Source: Candidatus Woesearchaeota archaeon (GTDB lineage Archaea > Nanobdellota > Nanobdellia > Woesearchaeales > WJKL01). From it: 64,000 nucleotides of DNA. The stretch lies in the NCBI GenBank assembly GCA_014729675.1, contig WJJM01000039.1, positions 1,479-65,478 on the forward strand. Reading direction: 5' to 3'. A program made the position numbers and the translations under genes. This document shows, one piece after another, positions 1 to 64,000 of the stretch. Numbering within the stretch: position 1 is the stretch's first letter; every line of letters begins with the position of its first letter. Under the pieces are notes generated by a model. The model made no database searches. It was given only the letters and a program-made list of their open reading frames with translations, and was not told the origin of the DNA.

Positions 1-1
1 T

Positions 2-946
2 TTAAGGCATCTTGGAGCTCAGGGTCCTACTTATTCAGGGGTAATCAGTTATATAAATGGCCTTAATGCAAACCCTGCTTTTAATGAGTTTGCATCTGAT
101 TGGCATCTTGCATCGCAGACTGAAATGGATTTTCTTATAAATAATTACTCTCTTGATAATATTAGTTCTCATTTTGGTTATGCTAAGTTTCAACAGTCAG
201 GAGGTTCAAGAAAAAGGTGGTATTACGGCAGATATGAAAATGTGCCCTCGTCAGGATATCACAGCAGATGGAGATTTATCAAGGACTATGATGATTCCTA
301 TTATAATATTGGTTTTGATTCAGTTGATGACACTTCAAGAACATGGGATACTGCAGCCTGGATAACAGCAACTTTTAATTCTTATAATGTTACTAAGCCG
401 GCTGGTTCAGGATATGATTTGTATGATTCATATGGAAATTCAATTGTTAATTCCACTTACAAGAAAACTATAATTGCACAGATAGGTGGAGATGTTAAGG
501 TTGAATTTGAGATAAATGCAAGCATAAACTTAAGTGAAGTTTTTGTTGATGCAGATTCTACAAGTACAGTCGTTGCTAATCTTGGAGAGGTAGATGGAGT
601 TACTGGGAACCATACTTTATATGTGCCTGTTGTTGAAGAGATAGGAGTTTATGTATGTCCTGATGCTGAAACATTATCTGAGATAACAACTTCTTGTTCA
701 GGATATGAGCTGTTTGATTATGCTACTGAATGTGATGGAAATACAGCAAAGAATGTTGGAGGAGATAGTGTTATATGCGAGATAGTCTCAGGCAACTATA
801 AATTAAGTGGATTGACTGGATCGGGCGGAGGAGATTATGATCTTCTTGAAGGAGGTTCTGTCCCTGAATTCTCTACAATTGGGATGGTTCTTGCTGTGAT
901 GATTGCAGGAATAGGAATTGTGTTAGTTGTTAAGAAAAGAAAATAA
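2..946 (+). CDS. Secreted surface protein with C-terminal PEF-CTERM-like sorting signal (5-prime partial; frame is open to window start)
   Basis: Frame of ORF 125..946 has no stop back to nt 2. C-terminus GGSVPEFSTIGMVLAVMIAGIGIVLVVKKRK = PEF motif + TM helix + basic tail. Confidence 0.6.
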   Translation, partial: LRHLGAQGPTYSGVISYINGLNANPAFNEFASDWHLASQTEMDFLINNYSLDNISSHFGYAKFQQSGGSRKRWYYGRYENVPSSGYHSRWRFIKDYDDSYYNIGFDSVDDTSRTWDTAAWITATFNSYNVTKPAGSGYDLYDSYGNSIVNSTYKKTIIAQIGGDVKVEFEINASINLSEVFVDADSTSTVVANLGEVDGVTGNHTLYVPVVEEIGVYVCPDAETLSEITTSCSGYELFDYATECDGNTAKNVGGDSVICEIVSGNYKLSGLTGSGGGDYDLLEGGSVPEFSTIGMVLAVMIAGIGIVLVVKKRK

Positions 947-1001
947 ACAACAGAAACATTTTTAAATAATTTTGTTTTTATATTTGAAATAGAGGTTTTT
1001 T

Positions 1002-4000
1002 ATGAAAGAGGGGTCAGATAGAAAAAACAGACTATTAAAGGCATTGCCTTTGGTCATAACTATCATCTTGATGGTTGTCTTGTTCTTTAGCTTAAGCAAT
1101 CTTCTTGGATCTTCTATAGATGTTAAGGATGAAGATGGAAATATAGTTGGAAAGTTTATCGTAGAAGAGAGAGAAGATGGAAAGTATGATCTTAGCCTTG
1201 AAAGTTCAGGTTATTCAGTGGGATCCTCTTCAGAAGAGATTGTCAGCAGTGTAGAAATAAAAGGTTCAGAAACTGATTCTATAAATTCAAGATTGGGCTA
1301 TGTTGATGACAATATGATAAACACTCAAGTTTTTGCAGTTGAAAATGCAAATGTTGAATCTGCAGAGATAACTGTTGAAAAGTTTGGAGATGTTAAACAT
1401 ATATACAAATGCGTTGATTTTGACATCGATAATTTTAGATGCAATGATTGGGAAAAAACAGATATTCCTTTCATCGATAATGGAGAGAGTATAACTTTTA
1501 CTGTAGATGGTTTTTCTGGATATGGTGGAGGAGCTGATATCTTTATCGGATGGGACAAGAAGATAGACTATGTTGGTGAGCATGACAGAGCTTATGATGT
1601 TGTTGTAGATAGTAATGATGATGTATATGTGGTTGGCAGATTGAGTCAAAATCAAACATTTAACTATGATCAGGACTGGTGGATAAAGAAATATAACAGG
1701 ACTGGTTATGAGTTATGGGAGAAAATATATAATAGAAATGGTGGTGATGAAGCTATAGCTGCTGCTTTGGACTCTGATGATAATATCTATATTGCAGGGA
1801 CTGCAGAAAATATAGTTAATGTTTCAAGCGGTGTTGATTGGTGGATAAAGAAACTGGACAGTTCAGGAAATGAGATTATAGTGGGATGGAATAAATCTTT
1901 CAGCGGAGATAGTTTGCTTGGGAATGATTATCTTCATGATATTGCAGTGGATTCTGAAGATAATGTTTATGTCGCAGGATATGGGATTGATCTTATCAGT
2001 GGAGGATCAAATTATGATCCCTGGTTAATGAAATTTAATTCTTCAGGTCATAAAGAATGGGAAAAAATATATAACTTTGGTTCTCCTGCAGAGTTTCAGG
2101 ATATTGGGCTGGATTCTGAGGATAATGTCTATGTAGTGGGTAGCACTTCAGCATCACCTCTAGAAAAAGGATGGCTTATAATGAAATTCAGCCCTTCTGG
2201 AAATGGATATTGGAATAAGACCCTTGATCTTTCACAATACGGCTCTGGCGCTTATGCAGTTGCATTAGATGATGAAGATAATATTTATGTGGGTGGCTTT
2301 GCTACCAATTATGTATCTGAAATTCCTACTAGCTCGGCAGATGTGGTGATAAAGAAATTCAATTCAAGCGGAATTGAAGATCCAAATTTGAACTTGAGTT
2401 TTGATTATAACTGGCAAGCTGATATCATCAGATCGATGATTATAGAAAATGGATCTCTTTATACTGCAATACAAGCTGGACAATCTTCTGGAGATTCTAT
2501 GTGGGGCATAAAAAAATTCAATCTTTCAGGTGATGAAGATCCTAATTGGAATATGACATTTATCAGTGAAGCTATCACTAGCACATATAGCCATGCTATC
2601 CTTTTTGGAATAGATTCTGATAGTTTTAATGATATATATGTGGCTGGATTTGGGACTGATCTTGTAGATGATGATAGCGGTAATGATTGGTGGATAAAGA
2701 AATTTTCAGGGAATTTAACACAAGCAGAGTATAATGAATCACTCTTAAAAGATGTTATAATCGAGCTTGTTGAGCCTTCTTCAAACTCAGAAGTTGAAAA
2801 AAATAAATTCTTTGATTTTACTGTAAATGTTACATGCACAGATGATGAAGATTGTGGTCTGCTTAATGTAAGCCTTGATCCGGTATCATGGTGGGATGGT
2901 GATTGGAGATATAGAAATACTATAACAATCCCAAGTGGAAAGGTAAGTTCTGATCTTGAAGATTTTCCTATGCTTGTGAAGTTTGATTCAGATGATATTG
3001 ACTTTACAGATGCAAAATCAGGAGGAGAGGATATAAGATTTTTAGATTCTGATGAGAATCTTCTTTCATATGAGATAGAAAGATGGGACAGTTCAGAGCA
3101 GAAAGCTGAAGTTTGGGTTAAAGTTCCTGTTATTAGTTCAACTGAATCTACTGTATTGTATCTGTATTACGGCAATGATGATGCTTCAGATGCTCAGGAT
3201 CCTGATGATGTATGGGATGATAATTTTAATGGTGTTTGGCACTTAACAGAGAATGTTTCTGGAACTGGTGATACTGGAGTATATATTGATTCAACAGACA
3301 ACAACAATGACGGAACAGATTATGTTTCTTCTGATTCTAAAATCGGAAAAATACAAGGAGGACAGGGATTTGATGGGGATGATTATATAGATGTCCCTGA
3401 TGATTCTAGTTTGGACAATTCAGTGTATACTATAACTGCATGGATCAATATGAGCAGTGGAGGATATCAACTTGATGGAATATTTGCCGCACAGACCTAT
3501 GATTATATTATTGCAGGGGGAAATGGAGATTTTGAAGCTATAAGGGGTAATAAATATTTTAAAGATGTGGGAACTAATCTAGATGATGGCCAATGGCATC
3601 ATGTTGTGTATAAATATGATGGTGTGGATGATCTTTTCTTTATAGACGGCATATCTGAAACTCCAGGAGCAACAGGTTCAGCATCTTATACTGATATGAT
3701 AGCAATTGGAAGAAGCAAATGGGGTTATTTTGATGGAGATATAGATGAAGTCAGGGTTTCTAATTTTGCAAGAAGTGATGCATGGATTATAGCTGAATTT
3801 GATAATACTAATGATCCTTCAGATTTTTATAATTTAGGAGAAAAGGAAATTGGATCAAAATCAGGATTAATATCTACTGAAATAGGAGAAACTCCATTTT
3901 ATACAACAACAGACAACCCATATCAGGTTGATCTTGATTCAGGCGAGTCTCAGCTTGTAACCTGGGAAGTTAATGCTACAGGATTATACAGCATAGTACA

Positions 4001-6974
4001 TGAGTTTTTCGCTTATGCATCTTTAGATGATAATTTATATATATTGAATGAGAGTGAGAGGATAAATATAACCATAACAGACCAAGAAGATCCATCTGTT
4101 GAGCTTGAATCTCCTGCAGATGAAAAGGTTCTTACAGTAACTTTTGAAACATTTGTATGCAATGTTTCAGACAATTATGGCCTTTCAAATATCACTCTAA
4201 TGGTATGGGATTCTGAAGGTAATGTTGAATATTCATATAGTAAAGAATCAGCAGGTTCAGAAGATAATCTTGAGAAACAATATGTTTTCAGTTCTTCAGA
4301 GGATTACGATTGGAACTGTATAGCTTATGATAGTTTTGGCAACAGAGGAATTGCAGGTTCAAACAATTCACTGAATGTACAGATACCTTCTTTAAATATT
4401 CAGCTTGTAGATCCTGATTCAAATGTGAGCTGGACACAAAATAAATTTGGAAATTTTACTGTGAATTTTTCATGCAATGATTATGATTGCGGAGAGGTTA
4501 ATGTAACCTTAGATCCTTTGGCTGAATGGAGCAATTCGAAACTTGTAAAGATAGACAATGCAGGCAATACTGAACTGATAAATAATAGTGTAAAGATAAT
4601 TTTTGATACACAGAGTGAGATAGCAGAAGGAGATATGCAAGATGATTGTGATGATATAAGATTTATGGATACAGATGATTCAACTGCCTTAGATTATTGG
4701 CTTGATTCTGATACATGTGATACAGAAGAAACAGAGATATGGGTCAAGATACCATCTATAGATTCTAACAGCATAAAGTACATCTATCTTTATATGGGCA
4801 ATGAAAGCGCTGAACAGGGATCAGATGCTAAAGGTGTTTTTCCTAATCAAAATATAAACCATCCTGACTTAAGCGGATATACTGATGTCATATATGTCGA
4901 TGCTGAACTTGGAAATGATATTTCAGGAGATGGAAGCTTAGACAATCCTTATCAGACATTGAGAGAAGCGGCAGATTATGATGATCCAGATGATGCTATT
5001 TATCTTATGCCTGGAACTTATGAAGAAAGAGGGGGTGGCCCTACATTAGATGGGGATCTTATAGGTGCTTTAGGTGGAAAGGTGATTATCAATGCAGGTG
5101 TTTATGGAAATACATGGAGAAGAGCAATATGGCTTACAAACAATGAGCATAATTTCTATAATATCATCTTTGAGCATTATAATGGATCAGACGGATCAAA
5201 CTATTATTTTGGAGATGTGGGTTCTGACAGCATATATTTTTACAACTGTGTTTTCAGCAATGCGGTCTATGATGGGCTTTATCAAGACAGTTATTTCAGG
5301 AATATAGATTATGTGTACTTAAACAATTCATTTGAGAATACGTATCTTAAGTCATTGGGGCAGGCAGAGGTAAAAATATCATTGAATTCAGTAATGAATG
5401 ACTCTGAGTCCTTTACACTTCAGACTACAAGCCTTTATGCAAATGAAACCTCCTATGATTCAGAGTGGCAATTGACATCAGGAGAGTGGGAAAATGAAGG
5501 GACAGGTACAAATCCTGATGGAACTAAGGCCAATATAGGAGTATATGGAGGGGAATATGCATGGGGTTATTGGGGTCCTGCAACTTCTGTAAATGAGAAA
5601 GGCAGAGTTTCAACTATAGTTGGAGATATTCCTTTTTATACAATAACTGACAATCCTTATATAACTGATCTTGATGCAGGTGAATCTCAGATTATAACAT
5701 GGCAAGTAAATGCTACAGGACCTATAGATAATACTTATCTTTTCTTTGTCCATGCAAACTCAACAAGTGACAGCACTATAAATTACAGGACTGAAGATAT
5801 CTATATAACTATAACAGATGAAGGATGCACTGATTCAGATTCAGATGGTTATGATGCTTGTGATCTGAACGGAAATCCGATAGCTGGATGTGATAATCCC
5901 TGTGATTGCAATGATACAGAATTAAATATCAATCCTGGAGAAGAACAGTGCGGGAACTGCATAGATGATGATGCAGATACATATATTGATTATCCTGCTG
6001 ATACAGATTGTTCAAGTTTGGATGATACAACTGAAGATGATGGAGCAGGAGGGAATGAACCTGTATGGGCTGACATATCAGTTGTTGTAACTGATGAAGA
6101 CCTTACAGACACAACGACTACGCTTTCAGATTATATTGTTTCAGGCTGCGATCTTGGCTGCACTTATACTGTTCAGTCAGATTCTGCAGGCATAACTGCA
6201 GATGTAATAAACGGAAATACATTAAGAGTAGTTCCTGATGGAAATTACAGGGGTTATGGAAATGTAACTGTAAGAGCTGCAAATCTTGAAGGGCATTCAG
6301 ATGAATATATTGATGTTAAAGTGTTATCTATACCTGACTTTGGAACAGATATACAGTTGGATGAAAACTATTTTAACGGAGAGAATACCACTGATATTAG
6401 TGCTCTTACAGATATTGTTGGAGGATATCAAAATGAATCTGATCCTCTTCATGCATACTCTAATTCAGTATATTTCTTCTCATTAGAAAGAACACTCATA
6501 GGAAAGGTTACATTTGAAGGATATTTCCCTTTTGTATGGGATCTTCTGCTTTCAGCGTCAAATGTTGTTATAGAGGAAGGATACATCTCTGTTGACTCTG
6601 ACTCTATATTCAAAAAAGTAAGCTACTGGATACATCATCCAATGGCAAAAGTTGAACTTTACAATATAGATCCTGCAGAATATGTGACTGATGGAGAAGG
6701 AGTTCCGATAGTTTATAGGGATGAAGATTTCCATCTTGCAGATGAGGACAGAACAGGCTGGCCTGAATGTGGATCAAATTGTGAGCCAGTTACATGGAAC
6801 AGTACAACCGGAACACTTACCTTTTATGTAGATGAGTTCTCATCACATACTCTTGATAAGTCTAATGGACAAGATCCTCCAGGAGGAGTTCCTGAGTTTT
6901 CTGCAATAGGTATGATCATCGCTATGATTCTAATGGGGATAGGCATGACCATAATTATACATAAGAAGAAATGA
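1002..6974 (+). CDS. Giant (1990 aa) secreted multidomain surface protein with PEF-CTERM anchor; beta-propeller WWIKK repeats, two DUF2341-like jellyroll modules, LamG-like lectin domain, beta-helix-like segment, Cys-rich module
   Basis: AGAGG SD 7 nt before ATG; N-terminal TM/signal LLKALPLVITIILMVVLFF; about 8 repeats of the D..D.VYV.G...(D)WWIKK motif; IRF.D.....L.YEIE.WD....A.VWVKVP......IYLYYGN twice; LamG-like WHHVVYKYDGV; C-terminal GGVPEFSAIGMIIAMILMGIGMTIIIHKKK. Confidence 0.7.
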   Translation: MKEGSDRKNRLLKALPLVITIILMVVLFFSLSNLLGSSIDVKDEDGNIVGKFIVEEREDGKYDLSLESSGYSVGSSSEEIVSSVEIKGSETDSINSRLGYVDDNMINTQVFAVENANVESAEITVEKFGDVKHIYKCVDFDIDNFRCNDWEKTDIPFIDNGESITFTVDGFSGYGGGADIFIGWDKKIDYVGEHDRAYDVVVDSNDDVYVVGRLSQNQTFNYDQDWWIKKYNRTGYELWEKIYNRNGGDEAIAAALDSDDNIYIAGTAENIVNVSSGVDWWIKKLDSSGNEIIVGWNKSFSGDSLLGNDYLHDIAVDSEDNVYVAGYGIDLISGGSNYDPWLMKFNSSGHKEWEKIYNFGSPAEFQDIGLDSEDNVYVVGSTSASPLEKGWLIMKFSPSGNGYWNKTLDLSQYGSGAYAVALDDEDNIYVGGFATNYVSEIPTSSADVVIKKFNSSGIEDPNLNLSFDYNWQADIIRSMIIENGSLYTAIQAGQSSGDSMWGIKKFNLSGDEDPNWNMTFISEAITSTYSHAILFGIDSDSFNDIYVAGFGTDLVDDDSGNDWWIKKFSGNLTQAEYNESLLKDVIIELVEPSSNSEVEKNKFFDFTVNVTCTDDEDCGLLNVSLDPVSWWDGDWRYRNTITIPSGKVSSDLEDFPMLVKFDSDDIDFTDAKSGGEDIRFLDSDENLLSYEIERWDSSEQKAEVWVKVPVISSTESTVLYLYYGNDDASDAQDPDDVWDDNFNGVWHLTENVSGTGDTGVYIDSTDNNNDGTDYVSSDSKIGKIQGGQGFDGDDYIDVPDDSSLDNSVYTITAWINMSSGGYQLDGIFAAQTYDYIIAGGNGDFEAIRGNKYFKDVGTNLDDGQWHHVVYKYDGVDDLFFIDGISETPGATGSASYTDMIAIGRSKWGYFDGDIDEVRVSNFARSDAWIIAEFDNTNDPSDFYNLGEKEIGSKSGLISTEIGETPFYTTTDNPYQVDLDSGESQLVTWEVNATGLYSIVHEFFAYASLDDNLYILNESERINITITDQEDPSVELESPADEKVLTVTFETFVCNVSDNYGLSNITLMVWDSEGNVEYSYSKESAGSEDNLEKQYVFSSSEDYDWNCIAYDSFGNRGIAGSNNSLNVQIPSLNIQLVDPDSNVSWTQNKFGNFTVNFSCNDYDCGEVNVTLDPLAEWSNSKLVKIDNAGNTELINNSVKIIFDTQSEIAEGDMQDDCDDIRFMDTDDSTALDYWLDSDTCDTEETEIWVKIPSIDSNSIKYIYLYMGNESAEQGSDAKGVFPNQNINHPDLSGYTDVIYVDAELGNDISGDGSLDNPYQTLREAADYDDPDDAIYLMPGTYEERGGGPTLDGDLIGALGGKVIINAGVYGNTWRRAIWLTNNEHNFYNIIFEHYNGSDGSNYYFGDVGSDSIYFYNCVFSNAVYDGLYQDSYFRNIDYVYLNNSFENTYLKSLGQAEVKISLNSVMNDSESFTLQTTSLYANETSYDSEWQLTSGEWENEGTGTNPDGTKANIGVYGGEYAWGYWGPATSVNEKGRVSTIVGDIPFYTITDNPYITDLDAGESQIITWQVNATGPIDNTYLFFVHANSTSDSTINYRTEDIYITITDEGCTDSDSDGYDACDLNGNPIAGCDNPCDCNDTELNINPGEEQCGNCIDDDADTYIDYPADTDCSSLDDTTEDDGAGGNEPVWADISVVVTDEDLTDTTTTLSDYIVSGCDLGCTYTVQSDSAGITADVINGNTLRVVPDGNYRGYGNVTVRAANLEGHSDEYIDVKVLSIPDFGTDIQLDENYFNGENTTDISALTDIVGGYQNESDPLHAYSNSVYFFSLERTLIGKVTFEGYFPFVWDLLLSASNVVIEEGYISVDSDSIFKKVSYWIHHPMAKVELYNIDPAEYVTDGEGVPIVYRDEDFHLADEDRTGWPECGSNCEPVTWNSTTGTLTFYVDEFSSHTLDKSNGQDPPGGVPEFSAIGMIIAMILMGIGMTIIIHKKK

Positions 6975-6979
6975 TTATC

Positions 6980-8035
6980 TTATTTATTCTTTTTTGAAGG
7001 TTTCTTTTTCATCCATCTTTTGAACAATGACAAGATGATGAAGAATGTTACAGCAAACCATATTATCCTTGCATTAGAGTGGAAAAGCTGTATGCCCAAT
7101 CCTGGGAAAAATATCCATACAAGGAAAAATAAAAATACCCTCATAGAGTCAAGCAAAAAATGAAGTAAAAATCCCATAAAAAAACCAAGAGCATATCTTA
7201 TCCTGTTAAGCTCCTTATAATTTACAACTCCATACAATAGCCAAAAGAAGATAAATGAGTAAAACATAACTTTTCCACTGCATCCAAGACTGTGATTTAC
7301 TGCTTGAGTCTTGTATCTTAGAGTGAACCCTAGATATTCAACAGTCATAGTCATCGAAGTGAATATTTTGCTTAGAAAAAAAGCTCCTAATTTTGCAGAA
7401 TGTACAGCAAGAAGAGCAAAGTAATAGCTGATTGTATGCATTATAGTCCCTTCTGATCTCACATGTTCAAAATAGTTGATAAATAAAAAAACATAGGAAG
7501 ATGCAAGTGCAAGAGATATAAGGATCTCTTTATACAGTTTTTTTGCAAGTTTCTTTATATCCTGTATAGAAAAGAGCAACAATACAGCAGATGATACATA
7601 GATGAATCCTGCCAAGTGCCAAAGCAAACTTGCCAATATCAGATTTTCCTGGGCAAAGGTTGTTGATTTTCCCAAAAATATCGTAAACCAAAATATAAAT
7701 GCATACGAGATTGCATGAAAAGGAATATATCTAAGATTGATCACATCTTTTTCCGATCTGAAATTTTTGATCTTTTTAAATCCTATCAGTATGAATATTA
7801 GCGGAAGATAAAAAAGAAAATCCTGGGTCAATGATCCTCTTATCAAAGGAGAAGCCTGATAAACAAGGGCAAATCCGCCCCTATTTGCAGTATCTACTCG
7901 AACTCCAAGAAAAAAAGCTTCTAATAGTGTAAGAATAATAAAAAATGTAATTTTTGAAAGGAGCAGATTATCTTTAATCTTTGCATATATTTTGTCTTTA
8001 AAAGAGATAATCTCTTTTGGCGCATATCTTTTCAA
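6980..8035 (-). CDS. Polytopic membrane protein, candidate archaeosortase (exosortase/archaeosortase family) for the PEF-CTERM substrates
   Basis: 8 or more predicted TM helices; CSG motif (NHSLGCSGKV) and a downstream Arg (DSMRVF) spaced like the Cys/Arg active-site pair of exosortase-family transpeptidases; convergent with and 6 nt from the giant PEF-CTERM gene. Confidence 0.4.
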   Translation of the reverse strand: MKRYAPKEIISFKDKIYAKIKDNLLLSKITFFIILTLLEAFFLGVRVDTANRGGFALVYQASPLIRGSLTQDFLFYLPLIFILIGFKKIKNFRSEKDVINLRYIPFHAISYAFIFWFTIFLGKSTTFAQENLILASLLWHLAGFIYVSSAVLLLFSIQDIKKLAKKLYKEILISLALASSYVFLFINYFEHVRSEGTIMHTISYYFALLAVHSAKLGAFFLSKIFTSMTMTVEYLGFTLRYKTQAVNHSLGCSGKVMFYSFIFFWLLYGVVNYKELNRIRYALGFFMGFLLHFLLDSMRVFLFFLVWIFFPGLGIQLFHSNARIIWFAVTFFIILSLFKRWMKKKPSKKNK

Positions 8036-8101
8036 TTTAACATCCTCTTTTTGATTGATTATATCTTGTCATGTATATAAAACTTTCTTCCTGATCCATA
8101 C

Positions 8102-8317
8102 TTGTGCAAAAAGTTTATATATGTTAAGTTCTATTTTGATGTTATGGACAGAGTAATAAGCTTTGCTGCAGGGGGATGTTTCTTAGGTACATTGATAGCT
8201 TTTTATCTTAATAATTATCAGGCAAATCCTTTTCTTCTGTTTCTGCTGCCTATGTGGGGAATGGTTTTAGGGATATCTTTGGCAAGAGCTATGAAGCCAA
8301 AAAAAGTTGTCAAATGA
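8102..8317 (+). CDS. Small membrane protein (two TM helices), hypothetical
   Basis: ORF only; hydrophobic segments; no recognisable motif. Confidence 0.25.
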   Translation: MCKKFIYVKFYFDVMDRVISFAAGGCFLGTLIAFYLNNYQANPFLLFLLPMWGMVLGISLARAMKPKKVVK

Positions 8318-8352
8318 AAAACTTTAAAAACTAATTCTTAATAACAAAACTT

Positions 8353-10113
8353 ATGGAAGCAAAAGAGCTTGTAAAGAAATATCTGGAATTTTTCAAGAGC
8401 AAAGAGCATGCAATGATAGAGTCAGCTTCACTGATCCCAGAGCATGATCCTACTGTTCTTTTTACAACTGCAGGGATGCATCCTTTAGTGCCTTTCCTGA
8501 TGGGAGAGCCTCATCCTTTGGGAAAACGACTGACTGATGTGCAAAAATGCATAAGGACAGGAGATATAGATGAAGTAGGGGATGCTTCTCATCTTACTTT
8601 TTTTGAGATGCTTGGAAACTGGAGCTTGGGGGATTATTTCAAGAAAGAAGCTATTGAGTGGAGTTTTGAGTTTCTGACAGAAGTTCTTGGATTTGATGCT
8701 GAAAAATTAAGTGTTACATGCTTTGCAGGAGATGATGATGCTCCAAGGGATGACGAATCTGCAAAGATATGGAAATCATTAGGGATTCCTGAAGACAGGA
8801 TATATTTTTTGCCTAAGGAAGATAATTGGTGGGGGCCTGCAGGAGAAACAGGGCCTTGCGGACCTGACACTGAGATGTTCATCGATACAGGCAAAGAAAA
8901 GTGCAGCCCAGAGTGCAGGCCTGGATGCGGCTGCGGAAAGTATTTTGAAGTTTGGAATGATGTTTTTATGCAGTATAATAAGACAAAAGAGGGCAAATAT
9001 GAACAGCTTAAGCAGAAGAATGTTGATACAGGCATGGGTGTAGAAAGGACTATAGCAATGATGCAGGGAAAAGAGACAGTATATGGGACCGGGCTTTTCA
9101 AGCCCATGATAGATCAGCTGAAAAAGCTTGCAGGTATTGAGAATTTTATCCAGGACCAGACAAAAAGCGTAAGAGTGATATGCGATCATATGCGAGCAGC
9201 TACGTTTATCCTTGGGGATGAAAGAGGAGCTGCTCCTTCAAATGTTGACCAGGGCTATATCTTAAGAAGATTTATCAGAAGAGCGATAAGGCATGGAAAA
9301 CTTTTAGGGATAGAAGGGGATCTGTGCAGGCCTTTGGCAAAGATAGTCATTAACCTGTATAAGGAAAGATATCCTGAGCTTGATAAGAAGACAGAATTTA
9401 TAATGGACGAGTTCCTGAAAGAAGAAAAAAAATTCAGGGAAACTTTAGAGAAAGGGTTGAAGGAATTTGGAAAGATCGCAGACAAAGACATAAGCGGAGA
9501 GGATGCTTTTTTGCTTTTCCAGTCTTATGGTTTTCCTCTTGAGATTACAAAAGAACTAGCCAATGAGAAAGGGATAAAGGTTGACGAAGAAGGATTTGAC
9601 AAAGAGTTTAAGAAGCATCAGGAATTAAGCAGAAAAGGAGCTGAGCAGAGATTCAAAGGAGGATTGTCTGAAGCTTCAGACATGACTGCAAAACTGCATA
9701 CAGCAACCCATCTTCTTGGAGAGGCTTTAAGAAAAGTTCTTGGAGATCCTGATATAAAACAGAAGGGAAGCAATATAACACCTGAAAGGCTTCGTTATGA
9801 TTTTAACTTTGATAGAAAGCTGACTGATGAGGAGAAGAAAGCAGTCGAGGATGAGGTCAACAAGCAGATAGAAGCTGGACTGGATGTCAGGAAAGAAGAG
9901 ATGAAGCTGCAGGATGCGCTGGATGCAGGAGCTCAGTCTGAGTTCGGAGCAAAATATCCTGAGAAGGTATGGGTCTACAGTGTTGGAGATTATTCCAAAG
10001 AGATATGCATGGGACCTCATGTTTCAAACACTTCTGAACTTGGTCATTTCAGGATAAAGAAAGAAGAATCAAGTTCTGCAGGTGTTAGGAGAATCAAAGC
10101 TGTTCTGGAATAG
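8353..10113 (+). CDS. alaS: Alanyl-tRNA synthetase, unusually short form (586 aa) with catalytic core and editing domain, no C-Ala domain
   Basis: N-terminal PTVLFTTAGM...RTGDIDEVGD..HLTFFEMLGNWSLGDYFK class-II AlaRS core; editing-domain His/Cys signature HTATHLL...CMGPHV near C-terminus. Confidence 0.8.
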   Translation: MEAKELVKKYLEFFKSKEHAMIESASLIPEHDPTVLFTTAGMHPLVPFLMGEPHPLGKRLTDVQKCIRTGDIDEVGDASHLTFFEMLGNWSLGDYFKKEAIEWSFEFLTEVLGFDAEKLSVTCFAGDDDAPRDDESAKIWKSLGIPEDRIYFLPKEDNWWGPAGETGPCGPDTEMFIDTGKEKCSPECRPGCGCGKYFEVWNDVFMQYNKTKEGKYEQLKQKNVDTGMGVERTIAMMQGKETVYGTGLFKPMIDQLKKLAGIENFIQDQTKSVRVICDHMRAATFILGDERGAAPSNVDQGYILRRFIRRAIRHGKLLGIEGDLCRPLAKIVINLYKERYPELDKKTEFIMDEFLKEEKKFRETLEKGLKEFGKIADKDISGEDAFLLFQSYGFPLEITKELANEKGIKVDEEGFDKEFKKHQELSRKGAEQRFKGGLSEASDMTAKLHTATHLLGEALRKVLGDPDIKQKGSNITPERLRYDFNFDRKLTDEEKKAVEDEVNKQIEAGLDVRKEEMKLQDALDAGAQSEFGAKYPEKVWVYSVGDYSKEICMGPHVSNTSELGHFRIKKEESSSAGVRRIKAVLE

Positions 10114-10158
10114 GTTTTGTATTTTCTGAGATTTATCTATTTAAAAAACAATAACCTC

Positions 10159-10352
10159 TAGGTCAACAAGTTGCCCTGCGATAATTATTCAAAAATAATA
10201 ATAATCCATAACGCTCGCTTTGCTCGATACTATAGCGCTGAGACAGAGGCGTTGAGTTCTGGCTTCGCTTAAGCGAATTGAGCACTCAGATTGGCTCGTA
10301 CTGAGACTGTGCACGAACAGCGAAGCTGTGAGTGCCATAGGTGGGATTGATT
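10159..10352 (+). repeat. Copy A of dispersed GC-rich structured element family (taggtcaaca...gataacgctcgctttgctcg...gagacagaggcgttgagttctgg...gagactgtgcacga...gtgagtgccata.gtgggattga)
   Basis: Conserved blocks shared with copies at 18070, 52965, 61990 and 41285(-); TATA-like tttaaaaaa about 12 nt upstream; internal hairpin ACAGCgaaGCTGT; intergenic after alaS. Confidence 0.6.
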
Positions 10353-10595
10353 TGTATTTTGATTAAGGAATATTTTCTAATAAAGTTATTTGCCATGGAT
10401 TGAGATCTTTAAAATCCTGATCGCAAGGCAGGCTTTAAAAAATATATCCAATCTGGCTTAGGGATAGGATCAATAATCTTTAATCTTTTATCAAGAAAAT
10501 CATGAACTAAGTTATTAAAATTTAAATATATCTTATTATCTTTATCTTTGCATCAAAACTAAATATTTTTAAAGCTGAGTGTTTTGCTTTTTATC

Positions 10596-11390
10596 ATGAG
10601 GGGGTTAACTATAGATCTAGAGGACTGGTTCCAGGTATATAATTTCAGCAGGATAATAAAACAGGAAGACTGGGGCAAGCAGAGAGAGAGGGTCATAAGG
10701 AACACTGACAGGCTGCTGGATGTTCTTGATGAATACGATACTAAAGCTACATTCTTTGTCCTTGGATGGATAGCTGAAAAATATCCTTTTCTTGTGAATG
10801 AGATCGCGACAAGAGGCCATGAGATAGGATGTCATGGTTACAGCCATAAGCCTGTATTTCTTATGAGCAAAGAAGAGTTTGAGCATGATCTTGAAAGATC
10901 TGTAAAAGCAATAAAAAAAGCATGCGGAGCAAGGCCAAAAGGATACAGGGCTCCAAGTTTTTCTATAACAAAAAAGACATTGTGGGCATTGGATGTCCTG
11001 AAGGAAAATGGATTTGAGTATGATTCTTCTATGATGCCCACTGACAAACATCCTGATTATGGGATAAAAGGAATTCCACGGAAACCATTTATGATAAAAG
11101 GCATAAAAGAGATTCCTTTGACAACAGTACATGGACTGCCTGTAGGTGGAGGATATTTCAGGGCATACCCTTATATCTTGACAAGGTATCTGATGAAAAA
11201 AGACAAGAATTCTATATTTTATATCCACCCATGGGAGTTTGATCCAAAGATTCCAAGATACAATCTTCCTTTGTTGAAAAGGTTCAGGCATTATGTTGGA
11301 CTGAAAAAAACGAGAAAGAAGTTCAGGAAACTATTGAGGGATTTTAGATTTGATAAGCTGGATAATATCATCAAAAAGGACTTCTCTTGA
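10596..11390 (+). CDS. Polysaccharide deacetylase (NodB-homology), exosortase/PEP-CTERM-locus-type subfamily-like
   Basis: N-terminal LTIDLEDWFQV motif and TFFVLGWIAEKYP...GHEIGCHGYSH NodB core. ORF track starts at TTG 10584; ATG at 10596 preferred. Confidence 0.65.
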   Translation: MRGLTIDLEDWFQVYNFSRIIKQEDWGKQRERVIRNTDRLLDVLDEYDTKATFFVLGWIAEKYPFLVNEIATRGHEIGCHGYSHKPVFLMSKEEFEHDLERSVKAIKKACGARPKGYRAPSFSITKKTLWALDVLKENGFEYDSSMMPTDKHPDYGIKGIPRKPFMIKGIKEIPLTTVHGLPVGGGYFRAYPYILTRYLMKKDKNSIFYIHPWEFDPKIPRYNLPLLKRFRHYVGLKKTRKKFRKLLRDFRFDKLDNIIKKDFS

Positions 11391-13053
11391 AATATCTTGT
11401 ATGCAAAAGTTTTTCTGACTTTTTAGACAAAGGTTTGCCTAAGAATTCTTCATATATCTGTTTTATCATAGGATTTTCATGAGATTTTCTTAAAGGCAAT
11501 CTTTTGTCTTCTTCATAGATTGCTTCTATTCTTTTCTTTATCTTTTCTTTTTCATAAGGCAAAGGCTGACCTCCTCCACTTATACAGCCTCCAGGGCATG
11601 CCATGATCTCTATGAAATCAAATTTATCTTTCTCTTTAAGAAGTTCTCTTGCGTTTTTCAGGCCATTTGCAACTGCAAACCTTATCTTTTTTCCGTCAAG
11701 ATCAACTTTCCCTGTCTTTATACCATCTAACCCTCTTGTCTCTTTAAAATCAACACTTTTAAGCTCTTTTCCTGTTGCCAGTTCATAAGCTGTCCTTAAT
11801 GCTGCTTCCATTACCCCTCCTGTTGCGCCGAATATAGCTGCAGCTCCTGTGGACATGCCAAGCACAGGGTCAAAATCTTCATCAGAAAGATTTTTGAAAT
11901 CAATGTTGAAGTGCTCTATAAGCCTTGCTGTCTCTCTTGTTGTCAGAACATAATCAACTCCTGACTTCAGTTCAGGACGGGTCGACTCAAACTTCTTTGC
12001 TGTACAGGGCATTATGGATACAACTATTATATCCTCCTTAGGAATGTTTGCCTTTTTAGCATAATATGTTTTTATAAGGCTGCCAAGCATCTCGTGAGGA
12101 GATTTGCATGATGACATGTTCTTGTTTTTTATGAGATCATGATAGAAATGTTCCATGAACTTTATCCAGGCAGGGCAGCAGGTTGTTATCATAGGAAATC
12201 CTTTATTTTCTTTTATCCTCTTCAGAAGTTCAGAGCCTTCTTCCATGATCGTAAGGTCAGCTCCGAAGTTTGTGTCAAAAACTTTGTCAAAACCGCATCT
12301 TCTTAATGCAGCAACCATCTTTCCTGTAACTAAAGTTCCAGGAGGAAGATCAAATTCCTCTCCTAATGATGCTCTTATAGATGGAGCAGTCTGGACAACA
12401 ACATGTTTCTTTTTGTCTTTAAGAACCTTCAAAACTTCCTGCAGATGCTCTCTTTCTGAGATGGCTCCTACAGGGCATGCAGCTATACACTGTCCGCATT
12501 TTATGCATGCTACATCATTTAAGTTCTTTTCAGAATAAGGAGTTACGTGTTCATGATGAGCTCTTTGTGCAAAGTCTATAGCCCATGTTGACTGTATCTT
12601 GTCGCATACAGCAACACATCTTCCGCAATTTATGCAAAGATTATCATCTCTTATTACAGAAGCTCCTAAGTCAACCTTATATTTCTTTTTTGGATCAAAT
12701 CTTACTTCTCTAATGCCCAGTTCATGGATCAGTCTGCAAAGATCATGATTCTTGTTTTCTCTGAAGCATTTATCCATATGTTCTGGCATGAGAAGCTCTG
12801 CATTTACTTTTCTTGCCCTTTTTACTTTCTCAGAGTTTGTCTTTATCTCCATACCTTCTTTTGGATATGAACTGCAGGATGTTATCAGTTTTCCATCTTT
12901 TGTCTCAACAATACATAACCTGCATCTTGCTTCTGGCTCAAGGTTTTCCTGATAGCATAATGTAGGGATATTTATTCCGTTATCTTTGCATACTTGAAGA
13001 ATAGTCTTTCCTTCTTCACATTCAATTTTTTTGTTGTTGATCTTTATATTCAT
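11371..13053 (-). CDS. hydA: [FeFe]-hydrogenase catalytic subunit (HydA/HndD-like) with N-terminal 2Fe-2S and 4Fe-4S ferredoxin domains
   Basis: H-cluster motifs L1 TTCCPAW, L2 MPCTAKKFE, L3 EIMACPGGCISGGGQP; CINCGRCVAVC and CIKCGQCIAACP ferredoxin motifs. Confidence 0.85.
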   Translation of the reverse strand: MNIKINNKKIECEEGKTILQVCKDNGINIPTLCYQENLEPEARCRLCIVETKDGKLITSCSSYPKEGMEIKTNSEKVKRARKVNAELLMPEHMDKCFRENKNHDLCRLIHELGIREVRFDPKKKYKVDLGASVIRDDNLCINCGRCVAVCDKIQSTWAIDFAQRAHHEHVTPYSEKNLNDVACIKCGQCIAACPVGAISEREHLQEVLKVLKDKKKHVVVQTAPSIRASLGEEFDLPPGTLVTGKMVAALRRCGFDKVFDTNFGADLTIMEEGSELLKRIKENKGFPMITTCCPAWIKFMEHFYHDLIKNKNMSSCKSPHEMLGSLIKTYYAKKANIPKEDIIVVSIMPCTAKKFESTRPELKSGVDYVLTTRETARLIEHFNIDFKNLSDEDFDPVLGMSTGAAAIFGATGGVMEAALRTAYELATGKELKSVDFKETRGLDGIKTGKVDLDGKKIRFAVANGLKNARELLKEKDKFDFIEIMACPGGCISGGGQPLPYEKEKIKKRIEAIYEEDKRLPLRKSHENPMIKQIYEEFLGKPLSKKSEKLLHTRYFKRSPF

Positions 13054-14192
13054 CTTGCTGTCCTTTTTCTTGTCTTCTTCTCTTTAACCCTTTCTTCAAA
13101 CTCACTTCTGAAATATTTTAGAGCATTGAGAAGGTGGTTTGTTGAGGTCTGGCCAAGGCCGCAGAAGGATGTCTCCTTTATGACTTCTGCAAGCTCTTTT
13201 AGAGTGTCAAGATCTTTCATGTCTGCATTTTTCATAGATATGTTTTCAAGTATGTTCAGGATACGATATGTGCCTTCTCTGCAGGGAGTGCATTTTCCGC
13301 AGGATTCAAACTCATAAAATTTGGCTATGTTTGTAACTAAATCTACTATCGATTGTTTTTCATCTACTGCTATTATAGTGCAGGAGCCAAGCATGCATTC
13401 TTTTCCGCAAATAGCATCTGGGTGAAGAGGGATGTCACAATGAGGGATACACCCTCCAAAGCATCCAAAGAACACTGCTTTTATAGGATTTTTTGGTCTT
13501 CCAAGCTTAATCAGATCACATAAAGGAGTTCCTAAAGGAAGTTCATATACTCCTGGTCTTGTAACATTTCCGGACAATGAATATAATCTTAAGTTCTTGT
13601 TCCAATCATCATAGAGCATAGCCAGAGGAACATTTGCTAAAGTTTCAACATTATTGATCACTGTTGGCTTGCTATATAATCCTCTTACTGTTGGAAAAGG
13701 AGGTTTTGTTCTTGCCTGTCCTCTTTTGCCCTCTATTGATTCCAGGATCGCGGTTTCATCTCCGCATATATATGCTCCTGCTCCGATAACTATCTCAATA
13801 GGTGTTTCTGATCCTGTCCTGTTTTTTATCTTAGTTATTGCTTTTTTTAGTTTTGATTCTAAATAGTCATATTCTCCTCTTAAGTAGATGAATGCTTTTT
13901 TTGCTTTGATTGCATAGGCTGCTATAAGGATGCCTTCTATAAGTGCTTCTGGATTTTTTTCTATTATAAATTTGTCTTTGAAAGTTCCTGGCTCTCCTTC
14001 GTCAGCATTGCAGATGAGATATTTTTCAGAATCCTTTTCTTTTGAGACCATCTCCCATTTTGACCCTGTTGGAAAGTTAGCCCCTCCTCTTCCTGAAAGG
14101 CCTTTTTTCTTTATCAGGTCTATAGTCGCTTTTGAACCTAGTTTTATTGCTTTTCTATATGCTCTTTGAAGAGGTTTTCTTAGTATCTGCAT
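13050..14192 (-). CDS. hydB: NuoF-like NAD(P)H-binding flavoprotein subunit of hydrogenase (HydB/HndC-like)
   Basis: GRGGANFPTGSKW FMN/NADH motif; ESCGKCTPCREG 4Fe-4S motif; 4-nt overlap with hydA. Confidence 0.8.
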   Translation of the reverse strand: MQILRKPLQRAYRKAIKLGSKATIDLIKKKGLSGRGGANFPTGSKWEMVSKEKDSEKYLICNADEGEPGTFKDKFIIEKNPEALIEGILIAAYAIKAKKAFIYLRGEYDYLESKLKKAITKIKNRTGSETPIEIVIGAGAYICGDETAILESIEGKRGQARTKPPFPTVRGLYSKPTVINNVETLANVPLAMLYDDWNKNLRLYSLSGNVTRPGVYELPLGTPLCDLIKLGRPKNPIKAVFFGCFGGCIPHCDIPLHPDAICGKECMLGSCTIIAVDEKQSIVDLVTNIAKFYEFESCGKCTPCREGTYRILNILENISMKNADMKDLDTLKELAEVIKETSFCGLGQTSTNHLLNALKYFRSEFEERVKEKKTRKRTAR

Positions 14193-14596
14193 TATTTTAG
14201 CCCCTTTATTATTTCGTCAATCTTCTCTTTTGTCAAAGAAGTATACACTTCTTTGCCTATCTTCATGGCAGGAGCTTTATCACAGCAGCCGATGCATGAA
14301 CAGATATACAATGAAAATCTTTTGTCTTCTGTTGTCTGGCCTGATTTGATTTTAAGTTTTTTTTCAAGATATTTTATTATGTTTAATGAACCATTAAGAT
14401 AGCAGGAAGGAGAGTTGCATATCTCTATTATATGTTTTCCCTGAGGTTTAGTGTGGAGCTGTGAATAAAATGTTGCTGCAGCATATATCTTTGCTACAGG
14501 AATATTCATCTTTTTGCTGAGCTTTTTCATAGAATCTTCTGAGATATAGCCTTTTTTTCCCTGTATCTGTTTTAATTCTTTTAATAATAAAGACAT
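14192..14596 (-). CDS. hydC: NuoE-like thioredoxin-fold 2Fe-2S subunit (HydC/HndA-like)
   Basis: CNSPSCYLNGS...CSCIGCCDKAP cysteine pattern; internal ATG 14596 preceded by AGAGGTG SD preferred over the 218-aa ORF whose first 84 aa are low-complexity. Confidence 0.6.
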   Translation of the reverse strand: MSLLLKELKQIQGKKGYISEDSMKKLSKKMNIPVAKIYAAATFYSQLHTKPQGKHIIEICNSPSCYLNGSLNIIKYLEKKLKIKSGQTTEDKRFSLYICSCIGCCDKAPAMKIGKEVYTSLTKEKIDEIIKGLK

Positions 14597-14647
14597 TTTA
14601 CACCTCTTATTCTGATGGAGTGTTCTTTTGTTTAAATAGTTTTTTAT

Positions 14648-15274
14648 TTGATAATTGTAATGATGAATCATGATTTTAGAAAAATATTTAAACTGAACAA
14701 GTATCTTTTTATTATGTATGAATTTGAGAATGTAAAGAAGTTTTTTGACATTTCTGATTATAATTATAGTTCCATGTATAAATATATAGAATTGTTTATC
14801 TTTTCTGCTGCAGGATTTTTTATACCTTTTTTTATAGGGCATCCTCAAATAGTTGTGGGGATAATAGTGAACAGTTTTCTGATAAGTTCTTCATTAAAGT
14901 TTAAAGATTATAAGATATTGCCTGTAGTTGTGATGCCTTCATTGGGGGCTTTGTCAAGAGGGTTGTTGTTTGGGCCATATACTCCTTTTTTATTTTATAT
15001 GATTCCTTTTATTTGGATTGGAAATTATCTTTTAGTCTATGCTTTTAGGCAGTTTAAGCTTAAGAAGAAGCTTAATTATTGGCTTAGTCTTGGGATGGGT
15101 ATCGTTTTCAAGGCAGGATTCTTGTTTTTAACTGCTTACATATTCTATATTTTTGGAGTTGTTCCAGCTGTATTTTTGACTGCGATGGGAGTTATGCAGG
15201 CTATAACTGCTTTTGGAGGAGGAGTTGCTGCTTTTGGTTATGAGAAAATCAGCAGATGGGTCAATAGAAGTTAG
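14648..15274 (+). CDS. Integral membrane protein, hypothetical
   Basis: Multiple hydrophobic helices; no motif recognised. Confidence 0.35.
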   Translation: MIIVMMNHDFRKIFKLNKYLFIMYEFENVKKFFDISDYNYSSMYKYIELFIFSAAGFFIPFFIGHPQIVVGIIVNSFLISSSLKFKDYKILPVVVMPSLGALSRGLLFGPYTPFLFYMIPFIWIGNYLLVYAFRQFKLKKKLNYWLSLGMGIVFKAGFLFLTAYIFYIFGVVPAVFLTAMGVMQAITAFGGGVAAFGYEKISRWVNRS

Positions 15275-16349
15275 TCAATCTTTTAAGAGCATAAAGCCTG
15301 TCTTTTTTTCCAAGTTTTGCTTTTCTTACTGCATCTCTTAATATCTGCGTATTATTGTCCATCAGTTTTTTGTCTACAGGATAAGGGATGCAGTCTTTCC
15401 CTCCGTGAGCAAATGAATATTTTACTGGATCTTTCCAGGAGGCCGGCTTTCCGTGGACAATGTCTGCGATCATAGCCAGGCTTCTTATGGTCTTAGGGCC
15501 AACACCTTTGACTGAAAGAAGCTGTTCATAATTCTCAGGCTGGATCTCATATGCTTTCTGCAGGGTCTGGATGTTTATCTTTTTCATGTCTATGATGTCA
15601 TGCCGCGGGTTGAATGTAATTTCAGGGGCTTTTTCTGAGAAACTGTCTAATGTCATCTGGGGCGGCTTTTTTATGTATCTTTCAAGATGTTTTGGGTTGT
15701 CTTTTACAATATCAAGGCAGATACTTTTATTTTCCCTGCTTTTTTTAGAGGTCATGTCAAGGACATTGTCCTGTTTTTTATCGCAGCAGATGCCTTCATG
15801 AGGTTCTTCTATGTAGGATCCCACATTGTCTGAAAGCCAGTGATATCTTCTTGCATAGTGGTCGTTCATGCCCTGCTGGATCACTGCATATCTTCCTTTT
15901 TCTGTGAATATGAAAACATGATGGTAGAGGTTATAAGAATCCTGCACCAATGATGTATCAACTTTTGCTGTTATCTTTGAAGCGTATTTCAGTTTTTCAA
16001 GTTTTTGTGTGGAAATAGATAACTGAGAGTTTTCTATCTCTGAAGGAGTCTTTCTTGAAGCTGCTCCTTTTCCTCCTGCTATAGTTATACCGAGATTGAG
16101 GGAGTTGATGGATTCTTTCAATGCGCCGCAGGTTGTGGTCGTGGTTCCTGATGAATGCCAGTCAAAACCAATCACACAGGAAAGTGCCTGGAAGAAATAA
16201 GGGTTTGAGAGTCTTCTTATAAATTCTTCTGAGCCATATTCATCCACTATCATCTCTGAAATTACTCCTGAAAGTTTTTTCATACGCGGAAACAGCCACT
16301 TTGGGCATTTTCCTGTATGCAATGGGAGGTTTACTGTTCCTGTTCTCAT
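15261..16349 (-). CDS. Conserved archaeal protein, DUF763-like
   Basis: N-terminal MRTGTVNLPLHTGKCPKWLF and FDWHSSGTTTT segment resemble the DUF763 family as remembered; not verified. Confidence 0.4.
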   Translation of the reverse strand: MRTGTVNLPLHTGKCPKWLFPRMKKLSGVISEMIVDEYGSEEFIRRLSNPYFFQALSCVIGFDWHSSGTTTTTCGALKESINSLNLGITIAGGKGAASRKTPSEIENSQLSISTQKLEKLKYASKITAKVDTSLVQDSYNLYHHVFIFTEKGRYAVIQQGMNDHYARRYHWLSDNVGSYIEEPHEGICCDKKQDNVLDMTSKKSRENKSICLDIVKDNPKHLERYIKKPPQMTLDSFSEKAPEITFNPRHDIIDMKKINIQTLQKAYEIQPENYEQLLSVKGVGPKTIRSLAMIADIVHGKPASWKDPVKYSFAHGGKDCIPYPVDKKLMDNNTQILRDAVRKAKLGKKDRLYALKRLTNFY

Positions 16350-17489
16350 GGATTATTGGAAGAATTCTTTGTTTAAATAATCTTTCAGGGCGTTTGAACA
16401 GTGGTATTACCTGACTAACTCTTTTAGAAGCTTAAAACAGTCTTTTGTGTCTTCCAAGACATAATGATAATCTTTTGATATAAGGTTGAACAATGAAAGC
16501 ACCAGAAGTAGAAAGATGATGTGCATCGCTATTATTGTGTTATTTATGAGTGGCATTATATCAGCAATATGATTATGATAATTACTGTAAGGAAAAAGGG
16601 CGCTGCAGATATAGCTGCTTTGGCCGGCTTTTCCTTCAGTTTAGGTATTATTCGTCTATCGTATGCCATCATCTTAATAATAAAAAGAGGGAAAGGTCCT
16701 GTTTAAAAACCTTTCCTCAAAAATAAAAATCAACTGTTGTTTGTCTTGCAAGCGAGAGTCTAAGATAGCCCGAAAATTTTCTCGCAGACAGGCATCGCCT
16801 CGTCTGCTTCCATCAGCAGGCTGAGTCTGCGGTTTTGCAGGGCCATACTTCAGGAACTTGCTCGACTTTTGACAGAAGAGGAAATTGTCCTTTGCTTCAA
16901 GGGTTAAATTTCTCTTCAGTGATGCGCAGTCTGACAGCACGCAGCACCTTATCTTCTGTTCAGTCTTGATTTTTTTGTTAGAGAAAAAGGGAACAAAAGT
17001 TCCCTCTCCCTAAACACCTCTTTTTCCCGAAGGCATGTGATAGAGTGTGCAAGATTCCAAGCCTTGCTTGGAATCCAATGTGATGTAATGAGGATGAATA
17101 AAGGCTCCCTTTTGTGTGAGGGGTGTGTTTTAGAATTAAGGTGGGAGCCTTTAGTTGATCATGAAGAGCAGGTAAACGATTCCCCGGATGGATTGAATTT
17201 CAGGTTGCGCTTGTCCATGACATATCTTACCTGGACAAGTATATTGTCTTTCAAAAACTCTTCCTGGAAATGAAGACATTTTGGGGATATATCGTTTATT
17301 TTCATCTTATCACCTTAATTATCTAATATACCTACTAGTATATAAATGTACCTATTTTGTATACTGGTGTATAGATATGTTTTTTAGGCAATTTTAAGAA
17401 TTTTAGCATTATAGGGCCTGAAGTGTTGAAATTCTGTTATGAGTACTTTAAAGTACTAAACTGTAAAAAATCAAGAATTTTGGTAAAAA

Positions 17490-17960
17490 TTATTTGTATT
17501 CTTTTCTTATCCTGTATTTTTTCGGGTTAAAAGTCTGGATCATGGATATCATCTTTTCTATGCAGGACATGAAGAAGACATCTTCCCTGGATTTTTCTGA
17601 GAAGCTATTTCCGTCAAACACAAGCCCGTTCCAAAGATAATTGATATATAGTGCAGGATTTTCAAGCTTTTCCAGCCTGCTTCTGATGTACGAATCATCC
17701 TTTAATGCTGCAGTTTCAAGGAATTCCAGATCTACATAGAAAGGAATGGATCTTGCTTTTCTGAAAATCTTTTCCATCTTAGAAACTTGCTTTTTATTGT
17801 TTTCATCTTCTATAAGGAGCATATCTATATCACTTTCTTCATGCATTGTGTTCTTTGCAACAGATCCGTGGAGTATTATATAATCAAAACATCCTGATCC
17901 ATATGCAAGAGATGCAAGTTCAACAGCATAGTCCATCTGTTTCATAGAAGATATTGTCAA
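17490..17960 (-). CDS. Minimal nucleotidyltransferase (Pol-beta superfamily) domain protein
   Basis: ILHGSVAKNTMHEESDIDMLLIED = GS..(D/E).D.D nucleotidyltransferase motif. Confidence 0.5.
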   Translation of the reverse strand: MTISSMKQMDYAVELASLAYGSGCFDYIILHGSVAKNTMHEESDIDMLLIEDENNKKQVSKMEKIFRKARSIPFYVDLEFLETAALKDDSYIRSRLEKLENPALYINYLWNGLVFDGNSFSEKSREDVFFMSCIEKMISMIQTFNPKKYRIRKEYK

Positions 17961-18069
17961 TCGTGTTTTTTAAAGATGAGGTTTTATTGACATTATATAG
18001 TTTAAAGTTTAATCTTTAAGTTATAAATTAGTCAGCTGCTTGTGATGATAGTTTAAAAATAATTATATT

Positions 18070-18292
18070 TAGGTCAACAAATTTGTTTTGTAGATTATTA
18101 AAAAGTTCAATCCTTACTGATAACGCTCACTGCGTTCGCTAACTCTACCTCTGAAACAGATGCGTTGAGTTCTAAATTATCTTAACTGGATGCTTCAGTT
18201 GATTAGAATCAAAGCCAGAAATCAGCTTAGCTGCGGAGAGAGACTGTGCACGACCATTGAAGTTGTGAGTGTCATCAATGAGATTGAAGGAT
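18070..18292 (+). repeat. Copy B of dispersed GC-rich structured element family
   Basis: taggtcaaca... gataacgctcac... gcgttgagttct... gagactgtgcacga... gtgagtg.cat... gattgaagg; TATA-like tttaaaaata about 10 nt upstream; 5-prime ttcaatcc and 3-prime ggattgaa-type ends complementary. Confidence 0.55.
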
Positions 18293-18425
18293 TTTAAACT
18301 TAAGAAAATAAATAATGTATCATATCTAGGATTGAATCTTAGTTTGCTTTTTGAGAATAATAAAAAATCCTGATCTTAAAGCAGACTTTCTCAAAAAACA
18401 ATATATGTCTTTAGATTTAAAATAT

Positions 18426-20303
18426 CTATTTTTTAAAGAAATCTTCTATCTTTTCTTTATACATGTTGGTTATCTGGGTGTTCCATTCTGAAGGAAAGTA
18501 TTTTCTGTAGGTGTTCCAGACATATCTTTCGTCAAGGAAGATTATCACTCCCCTGTCTTTTCCAGTACGGATACATCTTCCAGCTGACTGGAAGCATTTT
18601 GTCATCGCAGGGAATATGTATCCATATTCTGTCCCGTTCCTGAACTTGTCTTCATAATAATCTATCAGCTCTTTTGTCTCCAAGTCAGGCCTTTGCAGCG
18701 GCAGGCCTACGACTATGACAGCTTTTAGAAGATCTCCCGGCAGATCTATGCCTTCTGCAAAATTTGCCGAAGATACCCCAAGCAGGACAGCACCTGTCTT
18801 TTCATAGCTCTTGAACCTTTCCAGAAGATCCTGTTTTTCTTCTTTGCTTAGTCTTGGCTGTTCTGAAAATATAGTCTTTGTGCATATGTTCTTGAAGTAT
18901 TCATTTACTTCATCTCTTAACTTGTAGCTTGGGAAGAATACAGCAGAGTTTCCTGGAACTGAATTTATTGTCCTTGCAAGTATGGCTGCTATACGTTTAT
19001 ATTCTGAGACAGATCTTCTTGTGAATTTTGTTGTTGTGTGGGGGATTATCATAGAAAGCCTGTTTTCAGGAGGAAAAGGGGACGGATATTCTTTTTCTAA
19101 AGTCATATCTTTTGGAAATCCGAGAAGGTCTCTGTACATAGAAGTAGGAGATAATGTTCCTGACATGATAATCGTGGAGTGTGCATTCTGGATTATCTCT
19201 TTAGTCAAAAGAGAGGGATCAAGGCACCTGTAGGCAAGGATAATCTGCTTTTTACCACGGAACATCTTTTTTGTCAAGATTCTTGCAAATGACTTGTCTT
19301 CTCCAAGCCATGCTTCAAGAAATGAAGCGATGCCGCCCATAGATGATTTCTGCTGTTTTTTCTTTATCTCTTCGCTTATGAACTCAAAATGGGCAATAAG
19401 CTCATCATACTTTTCTATACTATTTATCTTATCCATGAACTCCTGTTTTTTTATTAGTTTTTCCTGCTCTGGAAAATTATCTTCAAATACAGCAAGCTCT
19501 TCAAGTGCATCTCTTATAGATTCAAGGTAGGATTCTGTGTCATTGTATTTGAATTTCCTTGCTTCCTTAATGGCTCTCTGGATCATGAATGTTGAGAGTT
19601 TGTCTGTCATCAGGTCTCTTATCCTTCTTGGAAGGTTGTGGCCTTCATCTATTATTACGATGCAGTCTTCGATAGATTTCTTTGTCTTGTTGAAGATGAG
19701 CTCCCTTATATGGGGGTTGAATATATAAGAATAATCAGAGATTATGACTTTTGCTTTCTCTGCTACCATAGCAGATATCTCATAAGCGCAGAGTTTCTCT
19801 TTTTCGCATTCTTTTACTATCTCTTCGCAATGGTAAGGTGTTTCAAGTTTTGAAAGAAAATACTCTGCCTGCACTGTCGGCTTGCCTGATTTTTTTCTTG
19901 TATTTGTATGATGTTCGCATTTGTTTTCCTCTTTTTGTGTCTTGCAGTATTCGTAAAACTCATTTGAGTAAAGTTCTCTCACACCAGGAACAGGGCACAT
20001 GCTTTGCTTTCCTATTAGGTCTGCTGTCCTGAAGTCAAGTTTGTGCTTTTGCTTCATAATCTTTAATGTTTCGATAGCTATCTGATGTTGTGTGTGCTTG
20101 GAAGTCAGGAAGAATATGGTCAGGTCCTTTTTCATAGCATAGAACAATGCAGGAGCAAGAGCTGCTGCTGTCTTGCCTAATCCGGTAGGTGCATGCGCGA
20201 CAAGGTTCTTTTTGTCTTTGATGCAGTCATGTATATCCTGCACAAGCTGGGTTTGCTTGTCTCTTATCTTTGAATGAGGAAAAAATATCTCTTCGGCGTT
20301 CAT
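18426..20303 (-). CDS. xpd: XPD/Rad3-family DNA helicase with 4Fe-4S domain
   Basis: APTGLGKT Walker A; DEGHNL DEAH box; four-Cys FeS insert (CPVPG...C...C...C). ORF track extends to 20531; internal ATG (20303, alt 20321) fits the XPD N-terminus better. Confidence 0.8.
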   Translation of the reverse strand: MNAEEIFFPHSKIRDKQTQLVQDIHDCIKDKKNLVAHAPTGLGKTAAALAPALFYAMKKDLTIFFLTSKHTQHQIAIETLKIMKQKHKLDFRTADLIGKQSMCPVPGVRELYSNEFYEYCKTQKEENKCEHHTNTRKKSGKPTVQAEYFLSKLETPYHCEEIVKECEKEKLCAYEISAMVAEKAKVIISDYSYIFNPHIRELIFNKTKKSIEDCIVIIDEGHNLPRRIRDLMTDKLSTFMIQRAIKEARKFKYNDTESYLESIRDALEELAVFEDNFPEQEKLIKKQEFMDKINSIEKYDELIAHFEFISEEIKKKQQKSSMGGIASFLEAWLGEDKSFARILTKKMFRGKKQIILAYRCLDPSLLTKEIIQNAHSTIIMSGTLSPTSMYRDLLGFPKDMTLEKEYPSPFPPENRLSMIIPHTTTKFTRRSVSEYKRIAAILARTINSVPGNSAVFFPSYKLRDEVNEYFKNICTKTIFSEQPRLSKEEKQDLLERFKSYEKTGAVLLGVSSANFAEGIDLPGDLLKAVIVVGLPLQRPDLETKELIDYYEDKFRNGTEYGYIFPAMTKCFQSAGRCIRTGKDRGVIIFLDERYVWNTYRKYFPSEWNTQITNMYKEKIEDFFKK

Positions 20304-20457
20304 ACTGGAAAGAAAAGACATCTGGTTTATAAGGATTTTGCAAGCAGGTGAACAGTGGATTAGAAAAACTCCAAAAAACGAAATATTTAAATACTTGCTG
20401 GGTTCTCTATTTTTTGAAATATATTTTATAAGACAATCATTTGGGGGAAGATTTTTT

Positions 20458-20727
20458 ATGGGAAAAGAAAAAATTTTTAATGTTTTTTTCAGGGAAAAGC
20501 CGGCTATGATGCTGGTGAGCTTAAAGAACACGAAGGGTGCTGTATATGCGTCTTCTTTGGCAAAAAAGATAGACTGTACATATTCTCATGTTGTGAAGAT
20601 CCTACAGGAAATGGAAAAGTCAGGGCTTGTCAGCTTTGAAAAGCAGGGAAGGTTGAAACTTCTAAGCCTGACTAAGAAAGGTTCAGATGTTGCTGAGAAC
20701 ATTACAAGCATAAGAAACCTATTATAA
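20458..20727 (+). CDS. Small winged-helix transcriptional regulator (ArsR/MarR-like)
   Basis: ATG 20458 preceded by GGGGGA SD; SLAKKIDCTYSHVVKILQEMEKSGLV wHTH; the upstream TTG-initiated part of the ORF looks non-coding. Confidence 0.5.
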   Translation: MGKEKIFNVFFREKPAMMLVSLKNTKGAVYASSLAKKIDCTYSHVVKILQEMEKSGLVSFEKQGRLKLLSLTKKGSDVAENITSIRNLL

Positions 20728-20788
20728 TATCTTTCAGAAAGGCTTTTGAATCTTTATTTCTATAATTTATATCTTTAAAAAAATAAAT

Positions 20789-21034
20789 TTATTGAGTGCA
20801 GCTTTCTATTTTATCATGTACACATAATGAAGCTTCGCATGATTCAGGGTATAAGCAGATATCTTCTGTGCATCGGTCATCGTCATCACAATCAGCGTCT
20901 TCAGAACATTCGCATACTGGAGCTATTGCGGCTCCGGTTATCTCGCTTTCGAAATTGTTGATCATTATGCCTACACTAAGCATGAATGCTATAAGAACGC
21001 TTACTGTTATAGCTGATTTTACCTTGTAATTCAT
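20789..21034 (-). CDS. Small secreted acidic Cys-rich protein (signal peptide + 8-Cys module)
   Basis: N-terminal hydrophobic signal; CECSEDADCDDDDRCTEDIC...C...C pattern. Confidence 0.35.
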   Translation of the reverse strand: MNYKVKSAITVSVLIAFMLSVGIMINNFESEITGAAIAPVCECSEDADCDDDDRCTEDICLYPESCEASLCVHDKIESCTQ

Positions 21035-21081
21035 TTTTATCTATCTAGTGTTTTAAATTTATAAACCTTTCGAAAATAGAT

Positions 21082-22488
21082 CTAGGATGCTGTCTTTTGT
21101 TTCAAGATATCTTCGGCAGCAGCTATGAACTCTTCTTCTTTTTCTACAGGAACAAGTGCTCCAGCAGCATGCATATGGCCTCCTGCTTCTCCCCCCACCT
21201 TGTCTGTTATCTCCTTCATCACACCTCTCATGCCACCGTCTTCCTGATTCTTCCGGCTGCTGATCCTTAGAGAAACTTTTGTGGTCTCTTTGTCTGTCCT
21301 TGCCAAAGACATTATGTATGTATTTTCATCTATATCATTTGATTTCGACACTATGGATGCAAGTGTTCCTATTATTGTAGAAAGGACATTGTCTCTTGCA
21401 TTGATTATCATGTAATTTTTTCCTTTTTTTATGTCACTGATTTTCTTGTTGTCATGATACCAATTTATGGCCTTAACAATCTCTTTTTTGTATTCATCTA
21501 ATGTCTTGAGTGCTTTTCTTTTTTCTTCTTTTATTCCCAGGCAGGCTCCTATCCCCAGGGATGCCCTGTCAAGCCTTCCGCAGGCGTTAAGCAGTGTAGC
21601 AAATTCCCTTGCATCTCTCATTGTAGAGCCTTCCTTCTCATTCGGAAGAGTGTAGATATTTCCAAGAACATCTTCAGGAGAGGTTTCTCCAAATCTTTTC
21701 ATTATGACTCCTGCTACAAGTTTTTTCATCTCTTCTTCATTGAGATGTATAAGTTTTCTCCATCCTTTTTTATCTTTTGGGTTGATGCCTATCTGGTGCA
21801 GGAACTGGATGGCGCCAGATTCTGAGCCTGAGACACCAGGGATATACGGATCTGTGCTGTATTCAAGAACTTTGTGGATAGGCTTTGTCTGAGAGCCGAA
21901 AACTCTCAGGCCCTTGCTTAAACTTAGGTTTCCCTTTTCGACAGCGTCCTGAAGTATATCATGGTTGAGCTTCTTGAATCCCTGCTCTTCCTGGACATCT
22001 CCCAAAGCTCCGATAATAGCAAGGTGTGCTATGTTCTTGTATCTTTCATCTACTGTCCTTGCAAACAGATAAACAACCCCTGCTCCGGATACCTCGTGAG
22101 AGCCGTCTATGTCAAAAAGATGAGGGTTTATATGTGTTATATTTTCTGCAGAGATGTCTTCTATCTCGTGATGGTCAAGTATTATTATCTTTTTCTCTTT
22201 CATGATATCTTTTATATCATTTATCTGGCCTGAGCCAAGGTCTGTGAAGATGTAATGCTTAAAATCTTCTTTTGCCAGTTCTGAAACCTTTTCCCTGTCC
22301 AGCTGTTGAAGGATAGATATAGAGTATTTCCTGTTTTCCTCGTTCATCAGATTTATGATTATAGCGCCTGCTGTTATACCATCTGCATCCAGGTGAGAGA
22401 TTATCCTTATTGTTTCAGAATTGTCTATGGATTTAAATCTTTCAGCTGCTTTTCTAAGTGATTCATAGAATCTTTCGTATCTGTCCAT
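21082..22488 (-). CDS. DHH-superfamily phosphoesterase, RecJ-like nuclease
   Basis: HLDADGITAG (motif I), IILDHHE (DHH motif), GGGH near C-terminus (DHHA1). Confidence 0.7.
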   Translation of the reverse strand: MDRYERFYESLRKAAERFKSIDNSETIRIISHLDADGITAGAIIINLMNEENRKYSISILQQLDREKVSELAKEDFKHYIFTDLGSGQINDIKDIMKEKKIIILDHHEIEDISAENITHINPHLFDIDGSHEVSGAGVVYLFARTVDERYKNIAHLAIIGALGDVQEEQGFKKLNHDILQDAVEKGNLSLSKGLRVFGSQTKPIHKVLEYSTDPYIPGVSGSESGAIQFLHQIGINPKDKKGWRKLIHLNEEEMKKLVAGVIMKRFGETSPEDVLGNIYTLPNEKEGSTMRDAREFATLLNACGRLDRASLGIGACLGIKEEKRKALKTLDEYKKEIVKAINWYHDNKKISDIKKGKNYMIINARDNVLSTIIGTLASIVSKSNDIDENTYIMSLARTDKETTKVSLRISSRKNQEDGGMRGVMKEITDKVGGEAGGHMHAAGALVPVEKEEEFIAAAEDILKQKTAS

Positions 22489-22533
22489 TTTAAGATAAAA
22501 AAAGCTGCATAATATGCAGCACCAATAAAAACT

Positions 22534-22989
22534 TTATTCTACGTAGAGTCTAATCCTCTCAGGATGATATTTCCATTCTTCTGCAAGATTTCCTGCTCTT
22601 TTATGATATCTTGCAAGAGATTTTAACTTACTTTCTGTAAGGATAAGCCCTCTCTTGGCTGATTCGTCCTTGTGATTTTCCTCAAGATGTTTTCTTATAG
22701 CGATGCTTCTCTTTATAAGTGCCATAAGATCTTCAGGAATTTCAGAAGTTATCTTGTTTTCTTTAAGTATCTTCTGTATCTTCTTTTTTGTAACTTCTTT
22801 TACAGAAGGTATTCCATAGGAATCTCTCAGGAATATACCTATCTGCGAAGATGTTTTTCCTTTTTTTGCCAGTTTAACTATAAGCATCTCTATCTCTTTT
22901 GGTTTGTATCTTATCCACGATGGTGCTGTCTTTCTTTCAGGTTTGTGTGAGCCTGCTTTTCCTTTTTTTCTTGAATATTTTCTTGCCAT
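22534..22989 (-). CDS. rps15: Ribosomal protein uS15 (archaeal S15P / eukaryotic S13e type, with N-terminal extension)
   Basis: 151 aa; basic N-terminal extension and conserved YHKRAGNLAEEWKYHPER C-terminal region typical of archaeal/eukaryotic S15. Confidence 0.85.
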   Translation of the reverse strand: MARKYSRKKGKAGSHKPERKTAPSWIRYKPKEIEMLIVKLAKKGKTSSQIGIFLRDSYGIPSVKEVTKKKIQKILKENKITSEIPEDLMALIKRSIAIRKHLEENHKDESAKRGLILTESKLKSLARYHKRAGNLAEEWKYHPERIRLYVE

Positions 22990-23499
22990 ATTTCCACCTT
23001 ATATTTTTTTTCAGGAGAATAAAGAATTTTTGCTTTATCTCCAGCGTAATCCAGCTTGCACCAGATCACCTCTTGATATTATCAGTTATTTTTGTCTGGT
23101 TTAAAAAGGTTGCTGTTTTTGAGTTGATCTTTGTGATTTACAATTTAATTTGATTATTGTCTGTTGGAGCAAAAATAATTTTAGCTTAAGATTTAATCAT
23201 TATCAATCATTGGTTTGTCGGACACTTTTACAATGACGTTAAGCAGACAAACGTAAAGAAACTTTCGGTTGATAACAATGTCTTTGCATAACAGATAGAT
23301 TTATATGTTTCGGTGTTTTTTATCTTGTTATGGCAGAAAAAGATTTTGTTGAGATGATGCTGAAGAAGGCAAAAGAGAAAAAAGAGACTGAGGCACAGGA
23401 CAGGACAGGGAATACTGGCCACAGGGAGATAGAAGATCTCGTTGAGTCAATAAGAGAATGGAAGCAGAAGAAAAAAGAGTGATTCCAATCAAAACAAAG

Positions 23500-23625
23500 A
23501 AAATAGCCCTGCTGTTTGAACCTGAGGGTTAACACCCTACAGCTACCTGTTGTGGGTTTCGCAGGTGAAAAGTTAGATTCGCTTCGCTCATCTAGAAACC
23601 TGCTCAAGCCCACCAAACAAAGATA
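23500..23625 (-). repeat. tRNA-Gln-flanking conserved element, copy 1 (about 125 nt, immediately 3-prime of tRNA-Gln(TTG) on the minus strand)
   Basis: 97% identical to 24653..24776; proximal end mimics the tRNA T-arm/acceptor 3-prime half (GGTTCAAACAGCAGGGCT vs GGTTCAAATCCGGGCAGGGCT). Confidence 0.55.
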
Positions 23626-23646
23626 ATAAATAAAGAATAAACAAAT

Positions 23647-23740
23647 AGCCCTGCCCGGATTTGAACCGAGGTCCCAGGACCCAAAATCCTGGATGATTGG
23701 CCATTGTGCACAGCTTAAAGCTGTTCTACACTACAGGGCT
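23647..23740 (-). tRNA. tRNA-Gln (anticodon TTG) with a noncanonical 21-nt intron in the D-loop
   Basis: Manual fold: acceptor AGCCCTG/CAGGGCT, anticodon stem CAGGA/TCCTG with loop TTTTGGG, T-arm CTCGG-TTCAAAT-CCGGG. Relative to the paralog at 24794, AACAGCTTTAAGCTGTGCACA is inserted after GTGTAG. Confidence 0.6.
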
Positions 23741-23780
23741 GTAGATACTCTGAGAATTATGAATCTGTTTATAAAATTTA

Positions 23781-24140
23781 TTATTTAAAATAAGTTTGAG
23801 ATGATTTTATCGCTTTTATCTTTTCTTTTTCTAGATTGACTATAAGCTTGAGATAAGGAAAAAGGTCTTTTTCTTTCTGTTGGGTCATCTTTAGCCCTTT
23901 GTCGGTCAGCTTTAGAAACTGGGTTTCATATCTTATGAATTTTTTCTTTTCAAGTATCTCCAAGTTTTTGTACAGGCCTCTTTGGGACTTATCTATTATC
24001 TTCAGGGACTGCAGGAGCCTGATGAAATCTATCTTTGAGACTGAAGCTTCCAGAGGCTTGTCTTCAAATTTCCTGTTAAGTTTTTTAAGATATGTTTTTA
24101 ATGCATATAATATGAACTCATATTTTTTGTTCAGCTTCAT
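23781..24140 (-). CDS. Hypothetical protein (K-rich, possibly nucleic-acid binding)
   Basis: ORF only. Confidence 0.3.
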   Translation of the reverse strand: MKLNKKYEFILYALKTYLKKLNRKFEDKPLEASVSKIDFIRLLQSLKIIDKSQRGLYKNLEILEKKKFIRYETQFLKLTDKGLKMTQQKEKDLFPYLKLIVNLEKEKIKAIKSSQTYFK

Positions 24141-24241
24141 ACTGCAAAGTATTGTTTTTTGGCTATATAAGCTTTTTGTTTGGATTGACTACAATAGTGT
24201 TAAAAGTAATTTTTATATAGTATCAGGTTATCTTTAGTATT

Positions 24242-24643
24242 ATGGCTAAGAAAATACTTTTTGTCTGCCTTGGGAATCTTGTGAGAAGCCAGATGGCTGA
24301 AGCTTATTATAATCATCTTACAAGATCGAAAAAAGCTTCAAGCGCAGGAATACTTGGTTATGTTTCAGAAAAAAACAATAAACCTTCTAAAAAAGCGATA
24401 AAAGTGATGAAAGAAGAGGGCATAGATATCTCTAAAAGTGATGTTACTGCACTTGATCTGGATATAATCGATGAGAGTGATGAGATATATGTGCTTTGCA
24501 GCAAGCAGGAATGCCCTTATTATCTTAGAAATTCAGAAAAAGAAACAAATTATTGGGATATTGATGATCCTATAGGCAAGAGCATAGAAGAGTACAGGAA
24601 GGCAAGAGATCAGATAAAGAAGCTTGTTCTTGAGATAGTTTAA
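24242..24643 (+). CDS. Low-molecular-weight protein-tyrosine phosphatase / ArsC-type arsenate reductase family
   Basis: ILFVCLGNLVRSQMAEA = C(X)4-5 R S P-loop of the LMW-PTP family. Confidence 0.65.
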   Translation: MAKKILFVCLGNLVRSQMAEAYYNHLTRSKKASSAGILGYVSEKNNKPSKKAIKVMKEEGIDISKSDVTALDLDIIDESDEIYVLCSKQECPYYLRNSEKETNYWDIDDPIGKSIEEYRKARDQIKKLVLEIV

Positions 24644-24652
24644 GAAAAAAAT

Positions 24653-24776
24653 AAAATAGCCCTGCTGTTTGAACCTGAGGGTTAACACCCTACAGATACC
24701 TGTTGTGGGTTTCGCAGGTGAAAAGTTAGATTCGCTTCGCTCATCTAGAAACCTGCTCAAGCCCACTAAACAAAGA
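24653..24776 (-). repeat. tRNA-Gln-flanking conserved element, copy 2
   Basis: Near-identical to 23500..23625; lies 3-prime of tRNA-Gln(CTG). Confidence 0.55.
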
Positions 24777-24793
24777 CAAAGAATAAAGAAAAT

Positions 24794-24891
24794 AGCTCCG
24801 GGCAGATTTGAACTGCCGTCCACGGATTTCACTTTTGAGCTGGGGGCTCAAAACCAGAGTCCGCGATGATTGGCCACTACACTACGGAGCT
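24794..24891 (-). tRNA. tRNA-Gln (anticodon CTG) with about 26-nt intron at the canonical 37/38 position
   Basis: Acceptor AGCTCCG/CGGAGCT; anticodon stem GCGGA/TCCGT; loop CTCTGG + intron hairpin TTTTGAGC-CCCCA-GCTCAAAA; T-arm GGCAG-TTCAAAT-CTGCC. Confidence 0.6.
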
Positions 24892-24990
24892 GTAATTATT
24901 CTGGAAAATCGCGGCTATTTTTAAAAGTTCCTAATATTTTTGGTTAAATTTATAAATGGGCTGGACATTAGAAATTAAAAAGAGGGGAAG

Positions 24991-25446
24991 ATGAATCTTA
25001 GGCTTTTTAAACAGGTTATCAGAAGAAGTAATGCTCTTAGGCAGAAGGCTCAGATAAGCATGGAGTACCTTATCATAGTGGGTTTTGTGGCTGCAGTTAC
25101 TGTTCCTATGATAATAATATTTACAACACATTCTACTGAGATGAATGAGAGCATAATATCAAATGAGGCTGAAAACATAGCTGCAAAGATAGTGGATGCA
25201 GCTGAGTCTGTATATTATCTTGGAGAATTCTCAAAGACCACATTCAGGGTGAGCATGCCTAAGAACATAAATTCTATAACTTTGGGGAATAATGAGGTTG
25301 TTATCTTTGTAGATAAGATGAATGGTTTTGATGAAGTTGTCAAGTACTGTCCTGTACCTATAAACGGAAGTGTGTCCAAGGAGCCGGGACTGTATGACAT
25401 AGTGGTAGAGTCAAGAGGGGATTATGTGTGGGTAGAAAGCAACTAA
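24991..25446 (+). CDS. Type IV pilin-like protein with class III (prepilin) signal peptide
   Basis: Leader ending ...RQKA then QISMEY (Gln+1, Glu+5) followed by hydrophobic helix LIIVGFVAAVTVPMIIIF. Confidence 0.6.
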   Translation: MNLRLFKQVIRRSNALRQKAQISMEYLIIVGFVAAVTVPMIIIFTTHSTEMNESIISNEAENIAAKIVDAAESVYYLGEFSKTTFRVSMPKNINSITLGNNEVVIFVDKMNGFDEVVKYCPVPINGSVSKEPGLYDIVVESRGDYVWVESN

Positions 25447-25835
25447 CTTTATCTGGAAAAGCTCAAGTTTCTATGGAGTTTGTATTTTTGGTGAGTCTGG
25501 CTTTTATGATCATGACGGTATTCATAGCTTCGACAAGAAGCGAGTTTGATGAGTTGAGGAGCGAGGAAGAGAGGACATTGGTCAGGGATGTGGGGATGAT
25601 GGCACATTCTGAACTGGTTATAGCGTCAAATGTTGAGGACGGTTACAGGAGGATCTTTGATATTCCTGAAAAGCTTGACGAATCTATAGAATATGACATT
25701 GAGATATCAAACAATACTCTTTTGGTATATACTGACGATTATGAATCTGTGTTCAATGTGCCTTCAGTCACAGGACAGATACAGAAAGGCAACAACAGAA
25801 TAAACAAGACAGGCGGAACAATATATTTGAATTAA
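25428..25835 (+). CDS. Type IV pilin-like protein with class III signal peptide
   Basis: GTG start; ...SGKA then QVSMEFVFLVSLAFMIMTVF; overlaps preceding pilin gene by 19 nt. Confidence 0.55.
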   Translation: MGRKQLTLSGKAQVSMEFVFLVSLAFMIMTVFIASTRSEFDELRSEEERTLVRDVGMMAHSELVIASNVEDGYRRIFDIPEKLDESIEYDIEISNNTLLVYTDDYESVFNVPSVTGQIQKGNNRINKTGGTIYLN

Positions 25836-25836
25836 G

Positions 25837-26310
25837 ATGGAAAAAAAATCCCAGATATGGTTTACAGATTTTATCATAGGTGTGATGATATTCCTTATAG
25901 TTGTTCTTATATATTATGGGTATTCTTACAGTTTAAACAGTGATCCCGGAGATATCACAAAAGATCTCATAATGGAGGCAAAGAGCATAAGCTCAGCACT
26001 TATCAGCAGGGGTTCTCCTTCAGACTGGAACAAGAGCAATGTGGAGGTTATAGGCCTTACAGACGGGAACCAGAGGATCGTGGAGGAAAAACTGGGAATG
26101 TTTGCAGAGATGGATTATGAAGAGACAAGAGATATATTCAGGACGCCTTATGATTATCATTTTTTTCTCAAGGAAGCAAACGGCAGCATAGTTGATGAAA
26201 ATGGGGAAATTGGCCTTAGTGGGAACAGTTCAGACAATCTTGTTTCCATAACAAGAATAGTTATATACGATTCAAGGCTTGTAAATATGGTGGTGCATGT
26301 ATGGGACTGA
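25837..26310 (+). CDS. Membrane-anchored pilin-like / minor pilin candidate
   Basis: N-terminal KKSQIWFTDFIIGVMIFLIVVLIYYG helix, rest soluble; within pilus locus. Confidence 0.4.
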   Translation: MEKKSQIWFTDFIIGVMIFLIVVLIYYGYSYSLNSDPGDITKDLIMEAKSISSALISRGSPSDWNKSNVEVIGLTDGNQRIVEEKLGMFAEMDYEETRDIFRTPYDYHFFLKEANGSIVDENGEIGLSGNSSDNLVSITRIVIYDSRLVNMVVHVWD

Positions 26311-28196
26311 GAAAAGCCATGTTCTTCACTACAGATGCATTAGTTGCATCATCTATCCTTCTTGGAGGTATATTGATCATATCATCTATATACATAAGTG
26401 AGCAGACCACATCACATCTCAACTATCTTTCTCAGGATATAATAAATTCGTTAGAGGCATTGAAGATAAGGGAGATTAACAACAGCTATGTAGATGAGCT
26501 TGTCAGCAACGGAAATATAACTGACCTTAACAATTCTATACTCCAGCAGGCAGGGGAATTCTGGGCTGAAGATAAGATAGGTCTTGCAAGTGATTTTCTT
26601 GAGAATACAACTGACCAGCTAATCCCTGAAGTTTATGGATTTGGGATATGGATAAACAACGAGCAGATATACAAGAGAGACAACCCGCCTCCAAGATCTA
26701 CATCATCTGCAAAGAAAATAATCAGCGGGATAGACAAGGAAAAACCTATAGACGGTTTCATCTCAAAAGCAAGGGCAAACAACTTTGTAAAAAGAAGTAC
26801 AAGAATAATATCTTTTTCGCCTGAAGGCGCAGGATGGGATGGAAATGACTGGGATAATCCTGGAGAGGCTGTAATAGACAAATATTTTGAGCTTTCTTCA
26901 GGAATGAACATAACAAACTCTACGATGTATGTTTCCCTGCATATAGAGGACGACGGTCCAGACTGGGAGGTTGTAAATATAAACAATGGAACATGCACTG
27001 TAAACAGAGACGAGATAAATTTTTTAGGAGGGGAAGGAACATTTGATATAATAGATGTTTTTGGCTGTATAAATACAGGACAGAACAGCATAAGGCTAAG
27101 GCTCAGGAATCTGGGATATAATGGGCATGTACATCCCGGAATGCTGTTAAGAGTTGATTATACTGTCAATGAGTCAGCCGGTTCATATAATGACAGTTTT
27201 TCAGAAAGATATTTTTTTGACAATGTGGTAAGTAATGAAGGGGCTGACGGAGAGAGTGGGGCATGGAGCATGGTGCCTTTCTTTATCCCTGAGAATGCAG
27301 AGAACATAACTGTCACAGCCCACATCGAGGGAAGAAATATAAGGGATTATACTGGATGGGGATTGTTCTATTCATGGAGCGGATGGAGATGGGCGAGAGA
27401 TTATGACTATATTTTCTTTATAAATGATGATGATTTTTTTGATAGGGATGGGAGTCCTTCTATGAATCCTTCTTATGATTATTCTGCTGAGAATCTTGAA
27501 GATGAGATAGTAGAGGGTACAAATGTTGTCAGTGTATATTTCAACAATTATGCAGACTATGAGTGGGGTTCAGGGCAGCCGCAGATATATTCTGACCCTT
27601 TTGATGACCCTGACGGTTCATCATATATAGAAGTCAATTACACTCTTCCTGAAACCGAAGCCCCTTACGGAAGCATAAAGATAAATGAGATAAAGGAGTT
27701 CGGAGGGTTGGCAAACAGGGAGAAAGAGGAGCATTTTAGCTTTCCTTCACAGGCTGTCCAGATGGGAGAGATTCTTCTTCATCTTGTGCAGCAGTATTCA
27801 TATATTGTGGATGTGTGGGCAAGCACATACAGCCCTGCTGACAATCTTGTATTTTCTGCTCCATCTTCCAGAGCAGTCCCCACTACAATGTTTGTACAGA
27901 ATGATAATTTTGAAATATCATCTTCTGCAAACAATTATGTAAGGGCGAGAGACAGGAACCTTAATGAGATACTTCCTGAAACAGCTGTAGAGTATAATTT
28001 TTATCTTCCTTCTTTTGTAGGCTATGGAGATGTTTTCTCAAGCCAGGAGGGAGCTGAGCAGGATGCTCTTGACAGGCTTAATCAAACTCTTGGAGATTTT
28101 ATATCTTCAGACGATATTCTCGTAGAGTCCAGTGATATGAGAAATGTTCCTACTATGTGGGGTCCTGCTGTGATGGAGGTGAGGGCATGGCACTAG
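26301..28196 (+). CDS. Large N-terminally anchored secreted protein of pilus locus (possible tip adhesin/minor pilin)
   Basis: RKA then MFFTTDALVASSILLGGILII prepilin-like N-terminus; 631 aa; overlaps flanking genes (operon). Confidence 0.4.
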   Translation: MGLRKAMFFTTDALVASSILLGGILIISSIYISEQTTSHLNYLSQDIINSLEALKIREINNSYVDELVSNGNITDLNNSILQQAGEFWAEDKIGLASDFLENTTDQLIPEVYGFGIWINNEQIYKRDNPPPRSTSSAKKIISGIDKEKPIDGFISKARANNFVKRSTRIISFSPEGAGWDGNDWDNPGEAVIDKYFELSSGMNITNSTMYVSLHIEDDGPDWEVVNINNGTCTVNRDEINFLGGEGTFDIIDVFGCINTGQNSIRLRLRNLGYNGHVHPGMLLRVDYTVNESAGSYNDSFSERYFFDNVVSNEGADGESGAWSMVPFFIPENAENITVTAHIEGRNIRDYTGWGLFYSWSGWRWARDYDYIFFINDDDFFDRDGSPSMNPSYDYSAENLEDEIVEGTNVVSVYFNNYADYEWGSGQPQIYSDPFDDPDGSSYIEVNYTLPETEAPYGSIKINEIKEFGGLANREKEEHFSFPSQAVQMGEILLHLVQQYSYIVDVWASTYSPADNLVFSAPSSRAVPTTMFVQNDNFEISSSANNYVRARDRNLNEILPETAVEYNFYLPSFVGYGDVFSSQEGAEQDALDRLNQTLGDFISSDDILVESSDMRNVPTMWGPAVMEVRAWH

Positions 28197-29143
28197 GAAA
28201 AAAAGGTGTGTTTTTTACTTTTGTGGCAGTTGTCTTTCTCTCACTGCTTATCTTTTCTTTGTCAGTAGGAAATAACTATCGGCTCAGGCAGAGAACATTT
28301 GCTCTTGAGACAAGGATAGACAGCATGAGCAAGTTTATCTCAAATATCGAAAACGATATGGAAAGAGGCATATATATCTCGGGATTCAGAGCATTGATAT
28401 GTCTTGAAGAACATGTTATAGAAAACGGAGAGTATCTTGATGATCTTGATTCTAGTTTTAGGGAGATGTTCTTCAATGGGACTGTCAACAGTACAAATTC
28501 TTCTCTTATGATAAACAATACATTTACAGATTGGATGGAGAATATAAAGACAGAGGCAGACAAGATAGATATAATATTGAACATATCTGTAAAGAACATA
28601 AGCCTGTACCATGATAATCCATGGCAGGCAAGGATAGATGTCGAGGCTGAAACAACAATACATGACAAGAAACAGACATCAAGCTGGACAAGAGACAAGA
28701 ACATAACTGCATATATAGATCTTGAGGGTTTTGAGGATCCATTCTACAGATTGGGAACAAACGGTCTTATGGAAAATAGGATAGAAAGGAAAAACCACAG
28801 CCAGCTTGTTTTAGGAACAGATATCTCTAATCTTCTTGATCATTGCGAAAAGGGGGATTATATAGCTTTCAGCGGAGCTCCAAGCTTCCTTATGAGGCTT
28901 GAAGGAAATTTTTCAGAGTCAGAGTATGGGATCGAGAGTCTCGTAGATATAGAAGAGCTTGAGCTTATCGGGCTTACACCTAAAGACAAGAGCATAGTGG
29001 ATCACATCTATTTTGGAGCTGAAGATCCTGATAAATATCATATACAGGGGGCACCTTCCTGGTTTGAACTGGACAATGGGACAAACATGAACGGAAGCAT
29101 ACATAGGCATGAAGCTTATGAAGTTGAAGATATTGTAGGTTAA
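28157..29143 (+). CDS. N-terminally anchored pilus-locus protein (minor pilin candidate)
   Basis: GKKG then VFFTFVAVVFLSLLIF prepilin-like N-terminus (alternative ATG start at 28187). Confidence 0.4.
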   Translation: MGSCCDGGEGMALGKKGVFFTFVAVVFLSLLIFSLSVGNNYRLRQRTFALETRIDSMSKFISNIENDMERGIYISGFRALICLEEHVIENGEYLDDLDSSFREMFFNGTVNSTNSSLMINNTFTDWMENIKTEADKIDIILNISVKNISLYHDNPWQARIDVEAETTIHDKKQTSSWTRDKNITAYIDLEGFEDPFYRLGTNGLMENRIERKNHSQLVLGTDISNLLDHCEKGDYIAFSGAPSFLMRLEGNFSESEYGIESLVDIEELELIGLTPKDKSIVDHIYFGAEDPDKYHIQGAPSWFELDNGTNMNGSIHRHEAYEVEDIVG

Positions 29144-29226
29144 GAAAATGCAGTATAGACGTACACTTAGGAGATTATTGGCAAAAAGAAAGCTTTTAAA
29201 TATGAATTTAGATATTATCAGTTAAT

Positions 29227-30399
29227 ATGGGAAAAAACACTATCCAGACAGATATAGATAATCTTGTTTCTGTTGTCCAGGAGCAGGAAAGGATATCTGT
29301 GAAGGATGCTGCAAAAAGGCTTAATGTTCCTGAAGAGACAGTAAGTGAATGGGCAAGTTTTCTTGAAGAGGAAGGTATAATAAATATAGAATACAAGTTC
29401 ACAAAGCCTTTTCTTGTAAAGAAAAAGCTTACTCCTGAGCAGTTGGACAATCTTAAAAGTGAAGTCAAGGAAGAGAAAGGCATATTTGACAGGAAAAGTA
29501 AATCTACACTGAATTATCTGAATAAGCTTGAGACTGAGGTTGATTCTCTGAAGGATATGTTCAATGATCTTGGGAATCATTTTAACAAGAGGCTTTCAGG
29601 GGTAAAAGGGGAACTCAAGCAGTTAAAGAAGATGGAAGATGAGAAGGAGAATCTCAATAAAGACATCCTTGAATCTAAACAGGAATTTATGAAGAAGATA
29701 TCTGATATAAACAAGCAGCTGTATTCTCAGGAGAAGAACTATAAAGAAATGTATGATGTTCTTTGCAGCCAGGCAAAGGTCGGAAGCGAGATCCTTAGCA
29801 TACAGGAAGACGAGATGGATTTTATAAAACAGACAGACAAGATGATCAGCAAGAAGCTAAAAAGCATAAAGAAAAAGCTTGATAAGAAGAAAAAAGGCAA
29901 AAAGAGCAAAAGCAAGGAAAAGCTTACAAAGGAGTCTGAGTCAGAACTGAAGGCGCTTGAGAAAAAATATGAGGAGCTCAGGGATTTTCTTGATAAGGAA
30001 AAAAATATGATGGAGTCACTTATAGACGAGAACAAGAAACAGGAATCAGAGATGGACAAGCTTAACAAGGACATTCTTGGGAAGGTAAAGAAAAGCGGCA
30101 CATTAATAGATTCAAAACTTAAGGAAGTAGAAGAGATACCCAAGAAATTCAAGATATTTATGAAGAAGAAAGATAAGATACTCAAGATGCTGGACCATAT
30201 AAGCTATAATGAAGGGATACTGAAAAAGAAGCTTAATGATCTGGTGAAAAAAGGTTCTGCCCTGGATCTCACAGGGAATCCGGATGATGTCATGGAAGAG
30301 ATAAAGGATCTTGAGGAAGAACTTGATGATCTTTCAAAGAAAAAAGGCACATTTGAAAAAGAGATTAAAAAGATTTTTAAACTGTTGCATCTAAAGTAG
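29227..30399 (+). CDS. Coiled-coil protein (K/E-rich) with N-terminal helix-turn-helix-like segment, pilus-locus associated
   Basis: Long heptad-like K/E/L repeats across about 300 aa; sits immediately upstream of FlaI-like ATPase. Confidence 0.4.
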   Translation: MGKNTIQTDIDNLVSVVQEQERISVKDAAKRLNVPEETVSEWASFLEEEGIINIEYKFTKPFLVKKKLTPEQLDNLKSEVKEEKGIFDRKSKSTLNYLNKLETEVDSLKDMFNDLGNHFNKRLSGVKGELKQLKKMEDEKENLNKDILESKQEFMKKISDINKQLYSQEKNYKEMYDVLCSQAKVGSEILSIQEDEMDFIKQTDKMISKKLKSIKKKLDKKKKGKKSKSKEKLTKESESELKALEKKYEELRDFLDKEKNMMESLIDENKKQESEMDKLNKDILGKVKKSGTLIDSKLKEVEEIPKKFKIFMKKKDKILKMLDHISYNEGILKKKLNDLVKKGSALDLTGNPDDVMEEIKDLEEELDDLSKKKGTFEKEIKKIFKLLHLK

Positions 30400-30416
30400 G
30401 TTAAAAGGGGTGTAGT

Positions 30417-32063
30417 ATGGCAAAAAAGAGGAAAAAAAGAGCTTCAGCAAAATCAAGGTCCAGCCATAGGCATATTTCTAGAAAGAATCAAAAAGATCAA
30501 AAGATCCATAAGACAAAACACAGCATGAAAAGCAAGCATGTTTCAAAACAAGGATCCAAAAAAAAGGAAAGCGGCAAGACTGGATCAAATATAAAACTTC
30601 TAAATTCATATAATATCCGTTCAGGAGGCATACCTGTAACAGTTAAGATATATTCTCAAGAAGATGAGTTTGTACCTTTATATACTGTCCAGCTTTCTAC
30701 TCTGGGAAAGACTACAGCTATGATGCTGGAGAAGATAAGGGAGGAGCTTATCGACAGGGTAAATCTGGGGATTGTAGATATTTCTGACAAGAAAAATGCA
30801 GACATTGCTGAGAAGAAATTTTCTGAGGCTACACTTACACTGATAAAGAAATATTTTCCAAGCCTTGATGCTGAGACAGAAAGGTTTCTTACATCTTATC
30901 TTGTGAAGAAAAGTTTAGGGATGGGTGATCTTGAACTTCTTATGAGCGATGCAAATCTTGAAGAGATAGCTGTAAATTCTGCAAGCGAGCCAATATGGGT
31001 GTATCATAAGCAGTTCGGTTGGCTAAAGACAAATATTATACTTGATAATGAAGCCCAGGTGCAGCATTATGCTACTATGATAGGAAGAAGGGTAAACAGG
31101 CAGATAACAGTACTTGAGCCCCTGATGGACGCTACTCTTCTTACAGGGGACAGGGTGAATGCAACACTTAATCCTATATCTTCCACAGGAAATACCATAA
31201 CTATAAGAAAGTTCGCAGCCCAGCCCTGGACAATAACAGATTTTTTAAGGGTAAGGAGCATATCTCCAAGCGCAGCTGCTTTGATATGGGAATGTGTTCA
31301 TTATGAGATGTCAGGGCTGATAGCAGGAGGAACTGCTTCTGGAAAGACAAGTATGCTGAATGTGGTGAGTAATTTTTTCCCGCCTAACCAAAGGATAATA
31401 AGCATAGAGGATACAAGAGAGATAAAGCTGCCTAAGTTTCTGCATTGGGTGCCAATGGTTACAAGGCTGGCTAATAATGAAGGGAAGGGAGAAGTAACTA
31501 TGCTTGATCTTCTTGTGAATAGCCTTAGGATGAGGCCGGACAGGATAATAGTCGGGGAGATAAGAAGGAAAAAGGAAGCAGAGGTACTTTTTGAATCAAT
31601 ACATACAGGGCACAGTGTATATGCAACTGTTCATGCGAACAATACAGAAGAGACCATAACAAGGCTGACAGCTCCGCCTATAGAGGTGCCGAAAAGCATG
31701 CTTCCAGCAGTGTCTATGCTCATAGTCCAGTACAGGAACAGAAGGTCAGGACTTAGGAGGACGTTTGAGTTTTCTGAGATAAAGAAAGACGGAGATCCTA
31801 ATGTTTTGATGAGATATGATGTTTCAAAAGATGTACTACAGAGAAAGTCAAATTCAGTAGCTATAAGGGACAATCTTGAACTTTATACAGGGGCATCCCG
31901 CAGCAGCATAAAAAAGGAGCTGGCAGAAAAAGAATCTGTGCTTAAGTGGCTTGTAAAGCAAAAGATAAATTCTGTAGACAGTGTAGGAAGAGTGATGGCA
32001 GAGTACTATACAAATAAAGACCATCTTATGAAGATTGTAAGATCAAACAAGCCTTTGAGGTGA
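30417..32063 (+). CDS. Type IV pilus/archaellum assembly ATPase (FlaI / PilB / TadA / VirB11 family)
   Basis: GGTASGKTS Walker A; IISIEDTREIKLP and RPDRIIVGEIR (Asp/His boxes) typical of secretion ATPases; basic low-complexity N-terminus. Confidence 0.8.
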   Translation: MAKKRKKRASAKSRSSHRHISRKNQKDQKIHKTKHSMKSKHVSKQGSKKKESGKTGSNIKLLNSYNIRSGGIPVTVKIYSQEDEFVPLYTVQLSTLGKTTAMMLEKIREELIDRVNLGIVDISDKKNADIAEKKFSEATLTLIKKYFPSLDAETERFLTSYLVKKSLGMGDLELLMSDANLEEIAVNSASEPIWVYHKQFGWLKTNIILDNEAQVQHYATMIGRRVNRQITVLEPLMDATLLTGDRVNATLNPISSTGNTITIRKFAAQPWTITDFLRVRSISPSAAALIWECVHYEMSGLIAGGTASGKTSMLNVVSNFFPPNQRIISIEDTREIKLPKFLHWVPMVTRLANNEGKGEVTMLDLLVNSLRMRPDRIIVGEIRRKKEAEVLFESIHTGHSVYATVHANNTEETITRLTAPPIEVPKSMLPAVSMLIVQYRNRRSGLRRTFEFSEIKKDGDPNVLMRYDVSKDVLQRKSNSVAIRDNLELYTGASRSSIKKELAEKESVLKWLVKQKINSVDSVGRVMAEYYTNKDHLMKIVRSNKPLR

Positions 32064-32095
32064 TATGAATCTTTGACTCAACATCTGAGAGAATA

Positions 32096-32884
32096 GTGCA
32101 GTCCATCCCTTCTCTTAAATTCAAGCTTAAGCAGGCAGGGATGAAGGATAATCCTGTCAGTTTTGTAAAAAAGACGTTGTTTACATCTTTTTATATGACT
32201 ACAGGGCTTATACTCGTAGCTCTTGCTATGCTTTCAGAAAAAATAGTCCTGATGATAATACTTATCCTTCTTTTCCCTTTGATATTTGCATTGATGTTCT
32301 TTTATTTTGTGAAGCTTCCAGATATGAAGATAATAAAGAAGAGGAAGGCGATAGACAGAGAGGTTGTATATGCAGGAAGATTTTTGATAGTGGAACTAGA
32401 GTCAGGAGTGCTGCTGTATAAGGCTATGGCAAATGTCGCTGAAAGCTATGAGGAGATAGGCAAGGCTTTCCAGGATATAATAACAAGCGTAGATCTTGGA
32501 ACAAGCATAGAAGATGCTTTGAATCACACTGTAGAGTTTACACCTTCTCCAGATTTCAGGAGACTTCTTTGGCAGATAATAAATGCCCTGAAGACAGGTT
32601 CAAATGTTTCTGAGTCTCTTAAGTCTGTTGTAGAGCAGATAACAAAGGAGCAGACTATAGAGATCAAGACATATGCAAGAAAACTTAATCCATTTGCTAT
32701 GTTTTATATGATCATAGCTGTGATACTCCCTTCACTGGGAATAACCATGCTTATAGTATTGTCAAGTTTCTTGTCCATAAACCTAAGCCTTCCTATACTT
32801 ATAGCTGTTGCAGTCATGCTAGGGATACTTCAGCTGATATTTTATGTTGTTATAAAATCTTCAAGACCTGCGGTGAGCGTATGA
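32096..32884 (+). CDS. FlaJ/TadC-like polytopic membrane protein (T2SS-F domain), first half of split platform protein
   Basis: TM helices flanking a cytoplasmic helical domain; 4-nt overlap with next gene. Confidence 0.55.
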   Translation: MQSIPSLKFKLKQAGMKDNPVSFVKKTLFTSFYMTTGLILVALAMLSEKIVLMIILILLFPLIFALMFFYFVKLPDMKIIKKRKAIDREVVYAGRFLIVELESGVLLYKAMANVAESYEEIGKAFQDIITSVDLGTSIEDALNHTVEFTPSPDFRRLLWQIINALKTGSNVSESLKSVVEQITKEQTIEIKTYARKLNPFAMFYMIIAVILPSLGITMLIVLSSFLSINLSLPILIAVAVMLGILQLIFYVVIKSSRPAVSV

Positions 32885-33933
32885 AATTTTTCCAGAAGAT
32901 AAAGGAAAAAATTGAGAAAAAGAAGAAGAAAAAGCTTGAGAAAAAGTTAAAGAGGCAGACAAAGCATTATATGCTTGACCAATACCTGAAAAAGGCAGGT
33001 ATAAGCATACAATCCCATCTACTGTCCAGAGGACTTTTTAAGTTTATACTCTTTATAAATATCATATTATCTATCTATGTGCTTTTCCTTCTGGCTTCAA
33101 AAGGAGGATATCCTCTTGCATATATAATATTCATAATACTGCTGATATGGGTGTTTGCATTTTTCCTTTTTTTAGGAGTGGTGTGGCTTGGGTTCTATAT
33201 ATTTATCGACTGGAGGATATTCCAGAGAAAACTCAGTATAGAAGAGGTTCTTCCTGATTTTCTTTATCTTACTGCAACCAATATAAGGAGCGGGATGACT
33301 ATAGACAAGGCATTGTGGGTAGCTGTAAGGCCCAGGTTTGGAGTGCTGGCCAGAGAGATAGAGACAGTCTCAAAAGAAGTGATGAGCGGAAAAGAGCTTA
33401 CAGATTCCTTGCAGGCATTTGCAGACAAGTATGAGTCTGATATTTTGAAAAGAAGTATAAATCTTCTCATAGAAGGTATAAAAAGCGGTGGAGAGATAGG
33501 GGAATTGTTAAACAGGATAGCGACAAACATACAGGAAAGCAGAATAATGAGAAAAGAGATGGCTGCAAATGTCATGACCTATGTCATCTTTATAACTTTT
33601 GCAGCTATAGTTGCAGCTCCTGCATTGCTTGCTTTGGCAAGCCAGCTTATAATGATAATAGGGAACTTAACTTCAAGGTTAGATGTCCCTGCAACAGGAA
33701 GCATGATGTTTTCCCTGACTGAAGTTGCTGTTACTCCAGGAAACTTTAAGATATTCTCTTATATATCTTTGTCTATGACAGCTTTCTTTTCAGCTATAAT
33801 AGTGGCAACAATACAGAAAGGAAATGTTAAAGAAGGATTGAAGTATATTCCTATCTTTATAGCTGTGGCTATTAGTCTGTTTATAGCATTTTCTTATATA
33901 ATGGATAAAGTGCTTAGCGGAATATTTGTTTGA
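32881..33933 (+). CDS. FlaJ/TadC-like polytopic membrane protein (T2SS-F domain), second half
   Basis: Same architecture as preceding ORF; together about 610 aa, matching the size of a single FlaJ. Confidence 0.55.
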   Translation: MKFFQKIKEKIEKKKKKKLEKKLKRQTKHYMLDQYLKKAGISIQSHLLSRGLFKFILFINIILSIYVLFLLASKGGYPLAYIIFIILLIWVFAFFLFLGVVWLGFYIFIDWRIFQRKLSIEEVLPDFLYLTATNIRSGMTIDKALWVAVRPRFGVLAREIETVSKEVMSGKELTDSLQAFADKYESDILKRSINLLIEGIKSGGEIGELLNRIATNIQESRIMRKEMAANVMTYVIFITFAAIVAAPALLALASQLIMIIGNLTSRLDVPATGSMMFSLTEVAVTPGNFKIFSYISLSMTAFFSAIIVATIQKGNVKEGLKYIPIFIAVAISLFIAFSYIMDKVLSGIFV

Positions 33934-34007
33934 GGTTTATTTAGAAATATTTATATAAGGTTATATGTTTTTTATTCTAAAATAATTATAAATGAGGTGC
34001 ATAGATA

Positions 34008-35876
34008 ATGAAAAAACTAGTTTTAATGTTAAGTTTGATTTTAATGATGAGTTCTTTTGCTTTTGCAGCTGGAAATGATGTAGATACTGTGTTATTATTG
34101 CACATGGATGGTGATGAAAGTGCATCTGAACATGTTGCTACTGTTAATGGTGACCCAGTTCTTGATGCTGGAGAGTATAAGTTTGATGGAAGTATGTATT
34201 TTGATGGTTCTGATGATTATTTGGCTGTTGCTGACAGCACTGATTGGAATTTTGGCTCAAATGACTTCACTATAGATTTTTGGGTTAATTTTGACCAGCT
34301 TACAGTGCATGATGCTGGACTTCAAACACTAATATCTTCAGGAACAGATTATGGTAGCAATTACTGGGCTTTGATGTATGGTGATGGTACTTATCCTACA
34401 AATACTGGAATTGGTTTTATAGATAAAGGGCAGGGAATAGAAGATTGTTTCCAAGGGGATCAGGATGGATGGAATGCAGAAACATGGTATCATATAGCTT
34501 TAGTTAGTTCTGGTAATACCCTTACAATCTATCGTAATGGGGTTGCTGTTCATTCGTGTAGCATTGGCAGTCTTACTGATTACAATTCTCCTATAAGGAT
34601 TGGCTCAAACCCTGAAGCAAGAAGAGAGTTTGGAGGATACATCGATGAACTAAGGATATCAAACAATGCACGCTGGACATCAGACTTTTCTTCAAGCTTG
34701 CCAAGCTCACCTTACACAGCAGATGCTAACACTAAATTATTATTAAGTCTTGATGGAGATGTTGCTGAAGGTGCATCAAATGATCATGATGTGACTTTCC
34801 ATGGTAATATTAAAATGAATGCAACAGAAAAACCTTCATCTGATTTTGAGGGCAGTTATTATTTTGACGGCAGTGATTTTTTGACAATACCTGATGACCC
34901 AGAAATTGAACTTGGAAGTGATGATTTTACAATTGACTTCTGGTTCAAAAGATTTGGCGGACATGGAAGTTTGGATGTCATCTTAGCAAAACAGGATGAT
35001 GGCCATACAAATGACCATTCGTATGGTATTAATTTTGGCACAGGAAATGAATTAAGTGCACAAATCTCTGATTCCAGCAGTTACAATACAGTTACATCAA
35101 CAACTTTATTTGGTTCAGGTGATACTGACTGGCATCATGTTTCTTTTATCCGTGAAGGTAGTAGAATGCTGCTTTACATAGATGGAATTTTAGAAGATAA
35201 TTTAACTGCGTCTGTAACTTCACAAGACACAAGTTATCCTTTGACAATCGGTAGATATGGTCAGACTAATTACTATTATACAAACTCATTTATTAGTGAT
35301 TTGAGGATAGTCAAAGGCGAAGCAATTATTCCTCCGGCTGGAGGTCCTACTGGTCCTTATGATGATTCAACTCCATGTACAGATGTAGATGATGATGACT
35401 ACTGTGATGAAGCAGAAATTTCTGGATGTGATAATACTATTTGTCCAACAGGATGGGATGACTGTGATGACAATACAGGGGATGATCCAACAGGATGTGC
35501 AAGTGCAACATGTACATTCAATTCAGGGTTAAGATTGTACAATGGAACTGGCTGCGCTAAATGTAAGTATGTACTAAGAGACGGACTTTGGCTTGATGAT
35601 AACTTGGATTACACAAAGGATGTACCTGGTTCAACAGATGATGTTTGTACAAGCAATGCATATAATGTTGATATGACTGCTTATGGAGGACCTTCATCTG
35701 CAGTTTATTATATGGGTTCAGCAAGTCCTGATGAGCAATATGCAGATCCTGCAAATGAACCTTTTAATTCAGGCGGAGAAGGAAATGGAGTTCCTGAGTT
35801 CTCATCTATAGGGATGGTTCTTGCACTGCTTATAGCTGGATTAGGAATAGTGTTCGTTATAAAGAAAAGAAGATAA
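34008..35876 (+). CDS. Secreted LamG/concanavalin-like lectin-domain protein with PEF-CTERM anchor
   Basis: GAGGTG SD; signal peptide; two LamG-like modules (DFTIDFWVNF...WYHIALVSSGNTLTIYRNG); Cys-rich region; C-terminal GNGVPEFSSIGMVLALLIAGLGIVFVIKKRR. Confidence 0.65.
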   Translation: MKKLVLMLSLILMMSSFAFAAGNDVDTVLLLHMDGDESASEHVATVNGDPVLDAGEYKFDGSMYFDGSDDYLAVADSTDWNFGSNDFTIDFWVNFDQLTVHDAGLQTLISSGTDYGSNYWALMYGDGTYPTNTGIGFIDKGQGIEDCFQGDQDGWNAETWYHIALVSSGNTLTIYRNGVAVHSCSIGSLTDYNSPIRIGSNPEARREFGGYIDELRISNNARWTSDFSSSLPSSPYTADANTKLLLSLDGDVAEGASNDHDVTFHGNIKMNATEKPSSDFEGSYYFDGSDFLTIPDDPEIELGSDDFTIDFWFKRFGGHGSLDVILAKQDDGHTNDHSYGINFGTGNELSAQISDSSSYNTVTSTTLFGSGDTDWHHVSFIREGSRMLLYIDGILEDNLTASVTSQDTSYPLTIGRYGQTNYYYTNSFISDLRIVKGEAIIPPAGGPTGPYDDSTPCTDVDDDDYCDEAEISGCDNTICPTGWDDCDDNTGDDPTGCASATCTFNSGLRLYNGTGCAKCKYVLRDGLWLDDNLDYTKDVPGSTDDVCTSNAYNVDMTAYGGPSSAVYYMGSASPDEQYADPANEPFNSGGEGNGVPEFSSIGMVLALLIAGLGIVFVIKKRR

Positions 35877-36008
35877 TCTTCTTTTTTCTTTTTATTTTTT
35901 TAAATATCCATATGAAGAGAACAAGTTCTCAGATATAAATATCCTGGAAATCTAATTTCCATAATATTTATATATAGCTTATCATTTAATAGTCTAAGAG
36001 GTGTTAAT

Positions 36009-36491
36009 GTGATAAGATATCAGAAAGATAAATTTCCTGAGTATGTTCAAAATCTTAGATTTTGCAAGAAAGCACAAGCAGCGATGGAGTTCTTGATGAC
36101 TTACGGCTGGGCTTTACTTGTAGTGCTGGCAGCTATAGGAGCATTAGCATATTTTGGAGTGTTGAGTCCTGGGAAGTTTGTTCCTGATCAATGCGTTTTA
36201 GTTCCTGGATTAGCATGTTTAGATTCGAGTGTTACAAGCAGTGAGATAAATCTAGTTTTGGCAAACAGCCTTGGAAGAGATATACAGGTTAATGGATTGA
36301 GTGTTGGAGGATGCAATAAGACTCTTGATGTGCTGTTTGAAAATGGAGATAAAAGGACATTCAATATAACTGGCTGTGATAATGGAGAACCAGAAGAGAA
36401 GTTTTCAGGAGATATAATTATAGATTATACTAACAGAGATTCAGGGCTTTCAAAGACTATAACCGGAAAGTTGACATCTAAGGTACAATGA
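36009..36491 (+). CDS. Type IV pilin-like protein with class III signal peptide
   Basis: GAGGTG SD then GTG; ...CKKA then QAAMEFLMTYGWALLVVLAAIGALAYFG. Confidence 0.6.
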   Translation: MIRYQKDKFPEYVQNLRFCKKAQAAMEFLMTYGWALLVVLAAIGALAYFGVLSPGKFVPDQCVLVPGLACLDSSVTSSEINLVLANSLGRDIQVNGLSVGGCNKTLDVLFENGDKRTFNITGCDNGEPEEKFSGDIIIDYTNRDSGLSKTITGKLTSKVQ

Positions 36492-36760
36492 TATCGTCAA
36501 GAAACGATATGTTAGTATGGTATATAACCAGTTTGATAGTTCTTGTTGTAGCTGTAAGTGGATTGTATGGTTTTGGGATGTTTGGTTCAGAAGATTCTTT
36601 GTTTCAAGAAAACAGGGTAACTGCTGCTGCAGTAAAGGTTCCAAGCCAGAATAATCCTGTTGAAGATGATATTTGTGATGAAGAAAACATCACCAACACT
36701 ATAGAGAAACCAAGTCTTGAAGATGAGCAGGAAGAAGTTATGCAGTATGATGGAAGCTGA
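36488..36760 (+). CDS. Small N-terminally anchored acidic protein, hypothetical
   Basis: ORF with TM helix then D/E-rich tail; 4-nt overlap with pilin gene. Confidence 0.3.
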   Translation: MISSRNDMLVWYITSLIVLVVAVSGLYGFGMFGSEDSLFQENRVTAAAVKVPSQNNPVEDDICDEENITNTIEKPSLEDEQEEVMQYDGS

Positions 36761-36969
36761 ATTTTATTTTGATTGTTCAAATTAGATTTTATATCTTGCA
36801 GCCTGCTTTGGTCAGGAATTTTTATTATCTCCTTGCTATCAAAAATAATTCTAAAAATTAATCGAAACATTTATATATCAGTATAGTAATGTGTATACTA
36901 TTTTGGTAGTTATAAACTATCAAAAGAACAGCAAATCAATTTTATTTGCAAACAAAGAGGTGAAAACAA

Positions 36970-37407
36970 ATGTATAAGAAAGCACAGGCGGCAATGGAGT
37001 TCTTAATGACTTATGGTTGGGCCATATTAGTAGTATTAGCAGCTATAGGCGCTTTGGCATATTTCGGAGTTCTTAGTCCGGACAGGTTCTTGCCAGAGAA
37101 ATGTACATTGCCATCAGGAATTGCGTGCCTGGATTTCAGGTATAGCGGAACTGCAATAGAGATGTCTATACAGAATGGAGCAGGATTTGACATGACTAAT
37201 GTTAGTGTTGAGGTAAATGGAACTGGATGCCAAGCAACAGATTCAACAACACAAACTACACTGACAAATGGTCAGAAAGCAACTTATAGTGTTACATGCA
37301 GTCCAAGTTCTGGTAAGTTTAAAGGAGATGTAACCTTTGACTATACAAACCAGGCAACAGGAATGCCGCATACTAAAGTTGGTGAGATTATCCTGAAGAT
37401 ACCATAA
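36970..37407 (+). CDS. Type IV pilin-like protein with class III signal peptide (short leader MYKKA)
   Basis: AGAGGTG SD; MYKKA then QAAMEFLMTYGWAILVVLAAIGALAYFG; paralog of 36009 gene. Confidence 0.65.
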   Translation: MYKKAQAAMEFLMTYGWAILVVLAAIGALAYFGVLSPDRFLPEKCTLPSGIACLDFRYSGTAIEMSIQNGAGFDMTNVSVEVNGTGCQATDSTTQTTLTNGQKATYSVTCSPSSGKFKGDVTFDYTNQATGMPHTKVGEIILKIP

Positions 37408-37547
37408 ACATAAGTATTTTTTTTATTTTTTATTTTTTTAGAAATTCTTTGAACTCATCCAAATTATATTGTTGTTTTGCATCTACGTTTTCTGCCGTAG
37501 CCACAGATATGCAATGCAAGACATAAAGTCTTGCGGAACGATCATTA

Positions 37548-38267
37548 TCAGTATAGATATGGATCTATCTCTTCTAGAAATTCTTTGAACTCATCCAAAT
37601 TATATTGTTGTTTTGCATCACATAGTGCTTTTTCAGGAAAAGGGTGTGTTTCTATCATCAATCCATCTGCTCCTGCAGCTATAGCTGCTTTTGCTAATGG
37701 AAGTATAAGTTCTTTTTTCCCTGATGAATGAGATGGATCAAATATTATCTTAAAATCAGTTTTTTGTTTTATTATAGGGATAGCGTCAATATCTGCAGTG
37801 TTTCTTGTTTCTGTCTCAAAGGTTCTTATGCCTCTTGCGCACATTATTATATCATTGTTTCCTTGTTTTTGGATATATCCTGCAGATTTTATCCATTCAT
37901 CTATAGTTGCTGCCAGGCCTCTTTTCAATAGTATAGTTTTTCCTGTTTTTCCAGCCTCTATCAAAAGCGGGAAGTTTTGCATATTTCTTGCACCTATCTG
38001 TATTATGTCTATGTTTTTAAATAGATGGATATCTCTTGCATCCATAAGTTCTGTAACTATCTTCATATCTATTTCTTTTTTTGTTCTTTCAAGGATAGAA
38101 ATGCCTTTTTCTTTTAATCCCTGGAAAGAACCAGGATCAGTTCTTGGCTTAAAGGCCCCGCCTCTTAAGTAAGATATACCTAGTTTTTTAAGAGTTTCTG
38201 CTGCTTTTATCATCTGCTCTTCTGATTCAACTGCACATGGTCCTGCTATTATTAGATTGTATTTCAT
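37548..38267 (-). CDS. DAHP synthase / KDO8P synthase family aldolase (type I-beta, likely aroA-type 3-deoxy-7-phosphoheptulonate synthase)
   Basis: IIAGPCAVES...LRGGAFKPRT...KIIFDPSHS motifs of the class I-beta DAHP/KDO8P synthase family. Confidence 0.6.
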   Translation of the reverse strand: MKYNLIIAGPCAVESEEQMIKAAETLKKLGISYLRGGAFKPRTDPGSFQGLKEKGISILERTKKEIDMKIVTELMDARDIHLFKNIDIIQIGARNMQNFPLLIEAGKTGKTILLKRGLAATIDEWIKSAGYIQKQGNNDIIMCARGIRTFETETRNTADIDAIPIIKQKTDFKIIFDPSHSSGKKELILPLAKAAIAAGADGLMIETHPFPEKALCDAKQQYNLDEFKEFLEEIDPYLY

Positions 38268-38286
38268 CTTATCTTTAGTTTTTTGG

Positions 38287-39018
38287 TTATTGCCACTGTT
38301 TTAAGGCATCTTCTTCTACAAAATGCAGATTTCCAGGTATTATTAAACATTGCGGTGTATGCTTTAGTTCTATGTCTTTTATTTGTTCTGCTGTCCTTGC
38401 TATTATCTCTTTTTTTTCTGAGCCTAATGCTGAACATGCAATACATAATTGATCTTCTTTTAATCCTAATTTTAGAAGTCTTTGTATAGCTTCTTTAATT
38501 GTCAGGAATCTGTTGTTTATAGGATTCAGGTCTAATAAAAACAATGTATGCAGGCCTATGCTCTGATTTTTCTTAAAAAAATCATAGAAGCTGTTAGCTT
38601 TTTCATCAAAAGGGATAGAAACAGTCCTTCCGAACTTGTAGAGCTCTAATCCCATGATTCCTATAGCATTTAATATGGATGTGTTGTTTATTACTTTAGT
38701 TTCTATCTTTAGTTCTTTTGCTCTTAGCATAAGATCTGTATGTGTTGTCGCTCCAAATGGGTCTCCTATCACAAGGAAAGCTGTATCTTGTGTTTTTGCA
38801 TCTTTAAGTATGGTCGATTCTGCCTGTTTTTCAACCATGTCCCTGTCTGCCAATATTATATCTTTACCGTAAAGTTTTTCCAGAGATTCTTTAGAACATT
38901 GAAGTTTTGAAGTGTAGGATTCTAGATAGATCTTATTGCAGGATTTGATCGCTTCTAATCCTTTTAATGTAATGTCTTTTTCATTGTTTAATCCTAGTCC
39001 TATGAAATATAATGTCAT
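38287..39018 (-). CDS. dphB: Diphthine synthase (tetrapyrrole-methylase fold)
   Basis: MTLYFIGLGL...DITLKGLEAIKSCNKIYLE N-terminus and overall 243-aa size typical of Dph5/DphB. Confidence 0.8.
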   Translation of the reverse strand: MTLYFIGLGLNNEKDITLKGLEAIKSCNKIYLESYTSKLQCSKESLEKLYGKDIILADRDMVEKQAESTILKDAKTQDTAFLVIGDPFGATTHTDLMLRAKELKIETKVINNTSILNAIGIMGLELYKFGRTVSIPFDEKANSFYDFFKKNQSIGLHTLFLLDLNPINNRFLTIKEAIQRLLKLGLKEDQLCIACSALGSEKKEIIARTAEQIKDIELKHTPQCLIIPGNLHFVEEDALKQWQ

Positions 39019-39828
39019 GGGTTAAGTTAGGAGATGGAGTTTTTAAAGGTTGCTGATTGACTTATATAATACAGATTTAGTATACATTTTAGCGACCAAT
39101 TTTTTTGTAGTGTTCAAAAAGTTATGTTTTAAACGAATAATGCTTAAAAAGCCTCCTTACATTTATAGGAGAATGGAAGAACATAAGGTTTTTATTTCAA
39201 ATAAGCTTCAAAAAAGGCTATCTGATTAGGATTATGTCAATAAGATTGCAAAAAAGCTGAAAAAGAACCTTATCAAGGAGATTCAGTTTATAAGAGATTT
39301 TTGAGGGAAAATAGATTTGAAGGGAGAAGAATTTACTGGCATATATATATAAGAATTTTTGATGGTTTTGATTGTGGGAGAGTCTGGAAAAAAGATTAAC
39401 AGGCCACAATAGATGAAATTAAAAAATTACTGCATGTATTTATGGAAGAAGCAGAAAAAATACATAAGAATTTTTAAGCAATTCTTTTAATATTTCCAGC
39501 CTTTAAATCAGCTAGAGAATCTGCTATCTGTTTCAATAAATCATCGTCTATTTTTTCTTTTGCTTTCAGCTCTTTATACTCTTTTTCAGAAATACAGATT
39601 TGTTTTTTTTCATTATAAAGCAACCTCAATAAATTATAAATTTTTATACCTTATAAAGATTTCTATTTTGTAGTTTAATTCTACTAAAATTTCTCAACAA
39701 TTCCCCTCTTTTTTGAATAATTAAAATTAGAATTATCATCAAAAAGTTTATTTAACATGTATAATGCAGAATAGAAATATTTATATATGAGTTTTAATAT
39801 TTAAAATAATATTGATTAAAGTCGGTTT

Positions 39829-39900
39829 TTTGGCGGAAACCGAGTTTATATGGCGTGTGTGTTTAAAATTTGGCGATTTCAAACACAAAATGTTTGGCGT
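39829..39900. promoter_or_regulatory. Four TGGCG boxes at about 20-bp spacing in the 1-kb AT-rich region upstream of ftsZ
   Basis: tTGGCGgaaac / aTGGCGtgtgt / tTGGCGatttc / tTGGCGtttt at 39831, 39851, 39871, 39895. Confidence 0.3.
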
Positions 39901-40005
39901 TTTCTCAAGAGGTAGTAAGATAAACCTATATATAAATGTTTATTTACTCAGAAGTATATTTTCGAGTATATAAATTAAAAAAATAAAAAAAGGGGGAATG
40001 AAAAA

Positions 40006-41076
40006 ATGGATTTTGTCGTGGAAAATGCTGTAAAAAATGCAGCTGAACAAAACGTAGGAGATACAAACGTAGGTCAGGCCAATATAAAGGTTATTGGTGT
40101 TGGCGGAGCTGGTAACAATATGGTTGGCTGGCTATACAACAAAGGTATTAAAGGAGCTGAAATATTAGCGGTTAATACAGATCAACAACATCTGGATATT
40201 ACTGATTCTGACAGTAAATTTCTGCTGGGAAGAGAGGTGACAAGAGGCTTAGGCTGTGGAGGATATCCTCAAAAAGGAACTGAAGCAGCTCAAGAAAGCC
40301 TTAATGAGCTGAAGGAATCCCTGAAGGATTCTGATATGGTATTTGTCTGTGCTGGAATGGGCGGAGGAACAGGTACAGGTGCTGCTCCAGTGGCTGCACA
40401 GGTAGCTAAAGATGCAGGTTCAATTGTTATCGGAACTGTAACTATGCCTTTTAACATAGAAAGAGCAAGAGTGGATAAGGCTGAATTCGGACTACAGCAG
40501 TTAAGACAGATATCTGATACAGTTATCGTAATTGATAACAACAGATTAGTCAATATTGCAGGAAACCTGCCAATACAGCAAGCATTTGCTGTCGCTAATG
40601 AGCTTATCAGTACAATGATCAAGGGAATCGTAGAGACAATCGCCGTCCCTTCATTAGTCAACCTGGATTATGCAGATGTAAAGGCTATCATGACTAATGG
40701 CGGAGTTGCTGCTATCGGCGTAGGCTCAAGTGATACAAATAACAAGGTAGAAGAAGCTGTTAAAGGCGCTCTAAGCAATCCTTTATTGGATATAAGCTAT
40801 GAAGGTGCTACAGGCGCTCTGATACATGTTTGCGGCGGACCTGATATGACACTGGAAGAAATCTCCAAAGTAGGAGAACTGGTCACTGAATCCTTGGATG
40901 ACGATGCAAATGTTATCTGGGGAGCTAGAGTTTCAGAGGACATGAAAGGGAAGCTTACAGTTATGACCATTGTGACAGGAGTAAACAGCCCATGGATACT
41001 TGGAAAAGTAGACCATAAGAACCCTAGTCCACAGGCAAAACAGATGAGTGAAGAGCTTGGAATAGAGATAGTATAG
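40006..41076 (+). CDS. ftsZ: Cell division GTPase FtsZ (tubulin/FtsZ family)
   Basis: GVGGAGNN and GMGGGTGTGAAPV tubulin-signature GTP-binding motifs; GGGGGA SD. Confidence 0.8.
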   Translation: MDFVVENAVKNAAEQNVGDTNVGQANIKVIGVGGAGNNMVGWLYNKGIKGAEILAVNTDQQHLDITDSDSKFLLGREVTRGLGCGGYPQKGTEAAQESLNELKESLKDSDMVFVCAGMGGGTGTGAAPVAAQVAKDAGSIVIGTVTMPFNIERARVDKAEFGLQQLRQISDTVIVIDNNRLVNIAGNLPIQQAFAVANELISTMIKGIVETIAVPSLVNLDYADVKAIMTNGGVAAIGVGSSDTNNKVEEAVKGALSNPLLDISYEGATGALIHVCGGPDMTLEEISKVGELVTESLDDDANVIWGARVSEDMKGKLTVMTIVTGVNSPWILGKVDHKNPSPQAKQMSEELGIEIV

Positions 41077-41117
41077 ATATAATCTATACTTTTTAATTTT
41101 CTTTTTTAGGGATTTCT

Positions 41118-41165
41118 TGCCTTCATTTTAACTCCCTAACCACCCCCAAACCCAAATGAAGGCAA
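41118..41165 (+). terminator. Perfect 12-bp inverted repeat (ttgccttcattt / aaatgaaggcaa) with 24-nt loop downstream of ftsZ, followed by T-run
   Basis: Seen directly; a T7 run follows about 30 nt later. Confidence 0.35.
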
Positions 41166-41284
41166 ATACTTGGTCTCTTCCTGCTCTGCAGGGGGAGATT
41201 TTTTTATTTTATTCATTAGATGATTCTATATTGTTTTGAAAATCTCTAAATTCTAAGATTTAATATTCCTAAAAATCAAAAAAG

Positions 41285-41400
41285 ATTTCAATCCTATCGA
41301 TGGCACTTACAAGCTTCGCTTGTTCGTGCACAGCCTCAATACGATATAAGCTGAGTTCTGGCTCTGTTGTAGAAATAAGAGCTCTCTGTGACATTAGCAT
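41285..41400 (-). repeat. Copy E (minus orientation, 5-prime-shortened) of dispersed GC-rich element family
   Basis: rc reads ...agccagaactcagc..ggctgtgcacgaacaagcgaagcttgtaagtgccatcgataggattgaaatc; closest to copy D. Confidence 0.5.
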
Positions 41401-41421
41401 AATGGATGAAATTAAAGAATA

Positions 41422-41958
41422 TTATCTCTTAAAGACTATCTTTTTCTGGCCAGAATATAACCCCATCTTTGTCATGGCTTCAAATTGGTCCTTGCTTACA
41501 ATTAAAGGGGAGACTATGAAATCGTATTTTTCTCTTATCTCTCCGCAGATCTCTTTTATCTTACCATTATCTATATTTTCTCCAATCAGCATGAGATTGG
41601 CTCTTTGGTTGGACTCTTCTCCATGCAGTACAACTGCTTTTATCTCATATATGTTCCTTATCTTATCTATGAATAATTGCAGGACTTGCTTGTCTTTCTT
41701 TAGCATCTCATAGAGAAATCCTGTCCTTTCTGTATGCCTGAACTTATAGAATTTAGAGTTTTTTCTGACTATAGGATCTATGATCTCAAAATCCATGAGC
41801 TTTACAAGAATGCGGTATGTTGAAGCTGGTGAGACCTTTGCTGCCTTGGAGATCTCTCTCAGATACATGCCTTCTTCAGAATTATCATTAGCTAATATCT
41901 GCAGGATCGACAAAATCTTCTGATCAAACAATTGTTGGAGAAGCTCTATATCCTTCAT
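41422..41958 (-). CDS. Winged-helix transcriptional regulator (TrmB/MarR-like) with C-terminal domain of unknown function
   Basis: LREISKAAKVSPASTYRILVKLMDFEII HTH. Confidence 0.45.
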   Translation of the reverse strand: MKDIELLQQLFDQKILSILQILANDNSEEGMYLREISKAAKVSPASTYRILVKLMDFEIIDPIVRKNSKFYKFRHTERTGFLYEMLKKDKQVLQLFIDKIRNIYEIKAVVLHGEESNQRANLMLIGENIDNGKIKEICGEIREKYDFIVSPLIVSKDQFEAMTKMGLYSGQKKIVFKR

Positions 41959-42162
41959 ATTTTAATAGTATAGCTTAGTTTTATTTAAATGTTTCTTTTT
42001 TGAAACAATGTTCCATATTTGAAATTCTTTTTTTGTTGAAAATTTTAGATTATATTTTTAGCAAAGATTAGGAAATTTCAGGGTATTTATTTTCTATTTT
42101 GGAGAATATTCTATATCCCCAAGAACCTAAAAATCTTACTCTTTGTTTCAATCTAAAGCAAA

Positions 42163-43938
42163 TTATCTGTTTCTCTGCCTTTGGGATCTGTAGAATTCTT
42201 TTATCTGTTTTAGGTCTGAAACTTCTTCCAGGGGTTTGTCCTGCCTTAATCTTACCAATCTTGGGAATCTTAAGGCAAATCCTGAAGAGTAGGTAGGGGA
42301 AGCTTGTATTTCTTCATAGTCAACTTCAATGACTATCTTGGGCTTTACATCTACATGCTTTGCTTTTTCTTTTGTTATCAGGGGCTTTAGCATCTTTGTA
42401 AGCTGTTCAAAAGTGATGCCTTCTGTGCCTTTTTCTTTTATTCCAGTTCCTACACGGCCTATTTCCTTAAATTCCCCATTGTCTTTGCATGATATTATAA
42501 AGCTGGAAAGCCAGTTTGCTCTTTTTCCTTCTCCCCATTCTGCTCCAGTTATCACTAAATCTAATGTTTCCATGGTCGGTTTTACCTTAACTCCATAGCC
42601 TACCCTGCTTCCTGGCTTATATGGAGCTTCAAGATTCTTTACCATGATCCCTTCATTTCCAAGCGAGAGGGCTTTTTGATAGAACTCATTGGCTTTTTCC
42701 AGATCGTCTGTTATTATCTGTTCTGCTATAGCTATCCTGAATTCTGCAGGATTTGTTATATCTTCTATCTGTTTTCTTCTTTGTTGGAAGGGTGTTTTTA
42801 TGAGATCTTTTTTGTTTACAAGTATAGCATCAAATATATTTACCATTACAGGTATGTCTTTAGCCATCTGTTCTATGTTGTATTTTCTTTTTATCCTTTG
42901 AGATATGTCCTGAAATGGCTTGTATTTGCCTGTTCTGCGGTCAATTCCTATTATCTCAGCATCAAGTATGAATGAGTCTGCATCGATGTTCTCTTTTATG
43001 TATCTTATGACATCTGGGAACTGTCTTGATACATCTTCTAACCTCCTTGTGAAGAGTTTTATCTTATTGTCTTTTTTATGTATCTCAAGCCTGAATCCGT
43101 CATATTTATATTCTATGGCTGCTGGAGAGCCTACGCGCTCAAAAGCATCCTCAATATCTTCTGCTTTCTTGAAAAGCATGAGGTTTATAGGGGTATTTAC
43201 CTTAAGTTTTACCTTGTTTAAGCCCTCCAGACCTGAATCTTTTGCTATTTCAGCTACTTCTGAGAACTGGTTGAGCATATCATAGGCATTCTGGACTGCA
43301 TCTGAGTATCTATTGTATAATTTTCTTTTTTCTTCATCCAGGTTGATATCATTCTCTTCTTTGTTATAGATTATCCCTATCTTTTCTCCAAAATAAGCCC
43401 AGACAATAGCATCCCTTAGAGAGCCTTCTCCTACACCAATCCTAAGGTCCTGGAGAACTGTTCTTGTTATGTATTTTGCTTCTAATGGCTCTGCTGAAGT
43501 CAATAATTCTGCTATTAGCTTGACTTTCCTGTCAACAGTGCCCTGGCCTTCCAATAATGCAAGATTCTGGAAGTTTTCAAATACTTTTTTAATATCTAAT
43601 TTACTGGAGAAAAGTGTTGACTGCTCTTTTTTTGAGAATATGCTTTCAGCCACATCTCCCAGATCACCTGCTTTTTTCCACATGTCCTCTATCTTCACTG
43701 CAGATATTCCAGAAGCTATATTCATGGATTTAAGTACAATCCTTGAGGCTACACCTAATTCTCTCTGATCCCATTTTGGAAATATCCTTCCTTCTAACAA
43801 TGGAAGGATTATAGAAAGCTCTTTTTTTGGTGTTTTCTTTAGGAGTTCTGCAATCGCAGCTGTCTTTTCCAGGCGCTTTGTTGTTTTTTCCAGAGCTGAA
43901 TAAGTTTTTGTCAGGTCTTTGTAGTCCATAGTTTTCAA
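42163..43938 (-). CDS. lig: ATP-dependent DNA ligase (archaeal/eukaryotic type)
   Basis: Adenylation motif KYDGFR (motif I), EGIMVK, DLVITGAEWGEGKRANWLSSF (motif V region), OB-fold C-terminus. Confidence 0.85.
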   Translation of the reverse strand: MKTMDYKDLTKTYSALEKTTKRLEKTAAIAELLKKTPKKELSIILPLLEGRIFPKWDQRELGVASRIVLKSMNIASGISAVKIEDMWKKAGDLGDVAESIFSKKEQSTLFSSKLDIKKVFENFQNLALLEGQGTVDRKVKLIAELLTSAEPLEAKYITRTVLQDLRIGVGEGSLRDAIVWAYFGEKIGIIYNKEENDINLDEEKRKLYNRYSDAVQNAYDMLNQFSEVAEIAKDSGLEGLNKVKLKVNTPINLMLFKKAEDIEDAFERVGSPAAIEYKYDGFRLEIHKKDNKIKLFTRRLEDVSRQFPDVIRYIKENIDADSFILDAEIIGIDRRTGKYKPFQDISQRIKRKYNIEQMAKDIPVMVNIFDAILVNKKDLIKTPFQQRRKQIEDITNPAEFRIAIAEQIITDDLEKANEFYQKALSLGNEGIMVKNLEAPYKPGSRVGYGVKVKPTMETLDLVITGAEWGEGKRANWLSSFIISCKDNGEFKEIGRVGTGIKEKGTEGITFEQLTKMLKPLITKEKAKHVDVKPKIVIEVDYEEIQASPTYSSGFALRFPRLVRLRQDKPLEEVSDLKQIKEFYRSQRQRNR

Positions 43939-44084
43939 TAAAAAGCTTTTATTTAATTATTTTATTGTTTTGTCTTTTATTAATACTTTTATTAAAAAAC
44001 CATCTTAGTCCTGAGTCTTAATTGTTTTAGATTGAATAATTCAAAATCATAAAGCTTATATAGATAAAATTATATGTTTTTGTT

Positions 44085-44837
44085 ATGGATGTTTATGAAG
44101 CTATAAAACAGAGAAGGAGCATAAGGAAATATCTTGACAAGCCTGTTGAGTGGGAAAAAGTTTCTTCTGTTATAGATGCAGGAAGATTGGCTCCCAGTTC
44201 AGGAAACATACAGAACTGGAAGTTTATCGTTGTTAATGATACAGACAAGAGAAAAGAGCTGGCTGAAGCTGCATTGAAGCAGGTATGGATAGAGACTGCT
44301 CCTGTGCTTATAGTTGTATGTGCAGAGCCAGTTACAGCAGGAAGATTTTATAATAACAGAGGAGAGGAGCTTTATACAAAACAGAATTGTGCAGCAGCTA
44401 TAGAAAATATGCTTCTTGAAGCTACTGAACTTGGCCTTGGAACATGCTGGGTAGGTGCTTTTGAAGAGAAGATGGTGAAAAAAACACTTGGAGTTGAAAG
44501 CAAGGTTGAAGTACATGCCATCATAACCCTTGGCTATGCTGCTGAAGAAGTTCCAGAGCCTGCAAATTTCCCGCTTGAGCATGTTACTTATTTCAACGGA
44601 TGGATGGGAAAGATAAAGGATGTTCCAGGGTATATGGGCTGGCAGTCAATGAAGAATCCAGCAAGGATAGAAAAAGCAAAAGAAGTTTCAAAAACAGCTG
44701 GTGAGAAAGCTGCTCAGGCTGGGAAAGAGATAGGAAAGAAAGCAAGAGATATATATGAAAATATAGCTTCAAGGATAAAAGCAAAGAAAGAAAAGCAGAA
44801 GATAATGAAAGAGTATGAGAAAATCTACGGCAAGTAA
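44085..44837 (+). CDS. Nitroreductase-family flavoprotein with K-rich C-terminal tail
   Basis: EAIKQRRSIRKY...SSGNIQNWKFIVV nitroreductase signature. Confidence 0.7.
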   Translation: MDVYEAIKQRRSIRKYLDKPVEWEKVSSVIDAGRLAPSSGNIQNWKFIVVNDTDKRKELAEAALKQVWIETAPVLIVVCAEPVTAGRFYNNRGEELYTKQNCAAAIENMLLEATELGLGTCWVGAFEEKMVKKTLGVESKVEVHAIITLGYAAEEVPEPANFPLEHVTYFNGWMGKIKDVPGYMGWQSMKNPARIEKAKEVSKTAGEKAAQAGKEIGKKARDIYENIASRIKAKKEKQKIMKEYEKIYGK

Positions 44838-44876
44838 TCAGCAGTTTTATAAATAGAATTTTCTAATTGTTCTTTT

Positions 44877-46934
44877 ATGTGCGGGATAATAGGAGTATTT
44901 AATCGCAAGGATAGTGTCAAGTTAGTTGAATCTGGATTGAAAGTTATATCTTATAGAGGAAAGGATCATACAGGAGGGTCTAAAGTTAATGATGGATGCA
45001 TAGGCCATTGCCTTCATTCTGTTGTTGATTCAGTGAAACAGCCGATAGATGGCAGATTTACAGTTAACTGCGAAGTTTATAATTGGAAGGAGTTGGATGA
45101 TAAATATTCTTTAGAAGCTAAGAATGATGCAGATATGCTTTTCAATCTTCTTGAAAAAAAAGGCGTATCTGAAGAAGTTCTTGATGAGCTTGATGGAGTT
45201 TATGCTTTTGCCTATGTTAAAGATAATAAATTATATATTGCAAGAGATATAATAGGGATAAAGCCAGTTTGGTATAGTCATTCTGAAGGATTTGCATTTG
45301 CTTCTGAGAAGAAGGCTTTGGAGTCTATTGGTTATATAGATATTGTTGAGCTTAATCCAAGAAAGATTATAGAGTATGATATTGTATCTGATAGATTGTC
45401 TTTTGTTGAAAGAGATTTTTTTTCTATAAAGCCTGAGCTGAAGGAGAGTAAAGAAGGGATTATAAATAGGCTTAGCAGGCTGCTTGATGATGCTGTATCT
45501 AAGAGGATCCCTTCAAGGAAATTTGGATTGTTATTTTCCGGAGGAGTAGATAGTACATTTTTGGCTATGATGCTGAAGAATAAAGGATATGATTTTACAT
45601 GCTATACAGCTGTATTGGATCATCCAGATTTTAGGGTTCCTGAAGATTTGATTTATTCTAAGAAGATTGCAGATTCTTTAGGTCTTGATCTGAAAGTTGT
45701 GAAGATCAAGCTTGATGATATTGAAGAGTATATTAAAAAAATTGTTCCCCTTATCGAGAATTCAAATGTTGTTAAGGTTGGAGTGGCTTTAACTTTTTTT
45801 AAGGCATGTGAGGAAGCTTCTAAAGATGGATGTAAGGTAATCTTTTCTGGGTTAGGTTCAGAGGAGATATTTGCAGGATATGAAAGGCACAAGAATTCAA
45901 GAAACATAAACGAAGAATGCGTTTCTGGATTATTGAAGATGTATGAAAGAGATCTTTATAGGGATGATGTTATAACGATGTTCAACAGTCTTGAATTAAG
46001 GGTCCCTTTTTTAGATAAAAGATTAGTTGAATATTCTTTGAAAATTCCTGAGAAGTTTAAGCTGACTTCTTCAAACAATAAGATGATATTTCGTGATGTT
46101 GCTCTTGATATGGGGCTTTCAGAAGAGTTTGCTTTAAGAGGAAAGAAAGCTGCGCAGTATGGGAGTAATTTTCATAAGTCATTGGAGAAACTGGCTAAGA
46201 AAAATAAGTTTAAGTATATTTCTGAATATTTGCGCCAGTTTTATCCAGGGCATAATGTCAAGTTAGGAGCATTAGTCAGCAGTGGAAAGGATTCAATATA
46301 TGCTATGCATGTCATGATGAGGCAGAACTATAAGATAAACTGTATGATAAGCCTTTTTAGCTCTAATCCTGATTCTTATATGTTCCATACGCCTGCTGTT
46401 GATCTTGTCAATCTGCAGGCTGAGTCTATAGGCCTGCCTTTATTGCAGTTTAAGACTGAAGGGAAGAAAGAAGATGAGCTTGAAGATCTTAAGAAAGCAC
46501 TTCTAAAGGCTAAGGAAGAATATTGTATTGAAGGGATTGTTACAGGAGCTTTGTTTTCCAACTATCAAAGAGAGAGGATAGAAAAGGTTGCAGATTCTTT
46601 GGGATTGAAGATATTTGCTCCTTTGTGGCATATCAACCAGGAGACAGAGATGAGAGAGATAATTGATAATGGTTTTAAGTTTATAATCGTAAAAGTTATG
46701 GCTGACGGGCTGGATAAAAGCTGGTTGGGAAGAGTTATTACAGATGAAGATGTTGATAGATTGGTTGAGTTGGATTCAAAAATGGGTTTTAATGTCGCTG
46801 GAGAGGGTGGCGAGTACGAGACACTTATGATAGATGGGCCAATATTTAATAAAAAGATAAAGATTGTTGAAAGTTCTACTGAAGAAGAATCTTCTATTGT
46901 TGCTGAGCTGAAGATTGAGAGGGCTGAATTATAA
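44877..46934 (+). CDS. Three-domain fusion: class-II glutamine amidotransferase + AsnB-type PP-loop synthetase + Dph6-type diphthine-ammonia ligase PP-loop domain
   Basis: MCGIIGVF (Ntn Cys1); FSGGVDSTFLA (first PP-loop); VSSGKDSIYAMHV...EGIVTGALFSNYQRERIEKVADSLGLKIFAPLW (MJ0570/Dph6-like second PP-loop). Confidence 0.55.
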   Translation: MCGIIGVFNRKDSVKLVESGLKVISYRGKDHTGGSKVNDGCIGHCLHSVVDSVKQPIDGRFTVNCEVYNWKELDDKYSLEAKNDADMLFNLLEKKGVSEEVLDELDGVYAFAYVKDNKLYIARDIIGIKPVWYSHSEGFAFASEKKALESIGYIDIVELNPRKIIEYDIVSDRLSFVERDFFSIKPELKESKEGIINRLSRLLDDAVSKRIPSRKFGLLFSGGVDSTFLAMMLKNKGYDFTCYTAVLDHPDFRVPEDLIYSKKIADSLGLDLKVVKIKLDDIEEYIKKIVPLIENSNVVKVGVALTFFKACEEASKDGCKVIFSGLGSEEIFAGYERHKNSRNINEECVSGLLKMYERDLYRDDVITMFNSLELRVPFLDKRLVEYSLKIPEKFKLTSSNNKMIFRDVALDMGLSEEFALRGKKAAQYGSNFHKSLEKLAKKNKFKYISEYLRQFYPGHNVKLGALVSSGKDSIYAMHVMMRQNYKINCMISLFSSNPDSYMFHTPAVDLVNLQAESIGLPLLQFKTEGKKEDELEDLKKALLKAKEEYCIEGIVTGALFSNYQRERIEKVADSLGLKIFAPLWHINQETEMREIIDNGFKFIIVKVMADGLDKSWLGRVITDEDVDRLVELDSKMGFNVAGEGGEYETLMIDGPIFNKKIKIVESSTEEESSIVAELKIERAEL

Positions 46935-46938
46935 TAAA

Positions 46939-47044
46939 CGCTCCCTCAGGGATTTGAACCCTGGTTTTAGCCTTATTGCAAATGAGCATCTTTAGAATGC
47001 AGTTACCGCAAGGCTACGTACTATCCAGGCTATACTAAGGGAGC
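46939..47044 (-). tRNA. Intron-containing tRNA (about 32-nt intron in anticodon loop); anticodon most likely GCG (Arg), GAT (Ile) not excluded
   Basis: Acceptor GCTCCCT/AGGGAGC, D-arm GTAT..GTAC with A20, anticodon stem TAGCC/GGCTA enclosing 39 nt, T-arm CAGGG-TTCAAAT-CCCTG, discriminator G. Confidence 0.55.
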
Positions 47045-47071
47045 ATTAAAAAACAGAAATCAGAGGATTAT

Positions 47072-47794
47072 TTAAATGTTGCTTGTCTTTTGTTCTTTAA
47101 GGATTATCAGATGATCATAAAGATTGTCCAGCTGCCTGTTGAATGGGACATTCATGAAAGCATCCACGACAGCAGGGTGGAACTCTATGCCTTTTTTCTC
47201 TTTTATTATCGCTACAGCCCTTTCATGCTCCATCCTTTGGTTTTCTTTTCTTCTGTATAATCTTTTGGATCTCATGGCATCATATGCGTCTGCAACATGA
47301 AGTATCCTTGCTCCAAGAGGTATTTCATCTTCTGAGAGCTTATCAGGATATCCTGAGCCGTTATGGTGTTCGTGATGATGCAATATTATACTATAGACCT
47401 CTTTATCAAAATACATTGAAAGTTCAGGATAATTAATCTTGAGATCATTTCTAAGATTTTCTCCTGAGCAAATAGGATGGCTTTTTATGATATTCTTGTG
47501 AAATCCTGAAAGAACATCTTTCTTTTTGTCCCTCATCACATCGGGCCATATCATCTTCATATAATCATGATGGCTGGCTGCAAGCTGAAGCTTTTTTATG
47601 TATTCTTCTGTCAATTCAGAATCATAGGATATATCTAATTCTTTCATCTCATAAGCAAGGTCTAAGGAGATTGCAGCTGTACGTTTCATATGCCTTATAT
47701 CTCTTTGCTGGAATTCGGAGAGAGGCCTATGGTGATTAAACTGGCTGTACACTTTTTTGGTTATTTCATTAAGTTTCATCCTAGATGATGCCAA
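47072..47794 (-). CDS. HD-GYP domain phosphohydrolase
   Basis: ASHHDYMK (HD), HHHEHHNGSGYPD (HHExxDGxGYP), HVADAYDAMRSKRLYR motifs. Confidence 0.7.
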   Translation of the reverse strand: MASSRMKLNEITKKVYSQFNHHRPLSEFQQRDIRHMKRTAAISLDLAYEMKELDISYDSELTEEYIKKLQLAASHHDYMKMIWPDVMRDKKKDVLSGFHKNIIKSHPICSGENLRNDLKINYPELSMYFDKEVYSIILHHHEHHNGSGYPDKLSEDEIPLGARILHVADAYDAMRSKRLYRRKENQRMEHERAVAIIKEKKGIEFHPAVVDAFMNVPFNRQLDNLYDHLIILKEQKTSNI

Positions 47795-47920
47795 TCTTTA
47801 CAAAAAAATACTAGATCTCTGATAAAGTGAAGTCTCTAGTTCCCTAAAAAACCCCTTTACAAGAATATATATGTTTTTAGGATATAAAAAGATTTCGAAA
47901 ACCTATTTAAATCAGCAATA

Positions 47921-49411
47921 TTAACGGATTATTGTTTGCTGAGGTTCAGGACCTGTGGAAATCATCGCTACTTTTCCGCCTGTGAAAGATTCAAGGTATT
48001 CTATGGATTCTTTTAGGCTTGGAGGCAGATTGCCATAATTTGTCTCGCCTGTTATATTCTGATAGCCTGGGTATGTGCTGAATTTGGGAGTTATCCTTCT
48101 CAAAAAGTTTTCATCGTCATCAAATGTTTTTACTATATTGTCTCCATCATTATAGCCATCGCAAAGCCTGAATTCTTCTGCTTCTCCAAGAACATCTGCT
48201 TTTGTCAATATAAGATTAGGGCCATTTATACCCACTGCATATTTTAGTGCTACTAGATCTGTCCAACCGGTCCTTCTCGGTCTTTTTGTAGTTGCTCCAT
48301 ATTCTTCCCCCATCATCCTGATACCTACACCCTGTGTAAAAGGGCAACTTGAATCAATCAGCCCAATCACTTTTTCTGGATTTGATCTCATGTAATCTAC
48401 TACTTCTTTCTCTTTTTTATCCAGCAATACCTTATTTTTCTCTTTTTGTGCTTTTCTTATCTTAGATAGATCTATGTCCATTCCAAGATACTCTTTTGCC
48501 TCAAAGAATATATCACAGTCAAGATCATTTGCGCAATGTATCTCAGAAATATCTTCTCCAAGCTCTGAAGGGAAAGGTCCTCCTCCAACCCGAGTCATAT
48601 AAGGAAACTTTGCTATACCGTATGTTTCGACTATAGATCCAGGCAGACCTACTCCTGAAGCTGTTCCGTTTGCAGAAGGGCTTGAAGATGTAACATAAGG
48701 ATATGTCCCAAACTCTATATCGAGCAATAATCCCTGGGCTCCTTCCAGTGATATCTTTTTTCCTTTATTTACAAATTTATGTATTTCAGCGATAGTGTTT
48801 CTTACAAAAGGATATATCCTTTCTGCATAAGGTTCTATGTAGCTTATAATATCATCTATATTTATATCAGGATAGTATCCTTTTGCTTTCTCAAGACGCT
48901 TGGCCATCATATCTCTGTTGAAAAGGTCTCTTACTCTTACTCCATGCCTTAGTATCTTGTCTCCATAAGCAGGGCCTATCCCTCTTCCTGTAGAGCCTAT
49001 CCCTCCTTTTTTTTGGGATTTGTTTTTCTTTTGATCTTTTTCAATCTGATGAGGGAGGATAACATTAGCTCTGTCACTTATCATAAGATTATTGTAGGGA
49101 ATGTTTTCTTTGTCAAGTTCGTCCATTTCTTCTGTCAAAACTTTCAGGTCTAGGACCATGCCGTTTCCAAGAATATTCGTTTTGCCTTCCTTATCATAGA
49201 TTATGCCTGCAGGGAGTAAATGAAATATACGCTTTTTTCCGTTTATAACAACAGTGTGTCCTGCATTGTTTCCCCCTGTACCTCTTGCTATAACATCTGC
49301 CCAATTTGCTGCAAAATAATCTGAGAATTTTCCTTTTCCAGTGTCTCCCCACTGGTTGCATACTATAGATATTATCTGCTTGTCCTTTACCATATCCTCT
49401 AATCTTGACAT
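47921..49411 (-). CDS. purA: Adenylosuccinate synthetase
   Basis: QWGDTGKGKFSDY P-loop, GTGGNNAGHTV, GTTKRPRRTGW motifs. Confidence 0.85.
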   Translation of the reverse strand: MSRLEDMVKDKQIISIVCNQWGDTGKGKFSDYFAANWADVIARGTGGNNAGHTVVINGKKRIFHLLPAGIIYDKEGKTNILGNGMVLDLKVLTEEMDELDKENIPYNNLMISDRANVILPHQIEKDQKKNKSQKKGGIGSTGRGIGPAYGDKILRHGVRVRDLFNRDMMAKRLEKAKGYYPDINIDDIISYIEPYAERIYPFVRNTIAEIHKFVNKGKKISLEGAQGLLLDIEFGTYPYVTSSSPSANGTASGVGLPGSIVETYGIAKFPYMTRVGGGPFPSELGEDISEIHCANDLDCDIFFEAKEYLGMDIDLSKIRKAQKEKNKVLLDKKEKEVVDYMRSNPEKVIGLIDSSCPFTQGVGIRMMGEEYGATTKRPRRTGWTDLVALKYAVGINGPNLILTKADVLGEAEEFRLCDGYNDGDNIVKTFDDDENFLRRITPKFSTYPGYQNITGETNYGNLPPSLKESIEYLESFTGGKVAMISTGPEPQQTIIR

Positions 49412-49412
49412 C

Positions 49413-50924
49413 TTATTTTACCCCCTCATAGTTTGGCGCCTCTTTTATCATCTTTAGGTCATGCGGATGACTTTCCTTCAATCCAGCAGGGCTTATCCTG
49501 TCAAATCTAACATTTTCATGAAGCGCTTTTATATTTTCAGCCCCTGCATAGCCCATCCCTGATCTAAGGCCTCCAAGATACTGGAATATGATATTTCTTA
49601 CAGAGCCTTTATAGGGAACTCCCCCTTCTATGCCCTCTGGCACCAGCTTGTCCTTTGAAGATTTTTCTTGTTTGTATCTTTCTTTTGAGCTTTCTGATCC
49701 TTTCATGGCTTTTAGAGAGCCCATGCCTATATATTCTTTGTACAGGTTACCTTTATCATCAGTCTTTATATCTCCTGGTGATTCTTCTGTTCCTGCAAAA
49801 AGGCTTCCAGTCATTATAGAGGATGCTCCTGCTGCAAGTGCTTTTGTTATATCTCCTGGATATCTTATCCCACCATCTGCTATCACAGGCCTCCCATATT
49901 TTTCTCCTGCTTTTGCAGTTTCATGAATTGCGCTGACCTGGGCCCTTCCTGCGCCTGAGACTATCCTTGTCGTGCAGATGGATCCAGGGCCTACACCTAC
50001 TTTTACTGCATCTGCTCCTGCCTTGAAAAGGTATTCAGCCCCTTCGTAGGTTGCAGCATTGCCTGCTATAATATCAAATTCATGACTGCTGAACTGTTTT
50101 TTTAGTTCTAAGACAGTGTCTCTTACATTTTTTGAATGGCCGTGTGCGGTTCCTACAAGAAGAGCATCGCACTTCTTTTTAAGAAGCCTTTCAGCTCTTT
50201 CAAAATCATGGACACCTACATTTGCACCCACTACCAACTGGCCTTTTTTGTCCCTGTTGTATAAAGGAGTAATGCCTTCGATTATAGATTTTACATCTGT
50301 ATAACAGAACAGGCCTTTTGGAGTATTTTCTTCTGTTATTATCAGTTTTGCGATCCTGTTGGTCTTCATAAAATCATAAGCTTCCTGAACTGTAAAATCT
50401 TTTTCAGAGGTTACAGGATTGCTGACCATGTAATCTTTGACAATCTCTGAACCATGTCCAAACTGGTATTTATCTTTGGTAAGAAGTCCTGTCACCTTGT
50501 TTTCCTTGTCCACTACAACCAGGGAAGAGAATTTATTTCCGTAATGCTCTAACTTTTTAGCAGCATCTTCTAATGTATCAGATTCAAAGACAGTTACAGG
50601 ATTTTCTATCCTTGCATTGAATGTATATTTTACTTCATCAAGCCAGTCTTCCTGTTCCTCTATGCTGCTTTTCCACAGGAATCCAATGCCTCCTTGTTTT
50701 GCAAGCTCGATAGCCATATCTGCTTCTGTAACAGTACTCATATCTGCGCTTGTTATCGGAGAATTCAATGGGATGTTTGCTGACAGCCTTGTTTCAAGAT
50801 CAACATCTGAAGGCACTACCTCGCTTTTTCCAGGCTTTATAAGAACATCATCGAAAGTCAGGCCTTCAAACTCAAACTTCTTAAAGAAATCATTTAAATA
50901 AACATTAGCCATTTTTCCCACCAT
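49413..50924 (-). CDS. guaB: Inosine-5-prime-monophosphate dehydrogenase with tandem CBS domains
   Basis: Catalytic loop [34 protein letters not shown]; CBS pair in N-terminal half. Confidence 0.85.
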
Positions 50925-50985
50925 TTATATTTCCTTGTGAAATAGATTATATTTATATTTTTGTTTTCTGTATCAGTGACGAAGA

Positions 50986-52557
50986 TTAAACTTTCAAACC
51001 TTTCTGGCCTTTTCTTTTCAATGGGGAAGCTATCTCTACTTTCTGGCCAACCTGTTCTTTTATCTTGATGGCTGTCTTTTTTCCTACTATCTGTGAGAGC
51101 TTTAGCGGGTCTGATCTCTTGACATCTCTTATGGTCTTTATCCTGTTGCTGAAGAGTTTTCTTGCCCTTACCCTGCCTATGCCTTTAAGCTTTAATAAAG
51201 GAAGCAGTTCTTCTTTTGCTCCGTGCTTGAGCCTAAGCCTTAGCTTTGTGAGTTCTTTTAGGATGTCTTTCTTTTTTATCATCCTTGCAAATTCTGTTGA
51301 GCAGTAGAAAAGCCAGTCAGCAAGGTTAAGCTTTATCCTTGTCTCTCCAGGCCTTATCGAGTATTTTTCAAGGATGGCCTCTTCATCTATCTCGTTTATC
51401 CAGTCTTTGAAGAACAATGCTGTCTTTACAGAGTTAAGGAACTCCACATATTCTTCGTCATACATAGAAGGTTCTTCCTGGAGCATAGAATCAGAATATT
51501 TTACAAGAGCTTCTTCTATATCCTCGTATTCTTTTTTCCTTACTCTTAATAGAGGCCTCATCTCTAAGGTTGAGGCGATCATCTGCAGGAAGGAAAGCTC
51601 TGAGATCTCTTTTTTTTCAGATGCTTTTAATGCCTGGATAATATGGTTGGCTGTGTAAGGATCTATATATAGTTCTGCAACCCTTTTCCCTATTGGCGTA
51701 GCTTTGTATTCATGGTTGAACATGTCTGCTGCTGACTGGAACTCATTTTCCTCTTCAGTCGAGGTTATGAATCTATAGTCTTTCAACAGTTTCAGCATCT
51801 TTTCTATGATTGAAGTTAGTTTAGTCATGTCCTTGTACTGGAATGCCCAGAATGTTTTTGAGAAAAAATCTATTATCTGTTTCTTGTCCTTTACAAATCC
51901 TGCTGCTATCAGTGAAAGAAGATAGGTTCTTAAGACAGGCTCGACTGCAAGTTTGGAGTATACTTCTTCCGGCTCTCCTTTTACATATCTTTCATAAATC
52001 TCATCTTTTATAGGCTCAGTTGAAGCTATGGCTATAGCCTGGCCTGTTATGTCATATTTCGGGCGGCCAGCGCGGCCAGCCATCTGAAGATATTCCAATG
52101 TAGGGATCCAATCAAGACCTCTGTGTCCGAATCTTCTTAGGTCTTTCATTATTGCTCTATAGGCCGGCAAGTCGAGGCCAAAACTAAGTGTCGGCGTGGC
52201 ACAGATAGTTTTTATCAACCCTTTCCTGAAGCTGTCTTCTATAATCTCTTTCTGCTTATGGACAAGGCCTGCATGATGAAAAGCTATTCCTTTTTTTAGG
52301 CAGAAAGCAAGACGTTTGCACTGCTTTGTAGGTGTTGATAATGTGTTTAATGCCTTTTCTGAAAGCTCTTCATATTCTTTTGTTTCTTTTTCTGACAATG
52401 ATCTTTGTTTTCCTATTGCTTTTGCTATATCTTCTGCTGTCTTCTCTGCTGAGCGTTTTGTGTTTGCAAATACAATAGCCTGTTTTAGCTTGTTTATCGT
52501 GTCAAGAACTAAGTCTATTGTCTGGTCTCCTGTCTCTGAAGCTATTGTCTCATGCAT
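50986..52557 (-). pseudogene. Hel308/Ski2-like DNA helicase lacking the N-terminal RecA1 (Walker A/DEAD) domain: truncated gene or split gene
   Basis: Begins at RecA2 domain (TPTLSFGLDLPAYRAIM...QMAGRAGRPKYD motif VI), then winged-helix, ratchet and HhH (LKGIGRVRARKL). Upstream in-frame sequence hits a stop after about 40 non-helicase codons; region upstream is the 47-bp tandem array. Confidence 0.5.
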
Positions 52558-52706
52558 ATCTGTTGAGAAAGAGAGAAGGTATTTAAAATTGTTTATTATT
52601 GGCTGTTTGATTAGTATGTTGATATCTAACCTGCTTTTGGTTATTTTTAAGTCAGGAAATTTTTTGTATAGAATAATTCAATCTTAGTCTCTAAGTCAGG
52701 AAAACC

Positions 52707-52847
52707 TGCCCTGCGATCAGGATTTTCAATCCTAATCTTTAGGTCAACATAGTTGCCCTGCGATCAGGATTTTCAATCCTAATCTTTAGGTCAACATAGT
52801 TGCCCTGCGATCAGGATTTTCAATCCTAATCTTTAGGTCAACATAGT
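52707..52847 (+). repeat. Perfect tandem array, 3 x 47 bp (tgccctgcgatcaggattttcaatcctaatctttaggtcaacatagt), representing the 5-prime module of the dispersed element family
   Basis: Seen directly; unit contains taggtcaaca.agttgccctgcgat shared with copy A 5-prime end; a partial fourth unit precedes. Confidence 0.8.
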
Positions 52848-52964
52848 ACATGTGATAACATTTTAAAATAAAATTCAATATTTTTCTTCTAAGTCAGCAT
52901 AGCTACATTGCAATTATTATTACCAATTAAAGTTTTCATATGTAATAATCTAAAAATCCCTATC

Positions 52965-53142
52965 GATAACGCTCGCTTTGCTCGCTAACCTTACCACTGA
53001 GACAGAGGCGTTAAGTTCTGGTTTAGATTAAAAGGACTGAGCACTCGACTTAAATCGGAGAGAGACTGTGCACGAGCAGGTTTCCAGACGAGTGAAACGA
53101 GTCTGACTTTTCACCTACGAGTGCCACAAATGGGATTGAAAG
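52965..53142 (+). repeat. Copy C core of dispersed GC-rich structured element family
   Basis: gataacgctcgctttgctcg...gagacagaggcgttaagttctgg...gagactgtgcacga...hairpin CAGAC-11nt-GTCTG...gagtgccacaaatgggattgaaag. Confidence 0.6.
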
Positions 53143-53269
53143 TTCTAATTCTGCTTTTTATCAAAAAATAAAATATGCCAAAAATAATTTACTATGGGCA
53201 GGATTTCAATAATAGATTAAAGCCTGACTTAGAAATAGAATTAAAAACTTTTAAAATCAAGATAAAAAA

Positions 53270-55522
53270 CTATCTGTCATGAGGGATGTAATAAACAACC
53301 ATCTCTCCTGATTCTGCTTTCCTGGCTGGTCTTGGCCTTTCTGAGACTATAACTGAAAATTCTTTTTCAATATAGTCTGTGCCGTCAGAGATTACTGCTT
53401 TTACTTTTTTTGTTCCAGGAGTTACAAAGTATCTTTTCAGTTTTGGCTTTGAGTCTTCTATCTTCTCGAAAAGGCCTGTTTTCCATGTGTATGTAAGGTT
53501 GTCTTCATCAGGGTCAGAGGCTTCTATAGTGAATAATACTGACTGGCCTGTATATATCTTTTCTTTTGACTGTTCTGCTTTTTCTATAACAGGGGCTCTG
53601 TTTACGTCATTTACTATGATAGTTGCCTTGTAGCCGCTAGTGTTTGTGCCGTCATCTGCTATAAACACCACATCATAATCCTTTTGCTCTTCTTCTTTAA
53701 GCACTGCATCGTAGGAAGGCTTCCAGCTAAGGCTGTCATTTGTAAATGTTGAGTTGTCTGGCTTTTGTTCAACTGAAACCTCTATATCTTCTCCGTCAGG
53801 ATCTGAGACTTCTGGAGTTATGGTTACTGTCTCTCCTTCATCTGTTTCACCAGGTTTTATATTTTTGAACTCTGGAGGCCTGTTTACGTTCTTAACTGTA
53901 AGTGTGAAACTTGTACTGTCTTCTAATTCTCCGTCAGAAGCAGAGACATTTATCACGTAGGTTCCTGCAGAATCATATCCTGTCTTCCACTCTCCGTTGT
54001 TTCCTACAGGCTCTGATATATAGAATGCAACCCTGTCATTGTCATATTCAATCACTTTTGGATTGATCCTGATAGTGTCTCCTTCTTTTATAGTAATATC
54101 CTCCAGTTCCAATAATCTAGGCGGCCTGTTTACGTTCTCAACTGTTATCTTTATTGTCTGGGATGATGATTTTTCCTTTCCTGCAGCAGTAACATCTATA
54201 TAGAAGTTTTTAATGTCTCTGTATACTATGCTGTCTAGCCTTATCTTTTGCAGGATACTGTTCAACTTGTTGTCGGGTTTTTGTATAGTCTCGTAATCTG
54301 TTGAAAATGATATTATGTTTCCTGTTATCTGTGCATTTTCCGGCAGGGACTCTGCTGTGAAGGTTACCATATCTCCGTCAGGATCTGTAGCTTTAAGCTT
54401 TATATTTACATTTTCTTCTTCTTTTATATTTATCGATTCAACCTCTTCAAAAACAGGAGCACGGTCAACATCAAGAACAGTTATAAGCACTTCTGTCTCA
54501 TCTACAAGTTTTCCGTCTGTTACCATGACATTAATAGGGTATACACCTGCATCATCATAGCCAGTTTCCCATATCTTGTCGTTTCCTATGGGTTCTGCTA
54601 TGGAATATTTTAGCTCGTCTCCGTCAGGATCTTCTGCTTTAAGATCCAGCTTGACTGTTTCCCCTTCTTTTACTGAGATATCTCTTATATGTTCTATCGA
54701 AGGGGCTCTGTTTACATTTTCAACCTCTAAATTCCAGGATTCTGAGATTATATAATCTCCGTCAGATACTTTAACCTCGACTTCATGGCTTCCTGCTGAA
54801 TCATAGTCAGCTTTATATGTATAATCCTCATCTGAAGAGACCTCTTCTTCATCCAAAAGCCAGATATAGCTTAATTTATCTTTGTCAGGATCTTCTGCAG
54901 AGACTGAAAATTCGACTTCTTCTGTCTCGTCTATGCTTATCTCTTTTTCTTCAGGATCAGAATCTTCTATAGATGGTTCTCTGTTAAGGTTTTCTACAGT
55001 AAGTTTGAAATCATAAGAAGTTGTATGCTGGCCGTCTGTGGCTGTTATAGTTACAGAATATTCTCCTGCGTCTTCGTAACCAGTCTTCCACTCCATGTCA
55101 TCTCCAACCGGGTCTGATACAGAAATAGTAAGGTCTTCTATATCTTCATCTTCTATAACAGGGGAAATCTCCACTGTTTCAGTCTCTTTGATTACTACAT
55201 TATCTATAGGCTCTATGATCGGAGGCCAGTTTACCTTGTTCACTATAAGAAGGACACTTTTTGTTGTTTTTGCCGAACCGTCTGAGACAGTTATGTTCAG
55301 AGGGTATTTACCATAATCTCCATATGTTGTCTGCCATTGGCCTGTAGAGTTAAGAGGAGAAGGATAATCTATAGTTAAGTTGTCTTCATCAGCATCCTGA
55401 GCATCTACCTTTATATTCACCAGCTCTGTCTCATCAACTTCTATCTCTTTTACACTTTCAGAAACAACTATGCTGCTAAGTACAAGAAAGAAAAAAAAGA
55501 TTGAAATTGAAGTTTTTTTCAT
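53270..55522 (-). CDS. Secreted surface protein with about 7 tandem Ig-like (cadherin-like / He_PIG-type) domains
   Basis: Signal peptide; recurring VNR(A/P)P..E.....(K/E)EGE.V...........DPDGD.L.Y.........W.TGYD.AG.Y...V.VSDG motif. Confidence 0.6.
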   Translation of the reverse strand: MKKTSISIFFFFLVLSSIVVSESVKEIEVDETELVNIKVDAQDADEDNLTIDYPSPLNSTGQWQTTYGDYGKYPLNITVSDGSAKTTKSVLLIVNKVNWPPIIEPIDNVVIKETETVEISPVIEDEDIEDLTISVSDPVGDDMEWKTGYEDAGEYSVTITATDGQHTTSYDFKLTVENLNREPSIEDSDPEEKEISIDETEEVEFSVSAEDPDKDKLSYIWLLDEEEVSSDEDYTYKADYDSAGSHEVEVKVSDGDYIISESWNLEVENVNRAPSIEHIRDISVKEGETVKLDLKAEDPDGDELKYSIAEPIGNDKIWETGYDDAGVYPINVMVTDGKLVDETEVLITVLDVDRAPVFEEVESINIKEEENVNIKLKATDPDGDMVTFTAESLPENAQITGNIISFSTDYETIQKPDNKLNSILQKIRLDSIVYRDIKNFYIDVTAAGKEKSSSQTIKITVENVNRPPRLLELEDITIKEGDTIRINPKVIEYDNDRVAFYISEPVGNNGEWKTGYDSAGTYVINVSASDGELEDSTSFTLTVKNVNRPPEFKNIKPGETDEGETVTITPEVSDPDGEDIEVSVEQKPDNSTFTNDSLSWKPSYDAVLKEEEQKDYDVVFIADDGTNTSGYKATIIVNDVNRAPVIEKAEQSKEKIYTGQSVLFTIEASDPDEDNLTYTWKTGLFEKIEDSKPKLKRYFVTPGTKKVKAVISDGTDYIEKEFSVIVSERPRPARKAESGEMVVYYIPHDR

Positions 55523-55545
55523 TTTAAAATTAAAAAAATAAAAAA

Positions 55546-56652
55546 TTATTCCTCCTGAACAATGTCTATTATTTCAGGAGCTTTGTTTATGTCTTCTACG
55601 ATTACAGTCACTTCGAGAGTTGTTGTTGATTCTTCATCTTCAGCTTTGATAGTCACTGTATATTCTCCGTGGTCTGTGTAGTCGGTTTCCCAGGTTCCAT
55701 CGTTCCCTACCGGGTCTGAGATAGTTACTGTGACATCGTCTTCATTAAGGTCTGTCACTTCAGGCTCAAGCACCAGAGTGTCTCCTTCCTGTATCTCTAT
55801 GAACTCTTCAACACCTTCTATTTTTGGAGCTACATTTTTTTTGTTGATAGTTACTTTTACTGTCTGTTCTGATTCAAGCTCTTCGTCAGTGGCTTTTATG
55901 ATTATATCATACTCTCCATTGTCAGTATAGCCTGTCTCCCAGATGCCGTCGTTCCCTACCGGGTCTGAGATAGTTACAGTAACTTCATCGCCGTTTGGAT
56001 CTGCGATAACAGGTTCAAGCACAAGTGTTTCTCCTTCATCAAGTGAAACGCTCTTGATGTTTTCTATCTCCGGAGCTACATTTACCTTCTCAACAACAAG
56101 CAATACATCTTTTGATGTTTCTGCTTTACCATCTGTAGCTGTAACTGTTACAAGATACTCCCCAGCATCTCCGTAATCTGTCTGCCATCTTCCGTCCTCA
56201 TCCAATGGTGATGTGAAAGTATATGTGATATCGTCTTCGTCAAGATCTTTTGCTTTAGGCTTTAGGCTTACTTTTTCGCCTTCTTTTACATCGATAGTTA
56301 TATCGGCTTTAAGGTCTTCTGCTACCTCTTCAACAACTTCTTCTGCTACCTCTTCAACAACTTCTTCTGCAGTCTCTTCAACAACTTCTTCTGTTTCTTC
56401 AACAACTTCTTCTGTCTCTTCTACTTCTTCAGATGTTTCTTTTTCAAGTTTATCTGTAGCTTCTTCGGTTTCTTGTTCCAGCTCTTCTATCAGCTCATCA
56501 AGCTCGTCTTCTGACTCATCTTCGTCTTTTTCAGTCAGCAGGGAATATGGCTTATCTTCCTCGACATTGCCTGCTATGTAATCTGAAACAGCGCAGCCTG
56601 TCATCAAGACAGCTATCATAAGAATTCCTGCAATCATTAGTTTATTTTTCAT
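55546..56652 (-). CDS. Lipoprotein-signal surface protein with acidic E/V/T low-complexity linker and three Ig-like domains
   Basis: MKNKLMIAGILMIAVLMTGC lipobox-like; EEVVEETEEVVEE repeats (DNA-level tandem repeats about 56330-56420); VN(V/K)APEI...D.N.D.VT.T...P...DG.WETDY.D.GEY domain x3. Confidence 0.55.
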   Translation of the reverse strand: MKNKLMIAGILMIAVLMTGCAVSDYIAGNVEEDKPYSLLTEKDEDESEDELDELIEELEQETEEATDKLEKETSEEVEETEEVVEETEEVVEETAEEVVEEVAEEVVEEVAEDLKADITIDVKEGEKVSLKPKAKDLDEDDITYTFTSPLDEDGRWQTDYGDAGEYLVTVTATDGKAETSKDVLLVVEKVNVAPEIENIKSVSLDEGETLVLEPVIADPNGDEVTVTISDPVGNDGIWETGYTDNGEYDIIIKATDEELESEQTVKVTINKKNVAPKIEGVEEFIEIQEGDTLVLEPEVTDLNEDDVTVTISDPVGNDGTWETDYTDHGEYTVTIKAEDEESTTTLEVTVIVEDINKAPEIIDIVQEE

Positions 56653-56798
56653 TTAAAAATCCCCCTCCGTAATGTATTTTTAATTGTTTAGTGTCAATAA
56701 ATAGAACTCATATAAATAATTTACTATTTTAAAATAGCAAAAATATTGTCACAATGTCATGACGAATAAACAGGATATCTGTTTTTAGAGTGATAGAA

Positions 56799-56943
56799 AT
56801 GATGAGCCCTCGTATTCGAACTAAGGATTAGCATCCTTAGGAACCTGTTGGACTATCCCTCACTTTGCTCGGGATAGGCCGAAACAAGAGCAGGAAAATG
56901 ATGAGCCCGCCGTGATTTGAACACGGGACCTCCGCCTGTCTGA
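56799..56943 (+). other. Two elements of about 45-90 nt each, each starting AAATGATGAGCCC (box C-like RUGAUGA), second ends CTGA: candidate box C/D sRNA(s) or degenerate tRNA-derived sequences
   Basis: ATGATGA at 56799 and 56898; CTGA at 56940; GC-rich; minus strand carries tRNA-like T-arms (CCGTG-TTCAAAT-CACGG) but no full cloverleaf could be folded. Confidence 0.2.
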
Positions 56944-57124
56944 AACCGAAGAGCAAGACTATGGTGCTTTCGATCAGATATATCAGAGCGGCGCTCTATT
57001 GTCCATAAGCAAATATATGGCTTATACCAGACTAAGCAACGGGCTCAGTAATAAAAGGTGCCCTGGGGCAGACCCAGGGCTCTGGCATAAATACTTGTTT
57101 AAATGTGTTCATGCCCATATTGTA

Positions 57125-57211
57125 CGCCCCGAGCAAGACTCGAACTTGCGACCTTGCGGTTTCAGCTTTTGGCTTAACAGCCGCACGCTCTACCTGCTAA
57201 GCTATCGGGGC
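57125..57211 (-). tRNA. tRNA-Asn (anticodon GTT) with about 14-nt intron after position 37
   Basis: Acceptor GCCCCGA/TCGGGGC, D-arm GCTT-AGCAGGTA-GAGC, anticodon stem TGCGG/CCGCA, loop CTGTTA(A), T-arm GCAAG-TTCGAGT-CTTGC, discriminator G. Confidence 0.6.
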
Positions 57212-57278
57212 ATCTAGCAGAAAGGAATTATGATGATTTATAAAAGTTTCTTTTTAAGGGCTGGAAAAACAAACCTAA

Positions 57279-58553
57279 ATGTTTTTATATTGGCATTTAT
57301 TATATATAGGTATGAGGCGCGAAGCACTGGAAATAAGCCGCAGCATCAAGGAATTTATAGATTCTGCTAATAATATCATCTCTGAAGCAAGGCAGGAGCT
57401 GGCAGAAAGCAGGGAAATATCTGCATTCCTGAAAGGCAAGACAGGGCAGATGCTTGAGAAGACTATCCATGTTCTTGAGACATACGATGACTTTCTTAAA
57501 GCTGCAGGATTCAAGAAAACTATCAAGAAGATAAAAAAAGCGCTGATTAAGTGTTCTATCCTGGCTGAGAGACTAGATAAAAGCAATTTTCATAAATTTA
57601 AAGCATGGATGGAGATTGTAGAGAATCTTTCAAGAGAGATAAACTCGATATTAACTACATTGATCGGATCAAGAAGCTTATCCCATGGGTGGGTTCTTGA
57701 CCAGTTAAGAAGAGAAGAAAATTTTTTGCTGATACTGCATAGGCTCGGGAGTTCCAGAAGAAAAAATAAGGGAATAGAAAGGGATGTGGATATAGCAAAT
57801 AATATCGCAAGGACAGTACAGCTGCATCAAAAAAGTTTCTTAAGGACATTTCAGATATCTATGGACAGCGATATGTTCTGGATAGAGCATAAAGGCAGGG
57901 CAAGTATCTATTTTGGGCATCCGTCAACTGCAAGGCACCTGCTGAAAGTAAGAAAAGCAAAACAGGTAATGGCCCTTAGAAACAAGTCTGGAGTTGCACT
58001 TCCAGAAAACGTGTTCAAAAGGATGGATCCTGAACTACATATAAGCATAGAGCTGAAATTCGGCATAGGCGACAGCTGGAAAGCGGTCAAAACACTGATT
58101 GACACATTAAATGATTACGGGCTGCTGCAGAGGGTTACATTCCAGTCACAAAACCTTTATCTTCTGGATCTTGTGAAGAGTTATTCACGAAAACTTCCGA
58201 CATTTCTTTTTTCAAAAGGAAGAAGCCTTATGCGATTTCATCTGCCTATCCACTTTTCCTGGAATGAGATGTTTAACAAACCAGCACATCTCTCATTATC
58301 CTGCCTTCCGGGTTATGTGGATGGAATGATGGAGCATAATCCTCCAAAAGACATAATAAGATACAAGGCATATGCAGATTCCTTCAAGAAACAGGGGAAA
58401 TTATGCATGCCTTTTATAATCAATGCATTCATGAGAACGCAACATGGAAAAACTGCAAGAAACAGGATAATGCAGGCATATCTTGCAGGCTGCCATGGCG
58501 GCTTTGTAGAAAAGAGTTCTGTAGAGCCTTTGATAGACCTCATAAAAGACTAA
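57279..58553 (+). CDS. Hypothetical protein; C-terminal half weakly glycerophosphodiester-phosphodiesterase-like
   Basis: IELKFG and VTFQSQN segments reminiscent of GDPD motifs; N-terminal 190 aa helical; weak. Confidence 0.3.
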   Translation: MFLYWHLLYIGMRREALEISRSIKEFIDSANNIISEARQELAESREISAFLKGKTGQMLEKTIHVLETYDDFLKAAGFKKTIKKIKKALIKCSILAERLDKSNFHKFKAWMEIVENLSREINSILTTLIGSRSLSHGWVLDQLRREENFLLILHRLGSSRRKNKGIERDVDIANNIARTVQLHQKSFLRTFQISMDSDMFWIEHKGRASIYFGHPSTARHLLKVRKAKQVMALRNKSGVALPENVFKRMDPELHISIELKFGIGDSWKAVKTLIDTLNDYGLLQRVTFQSQNLYLLDLVKSYSRKLPTFLFSKGRSLMRFHLPIHFSWNEMFNKPAHLSLSCLPGYVDGMMEHNPPKDIIRYKAYADSFKKQGKLCMPFIINAFMRTQHGKTARNRIMQAYLAGCHGGFVEKSSVEPLIDLIKD

Positions 58554-58629
58554 ACAGATTTAAATACCGATACAACAATTATAAAGAATGGGAAAATTTA
58601 ACCTTTATTCGAGATTTGAAGGAAGATAC

Positions 58630-59193
58630 ATGAAGCAGCTTCAGGATTTCAGAGAGTGGATCTTTGCTCCTTTATTAAAAATCCTGCTTAGGTTTAGTAT
58701 AAGGCCAGACCATATCAGCCTTCTTTCAGTATTTTTCGGAATATTGTTCCTGTTTTTTATCCAAAAAAATATCAGGCTGTCATTATTTTTTTTAGTCATA
58801 TCTTTTTTTCTTGATACCCTGGACGGCACTTTAGCCAGAAAACTAGGCATATCCTCTATGGGCGGAACTATAGTTGATGCATCATCTGATACAGCAGTTA
58901 TAATATTGACATCTTTCGGCTTTTTTGTAATAGGGCTTATCCAGTTAGAAGTCCTTGTAGCTTATATTCTAACCTATATGATAATTGTGGGGCTGTCTAT
59001 CTGGAGAAACTCAAAAAACATCCCTTACATGTTTGTGATTAGGCCAAGACTTTTAGTCTATCTGTTTTTTGCCATCTATGTCATCTGGGGGATAAATATA
59101 CTTAATGTTTCGATGGCATTGTTCTCTCTGCTCATGTTTGTAGAATCTTCTTTCACTCTTAGGTTTTTCTTCTATAATAAAAAACAGAAGTGA
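58630..59193 (+). CDS. CDP-alcohol phosphatidyltransferase family protein (paralog 1)
   Basis: DTLDGTLARKLG...GGTIVDASSD = D(x)2DG(x)2AR...G(x)3D(x)3D; ATG 58630 with GGAAG SD preferred over 58588. Confidence 0.65.
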   Translation: MKQLQDFREWIFAPLLKILLRFSIRPDHISLLSVFFGILFLFFIQKNIRLSLFFLVISFFLDTLDGTLARKLGISSMGGTIVDASSDTAVIILTSFGFFVIGLIQLEVLVAYILTYMIIVGLSIWRNSKNIPYMFVIRPRLLVYLFFAIYVIWGINILNVSMALFSLLMFVESSFTLRFFFYNKKQK

Positions 59194-59722
59194 TGTTGAG
59201 AATAAGGAAAAGTATGTTGAATACTATTATAAGATACATGAAAACAGGCATGCCTGTGAAGAAGACAAAGAAGATGAGTACTGCGTCTCCCCAGACAGGA
59301 AGGTTCTTGTTGATCCGGAGATTTTTCTTATCTATAATATAGGCAAACAACGGACTGATGATGACAGTGAAAAGTGTTGCAAGGGCAAGGCTGTAGCTGA
59401 AAAAGCTGTTATATGCAAGTATGATATAGCCTGCTCTTCTTAAGATATAATCTGAGCTTTTGTCAATGATGTTTCCGAATCCTGTTACATTGTCTGTCTT
59501 TCTTGCTATCATCCCGTCAAGCCCGTCAAAGAAGTGGTCTATGATAAGGGCGGTCCCTGCAAGTATCAGCTGGTTTTTGAAGAGGAAGTATAATGAGGCA
59601 AGCTTGAATATGAGAGAGATGAGCGTGGCTCTTATAGGAGTAAGGCCTACACTGTAGAGGGCTTCAGCCAGTTTTTTGCTGTCAAGTATTCTTGCTTTTT
59701 TTCTTAAATAAGGGATTATCAT
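59159..59722 (-). CDS. CDP-alcohol phosphatidyltransferase family protein (paralog 2)
   Basis: DHFFDGLDGMIARKT...GNIIDKSSD motif. Confidence 0.65.
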   Translation of the reverse strand: MIIPYLRKKARILDSKKLAEALYSVGLTPIRATLISLIFKLASLYFLFKNQLILAGTALIIDHFFDGLDGMIARKTDNVTGFGNIIDKSSDYILRRAGYIILAYNSFFSYSLALATLFTVIISPLFAYIIDKKNLRINKNLPVWGDAVLIFFVFFTGMPVFMYLIIVFNILFLILNITSVFYYRRKT

Positions 59723-60894
59723 CTTAATGACCTGTATACTGAAAGAAGCTTTTTTGATGTGTTTTCTATAGAATGCGGCTTTACGTTCTTTTCTGCATTT
59801 TCTGACATTTTTCTCATCAGATCTTTGTCATCAAGAAGCTTTACTGCCTCTTTGCTGAACCTGTCTATAGATTCCGGCACTAAGATCCCGTCTTTGTTAT
59901 GGACAATCGTGTCTACAGATCCAGGCGCTTTTACTGCAATTGTGGGAAGGCCTGCTGCTTTTGCCTCAAGAAAGATTATGCCCTGGGTCTCTGTCTTTGA
60001 TGCAAAGACAAAAAGGTCTGCAGCAGCATAATAAGAAGGGATATCTTTATGAGGAACAGAGCCTGCAAGCATTACATTTTTCTTAAGGCTGTTCTTTTCT
60101 ATGAATTCTTTTACTTTTTCTTCCTCAGGACCGCAGCCGGCTATCAGGAGTTTTGTATCCGGAAGAGACTTGATCATCTTTTTGAAGGATTTTAGAAGGA
60201 AGAATATATTTTTTTCCAGGCCTATCCTGCCTACATAAAGAAGAAGATTCTCATCTTCTTTTACATTGTACTTTTTCCTTATCTTGTTTTTTTCCAGGCC
60301 TTGGAATTTTTTAATATCTATCCCTGTAGGGATTATTTCTATCCTTGTTTTTACCTTGTTCTTTAGGAGATATTTTTTTATAGATTCAGTAGGAGCTATC
60401 ACGCAGTCACATTTGCTGCAGTAATGCAGGCTTAGCTTTTTTGCTATGATAGAGGTTATGTCCTGATCAAAAGGAAGGTAATGGGCGTATTTTTCATATT
60501 GGGTGTGATATGTGAATACAAGGGGGATGTTGTATTTCTTTGCAAAATATTTTGCTGCATTTCCTATGATCCATGGATGGTGGGAATGGATTATGTCAAG
60601 ATCTAGTTTTTTTATTATCCCGGGAATCCTGTTGGACAGAACAGGGAAGGTAAGGCTCTTTATAGGATTGAATTCAGAATCTATCGATATATCAATTGAC
60701 TTATACCTATGTATCTTTTCTTCTTTTCTCTTCTTTTCTGCAGTGTAATAATGAGGTGCAAATATATGGACTTCCTGATCAAGAGCTTCAAGGCCTCTTT
60801 TGAATGAGTCTACGCTTACGACAACTCCGGTAAGTACAGGCCTGTAGGTGTTTGTGAACATTCCTATTTTCATATTGGGATGCTGTTTTTTCAT
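59719..60894 (-). CDS. Glycosyltransferase family 4 (GT-B fold)
   Basis: C-terminal ...SKTETQGIIFLEAKAAGLPTIAVKAPGSVDTIVHNKDGILV (E-x7-E region); 4-nt overlap with upstream paralog 2. Confidence 0.75.
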   Translation of the reverse strand: MKKQHPNMKIGMFTNTYRPVLTGVVVSVDSFKRGLEALDQEVHIFAPHYYTAEKKRKEEKIHRYKSIDISIDSEFNPIKSLTFPVLSNRIPGIIKKLDLDIIHSHHPWIIGNAAKYFAKKYNIPLVFTYHTQYEKYAHYLPFDQDITSIIAKKLSLHYCSKCDCVIAPTESIKKYLLKNKVKTRIEIIPTGIDIKKFQGLEKNKIRKKYNVKEDENLLLYVGRIGLEKNIFFLLKSFKKMIKSLPDTKLLIAGCGPEEEKVKEFIEKNSLKKNVMLAGSVPHKDIPSYYAAADLFVFASKTETQGIIFLEAKAAGLPTIAVKAPGSVDTIVHNKDGILVPESIDRFSKEAVKLLDDKDLMRKMSENAEKNVKPHSIENTSKKLLSVYRSLR

Positions 60895-60961
60895 GTTTAA
60901 TAAGTTTTCTTTTTGTTTCTAATCCAAAAATATTTAAACAGGTTTTGGCTGTTGTTTTTGT

Positions 60962-61447
60962 ATGGTGAATATTCCCAACCTGCTGACTGCCTTGAGGATT
61001 GCTTTTGCTCCTTTGGTACTTTACTTTATCCTTATCTCAAGGCAGTATCTTGCATCTGTCTTGTTTGTGGCAATTGTTCTTAGTGATGCTTTTGACGGCT
61101 ATATAGCCAGAAAATATAATCAAGGTTCCAGAGTAGGCAAGATACTTGATCCCATTTCAGACAAGCTGCTTTATGTTTTTGTTCTTTTAGGGGTACTCAT
61201 CAGGGAAAAGTATTTTTTATGGCTCTGGTTTTTTGGGATATTATCTTTAATGTTTATCGTAGGATATACTATCATATTAAGAAAAGGGATAAAATTTCCT
61301 ACAAGGCTTGGAAGAATATGCAATCTTGCAGAGGTCATACTTCTTGCACTGATGATACTTTCTGTCAATAAAGTTATTCTTGTGCTTTTTTCTTCTTTTA
61401 TACTTGTTTCAGCATTTAGCTATGCTTACACACTGATAAAGAAATAG
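60962..61447 (+). CDS. CDP-alcohol phosphatidyltransferase family protein (paralog 3)
   Basis: MVNIPNLLTALRIAFAPL N-terminus and DAFDGYIARKYNQGSRVGKILDPISD motif. Confidence 0.7.
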   Translation: MVNIPNLLTALRIAFAPLVLYFILISRQYLASVLFVAIVLSDAFDGYIARKYNQGSRVGKILDPISDKLLYVFVLLGVLIREKYFLWLWFFGILSLMFIVGYTIILRKGIKFPTRLGRICNLAEVILLALMILSVNKVILVLFSSFILVSAFSYAYTLIKK

Positions 61448-61866
61448 ACAAACAACGAGGATATTATTCCTATTATCGCTCCTACTAATACTTCCAGAGG
61501 CGTATGGCCGAGAGCATATTGCCTTTCAGGAATCTTAAGTTTTACAGACCTTATTATCCTGTTTATTGTTTTTCCTTCTTCTCCTGCTGTCCTTCTTACT
61601 CCCATAGCATCCCTTATGACTATAAGTGCAAGGACCAATGACAGGACAGAGAGATCTGTGATCCCTTCAGTGAGGAAGAGTATCAATACAAGTGAGACAA
61701 CAACTGAAGAATGAGAGCTTGGCATGCCTCCTGTGAGGAAGATGTCTTTTAGATGGACCTTTTGCTCTTTCTTTATTATCATAAGATGCATCTTTGCAAA
61801 TTGTGCAAGAGCCCAGGCTATAAATACAGAAAGAAATACCTTGTTAGCCAGGAGTTCTGCTATCAT
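61426..61866 (-). CDS. DUF212 / acid-phosphatase-vanadium-haloperoxidase-related membrane protein
   Basis: GGMPSSHSSVVVSL signature; 4 TM helices. Confidence 0.5.
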   Translation of the reverse strand: MIAELLANKVFLSVFIAWALAQFAKMHLMIIKKEQKVHLKDIFLTGGMPSSHSSVVVSLVLILFLTEGITDLSVLSLVLALIVIRDAMGVRRTAGEEGKTINRIIRSVKLKIPERQYALGHTPLEVLVGAIIGIISSLFVYFFISV

Positions 61867-61989
61867 GCTATATGTTTCTTTTTTGTCTTTTAATTATTTT
61901 GCTGACTATCAGATGATGGTTACAGATTGTTTGTTTAATTTTAAGGTAGGGGTTTCGATGATTCAACTTATTTTATTTGCATTACAAAA

Positions 61990-62158
61990 ATGATTCAATC
62001 TTAACCTATAAGCGGAAATTTTTCAAATTTCCGCAATATAGCGCGGAAGCAGAGCCGTAGAGTCTAAATAAGTTATCAAGCCAGAGCTAAACTTAAATCG
62101 TACTGGGGCTGTGCGCGAGCAGATGAAGCCTACGAGTGCCATAGATAGGATTGAAAGG
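61990..62158 (+). repeat. Copy D of dispersed GC-rich element family (5-prime block divergent)
   Basis: ...agccagagct..aaatcgtactggggctgtgcgcgagcag...cgagtgccatagataggattgaaagg; strong upstream hairpin GCGGAAATTT-TTCA-AATTTCCGC. Confidence 0.5.
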
Positions 62159-62314
62159 AAAATCTTGATCTACCTTTTTATTCAACAAAAATCAGCATCT
62201 GCCATGGACGGGATTGGAATTTAATCTGCTTAAGAAGGATATTTAACTATGGATCATGCTGTGCTCAATCTTTGAAAATGCCTAAATATAATGGGAAAAA
62301 TCTCTTTAAATATT

Positions 62315-63796
62315 TTATTTAAAAGGCTGGGCTTCTGTATTTCTTGATATGACTTTTGCTGGAACTCCTCCTGCAATTACATTTTTAGGTACATTTCCGA
62401 CCACAACAGATCTAATACTAATTTGAGAATTATCTCCAATATTACATCCCATTATTATTGATTCCGAGCCTATCTTACAATTATTTCCAACAATTATTTT
62501 CGTTGGATTACCGTTCAGATCATATGGTCTAAATATAACCCCGTCTCCTATTAAAGTCTTATCACCTATTTCTACTAATTCGGGATGTACTGCATCGATG
62601 TATACTCTTGGAGCAGAAGTTATATGGCCTTTAATCTTAACACCCAATAATTTATGAAGTCTATTCTTTAGATTAATTGCAGGCAACCGCTCAATAAAAG
62701 GCAGTCTCCCAATCAAAGGAATATCTTTGGGAACAGGATCATAAGGTATTATTTTACAAAGGCTCATTACCCAATGTACAAATTTATGAACCAATTTTTC
62801 ATAAGCTGTACCACTCATAGCTTTTTCTAGAAATTTTATGTATTGAGGATCAGCATTGTCATACACTTTTAATCTTTCTGGAATATTTCGTAAAACAACT
62901 GAATGTGATTTTACTCTAACATTTTTACCAATTTCAACAGGACCAACAAAGCAATTATCTTCAATAACAACTTCACTGTGAATTGTTAATGGTGCAAAAG
63001 CATACTTCTTAATGCTAAAATCATGTGTCCAGAGTTTGGTATTATTCCCAATAACCACATTATCTTCTATTCTTATTAATTCTGGATAAAAATAATCAAA
63101 TTGGACATTTTTTCCAATCGTAACATTGTCTCCAATGTAAACTCCTATAAGCCTTAGAAGATATATTCTTGTTTGAGTTGGTAAATTTTTACTGATCTCT
63201 ATCAATCCTGCCTTGTAGGCTGTTCTAAAAAATCCGCCTATATGATACCAGCTCCTTGAAGGGTGATCTGTTCCATGAAAGTATGTTAATAACCTTTTTT
63301 TACTAAACTTTTCAATATCTGCTTTTGCCAAAGCTTCTCCCCTTTCTGGCCTATGGCTTGTCGATATTTTTATATCAGGGTCAACACCATAAAATTCCAA
63401 TCTTTTTTTTATTTCAGACATAGTCTTTTTTTTCTTAATCTCAGTATCATGAAAACACTCGTAAACCTCAACAATAAGATTATTTAGAAAACTGATCTCG
63501 ATCTTGTTTAATTCAGAATAATTCTGTTCTTTCAACAATGATTTAATTTTTAATAAAAGAGCTTCTAATGTGTTAAAAGAATCTCTACACTCCCCTACAA
63601 GTAAATCTTTATGTTTTTGTAAACCAATAATTGTCTTAACTAATTTATTAATTCTTGTGTTTGTTTCCTTCTTGAACCAGACATCCTTCTCTTTTGGAAA
63701 AACGTTTCTTCTTAATCTGTACAATAATCGATGAAAAAAGTATTTCTGGAACATCAGTATTAAATAATTTACTTGATATATAAATCTAACTATCAC
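62315..63796 (-). CDS. Two-domain protein: N-terminal unknown domain + C-terminal left-handed beta-helix (hexapeptide-repeat) acyl/acetyltransferase
   Basis: Repeated [LIV]GxxxxI hexapeptides in last about 170 aa (IGDNVTIGKNVQF..., IGDNSQISIRSVVVGNVPKNVIAGGVPAKVI). Confidence 0.6.
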   Translation of the reverse strand: MIVRFIYQVNYLILMFQKYFFHRLLYRLRRNVFPKEKDVWFKKETNTRINKLVKTIIGLQKHKDLLVGECRDSFNTLEALLLKIKSLLKEQNYSELNKIEISFLNNLIVEVYECFHDTEIKKKKTMSEIKKRLEFYGVDPDIKISTSHRPERGEALAKADIEKFSKKRLLTYFHGTDHPSRSWYHIGGFFRTAYKAGLIEISKNLPTQTRIYLLRLIGVYIGDNVTIGKNVQFDYFYPELIRIEDNVVIGNNTKLWTHDFSIKKYAFAPLTIHSEVVIEDNCFVGPVEIGKNVRVKSHSVVLRNIPERLKVYDNADPQYIKFLEKAMSGTAYEKLVHKFVHWVMSLCKIIPYDPVPKDIPLIGRLPFIERLPAINLKNRLHKLLGVKIKGHITSAPRVYIDAVHPELVEIGDKTLIGDGVIFRPYDLNGNPTKIIVGNNCKIGSESIIMGCNIGDNSQISIRSVVVGNVPKNVIAGGVPAKVISRNTEAQPFK

Positions 63797-64000
63797 TTAA
63801 GGCCCAGCCTATTTGCTTAATCAGAGATTTTGCTTTTATTCTTTTTCTTTATTGTGCTTCACACTTGATAGAACGGTATTTTCAAAAACTCTTCGGATGA
63901 AGTTTGACTGTGTTTCGTATGGTCAAAGAGTGTAACAGGAATTCCGATGTTATATTGAAAAATCCTAAACGACACATTTATATAGAGAATCGACAATTTT

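Follow-up and report, generated by a model that had tools for sequence, protein, structure and literature searches.

A stand-alone HD-GYP gene in a Woesearchaeota chromosome, probably encoding a binuclear-metal phosphodiesterase

Introduction

Signalling by c-di-GMP is regarded as a bacterial trait, and HD-GYP enzymes, which are of bacterial type, normally degrade this messenger. The preliminary description of this DNA held that archaea are not known to use the molecule, and reviews agree that it has not been detected in them. HD-GYP ORFs have been met before in archaeal metagenome-assembled genomes (MAGs): the list of Galperin and Chou has 70 archaeal ORFs, with contamination suspected, and their census, the most thorough for this domain, leaves the question of whether any of them is genuine. 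The stretch of 64,000 nucleotides analysed here (the window), from contig WJJM01000039.1 of a Candidatus Woesearchaeota assembly, contains such a gene, and raises the question of whether it is a true archaeal gene and what role a phosphodiesterase for cyclic dinucleotides plays in an archaeal cell. With 235 residues, the protein is small and suited to expression for that purpose.

Results

Reading frame, start codon and family

The mechanical ORF spans positions 47072 to 47794 of the reverse strand and shows a 240-aa reading frame with a TTG start. The ATG at 47779 is most likely the real start, because the resulting 235-aa product aligns with the orthologue P0002 from residue 1. This product is identical to GenBank MBD3249240.1, annotated as 'HD domain-containing protein [Candidatus Woesearchaeota archaeon]'. 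It matches Pfam HD_5, which is the HD-GYP model, with 82.3 bits (E 4.5e-23, cutoff 27.2) over positions 27-169 of the 170 of the profile, and also matches Pfam HD (2.1e-13). Against the PDB, phmmer finds the HD-GYP structures 4R8Z (9e-15), 4MCW (4e-12) and 5Z7C (3e-10), and Foldseek ranks crystal structures of HD-GYP proteins in all of its best 15 places. An HD-GYP domain extends over about 166 residues, with C-terminal helices past the generic HD core, and the AlphaFold model shows this arrangement: one all-helical domain (pLDDT 87.7) with helices at residues 155-169, 185-194 and 202-210, beyond that core. Judged from the profile and PDB matches, the signature lies far beyond chance. The window gene almost certainly encodes an intact HD-GYP protein, a further member of this established family. 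Neither a REC nor a sensor domain accompanies it: Pfam finds only HD_5 and HD in the protein, without a PF00072 match, and an NCBIfam NosR-type regulator profile is matched over the HD-GYP part only, with 91 bits against a cutoff of 400. The clear HD-GYP signature and the stand-alone architecture claimed in the preliminary description are thus both borne out, and the motifs that it quoted translate exactly. The features of the locus are collected in Table 1.

Table 1. Position of the features of the HD-GYP locus in the window.
Feature	Position	Strand	Basis
CDS of the stand-alone HD-GYP protein	47072..47779	(-)	235 aa from ATG at 47779; Pfam HD_5 4.5e-23
Conserved upstream region with BRE/TATA-like element (cgaaatcTTTTTATAT, ~47882-47899)	47780..47908	(-)	Alignment of five clade loci
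Arg26, at the PmGH E185 position	47702-47704	(-)	Translation
RDIRHMKR	47681-47704	(-)	Exact translation
His30, first metal ligand (PmGH H189 equivalent)	47690..47692	(-)	Invariant alignment column
HHDYMK	47555-47572	(-)	Exact translation
HD motif His71-Asp72 plus Lys75 (HDxxK)	47555..47569	(-)	phmmer alignment to PDB, family alignment, translation
His101, metal ligand (PmGH H250 equivalent)	47477..47479	(-)	Invariant column; aligned to 4MCW
HHExxxGxGYP loop, HHEHHNGSGYP: His135, His136, Glu137, Gly143-Tyr144-Pro145	47345..47377	(-)	Exact translation
DAYDAM...RLYR (DAYDAMRSKRLYR): Asp164 metal ligand, Asp167, RxY[K/R] Arg173/Tyr175/Arg176	47252..47290	(-)	Exact translation
tRNA-Arg(GCG), ~32-nt intron in anticodon loop; immediately downstream	46939..47044	(-)	Rfam tRNA 48.8 bits; 35 nt vs 3 in the model
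purA (adenylosuccinate synthetase, 496 aa), upstream neighbour	47921..49411	(-)	Pfam Adenylsucc_synt 6e-121; NCBIfam
guaB (IMP dehydrogenase with CBS pair)	49413..50924	(-)	Pfam IMPDH 1e-135
Hel308-type helicase without RecA1 domain; syntenic anchor of the locus in Woesearchaeota	50986..52557	(-)	Hel308 profiles match from ~222 onward only

Active-site residues

Residues H30, H71-D72, H101, H135-H136 and D164 do not vary in the family alignment and line up with the metal ligands in 4R8Z and 4MCW. H135, H136, E137, G141, G143, Y144 and P145 are invariant across 120 homologues, and RxYR is carried by 114 of these relatives and by the query (RLYR). RxY[K/R] is the guanine-binding motif and has a role in c-di-GMP specificity (Galperin and Chou). 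Both sets of c-di-GMP contact residues are kept, namely the HDxxK lysine (K75) and R173-L-Y175-R176. In the KPG motif, which makes the contact to the second guanine, K86 is kept and PG is replaced by K-D (KKD); the motif is equally variable in bacterial relatives, with KQE in 28, KAE in 17 and KPG in 14 of 120. The N-terminal D-x-[YF]-T-x-x-H-S is typical of the HD-GYP family and is not a catalytic requirement. The archaeal clade shows Q-R-D-I-R-H-M in its place, with the His alone kept, and the residue at -4 from this first His is R in all archaeal clade members and Y/F/W in bacterial relatives. An acidic third-metal ligand equivalent to E185 is absent from the window protein, which has Arg26 there; since all clade members show Arg at this position, the protein is assigned by alignment to the binuclear subclass, not to the trinuclear one (PmGH type).

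A degenerate HD-GYP domain or a generic HD hydrolase, the two outcomes against which the preliminary description had set its reading, do not fit the protein: all the metal ligands of a binuclear site are present and HD-GYP structures are its best matches. It is highly improbable that the domain is catalytically silent and works as a nucleotide receptor or a protein-interaction module, like DvhD or Bd1817. The structural search does match both of these (9RBZ and 3TM8), the neighbouring genes evolve more slowly than this one, and the syntenic homologue of locus L090 has GYL for GYP and RxYD for RxY[K/R]; however, all five clade members, down to 42% identity, keep every metal ligand and the tyrosine of GYP, which is the pattern expected of an enzyme.

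The preliminary description had proposed that the protein may act on another cyclic nucleotide, and here an adenine-based archaeal messenger, c-di-AMP or the cyclic oligoadenylates of type III CRISPR systems, was considered. These are the cyclic nucleotides known in archaea, the KPG motif, which contacts the second base, is changed, and the c-di-AMP phosphodiesterase PgpH has an HD domain that is distantly similar in structure. Against this, the HD-GYPs that have been characterised do not hydrolyse c-di-AMP, the guanine-binding motif is intact as RLYR, PgpH is matched with E 0.012 and the HD-GYP structures with 1e-8, and the window contains no DisA_N, CARF or Cas10 gene and gives no PADLOC match. 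The proposal gained no positive support and is very unlikely. A defence or viral link was also rejected: besides the PADLOC result, IMG/VR gives two distant matches only, and BFVD gives one partial match with E 5.7e-4 (TMq 0.36, 'GGDEF protein (Fragment)'), the rest being at E 0.04 or worse.

Archaeal host

The contig contains dph5 (diphthine synthase), an archaeal RecJ and an archaeal uS15, all above their NCBIfam cutoffs, and archaeal markers are found on either side of the HD-GYP gene. The tRNA-Arg(GCG) is missed by ARAGORN in bacterial mode, and an equivalent intron-containing tRNA follows the HD-GYP orthologue of locus L001. The GC content of the gene (0.37) is that of its flanks. Together with the helicase orthologues, which are named Woesearchaeota or Nanoarchaeota, these features confirm the archaeal context stated in the preliminary description, which is real and no binning artefact. 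The markers, the intron-containing tRNA, the flank-like GC, the gene's own promoter, the synteny and the dN/dS make it a native archaeal gene with near certainty.

Bacterial contamination, mis-binning or a chimeric assembly is the reading that the census itself invites, because Galperin and Chou viewed HD-GYP ORFs from archaeal MAGs as potential contamination, and the closest relatives outside the clade are indeed bacterial. Here, however, the gene lies inside a 64-kb contig, flanked by the intron-containing archaeal tRNA and purA, between archaeal markers and with a composition that matches the flanks; its BRE/TATA-type promoter is conserved, and the gene recurs at this locus in four independent assemblies (NCBI, Logan and JGI). 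Such an origin is extremely improbable and effectively refuted.

Synteny, selection and promoter

In four other assemblies, the locus contains orthologues with 67-42% identity, located downstream of the truncated Hel308 gene, which is specific to Woesearchaeota. This helicase belongs to a family of hundreds of orthologues of about 518 aa. In L001, L002, L004, L090, L091 and L094 it precedes the HD-GYP gene immediately or at a short distance, with direct adjacency in L001, L002 and L004, and the helicase-HD-GYP pair of L001 recurs in L002, L004 and L094. About 14 kb (window positions 47072-60894) are collinear with L001, in which the neighbours are 77-90% identical and the HD-GYP protein 67%. 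The 'Methanosarcinales' label of L001 was rejected as taxonomy, given this identity and the Woesearchaeota/Nanoarchaeota names of the helicase family. The dN/dS of the HD-GYP gene is 0.26 at a dS of 0.91, and that of the neighbours is 0.07-0.16. This faster evolution relative to the neighbours was counted against the main reading. By these sequence comparisons, the gene appears to be under purifying selection and vertically inherited in a Woesearchaeota sub-lineage.

The region upstream of the gene shows 86.8% nucleotide identity with L001 over 106 nt, and the CDS 74%. The core of the BRE/TATA-like element is invariant in all five clade loci, whichever gene lies upstream. A transcription start near 47858 and a leader of about 80 nt are inferred after this element, and a conserved AGAGAC block lies within the predicted leader. 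The conserved upstream block is read as a probable promoter or operator. A riboswitch or structured leader in this block of about 110 nt was rejected: RNAalifold gives only -0.96 kcal/mol, and the sole Rfam matches in E-value mode are chance ones to snoRNAs. The GC-rich patch at 52960-53130 was likewise discarded as an ncRNA, as it is unconserved in L001, has fold z-scores of -0.6 and -1.6 and shows no Rfam match.

Bacterial relatives

Outside the archaeal clade, the nearest sequences are response regulators of bacteria with a REC-HD-GYP architecture. Their genes lie beside a Pup-proteasome and an alanine racemase, and elsewhere beside HisKA and CheR/CheB genes. Of 200 bootstraps, 187 recover the archaeal proteins as a monophyletic group, and this clade is nested among the bacterial REC-HD-GYP proteins in a neighbour-joining phylogeny that is shallow and has no power to name a donor. 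This nesting points to an old acquisition from bacteria, followed by vertical inheritance. The ancestor would have come from bacteria, as a REC-HD-GYP response regulator like its closest relatives, and would then have lost its receiver domain; since then it would have passed down vertically within a small clade, under an archaeal BRE/TATA-type promoter of its own. The preliminary description had offered horizontal acquisition as an explanation, and the bacterial ancestry stands, but the transfer is old and the synteny, promoter and purifying selection indicate a gene now passed on vertically. A single origin of all Woesearchaeota HD_5 genes at this locus is doubtful, as those of L090 and L091 are 30-31% identical to the query and group with the clade in 2 of 200 bootstraps.

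The purA/guaB neighbourhood

As the preliminary description reported, purA and guaB are directly upstream of the HD-GYP gene on the same strand. Seven helicase orthologue loci were sampled, and HD-GYP genes flank guaA, guaB or purA in four, probably five, of the six informative Woesearchaeota loci (the window, L090, L091, L094 and probably L002). The window and L090 show the order helicase-guaB-purA-HDGYP, L091 shows helicase-HDGYP-guaA-guaB-purA and L094 shows helicase-HDGYP-guaB-purA. L093 contains guaB-purA without an HD-GYP gene. L001, which is the closest relative, shows no guaB or purA beside its HD-GYP gene, and this was counted against the main reading. An incidental adjacency, as L001, L002 and L004 had indicated, was dropped because the linkage recurs across the seven helicase loci. 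The HD-GYP gene occupies a variable segment downstream of the truncated Hel308 gene, usually beside guaB/purA. This repeated linkage suggests that the HD-GYP products may feed the guanylate pool, or that the enzyme may tune it, and offers a testable hypothesis on guanine-nucleotide supply in genome-reduced symbionts.

The same linkage speaks for a housekeeping or salvage enzyme of the nucleotide pool, not a signalling one, which would hydrolyse scavenged or RNA-derived guanine nucleotides and so feed or control the GMP/AMP branch point. Its candidate substrates are pGpG or short oligoribonucleotides, 2',3'- or 3',5'-cyclic GMP, and a (p)ppGpp-like regulator of GuaB/PurA. This branch point is one on which biosynthetically reduced DPANN archaea rely, the protein has no sensor domain, and some HD-GYPs hydrolyse pGpG to GMP according to the literature. 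This reading is nevertheless rather unlikely: the HD-GYP gene has its own conserved promoter and no shared operon, the loci L001 and L093 each show one partner without the other, the c-di-GMP-recognition residues are all retained, and the literature knows mononucleotide activity for no HD-GYP.

Discussion

Predicted function and partners

The window probably contains a genuine chromosomal gene of Woesearchaeota (DPANN) for a catalytically competent, single-domain, binuclear-metal HD-GYP phosphodiesterase with the origin proposed above and the mechanism that follows. On sequence grounds, its function would most likely be the constitutive, metal-dependent hydrolysis of c-di-GMP or 3'3'-cGAMP; for the substrate class alone, a guanine-containing cyclic dinucleotide is favoured at a little better than an even chance. 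As the conserved residues suggest, two Fe2+ or Mn2+ ions would be held by H30, H71/D72, H101, H135/H136 and D164 and would activate a water molecule, which would cut a 3',5'-phosphodiester bond of the cyclic dinucleotide, gripped by Tyr144 of the GYP loop and by R173/Y175/R176. The expected reaction is c-di-GMP to pGpG, and 3'3'-cGAMP could also be a substrate. Because the protein has no sensor domain, transcription would determine its activity level.

A cyclase elsewhere in the genome could make the substrate, or bacterial neighbours could supply it. A search for cyclases and CARF genes, which the preliminary description had suggested, was run within the 64-kb window and found none there: its 54 ORFs include no GGDEF, EAL, PilZ, MshEN, CD-NTase, DisA_N, CARF or Cas10/CRISPR gene, and a motif search finds GSEEF as the sole GGDEF-like string, inside DUF763. 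GGDEF matches have been reported in DPANN MAGs in the literature. The replacement of DxYTxxHS by RDIRHMKR and of KPG by KKD, the lack of c-di-GMP detection in archaea and the absence of partner genes from the window were counted against the main reading.

A bolder proposal, put forward tentatively and unlikely as it stands, is that Woesearchaeota kept the HD-GYP gene by the gua/pur branch-point genes to handle c-di-GMP, either in an endogenous circuit with a distant GGDEF protein or by degrading c-di-GMP/pGpG derived from a partner. If true, the first version would be the first archaeal c-di-GMP circuit, with its GGDEF cyclase elsewhere in the genome; in the second, GMP would be harvested from bacterial c-di-GMP/pGpG and the biofilm signal of the partner would be quenched. 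The window locus alone is no demonstration of c-di-GMP use by archaea.

Comparison with known systems

The window protein has its best match, both in sequence (E 9e-15) and in structure (Foldseek E 2.6e-8, TM 0.66-0.73), in the binuclear HD-GYP c-di-GMP/pGpG phosphodiesterase PA4781 of Pseudomonas aeruginosa (PDB 4R8Z). The two proteins agree in their metal ligands, GYP loop and RxYR, and PA4781 likewise has no acidic third-metal ligand of the E185 type. PA4781 differs in being bacterial, in its N-terminal REC domain and in sharing only about 25% identity; compared with it, the window protein shows an H101-H135 loop 10 residues longer, a 3-residue insert after RxYR and an Arg, not an aromatic residue, at the E185 position. 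[quoted passage not shown] By analogy, Arg26 at the E185 position predicts a binuclear site with mainly pGpG as product.

V-cGAP3 of Vibrio cholerae (PDB 5Z7C), specific for 3'3'-cGAMP, aligns in the HHE..GYP and DA..RxYR regions (E 3e-10) and shows that the HD-GYP fold can take a mixed G/A dinucleotide. It is a 463-aa protein with a pseudo-HD-GYP and an HD-GYP domain in tandem, and a weaker structural match (E 3.6e-4). The published change that shifts specificity towards cGAMP, RxxK to RxxQ/N, is absent from the window protein. PgpH-type proteins contain a 7TM receptor module and an HD domain without GYP, whereas the window protein has no membrane domain and matches 4S1B with a TM of only 0.45.

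The closest non-archaeal sequences are RpfG-type REC-HD-GYP regulators (for example the Poribacteria-like P0005-P0008, and P0115), with 38-45% identity over the domain. An enlarged H101-H135 loop is a shared feature of P0005-P0008, where it has 39 residues, and of the archaeal clade, where it has 33-36; most other sequences have 23. Unlike the archaeal proteins, these regulators contain a REC domain and the canonical D-x-Y-T-x-x-H-S, and belong to bacterial two-component or chemotaxis contexts.

The archaeal ORFs catalogued by Galperin and Chou are likewise HD-GYP sequences in archaeal genomes and MAGs. Among them, RCIX2274 of Methanocella arvoryzae is a large REC-PAS-PocR-GGDEF-HD-GYP fusion, and the others were flagged as possible contamination, whereas the authenticity of the window gene is backed by synteny, promoter, composition and selection. 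The locus thus answers the census question with a clean positive case: an intact, selectively maintained HD-GYP gene with an archaeal-type promoter, at a syntenic site in several Woesearchaeota assemblies.

HD-GYP domain and active site

The HD-GYP reading frame announced in the preliminary description, 47072..47794 (-), is present and shows TTG as its mechanical start. Translation almost certainly begins at the ATG at 47779, which gives a 235-aa product identical to GenBank MBD3249240.1 ([quoted passage not shown], 65.8-kb contig), and the closest orthologue aligns with this product from residue 1. The three motifs proposed for it are exact translations of the DNA (see table). Pfam HD_5, the model capturing HD-GYP domains, is matched at positions 27-169 of its 170 with a score of 82 bits (cutoff 27; E 4.5e-23) and is the sole domain found, in agreement with the stand-alone architecture that had been described. 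In NCBIfam, a REC-HD-GYP regulator model is matched in its HD-GYP part only, and phmmer against PDB sequences retrieves only HD-GYP proteins: PA4781 of Pseudomonas aeruginosa (4R8Z, 9e-15), PmGH of Persephonella marina (4MCW, 4e-12), V-cGAP3 (5Z7C) and DvhD (9RBZ). The AlphaFold2 model, based on a 120-sequence alignment, is confident (pLDDT 87.7, pTM 0.86) and shows one all-helical domain. When the model is compared with the PDB by Foldseek, HD-GYP structures take all of the first 15 ranks; PgpH, a c-di-AMP phosphodiesterase, reaches only E 0.012, and generic HD/PDE folds rank lower.

All metal- and substrate-binding positions listed by Galperin and Chou are conserved in two alignments, one with 16 homologues and one with 119: H30, H71-D72, K75, H101, H135-H136-E137, G143-Y144-P145, D164, D167 and the RxY[K/R] motif, here R173-L-Y175-R176. 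Since the equivalent of PmGH E185, the third-metal ligand of that enzyme, is Arg26 (Tyr, Phe or Trp in bacterial relatives), the protein would be a binuclear HD-GYP, as PA4781 is. In place of KPG it has K-K-D, and this motif is equally variable among bacterial relatives. Other peculiarities are modest: besides Arg26 and the stand-alone architecture, the DxYTxxHS motif is lost, and the H101-H135 loop is 10-13 residues longer. Degenerate ligands and clustering with generic HD hydrolases, which the preliminary description had named as arguments against its assignment, do not appear in the alignments or the structure search. By its residues, the protein is thus a member of the HD-GYP family, predicted binuclear subclass, with a complete catalytic set and the guanine-recognition motif, and beside this set a role as a silent receptor is very improbable.

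Archaeal context of the gene

The archaeal context is borne out by an intron-containing tRNA, marker genes, the labels of helicase orthologues and GC content. Immediately downstream of the HD-GYP gene, tRNA-Arg(GCG) has an archaeal-type intron, about 32 extra nt within the anticodon loop, and is missed by ARAGORN in bacterial mode. The window encodes a dph5 equivalog (diphthine synthase, 251 bits, cutoff 114), archaeal RecJ, archaeal/eukaryotic-type uS15, ATP-dependent DNA ligase, XPD/Rad3, a FlaI-like ATPase with pilin-like genes, and an AsnB-diphthamide-synthase fusion. The Hel308-type helicase has hundreds of orthologues of about 518 aa labelled Woesearchaeota or Nanoarchaeota, which fixes the lineage as DPANN Woesearchaeota. 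The GC content of the HD-GYP gene equals that of its flanks (0.37). Galperin and Chou report 70 archaeal HD-GYP ORFs and regard the MAG-derived ones as possible contamination; for this gene, which is a native and constrained archaeal one, an artefact is scarcely credible. Those authors had left the authenticity of archaeal HD-GYP ORFs open; the locus is a well-supported genuine case.

Coordinates of the features in the window and in related loci
Feature	Locus	Positions	Strand	Remarks
HD-GYP motif HHDYMK	window	47555-47572	-	
HD-GYP motif HHEHHNGSGYP	window	47345-47377	-	
HD-GYP motif DAYDAMRSKRLYR	window	47252-47290	-	
tRNA-Arg(GCG)	window	46939..47044	-	same strand as HD-GYP
Truncated helicase	window	50986..52557	-	
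Truncated helicase	L001	7938-9500		
Tandem repeat, 47 bp x 3	window	52707..52847		hairpin AGGATTttcaATCCT
GC-rich patch	window	52960..53130		about 170 nt
Alanyl-tRNA synthetase	window	8353..10113	+	586 aa
[FeFe]-hydrogenase cluster	window	11371..14848	-	
Nucleotidyltransferase	window	17490..17960	-	Polbeta/NTP_transf_2
dph5	window	38287..39018		
wHTH protein	window	41422..41958	-	
Amidotransferase-diphthamide synthase fusion	window	44877..46934	+	685 aa
Second tRNA	window	57125..57211	-	87 nt
HD_5 gene	L090	10011-11132		373 aa
HD_5 gene	L091	6656-7609		317 aa
Plain HD gene	L094	12578-13183		201 aa, after purA

Related loci and descent

Among 1.84 billion cluster representatives, searched exhaustively, there are 79,472 HD-GYP relatives; just four show E < 1e-30, and this specific clade is therefore rare. 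Clade members with genomic context are those of loci L001 (CAYXHN010000040.1, 67% identity to the window protein), L002 (Logan, 49%), L004 (JGI Ga0209636, 44%) and L094 (JGI Ga0334965, 42%), and with the window they define a small Woesearchaeota clade of HD-GYP proteins. L001 is collinear with window positions 47072-60894 (about 14 kb) over almost all of its 10.5-kb contig, and they have in common a GT4, two CDP-alcohol transferases, a 424-aa unknown protein, two PKD proteins, the helicase, the HD-GYP gene and the intron tRNA; the neighbours of HD-GYP are 77-90% identical. The contig of L001 (also L003) is titled "uncultured Methanosarcinales archaeon", a label that is probably wrong given this identity and synteny.

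The truncated helicase lies just upstream of HD-GYP in 4/4 orthologue loci. Its identity falls from 89 to 65 and 62% in parallel with that of HD-GYP in L001, L002 and L004, which indicates co-divergence, that is, vertical descent. Against L001, the HD-GYP gene shows dN/dS of 0.26 at dS 0.91, and four neighbours show 0.07-0.16; selection on it is purifying, somewhat relaxed. The four proteins tested (window, L001, L002 and L004) are monophyletic in 187/200 NJ bootstraps, and the nearest sequences outside the clade are bacterial REC-HD-GYP proteins, encoded on contigs that also have either a Pup-proteasome and alanine racemase or HisKA, CheR and CheB. Most simply, the gene would have come from bacteria in an old transfer, lost the receiver domain and then been passed on vertically.

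Purine gene neighbourhood and putative promoter

The helicase directly upstream of HD-GYP in L001, L002 and L004 would make the purA/guaB adjacency look incidental; seven further loci sampled through helicase orthologues speak against this. These show helicase-guaB-purA-HD_5 (L090), helicase-HD_5-guaA-guaB-purA (L091), helicase-HD_5-guaB-purA (L094), a contig end directly after purA (L089), guaB-purA without HD_5 (L093), and neither gua/pur genes nor HD_5 (L092 and L095). In L002, the fragment after HD-GYP resembles the N-terminus of IMPDH. Of six informative loci, four and probably a fifth thus have an HD-GYP-family gene adjoining guanylate/adenylate branch-point genes, with three gene orders. 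The segment ending at the tRNA gene is a variable region where HD-GYP and purine-interconversion genes repeatedly co-occur, which is suggestive of a functional link, and this recurrent guaA/guaB/purA link is testable.

The L090 and L091 HD_5 proteins share 30-31% identity with the window protein, and their grouping with its clade is not robust. The former has GYL for GYP and RxYD for RxY[K/R], and the latter an 11-residue insertion within the HHE..GYP loop and a canonical DPYTQGHS motif. In the window, guaB occupies 49413..50924 and purA 47921..49411. GuaB proteins encoded at the corresponding place behind the helicase show 23-35% identity between groups of Woesearchaeota loci (L090/L094 67%, L089/L091 71%), the helicases 62-67%. 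PurA shows 27-33% identity across the window and L089-L094, with lengths from 443 to 580 aa. This divergence at one locus points to xenologous replacement, or else to the presence of several paralogous types.

In the 141 nt from the purA stop to the HD-GYP start there is a block 87% identical to L001, versus 74% nucleotide identity for the CDS. Its core, TT.CG.AA..TTT.TATAT...AAAACAT, is invariant in 5/5 clade loci, irrespective of the upstream gene, and reads as a putative archaeal BRE and TATA box, placed some 105 nt ahead of the ATG. Such an element points to an independent transcription unit with a leader of about 80 nt. A structured RNA in the block finds no support.

Other features of the window

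In the window, L001 and L089-L095, the helicase lacks the whole RecA1/DEAD domain, its match to Hel308 profiles beginning at about position 222; the 712-nt gap upstream of the window gene does not encode the missing N-terminal half. The truncated form is common to the hundreds of orthologues, and may represent a gene split throughout the lineage or a non-ATPase protein derived from a helicase. The intergenic region upstream contains a perfect tandem repeat (copies 100% identical, internal hairpin), without counterpart in the syntenic gap of L001, and a GC-rich patch within AT-rich sequence, with no Rfam match, no conservation in L001 and no significant folding z-score. The [FeFe]-hydrogenase large subunit (with small-subunit domain) and NuoF-like and NuoE-like subunits resemble a hydrogenase module of the bifurcating type, here in a DPANN archaeon. 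A single ORF fuses glutamine amidotransferase/asparagine synthase to a Dph6-type diphthamide synthase domain. The short alanyl-tRNA synthetase (NCBIfam PRK01584 equivalog, 920 bits) is closer to the bacterial-type alaS N-terminal part than to the archaeal AlaRS model. The second tRNA shows a full-length Rfam match, is left unassigned by ARAGORN with a 4-base "gtta" anticodon, and probably has another intron or a long variable arm. The minimal nucleotidyltransferase and the wHTH protein give weak PADLOC matches (candidate systems PDC-M05A and PDC-S09), and are not an obvious pair because they lie 24 kb apart.

Putative function and comparison with known systems

None of the 54 window ORFs shows GGDEF, EAL, PilZ, DisA_N, CARF, Cas10 or CD-NTase domains, and the motif search of the window gave only GSEEF, a chance string inside DUF763. 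The HD-GYP protein has no PADLOC match and no meaningful match in viral collections. In the literature c-di-GMP has no detection in archaea, and more than 300 GGDEF proteins were found by BLAST in archaeal data, many in Asgard and DPANN MAGs. With the guanine-recognition motif conserved and no DisA_N or CARF domain in the window, an adenine-based messenger as substrate is improbable. Action on other guanine nucleotides, in salvage or housekeeping, is unlikely, though less so than the adenine-based substrate. The preferred reading is a c-di-GMP phosphodiesterase: the protein would bind two Fe2+/Mn2+ ions and linearise c-di-GMP to pGpG, possibly also accepting 3'3'-cGAMP. Its activity would be unregulated at the protein level and controlled via the conserved promoter, and its products or activity may be tied to the guanine-nucleotide pool. 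The protein differs from RpfG-type regulators in having no REC domain, and from trinuclear PmGH-type enzymes in having no E185.

Follow-up and report, generated by a model that had tools for sequence, protein, structure and literature searches.

A 64-kb stretch of a Woesearchaeota genome (hereinafter the window) contains, side by side, a perfect tandem array of short repeats and a gene for a Hel308/Hjm-like helicase that lacks its N-terminal RecA domain (RecA1). This raises the question of whether insertion of a repeat element, or expansion of its array, disrupted the helicase gene, as the original prediction had it, or whether the two have separate histories. In a full-text literature search, neither Hel308 nor repeat elements of this type turned up as the subject of a paper on Woesearchaeota. 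Here we report that the array and the short helicase are unrelated, with the element located in the spacer just past the conserved promoter of the helicase. The element itself (copy C below) probably belongs to a modular intergenic repeat family that is non-coding, specific to this lineage and nearest in kind to miniature inverted-repeat elements (MITEs) and BOX-type elements.

A Family of Modular Intergenic Repeats

The predicted repeat family is real: a core profile and alignments recover five full copies in the window (A to E; Table 1), i.e., about one per 13 kb. All five are intergenic, they occur in both orientations relative to the neighboring genes and their flanking genes differ. Their shared anatomy comprises one to several left modules of ~47 nt, a GC-rich core, optional 3′ modules of ~55 nt and an inverted left module at the right end, giving element sizes of ~170–650 bp. 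The module of the family has the form TCTAAGTCAGG...CCTGCCCTGCGATCAGGATTTTCAATCC, and the cores, which are ~145–180 nt long in the window and longer in a relative, end in a GA-flanked hairpin and GGATTGAA. Recognizable left modules number one in A (with weaker ones in B and D), none in E and ~6–7 in C. Inverted modules bound the right ends of A, B and C; in A this module spans 10409–10436 and is accompanied by CTAAGCCAG at 10453–10461, and B has a second GGATTGAA at 18329. D retains only a fragment of the inverted module, directly abutting the core end, and E has none.

Table 1. Coordinates of the copy C locus, the adjacent helicase gene and the other family copies in the window
Feature	Coordinates	Strand	Remarks
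Hel308/Hjm-like gene, 523 aa	50986–52557	-	RecA2, winged helix, ratchet, HhH; adjacent to the element but separate from it
Conserved 5′ region and promoter of helicase	52558–52601	-	Nucleotide match with L001 ends at 52601
Degenerate outer left module u0	52640–52686	+	Shares TAAGTCAGGAAA with u1; direct repeat D3 (52648–52659/52692–52703)
Left module u1	52687–52733	+	nhmmer module match 52688–52733, E = 1.4e-13
Perfect 3.0 x 47-bp array	52707–52847	+	Unit TGCCCTGCGATCAGGATTTTCAATCCTAATCTTTAGGTCAACATAGT; TRF and repeat family D1
Decayed further modules	52848–52927	+	Diverged tail of fourth unit and degenerate fifth unit
Family core of copy C	52962–53140	+	nhmmer core profile, E = 2.9e-35; alignments A1, A2
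Conserved 3′ hairpin GCAC-GA-(stem-loop)-GA-GUGC	53070–53124	+	Covariation across 8 copies
43-nt hairpin extension, copy C only	53076–53118	+	blastn, 79–86% identity over 43–63 nt
Inverted, partly decayed module = right terminal inverted repeat	53196–53233	-	GGGCAGGATTTC ... CCTGACTTAGA
Copy A	10156–10461	+	Left module 10156–10190, core 10204–10351, one 3′ module
Copy B	18068–18390	+	Degenerate left module, core 18116–18288, inverted module 18364–18390
Copy D	61985–62170	+	One diverged left module, core 62012–62155
Copy E	41250–41432	-	Core 41287–41429; left modules not recognizable

The elements contain no ORF of at least 60 aa on either strand, and genes for a transposase, integrase, TnpB, Cas protein or reverse transcriptase are absent from the window and from beside the copies in the relative. 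Likewise, these 64 kb and ~38 kb of the relative yielded neither an autonomous parent nor a transposase associated with matching ends, and the inspected flanks of A, B and C, whose exact termini are uncertain, show no consistent target-site duplication. A TnpB/IscB ωRNA or a tracrRNA-type guide was considered as the identity of the element and rejected, as there is no adjacent nuclease gene and the sequences after GGATTGAA are homologous between copies.

Three further copies are found in ~20 kb of the metagenome-assembled genome (MAG) of one close relative, at non-syntenic sites. All three carry tandem left modules that have diverged, and two of them show scored arrays of the 55-nt 3′ module. 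L002 and L003 combine several tandem diverged left modules with 3′ modules in 2.2–3.1 tandem copies. The family is absent from ~150 kb across nine other Woesearchaeota loci. The core signature has no matches in viral contigs and none in a scan of JGI metagenomes; the module signature likewise has no viral matches, and its 20 metagenome matches were set aside as chance, being confined to the pattern and lying mostly in ORFs or high-GC DNA. At the site of copy E, one relative (L006) has nothing and a close relative (L034) has a decayed remnant; copies decay by deletion. The C and E sites of the close relative are not cleanly empty, being occupied by other or decayed sequence.

Several known classes of modular intergenic repeats offer precedents for such an anatomy, namely the BOX elements of Streptococcus pneumoniae, organized as boxA-boxB(n)-boxC, the BIME/REP clusters and the Correia elements. 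The present element resembles BOX in being short, non-coding, dispersed, intergenic, modular and devoid of its own transposase, in having one module in variable tandem number and in the mutual complementarity of its end modules. In contrast to BOX, its host is an archaeon of the Woesearchaeota, and there is no sequence relation. Its core is also larger (~145–180 nt), is rich in GC and includes a covarying hairpin whose conservation exceeds that of the ends, and both its left (47-nt) and right (55-nt) modules are open to tandem amplification. MITEs, examples of which have been described in Sulfolobus and other archaea, provide the second comparison. The features shared with them are the size of 170–650 bp, the lack of an ORF, the many copies, the inverted terminal sequences in A, B and C, the presence/absence differences among related genomes and decay by deletion. 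Unlike MITEs, the element has no identified target-site duplication or parent IS, and its ends are composite, repeatable modules of ~45 nt rather than simple TIRs of 15–30 bp, with clear ends missing in two of the five copies. We posit that transposition, or else recombination among copies, would have brought the element to its sites through the action of a protein encoded elsewhere.

The Core and Its 3′ Hairpin

In the alignments, the best conserved part of the element is the core rather than the ends. This is unusual for a plain MITE and hints at a function as RNA or as structure. In a rival reading, the cores might be genuine small-RNA genes, i.e., a new ncRNA family spread by duplication or mobility, with the 47- and 55-nt modules serving as promoter/regulatory sites or processed units. 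Several observations favor such genes. Much like tRNA genes, the cores stand out as GC islands from the AT-rich background (46.9% GC in the copy C core, which ends in GGGATTGAAAG at 53132–53142, vs. 32.7% in intergenic DNA). The 3′ hairpin covaries: across the eight copies, 91.7% of the cells pair, both sides have changed in five of ten pairs, and both one-sided changes result in G·U wobbles on the plus strand. Its covariation score was reached by none of 500 shuffles, and slid controls pair in 15–49% of cells. Moreover, the copy C hairpin extension is homologous to an element found after two tRNA-Gln genes (23506–23640 and 24659–24790, minus strand), and the hairpin stem string recurs within a tRNA-Gln intron (two matches vs. 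0.05 expected).

Against these stand the folds of the whole core, which show no extra stability relative to shuffles on either strand (z from -1.7 to +0.6; -1.7 to 0.0 on the plus strand), and the RNAalifold prediction for the whole core, which finds little structure apart from the 3′ hairpin. The fold of the 5′ domain varies from copy to copy, and a consistent promoter-like box at a set distance is lacking. In Rfam 15, only tRNAs reach the gathering score in the window, and permissive scans of copy C and the L003 copy return chance-level matches only; hence, a known RNA family was ruled out as the identity of the element. The decay of copies by deletion and the presence of the family in only two known genomes also speak against small-RNA genes, and a mobile repeat better accounts for the inverted modules at the ends and for insertion sites that vary. 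On balance, we regard small-RNA genes as an unlikely reading of the cores. A further reading sees the core as a mobile gene for a structured RNA, not described before, in a Woesearchaeal lineage, with the modules as functional units and not mere transposon ends; the conserved tandem-GA hairpin, with its relatives after both tRNA-Gln genes and in the tRNA-Gln intron, could then serve in recognition by a protein or in processing. This reading strikes us as distinctly doubtful.

Returning to the favored reading of a modular mobile repeat, the covarying hairpin would be the part under selection, either as a recognition structure for the mobilizing protein or as a piece of a transcript.

The Tandem Array of Copy C

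As predicted, the 5′ module of copy C has been amplified into three perfect 47-bp units and a partial fourth. TRF reports a period of 47, 3.0 copies and 100% matches, and the three 47-mers are likewise fully identical in the repeat search; a 26-nt segment, TGCCCTGCGATCAGGATTTTCAATCC, occurs three times against an expectation of zero. In module register, the full modules lie at 52688–52733, 52735–52780 and 52782–52827, and the fourth is represented by its head only (52830–52847). Every 47-bp unit contains a small palindrome, AGGATT-TTC-AATCCT, and the unit folds with z = -2.2 on the plus strand and -3.5 on the minus strand. Next after the array comes the non-coding core, past which a convergent gene has its 3′ end. 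The separation between array and core noted earlier is upheld, at 114 nt rather than the ~117 nt first given, with the core starting at ~52962.

The perfect block is not isolated. Degenerate modules are detected by nhmmer on both of its sides, at ~52646–52686 and 52888–52916, and the block thus lies within an older, diverged array. On the left, the outer module u0 gives a weak nhmmer match (52646–52660), and the adjoining u1 combines a tail identical to the amplified unit with a variant head that bears TCTAAGTCAGG (52690–52700). On the right, the degenerate fifth unit (nhmmer E = 1e-4) has CTAAGTCAG at 52889, and repeats D2 and D4 likewise support the decayed modules here. The variant head of u1 also forms the left arm of a terminal inverted pair, a perfect 11-nt match between 52690–52700 and 53223–53233; the right-end inverted module is supported by this pair (I7, 11 nt, 100%) together with I8 (12 nt, 92%). 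The exact 9-mer CTAAGTCAG occurs three times in the 64 kb, always in this one spacer, at 52691 (+), 52889 (+) and 53224 (-). The motif had been described as recurring three times around the array; two of those sites hold at 52691 and 52889, and the one placed at 52649 is instead TTAAGTCAG at 52647. The inverted occurrence at 53224, the sole one on the minus strand in the window, had escaped notice.

The earlier reading of perfect identity as a sign of recent expansion is reasonable, given that the neighboring modules of the array and all other copies of the family are clearly diverged. Such a block may have arisen very recently by slipped-strand mispairing or by unequal recombination between adjacent modules, which share the 26-nt identical tail and the small palindrome; the duplication would have added two units to the older, diverged module array.

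The perfect copies could also be an artifact of assembly, since perfect repeats totaling 141 bp are about as long as one short read, assemblers can mis-size such repeats and the copy number in a short-read MAG might have been mis-inferred. We consider this improbable in view of the diverged, safely assembled multi-module arrays in the copies of the relative and to the left and right of the perfect block; because of these, the array architecture is genuine, whatever the exact count.

Still less probable is an RNA-based defense or addiction role for the array, either as a mini-array of CRISPR type or as the repeats of a type III (ToxI-like) antitoxin. At 47 nt, the unit has a length compatible with type III antitoxin repeats, and GGATTGAAAG/TTTCAATCC is presumably similar to the termini of CRISPR repeats in archaea. 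However, the units are identical over their full length, leaving no unique spacers, the parts between repeats in the 55-nt units of the relative are also homologous, and there are no cas genes; a CRISPR array was rejected on these grounds. The type III toxin–antitoxin alternative was rejected as well, as the array is upstream of a non-coding core and the 3′ end of a convergent gene, with no downstream ORF as a candidate toxin. Further, the modules are found only as ends of the repeat family.

A Conserved Hel308-like Protein without RecA1

The helicase gene indeed begins at RecA2, as first noted. Its product contains the Pfam domains Helicase_C, HTH_61, Helicase_dom4_arc and HHH_5 and lacks the DEAD domain. 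It aligns to residues 228–708 of the 720 of Hjm (PDB 2ZJ2; E = 2e-88). Set against Hel308/Hjm structures (PDB 2ZJ2, 2VA8, 2P6R), its RecA2, winged-helix, ratchet and HhH domains can all be aligned, and it retains intact motifs V and VI. Unlike those structures, the protein is missing the first ~215 residues, i.e., the RecA1 domain with the Walker A and DExH motifs, and hence by itself cannot hydrolyze ATP. A six-frame scan with a search for Walker A and DExH motifs detected no RecA1 upstream of the gene in any frame, and tblastn with an approximate Hel308 N-terminus as query found no match in the window or in the loci of relatives examined; a frameshifted or hidden RecA1 upstream was thereby ruled out, within the limits of the approximate query.

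Among the matches listed, all 120 homologs (58–89% identity; Woesearchaeota/Nanoarchaeota) are similarly short, with lengths of 487–578 aa, mostly ~515–525, and none has a DEAD domain. The start methionine is identical in the window protein and seven aligned homologs, and motif V and the ATP-contacting motif VI (QMAGRAGRP) are invariant in the same alignment. A TATA-like sequence, GGTATTTAAAATTG, is present at 52578–52591, 21–34 nt upstream of the helicase ATG. The relative L001 (82% nucleotide identity) shares both the short helicase gene and the 44 bp preceding the ATG, yet its C site contains neither the core nor the 47-mer, the spacer being filled by a different repeat. In L006, a syntenic relative with 65% amino acid identity, the spacer is only 37 bp and accommodates the same TATA/ATG arrangement. 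When the C-site repeat of L001 was compared with the family as a possible deleted derivative, the L034 unit was weakly similar (z ~4.7) and the L001 units were not significant.

The proposal that the insertion of the element or the expansion of its array truncated a formerly full-length Hel308 gene is thus refuted and retains virtually no probability: the adjacency that speaks for it (the left end of the element is ~45–85 nt upstream of the RecA1-less ORF) is outweighed by the short form and shared start across the homologs, by the equally short genes with their promoter in L001 and L006, which lack the element and have no contiguous intact helicase at the orthologous loci, and by the spacer, which holds no remnant of RecA1 in any frame. 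Together, the short homologs and the same gene and promoter in the relatives indicate that the element arrived in front of an already short gene. A short alanyl-tRNA synthetase (AlaRS) beside copy A was considered as a second disrupted gene and rejected, as 586–590 aa is the norm in Woesearchaeota.

The other option raised originally, a split gene with its N-terminal half elsewhere, is compatible with the data and has precedent in Nanoarchaeota, where split protein genes include those for the large helicase-related protein NEQ003/NEQ409 and the AlaRS NEQ211/NEQ547 (PMC3655853). As in those cases, a superfamily-2 helicase of a small-genome DPANN archaeon is here missing one RecA half, and its gene stands alone under a promoter of its own. 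It differs from NEQ003/NEQ409 in being Hel308/Hjm-like rather than Lhr and in the conservation of its short form in many Woesearchaeota. There is no gene for a RecA1 partner in the window or adjacent to the helicase in seven Woesearchaeota neighborhoods; a promising candidate in L010, a 300-aa gene lying upstream of the helicase, was rejected, as it codes for a membrane/lectin-like protein. We infer that this Hel308 was split long ago, or else is a stand-alone C-terminal form, and that it would need a RecA1 in trans; with the partner gene not located, "split" rather than "truncated and repurposed" is our interpretation.

Conclusions

The story of a mobile element breaking a DNA-repair helicase, tempting as it is, is wrong and can be removed. 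In its place, a conserved RecA1-less Hel308 with intact ATP-contacting motifs in Woesearchaeota and their relatives points to a two-piece helicase or to a new role for the C-terminal half. The repeat family indicates that DPANN genomes, usually held to be streamlined, can bear dense families of modular non-coding repeats. The modules of these repeats expand and decay fast. Such modular repeats are useful markers of strain-level dynamics and may also supply new RNA structures.

A short Hel308/Hjm-like helicase beside copy C

The Hel308/Hjm-like gene next to copy C of the repeat family (50986–52557, minus strand) codes for a 523-aa protein with Helicase_C, HTH_61, Helicase_dom4_arc and HHH_5 domains, which aligns with residues 228–708 of the 720 in P. 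furiosus Hjm (E = 2e-88). This domain content and the beginning of the alignment at residue 228 thus indicate a helicase without RecA1. The original prediction that the gene starts at RecA2 is borne out accordingly, and RecA1 is absent upstream in every frame, which also disposes of a version hidden by a frameshift. Among window ORFs of more than 100 aa, Walker A motifs occur in just two, an XPD-like helicase and a secretion ATPase.

The best 120 homologues (487–578 aa, 58–89% identity) come from Woesearchaeota/Nanoarchaeota and all lack the DEAD domain; an alignment with seven homologues shows an identical invariant start methionine and retention of motifs V (TPTL..G.D.P) and VI (QM.GRAGRP). 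At the orthologous locus of the close relative (L001, 82% nucleotide identity), the same neighbours accompany the same short gene, and 44 nt upstream of its ATG, including a TATA-like box, are conserved, while its spacer carries a different repeat and neither the core nor the 47-mer. In another relative (L006, 65% aa identity), synteny extends over more than 15 kb, and the spacer before the short gene is just 37 bp long, its TATA/ATG arrangement unchanged. The element of copy C starts just past the helicase promoter. Thus, the helicase already had its short form and its own promoter well before the element or array appeared, and the proposal that insertion or expansion disrupted it is refuted by both the homologues and these two loci. 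We conclude that the co-location is coincidental and that the helicase is a conserved split or short form. Split helicase and AlaRS genes are on record in Nanoarchaeota (PMC3655853). No complementary RecA1 gene adjoins the helicase in seven neighbourhoods, nor was one present in the other DNA searched.

A second dispersed repeat of the close relative (unit ~115–130 nt, containing GGTAAAATTTTCAATTCCCAAAATTTGC; L001 7584–7893, L034 2380–2500) fills the L001 helicase spacer with two tandem copies, at exactly the position that copy C occupies in the window; one further copy lies upstream of FtsZ. The L034 unit resembles the family weakly (z ~4.7), and the L001 units show no significant resemblance.

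Directly 5′ of copy A, the AlaRS gene (8353–10113, plus strand) codes for 586 aa, stopping right after the SAD/editing motif without a C-Ala domain. We rejected it as a second disrupted gene because short forms of 586–590 aa are the norm among the listed Woesearchaeota homologues; an 838-aa form occurs in some relatives (e.g., L010). Beside one of the close relative's element copies, a 279-aa MetRS ORF (L004 2134–2973, minus strand; profile positions 237–390 of 391) covers the catalytic domain in its C-terminal half only, plus the anticodon-binding domain; a further split gene, a frameshift and an effect of ORF calling are possible explanations.

Distribution and anatomy of the family

Self-comparison and a core profile located five full copies in the window, all intergenic and in both orientations relative to neighbouring genes. 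Searched with the core 3′ signature, 185,579 species genomes yielded three more, all in the MAG GCA_964464955.1; the signature had no matches in viral contigs or JGI metagenomes, a module-signature scan gave chance matches only, and the family profiles matched nothing in nine further Woesearchaeota loci totalling ~150 kb. This MAG, the close relative from which loci L001–L004 and L034 come, is labelled 'uncultured Methanosarcinales archaeon'. Its FtsZ is 95% identical to that of the window, and its helicase (89% identity with the window protein) tops a match list in which every named entry belongs to Woesearchaeota or Nanoarchaeota; judged by sequence, the label is probably a misclassification.

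Coordinates of family cores in the window and of left modules at copy C
Feature	Coordinates	Strand	Basis
Copy A core	10204–10351	+	self-comparison, core profile
Copy B core	18116–18288	+	self-comparison, core profile
Copy C core	52962–53140	+	self-comparison, core profile
Copy D core	62012–62155	+	self-comparison, core profile
Copy E core	41287–41429	-	self-comparison, core profile
Full left modules (copy C)	52688–52733, 52735–52780, 52782–52827		nhmmer profile of 5′ module
Fourth module, head only	52830–52847		nhmmer profile of 5′ module
Degenerate modules either side of the perfect block	~52646–52686 and 52888–52916		nhmmer profile

In the relative's copies, diverged tandem left modules abut the core directly, and the core is followed by tandem ~55-nt units, each made of the last 24 nt of the core (GAGTGCCAT..GGATTGAAAT) and a ~31-nt AT-rich piece, and then by an inverted module, which likewise terminates window copies A, B and C. 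The elements contain no ORFs, and neither the window nor the DNA beside the relative's copies encodes a transposase, integrase, TnpB, Cas or reverse transcriptase. The window is ordinary chromosome (AlaRS, S15, FtsZ, DNA ligase, purA, IMPDH and pilus genes). One 1.1-kb stretch (16350–17489), in appearance decayed coding sequence, has no ORF of at least 110 aa, a 55% GC island near 16783 and, even with the E-value cut-off relaxed to 1, nothing matching in Rfam.

At the site of copy E, the close relative has nearly identical flanks around a shortened, decayed remnant, and L006 has no element. The remnant implies that the family is older than the divergence of these two close genomes from each other and that copies decay by deletion. 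Between FtsZ and copy E, the segment 41101–41245 is almost identical in the close relative, exceeding adjacent coding sequence in conservation, and is recognisable in L006 and L007 (65%-aa relatives); it has a 12-bp stem (TTGCCTTCATTT/AAATGAAGGCAA) enclosing a G-rich loop and no convincing Rfam match, and may be an unannotated RNA gene or a regulatory hairpin. The spacer upstream of FtsZ (39019–40005) is unusually long and AT-rich (987 bp, 26% GC; 429 bp in the close relative).

The 47-bp array of copy C

The predicted perfect 3 × 47-bp array at 52707–52847 was recovered by Tandem Repeats Finder (period 47, 3.0 copies, 100% matches, no indels) and by a repeat search that found three identical 47-mers; the window contains three occurrences of its 26-nt part TGCCCTGCGATCAGGATTTTCAATCC, where 0 are expected. 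The count of three is as assembled in a short-read MAG. Diverged modules on both flanks place the perfect block within an array of six or seven modules that is older and has diverged. The short motif is indeed threefold, the exact 9-mer CTAAGTCAG having three sites in 64 kb (52691 and 52889, plus; 53224, minus), all in the copy C spacer; the originally claimed first site instead reads TTAAGTCAG at 52647, and the third exact site is that at 53224. Since the copy on the minus strand pairs with 52690–52700 as a perfect 11-nt inverted repeat, the motif is the module head and marks inverted module copies at both element ends.

Every array module has the palindrome AGGATT-TTC-AATCCT, and adjacent modules share an identical 26-nt tail; slipped-strand mispairing or unequal recombination may have acted on these. 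The 141 nt of perfect identity reflect either a very recent duplication adding two units or an array kept uniform by ongoing homogenisation; the recent expansion originally deduced is a reasonable reading. An unrelated tandem repeat occurs in the close relative (L002 7469–7607; period 53, 2.6 copies, 91% matches).

The core and its hairpin

The cores are GC islands (38–51% versus 32.7% in intergenic background), similar to the window's tRNA genes. They match no Rfam family, and folding of the whole core is no better than that of shuffles. Its 3′ hairpin (GCAC-GA-stem-loop-GA-GUGC) is well supported over eight copies: 91.7% of cells pair, as against 15–49% in slid controls, both sides have changed in five of the ten pairs, and the covariation score was reached by none of 500 shuffles. 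The two one-sided changes are both G.U on the plus strand.

In copy C the hairpin has a 43-nt extension (53076–53118), whose sole relatives are two 96%-identical elements of ~130 nt (23506–23640 and 24659–24790, minus strand), ~30 nt downstream of the intron-containing tRNA-Gln genes (anticodons UUG and CUG, as judged by eye). Both elements contain a nested, GA-flanked hairpin that is homologous to the copy C insert, and both end in the tRNA-3′-end-like GGTTCAAACAGCAGGGCTA, matching the acceptor end of tRNA-Gln(UUG). Possible readings are integration-site remnants or a co-transcribed small RNA. The tRNA-Gln(UUG) gene, whose start was mis-called by ARAGORN and which falls below threshold in Rfam, has an apparent ~22-nt D-loop intron (23709–23724, minus strand). 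The stem of its hairpin, ACAGC-TTTAA-GCTGTG, is the same as that of the family core hairpin (2 window matches of the pattern versus 0.05 expected).

Nature of the element

Small size, multiple copies, lack of coding capacity and site polymorphism liken the family to MITEs; its ends are composite, and inverted in three of the five copies. No consistent target duplication was seen in the flanks of copies A, B and C, and no parent transposase in the window or beside the relative's copies; membership among MITEs is only partly shown. Modules in variable tandem number recall pneumococcal BOX elements. Because the core is better conserved than the ends, and is the most conserved part of the family, it may act as RNA or a structured single strand; that it is a new mobile structured-RNA gene we consider improbable. 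Interpretation as a CRISPR array, a type III antitoxin or an omega-RNA was rejected, defining features of each being absent. We conclude that the element behaves like a modular, non-autonomous intergenic repeat, representing a new family of a kind already known.

What the first reader, a model, noticed from the sequence alone, without database searches (positions are those of the whole stretch)
57279..61866. Polar-lipid head-group cluster with three tandem CDP-alcohol phosphatidyltransferase paralogs
Three small (161-201 aa) CDP-OH phosphotransferases with intact D(x)2DG(x)2AR...G(x)3D(x)3D motifs lie within 3 kb (58630, 59159-, 60962). A GT4 glycosyltransferase, a DUF212 membrane protein and a weakly GDPD-like protein are interleaved with them. 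In archaea such paralogs make archaetidylserine, archaetidylinositol-phosphate and archaetidylglycerol-phosphate. Finding the head-group toolkit clustered is notable if the organism lacks core lipid synthesis, as many DPANN do, and remodels host-derived lipids.
Basis: partly seen in the sequence, partly recalled or inferred. Interest (0 to 1): 0.5.

Follow-up and report, generated by a model that had tools for sequence, protein, structure and literature searches.

The report
Woesearchaeal membrane-lipid head-group gene cluster
A small archaeon of the DPANN group carries, within 4.6 kb, three very divergent enzymes that attach polar head groups to membrane lipids, together with a lipid glycosyltransferase, a membrane phosphatase and a phosphodiesterase; the chemistry is ordinary, but the clustering and divergence of the genes are unusual.

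Summary
Three CDP-alcohol phosphatidyltransferase (CAPT) genes lie at 58588-59193(+), 59159-59722(-) and 60962-61447(+). Each has an intact D-x2-DG-x2-AR-x8-G-x3-D-x3-D motif. Interleaved with them are a GT4 glycosyltransferase, a DUF212/PAP2-like membrane protein and a 413-aa protein. I show by profile and fold that the 413-aa protein is a divergent GDPD-type phosphodiesterase.

The contig is from a Candidatus Woesearchaeota MAG, where NCBI annotates all three CAPTs as hypothetical proteins. They are old paralogs (30-35% identity), not tandem duplicates.

None reaches an equivalog threshold.
- A and B are nearest to archaetidylinositol-phosphate/PIP synthases.
- C is nearest to bacterial PgsA and CDP-type cardiolipin synthase.
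- None resembles serine synthases.
- B lacks the acceptor-site arginines of PIP synthase.
- C has a degenerate PgsA GKxKT motif.

The GT4 is closest to bacterial monoglucosyl-diacylglycerol synthase.

The block is conserved in only one other known genome. No core lipid or CDP-activating gene lies in the 64 kb window. Whether the genome lacks them could not be tested, so "remodelling of host lipids" remains speculation.

Verdict: a real, coherent polar-lipid head-group module built from known superfamilies with lineage-specific, uncharacterised subfamilies. Interest is moderate.

The parts
57312..58553 (+). Divergent GDPD-fold phosphodiesterase (413 aa from M12; the ORF opens at 57279). It has an N-terminal helical domain of about 125 aa followed by a TIM barrel. 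The conserved pattern is HR..., DxD-FWIEH, FGHP, IELKxG.
   Evidence: There is no Pfam hit for the protein alone. The family is rare: 12 representatives at E<=1e-3 among 1.84e9 proteins. The conserved catalytic-type pattern appears in alignment A1. The family profile hits GDPD 2pz0 at E=1.5e-10. The AF2 model has pLDDT 74. Foldseek against the PDB puts GDPDs at ranks 1-28, and the S. aureus lysoPG phospholipase D 8ghi is also matched. The hydropathy scan finds no transmembrane segment.
58588..59193 (+). CAPT paralog A (201 aa), AIPS/PIPS-like. It lies 34 bp downstream of the GDPD-like gene on the same strand.
   Evidence: PF01066 scores 52.3 bits and the motif is intact. The best NCBIfam match is AIPS at 47.5 bits against a cut-off of 180, and its relative scores 43.7. 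The best PDB match is M. tuberculosis PIPS 6h53. 'FVIRPRLL' aligns to the MtPis acceptor-site segment 'FIERPERLI', which holds R152 and R155. Only one relative (85% identity) was found among 5.8e9 proteins.
59159..59722 (-). CAPT paralog B (187 aa) with a PIPS-like fold and an unknown acceptor. Its start overlaps the GT4 stop by 4 nt, and its 3' end overlaps A by 35 bp.
   Evidence: PF01066 scores 51.9 bits and the motif is intact. NCBIfam gives AIPS 49.3 and PIPS 47.4, both below cut-off. The best PDB sequence match is MtPis at 37.5 bits. The AF2 model (pLDDT 79.5) shows two juxtamembrane helices and six TM helices. Foldseek ranks PIPS first (TMq 0.74), then DIPPS, PgsA and AF2299, with PSS the poorest among the prokaryotic CAPT structures matched. 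B and its relative have 'NKNLPVWGDA' where PIPS has RPER, and they lack the PSS serine-site residues. Only one relative (77% identity) was found.
59719..60894 (-). GT4 glycosyltransferase (391 aa), closest to lipid alpha-monoglucosyl-diacylglycerol synthase. It is co-transcribed with B.
   Evidence: PF00534 scores 146.8 bits and PF13439 110.9 bits. NCBIfam MGlcDAG synthase gives 227.7 bits over the full length (cut-off 400), while the next family reaches only 121 bits. The best PDB matches are BshA, MshA and PimB' at 63-80 bits. The nearest GT4 in other GTDB species representatives is 37% identical and comes from an Atribacterota MAG.
60895..60961 (.). A 67-bp AT-rich divergent intergenic region between the GT4 and C. 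It probably holds promoters for both directions, and it is the synteny breakpoint in the relative genome.
   Evidence: The sequence contains TTTAATAA and ATATTTAAA. The relative's contig 40 matches the window up to 60914 and its contig 96 matches from 60916.
60962..61447 (+). CAPT paralog C (161 aa), PgsA-like or CDP-type cardiolipin-synthase-like.
   Evidence: PF01066 scores 94.8 bits. NCBIfam gives pgsA 66.3 (cut-off 109) and ClsA 62.9, and its relatives score 72-80. The best PDB match is S. aureus PgsA 7drj. C keeps the PgsA-type 'LDPISDK', but the PgsA 'GKxKT..Q' motif reads 'GRICNLAE'. Relatives outside its clade that were checked by context or carry source names are bacterial PgsA or cardiolipin synthase.
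61426..61866 (-). DUF212, a divergent PAP2 membrane protein (146 aa) and putative lipid-phosphate phosphatase. It is convergent with C and overlaps it by 22 bp.
   Evidence: PF02681 scores 124.4 bits and PAP2 26.3 bits. The hydropathy scan shows four hydrophobic peaks consistent with transmembrane segments. The C-DUF212 pair is kept in the relative genome even though the flanks differ.
57125..57211 (-). tRNA gene (87 nt) at the upstream border of the cluster.
   Evidence: Rfam RF00005 scores 59.9 bits, and ARAGORN also detects it.

Best explanation
The locus is a polar head-group module for membrane lipids in a Woesearchaeote.

Shown:
- Three catalytically intact, six-helix CAPT enzymes.
- A lipid-type GT4.
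- A PAP2-like integral membrane protein.
- A soluble GDPD-fold phosphodiesterase.
- Tight transcriptional packing: GDPD-like then A, GT4 then B with an ATGA overlap, and a 67-bp divergent promoter region between the GT4 and C.

Inferred mechanism:
1. Each CAPT takes a CDP-activated lipid (CDP-archaeol or CDP-diacylglycerol; CAPTs are known to be tolerant of the lipid backbone) and transfers the (archae/phospha)tidyl group to an alcohol.
2. A most likely uses myo-inositol-1-phosphate, because it retains an RP(E)R-like acceptor segment.
3. C most likely uses glycerol phosphate, or (archae/phospha)tidylglycerol if it acts as a cardiolipin-type synthase.
4. B has a PIPS-like fold but lacks the phosphate-binding arginines, so it probably uses a different, possibly uncharged, alcohol.
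5. The DUF212/PAP2 protein removes the terminal phosphate of the AGP/AIP-type products. The archaeal phosphatases for these steps are unidentified. Alternatively, or in addition, it turns (archae/phospha)tidic acid into the free lipid alcohol.
6. The GT4 then glycosylates that lipid alcohol from a UDP-sugar to give a monoglycosyl lipid, or it glycosylates the product of B.
7. The GDPD-like enzyme cleaves glycerophosphodiester head groups, for turnover or recycling.
For: - Family membership and intact motifs.
- Fold of B equals the CAPT fold, with PIPS the best match.
- Consistent nearest families in the window proteins and their relatives (A and B to AIPS/PIPS, C to PgsA/ClsA).
- The GT4 is by far closest to a glycolipid synthase (227.7 bits against at most 121 for any other family).
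- DUF212 is a PAP2-related membrane protein.
- The GDPD fold and conserved H-R / DxD / H / ExK pattern.
- Gene overlaps and short spacers.
- The block GDPD-like-A-B-GT4 and the pair C-DUF212 are both conserved in the only related genome.
- The archaeal AGP/AIP phosphatases are still unidentified, and CAPTs accept both archaeal and bacterial lipid backbones: review PMC9385802 and PMC8633023.
Against: - No paralog reaches any equivalog cut-off, so the acceptor assignments are weak.
- The C-terminal-half alignments used to judge acceptor residues are low-scoring.
- B lacks the Arg (MtPis R152) described as structurally conserved in CAPTs, so it might be inactive or do something else.
- No CDP-archaeol or CDP-DAG synthase, and no core lipid gene, lies in the 64 kb window.
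- The linkage is seen in only two closely related genomes.
- Distant GDPD-like homologues are not linked to CAPTs.
- None of 80 metagenomic PgsA-like loci has a DUF212, GT4 or GDPD-like neighbour.
- DUF212 has no characterised member in the literature searched.
Confidence: 0.62

Rival explanations
1. Host-lipid remodelling. The organism cannot build lipid cores. The GDPD-like enzyme (acting as a phospholipase D or C) and the PAP2 protein strip head groups from scavenged host lipids. The three CAPTs and the GT4 then install the symbiont's own head groups.
For: - The genome is DPANN and no core lipid gene lies in the window.
- GDPD-fold enzymes include a lysophospholipid phospholipase D, and 8ghi is among the structural matches.
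- The cluster sits next to large PKD/cadherin-like surface proteins.
- The literature proposes that Woesearchaeia modify lipids taken from hosts (PMC11868695).
Against: - Re-attachment by a CAPT still needs a CTP-dependent CDP-lipid synthase (CarS or CdsA), which was not found in the window and could not be searched for in the genome.
- Many Woesearchaeota are reported to have MEP, UbiA and bacterial-type lipid genes.
- The one DPANN-host lipidome study consulted (PMC11035636) is framed as selective recruitment of host lipids, and its authors found no identifiable lipid biosynthesis genes in the symbiont.
- Nothing in the sequences separates remodelling from de novo synthesis.
Confidence: 0.2
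2. The module works on bacterial-type diacylglycerol lipids rather than archaeol lipids. C (a PgsA type) and the GT4 (an MGlcDAG-synthase type) would then be bacterial acquisitions that make phosphatidylglycerol and glucosyl-DAG, fitting a Woesearchaeote with a bacterial-like or bacterial-host-derived membrane.
For: - C's closest relative examined outside its clade (P0004) is a bacterial PgsA in a rimO-pgsA-cinA-recA context, and a phage-like contig also carries a relative.
- The GT4's best family is bacterial MGlcDAG synthase, and the nearest other GTDB hit is Atribacterota.
- Published reports describe bacterial G3P dehydrogenase, fatty-acid and cyclopropane-fatty-acid genes in Woesearchaeota.
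Against: - A and B score best against the archaeal AIPS model.
- CAPTs and lipid GTs are promiscuous for the backbone, so homology does not fix the substrate.
- GC content is not anomalous (0.378 against 0.368), so no recent transfer is evident.
- The homologue searches were sensitivity-limited.
Confidence: 0.25
3. The products are not membrane lipids. A and B would make soluble polyol-phosphodiesters (di-myo-inositol phosphate or glycerophosphoinositol-type solutes). Alternatively, the GT4 and PAP2 would serve dolichol-linked glycan or cell-surface polymer synthesis, with the GDPD degrading the diesters.
For: - A and B fall in the AIPS/PIPS/DIPPS branch, and DIPPS 4mnd and AF2299 are good structural matches to B.
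- B lacks the lipid-PIPS acceptor arginines.
- GDPDs typically act on soluble glycerophosphodiesters.
- PAP2 enzymes also recycle polyprenyl diphosphates (general knowledge).
- The GT4 has a weak match to Agl16 (65.6 bits).
Against: - The DIPPS model scores only 13-29 bits.
- There is no cytidylyltransferase or inositol-phosphate synthase in the cluster or window.
- The GT4 matches the glycolipid synthase 3.5 times better than Agl16.
- C is clearly PgsA-like.
Confidence: 0.1

Closest known systems
Archaeal polar-lipid head-group pathway: archaetidylinositol-phosphate synthase (AIPS), archaetidylglycerol-phosphate synthase (PgsA homologue) and archaetidylserine synthase, all acting on CDP-archaeol
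   Same: - Same enzyme superfamily, motif and six-helix fold.
- A and B score best to the AIPS model, and C to PgsA.
- A downstream phosphatase step is expected, as in AGP to AG and AIP to AI.
   Different: - All scores are 2- to 4-fold below the equivalog cut-offs.
- There is no serine-synthase-like member.
- B lacks the I1P-binding arginines, and C has a degenerate GKxKT motif.
- The genes are clustered with a GT4, a DUF212 and a GDPD-like gene, which is not a described arrangement.
- The lipid donor (CDP-archaeol or CDP-DAG) is unknown.
Mycobacterial early PIM genes: pgsA1 (Rv2612c, PIP synthase), patA (Rv2611c) and pimA (Rv2610c, GT4 mannosyltransferase)
   Same: - A PIPS-type CAPT is encoded next to, and co-oriented with, a GT4 glycosyltransferase that glycosylates the lipid made.
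- An acyl/acetyl-transferase gene is nearby. Here it is an LbH protein at 62315-63796.
- B's best sequence and structural matches are the mycobacterial PIPS.
   Different: - The GT4 here is much closer to MGlcDAG synthase than to PimA/PimB-type enzymes (228 bits against about 63).
- The acyltransferase is of an unrelated family and is 448 bp beyond DUF212.
- B lacks the PIPS acceptor residues.
- The analogy concerns gene order (adjacent gene numbers from PMC4792965) and has not been tested functionally.
Bacterial PgsA plus PgpB (PAP2) route to phosphatidylglycerol, and the CDP-type cardiolipin synthase ClsA
   Same: - C has the PgsA/Cls signature LDPxSDK.
- C scores best to TIGR00560 and NF053678.
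- C overlaps a PAP2-superfamily membrane protein, as expected for a synthase-phosphatase pair.
   Different: - C is short (161 aa) and below cut-off.
- Its G3P-phosphate motif is altered.
- The phosphatase is DUF212, a divergent PAP2 branch with no characterised member, not PgpB.
- The pairing was not seen in 80 other PgsA-like loci.
Alpha-monoglucosyl-diacylglycerol synthase (Mgs, NF049988), the Acholeplasma/Firmicutes type
   Same: The GT4 gives a full-length alignment (residues 8-390 against model positions 1-387 of 398) at 227.7 bits. This is by far its best family.
   Different: The score is below the 400-bit equivalog cut-off. The host is archaeal, and the acceptor (DAG, archaeol or an inositol lipid) and the sugar donor are unknown.
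GDPD family (PF03009), including glycerophosphodiesterases GlpQ/UgpQ and S. aureus lysophosphatidylglycerol phospholipase D (8ghi)
   Same: - TIM-barrel fold (TM-score to target 0.6-0.7).
- Same order of the catalytic-type residues H-R, (E/D)xD, H and ExK.
- The family profile hits 2pz0 at E=1.5e-10.
   Different: - There is no Pfam hit for the protein itself.
- An extra helical N-terminal domain of about 125 aa is present.
- The canonical ENT element is not evident.
- The family is rare (12 representatives in 1.84e9 proteins) and its substrate is unknown.

Membership tests
CDP-alcohol phosphatidyltransferase superfamily (PF01066) | Score above the Pfam gathering threshold (22 bits) | tested here: met
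   A scores 52.3, B 51.9 and C 94.8 bits.
CDP-alcohol phosphatidyltransferase superfamily (PF01066) | Motif D-x2-DG-x2-AR-x7-8-G-x3-D-x3-D, including the four metal-binding Asp residues | tested here: met
   A regular expression matches in all three proteins. The equivalents of MtPis D68, D71, D89 and D93 are conserved.
CDP-alcohol phosphatidyltransferase superfamily (PF01066) | Integral membrane fold of six transmembrane helices | tested here: met
   The AF2 model of B shows two juxtamembrane helices plus six helices, and Foldseek matches it to PIPS, DIPPS and PgsA. A and C were assessed by hydropathy only.
Archaetidylinositol phosphate synthase (NF040950) | Equivalog score of at least 180 bits | tested here: not met
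   A scores 47.5, B 49.3 and C 40.5. The relatives score 43.7 and 58.8. AIPS is nevertheless the best-scoring family for A and B.
PIP/AIP synthases | Inositol-phosphate-binding residues (MtPis S132, K135, R152, R155, R195) | tested here: inconclusive
   A has 'IRPR' aligned to 'ERPER' and an Arg near the C-terminus. B and its relative have no Arg there ('LPVWGDA'). The alignments are low-scoring, and the residue list comes from PMC9385802.
Archaetidylserine / phosphatidylserine synthase (NF038087, TIGR04217, TIGR00473) | Equivalog score (200-240 bits; 107 for pssA) and the serine-site residues of MjPSS (S63, R101, F105) | tested here: not met
   The best score is B at 32.4 bits. B has K at the S63 position and no equivalents of R101 or F105. 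PSS is the poorest structural match to B among the prokaryotic CAPT structures found.
PgsA (TIGR00560) | Equivalog score of at least 109.1 bits | tested here: not met
   C scores 66.3 and its relatives 71.7 and 73.2. PgsA is the best or co-best family for C, alongside ClsA.
PgsA (TIGR00560) | Conserved GKxKT..Q segment between TM4 and TM5, present in 50-90% of retrieved homologues | tested here: not met
   C has GRICNLAE, and its relatives have GRICNLAE and GKSAHFFE.
GT4 glycosyltransferases (PF00534 + PF13439) | Both GT-B halves score above threshold | tested here: met
   Scores are 146.8 and 110.9 bits.
Alpha-monoglucosyldiacylglycerol synthase (NF049988) | Equivalog score of at least 400 bits | tested here: not met
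   The score is 227.7 bits over the full length. This is the best family by a wide margin.
DUF212 / divergent PAP2 (PF02681) | Score above the gathering threshold (26.5 bits) | tested here: met
   The score is 124.4 bits, and PAP2 PF01569 scores 26.3 bits, just under its cut-off.
DUF212 / divergent PAP2 (PF02681) | Lipid-phosphate phosphatase activity | not testable with these tools
   No characterised member was found in the literature searches.
GDPD (PF03009) | Pfam score above threshold | tested here: not met
   The window protein gives no hit. Only 2 of 12 family members give weak hits, the best at E=0.0064.
GDPD (PF03009) | TIM-barrel fold with the H-R, E/DxD, H and ExK catalytic pattern | tested here: met
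   The profile hits 2pz0 at E=1.5e-10 with the ExK segment aligned to E119/K121. Foldseek ranks 1-28 are GDPDs. The conserved columns are H143, D185, D187, H203, E247 and K249.
DPANN organism lacking lipid core synthesis | Absence of G1PDH, GGGPS, DGGGPS and CarS (or PlsXYC and CdsA) from the genome | not testable with these tools
   Only the 64-kb window could be screened, and none is present there.

The most novel reading that the evidence does not exclude
A lineage-specific head-group exchange machine in an archaeal episymbiont. A new GDPD-like family enzyme (helical membrane-docking domain plus barrel) cleaves the head groups of lipids taken from a host. A DUF212 phosphatase, which would be the long-missing archaeal AGP/AIP or archaetidate phosphatase, and three highly diverged CAPTs then rebuild a symbiont-specific set of phospho- and glycolipids. 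One of these CAPTs (B) has a new, non-phosphorylated acceptor and is coupled to a GT4.
Probability: 0.12. Interest if true: 0.7.

Novelty: new variant of a known kind. Interest (0 to 1): 0.36.

Why it matters
DPANN archaea are generally thought to take their membrane lipids from hosts, and what they can still do to those lipids is an open question. A compact locus with head-group transferases, a glycolipid synthase, a phosphatase and a phosphodiesterase gives concrete candidate genes for head-group synthesis or editing in Woesearchaeota.

It also offers two specific leads:
- DUF212 as a candidate for the still-unidentified archaeal AGP/AIP phosphatase.
- An undescribed GDPD-like family.

All three transferases are annotated as hypothetical proteins in GenBank, so they are invisible to annotation-based surveys of lipid genes in DPANN. 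The chemistry itself, however, is expected for any cell with a phospholipid membrane. Without genome-wide context or biochemistry, the finding does not change current views.

Tried and rejected
1. Exact-sequence look-ups of the window's GT4 and of C returned nothing. The source was identified instead through homologue names.

2. Word-seeded homologue searches for A and B found only one relative each. A proper phylogeny with characterised AIPS, ASS and AGPS was therefore not possible. HMM-library scores and PDB comparisons were used instead.

4. The single genome-contig scan, run with the GT4, found only the known relative plus distant bacterial and archaeal GT4s.

5. Contexts of distant GDPD-like homologues showed no conserved link to CAPTs.

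6. A metagenome scan for the C subfamily returned 80 PgsA-like loci. None has a DUF212, GT4 or GDPD-like neighbour, so the C-DUF212 pairing is not general.

7. The idea that the 429-aa gene upstream of C in the relative is a paralogue of the GDPD-like gene was rejected (no similarity). It is part of an insertion or rearrangement at the GT4/C spacer.

8. The idea that B is a serine synthase, suggested by a GLPxP-like segment, was rejected on residues and on structure ranking.

9. The afdb50 fold library was unavailable.

10. Literature searches for a DUF212 function found nothing usable.

11. A recent horizontal origin of the block was considered. The GC content is unremarkable.

Full report
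**What is in the sequence**

The region 57279-61866 holds six closely packed genes.
- 57279/57312-58553 (+), 424/413 aa, no Pfam hit.
- A, 58588-59193 (+), 201 aa.
- B, 59159-59722 (-), 187 aa.
- A GT4 glycosyltransferase, 59719-60894 (-), 391 aa.
- C, 60962-61447 (+), 161 aa.
- A DUF212 protein, 61426-61866 (-), 146 aa.

A, B and C match Pfam PF01066 (CDP-alcohol phosphatidyltransferase) at 52.3, 51.9 and 94.8 bits against a threshold of 22. The GT4 matches PF00534 and PF13439 at 146.8 and 110.9 bits. The last gene matches PF02681 (DUF212, 'divergent PAP2') at 124.4 bits.

A regular expression for D-x2-DG-x2-AR-x7-12-G-x3-D-x3-D matches once in each paralog, always with the canonical 8-residue spacer.

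The gene layout is as follows.
- A follows the first gene by 34 bp on the same strand.
- A and B converge and overlap by 35 bp.
- B's start overlaps the GT4 stop by 4 nt.
- The GT4 and C diverge from a 67-bp AT-rich spacer with two TATA-like elements.
- C and DUF212 converge and overlap by 22 bp.

'Tandem' is not. The three genes are on alternating strands and share only 30-35% identity over partial lengths. They are old paralogs, not recent duplicates.

**Whose genome**

The three CAPT proteins are identical to MBD3249247, MBD3249248 and MBD3249250. These are 'hypothetical protein GF336_04345/04350/04360 [Candidatus Woesearchaeota archaeon]' on a 65,792-bp contig.

The window's other genes fit an archaeon.
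- A three-domain ATP-dependent DNA ligase.
- An XPD-type helicase.
- A DHH-CID (GAN-like) protein.
- An archaeal helicase with 'Helicase_dom4_arc'.
- A diphthamide-synthase domain.
- Ribosomal protein S15 with the S13/S15 N-terminal domain.
- An FtsZ.
- A type-IV-pilus-like ATPase with two T2SSF proteins.
- Unusually long (87- and 106-nt), probably intron-bearing, tRNA genes.

None of the screened ORFs of at least 120 aa in the 64 kb is a core lipid enzyme or a CDP-lipid synthase.

**The first gene is a GDPD-fold enzyme**

On its own it has no Pfam or NCBIfam hit. An exhaustive HMMER search of 1.84 billion representatives found only 12 relatives at E<=1e-3. The best is the 82%-identical 413-aa orthologue, which starts at the window protein's M12.

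The family alignment shows a conserved pattern: F..HR.G, (E/D)xD-FWIEH, FFGHP, IExKxGxG and a C-terminal GGF. A profile of this alignment hits solved glycerophosphodiester phosphodiesterases. The best is 2pz0 at E=1.5e-10, with six of the top nine also GDPDs. The ExK segment aligns to 2pz0 E119/K121.

An AlphaFold model (pLDDT 74, with the barrel mostly 80-92) shows an N-terminal helical domain of about 125 residues followed by an alternating beta/alpha barrel. Foldseek against the PDB returns GDPDs at ranks 1-28, and also the S. aureus lysophosphatidylglycerol phospholipase D.

It is a divergent, rare GDPD-superfamily member that keeps the catalytic-type residues. It has no predicted transmembrane segment.

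**What kind of CAPT is each paralog**

Against NCBIfam's curated models (relatives):
- A scores best to archaetidylinositol-phosphate synthase, 47.5 bits against a cut-off of 180. Its relative scores 43.7.
- B scores best to the same model (49.3; relative 58.8), closely followed by bacterial PIP synthase (47.4).
- C scores best to pgsA (66.3; cut-off 109.1) and to the CDP-type cardiolipin synthase ClsA (62.9). Its relatives score 72-80.
- Serine-synthase models score at most 32 bits for any of them.

Against PDB sequences, A and B hit mycobacterial PIP synthase best (20.4 and 37.5 bits). C hits S. aureus PgsA best (33.6 bits).

An AlphaFold model of B (pLDDT 79.5) has two juxtamembrane helices and six transmembrane helices. 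It superposes best on M. kansasii and M. tuberculosis PIPS (TM-score 0.70-0.74, 22-23% identity). DIPPS, PgsA and AF2299 follow, and the M. jannaschii serine synthase ranks below all of these, the poorest of the prokaryotic CAPT structures.

So no paralog is a member of a characterised equivalog family. The nearest neighbours are AIPS/PIPS for A and B, and PgsA/Cls for C.

**Acceptor-site residues**

I verified the full M. tuberculosis PIPS sequence against PDB 6h53. I used the residue roles summarised in PMC9385802.

All CDP- and metal-binding positions are kept in A, B and C. On the acceptor side:
- A has 'FVIRPRLLVY' aligning to MtPis 'FIERPERLIIV', which holds R152 and R155. It also has an Arg near its C-terminus. 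This is compatible with an inositol-phosphate acceptor.
- B and its relative have a conserved 'NKNLPVWGDA' there, with no arginine.
- B also lacks the serine-site residues reported for MjPSS (S63, R101, F105; PMC8633023).
- C keeps the PgsA/Cls-type 'LDPISDK'. However, the segment that reads GKxKT..Q in 50-90% of retrieved PgsA-like proteins is 'GRICNLAE' in C. It is similar in its two relatives.

These C-terminal alignments are weak, so I treat the conclusions as suggestive. A is plausibly an AIP synthase. C is a PgsA- or Cls-like enzyme with a modified phosphate pocket. B has an unknown, perhaps non-phosphorylated, acceptor, or is impaired.

**The GT4 and DUF212**

The GT4 aligns end-to-end with the alpha-monoglucosyl-diacylglycerol synthase model at 227.7 bits. 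That is below the 400-bit cut-off but nearly twice the next family (BshA, 121 bits). Solved structures give only generic GT4 matches: BshA, MshA and PimB'. A lipid acceptor is therefore the best guess.

DUF212 is a small protein with several hydrophobic, probably membrane-spanning, segments. It is related to PAP2 lipid-phosphate phosphatases. I found no characterised member. The review notes that the archaeal phosphatases acting after AGP/AIP synthesis have not been identified.

**Conservation**

Only one other genome is known to carry these genes: GCA_964464955.1, titled 'uncultured Methanosarcinales archaeon' but about 80% identical and syntenic.
- Its contig 40 has PKD protein, PKD protein, GDPD-like, A, B and GT4 in the same order.
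- Its contig 96 has C and DUF212.
- Nucleotide alignment shows contig 40 matching the window up to 60914 and contig 96 matching from 60916. Both points lie inside the 67-bp GT4/C spacer, so the relative has an insertion or rearrangement exactly there.

More distant comparisons gave no further support.
- More distant GDPD-like homologues lie in archaeal contexts without adjacent CAPTs. One has a CAPT with an NTP_transf_3 gene 5 kb away.
- C's closest relative examined outside its clade is a bacterial pgsA gene in a rimO-pgsA-cinA-recA context.
- Another relative sits on a phage-like contig.
- Of 80 metagenomic PgsA-like loci retrieved with C-subfamily motifs, none has a DUF212, GT4 or GDPD-like neighbour.

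Comparative support for functional linkage is thus limited to one lineage.

**Most likely mechanism**

Taken together, the locus most likely makes and turns over polar head groups of membrane lipids.
1. The CAPTs transfer an (archae/phospha)tidyl group from a CDP-lipid to inositol phosphate (A), to glycerol phosphate or a PG-type lipid (C), and to an unknown alcohol (B).
2. DUF212 dephosphorylates the phosphorylated products and/or generates the free lipid alcohol.
3. The GT4 makes a glycolipid. It may act on the product of B, with which it is translationally coupled. This gene order recalls mycobacterial pgsA1-patA-pimA (gene numbers in PMC4792965).
4. The GDPD-like enzyme hydrolyses glycerophosphodiester head groups.

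Family membership, motifs, folds and gene packing are shown. Substrates and the order of steps are inferred.

**Open questions**

Whether the backbone is archaeol or diacylglycerol cannot be told from sequence. CAPTs accept both. Woesearchaeota are reported to carry MEP, UbiA and bacterial-type lipid genes.

It is neither supported nor excluded.
- It would need a CDP-lipid synthase that I could not look for outside the window.
- The one DPANN-host lipidome study I consulted is framed as selective recruitment of host lipids, and its authors found no identifiable lipid biosynthesis genes in the symbiont (PMC11035636).
- Authors working on Black Sea Woesearchaeia have speculated about modification of host lipids (PMC11868695).

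**Verdict**

This is a genuine and coherent gene cluster made of known enzyme superfamilies, so nothing here is categorically new. Three features make it a new variant rather than a routine member.
- A and B are extremely divergent: one relative each in 5.8 billion proteins by the word-seeded search, and annotated as hypothetical.
- The acceptor motifs of B and C are altered.
- The cluster includes an undescribed GDPD-like family and an uncharacterised PAP2 branch.

Interest is moderate. The locus supplies testable candidates for head-group synthesis or editing in a DPANN archaeon, and for the missing archaeal lipid-phosphate phosphatase. The present evidence does not show anything that would surprise a lipid biochemist.

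Noticed in passing
window 11371-14848 (-): A bacterial-type trimeric [FeFe]-hydrogenase set sits on an archaeal contig. It comprises HydA (560 aa, Fe_hyd_lg_C plus the small-subunit domain), a NuoF-like subunit (380 aa) and a NuoE-like 2Fe-2S protein (218 aa).
   Followed up: no
window 62315-63796 (-): A 493-aa protein carries two left-handed beta-helix acyltransferase domains. Its best NCBIfam match is heptaprenylglyceryl-phosphate O-acetyltransferase at 107.7 bits, against a cut-off of 300. It lies 448 bp upstream of DUF212 on the same strand, so it may extend the lipid cluster beyond the reported coordinates.
   Followed up: partly
window 46939-47044 (-) and 57125-57211 (-): Two long tRNA genes (106 and 87 nt) probably contain introns. 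The first is found only by Rfam. For the second, ARAGORN reports an odd 4-base anticodon. The second abuts the lipid cluster.
   Followed up: no
window 53270-56652 (-) and 1002-6974 (+): Large PKD/cadherin/Big_9 repeat proteins (750 and 368 aa) lie directly upstream of the cluster. A 1990-aa DUF2341/LamG protein is also present. They look like the adhesin-type surface proteins common in DPANN.
   Followed up: no
window 44877-46934 (+): A 685-aa protein fuses a glutamine amidotransferase and asparagine-synthase module to a Diphthami_syn_2 domain.
   Followed up: no
L006/L007 and L001 (GCA_964464955.1 contigs CAYXHN010000040.1 and CAYXHN010000096.1): The only close relative genome is titled 'uncultured Methanosarcinales archaeon', yet it is about 80% identical and syntenic to this Woesearchaeota contig, so it is probably mislabelled. 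It has a break exactly in the GT4/C spacer. An NTP_transf_2 gene and an unrelated 429-aa gene lie upstream of C there.
   Followed up: partly
L016 (JGI Ga0247390_1010547) 3555-5510: A phage-like contig (DUF5131, RecA, thymidylate synthase, many small ORFs) carries a PgsA-like CAPT followed by a GT2 and a PlsC-type acyltransferase. This is a possible virus-encoded lipid-modifying cassette.
   Followed up: no
L015 (ENA ERZ27247709 k141_1236938) 116-2746 and 6001-7224: A distant homologue of the GDPD-like protein lies about 5 kb from a CAPT gene. That CAPT is divergently paired with an NTP_transf_3 (possible alcohol cytidylyltransferase) gene and an aminotransferase gene.
   Followed up: no
window 58588-61447: GenBank annotates all three CAPT paralogs as 'hypothetical protein' (MBD3249247.1, MBD3249248.1, MBD3249250.1). 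Annotation-based surveys of lipid genes would therefore miss them.
   Followed up: yes
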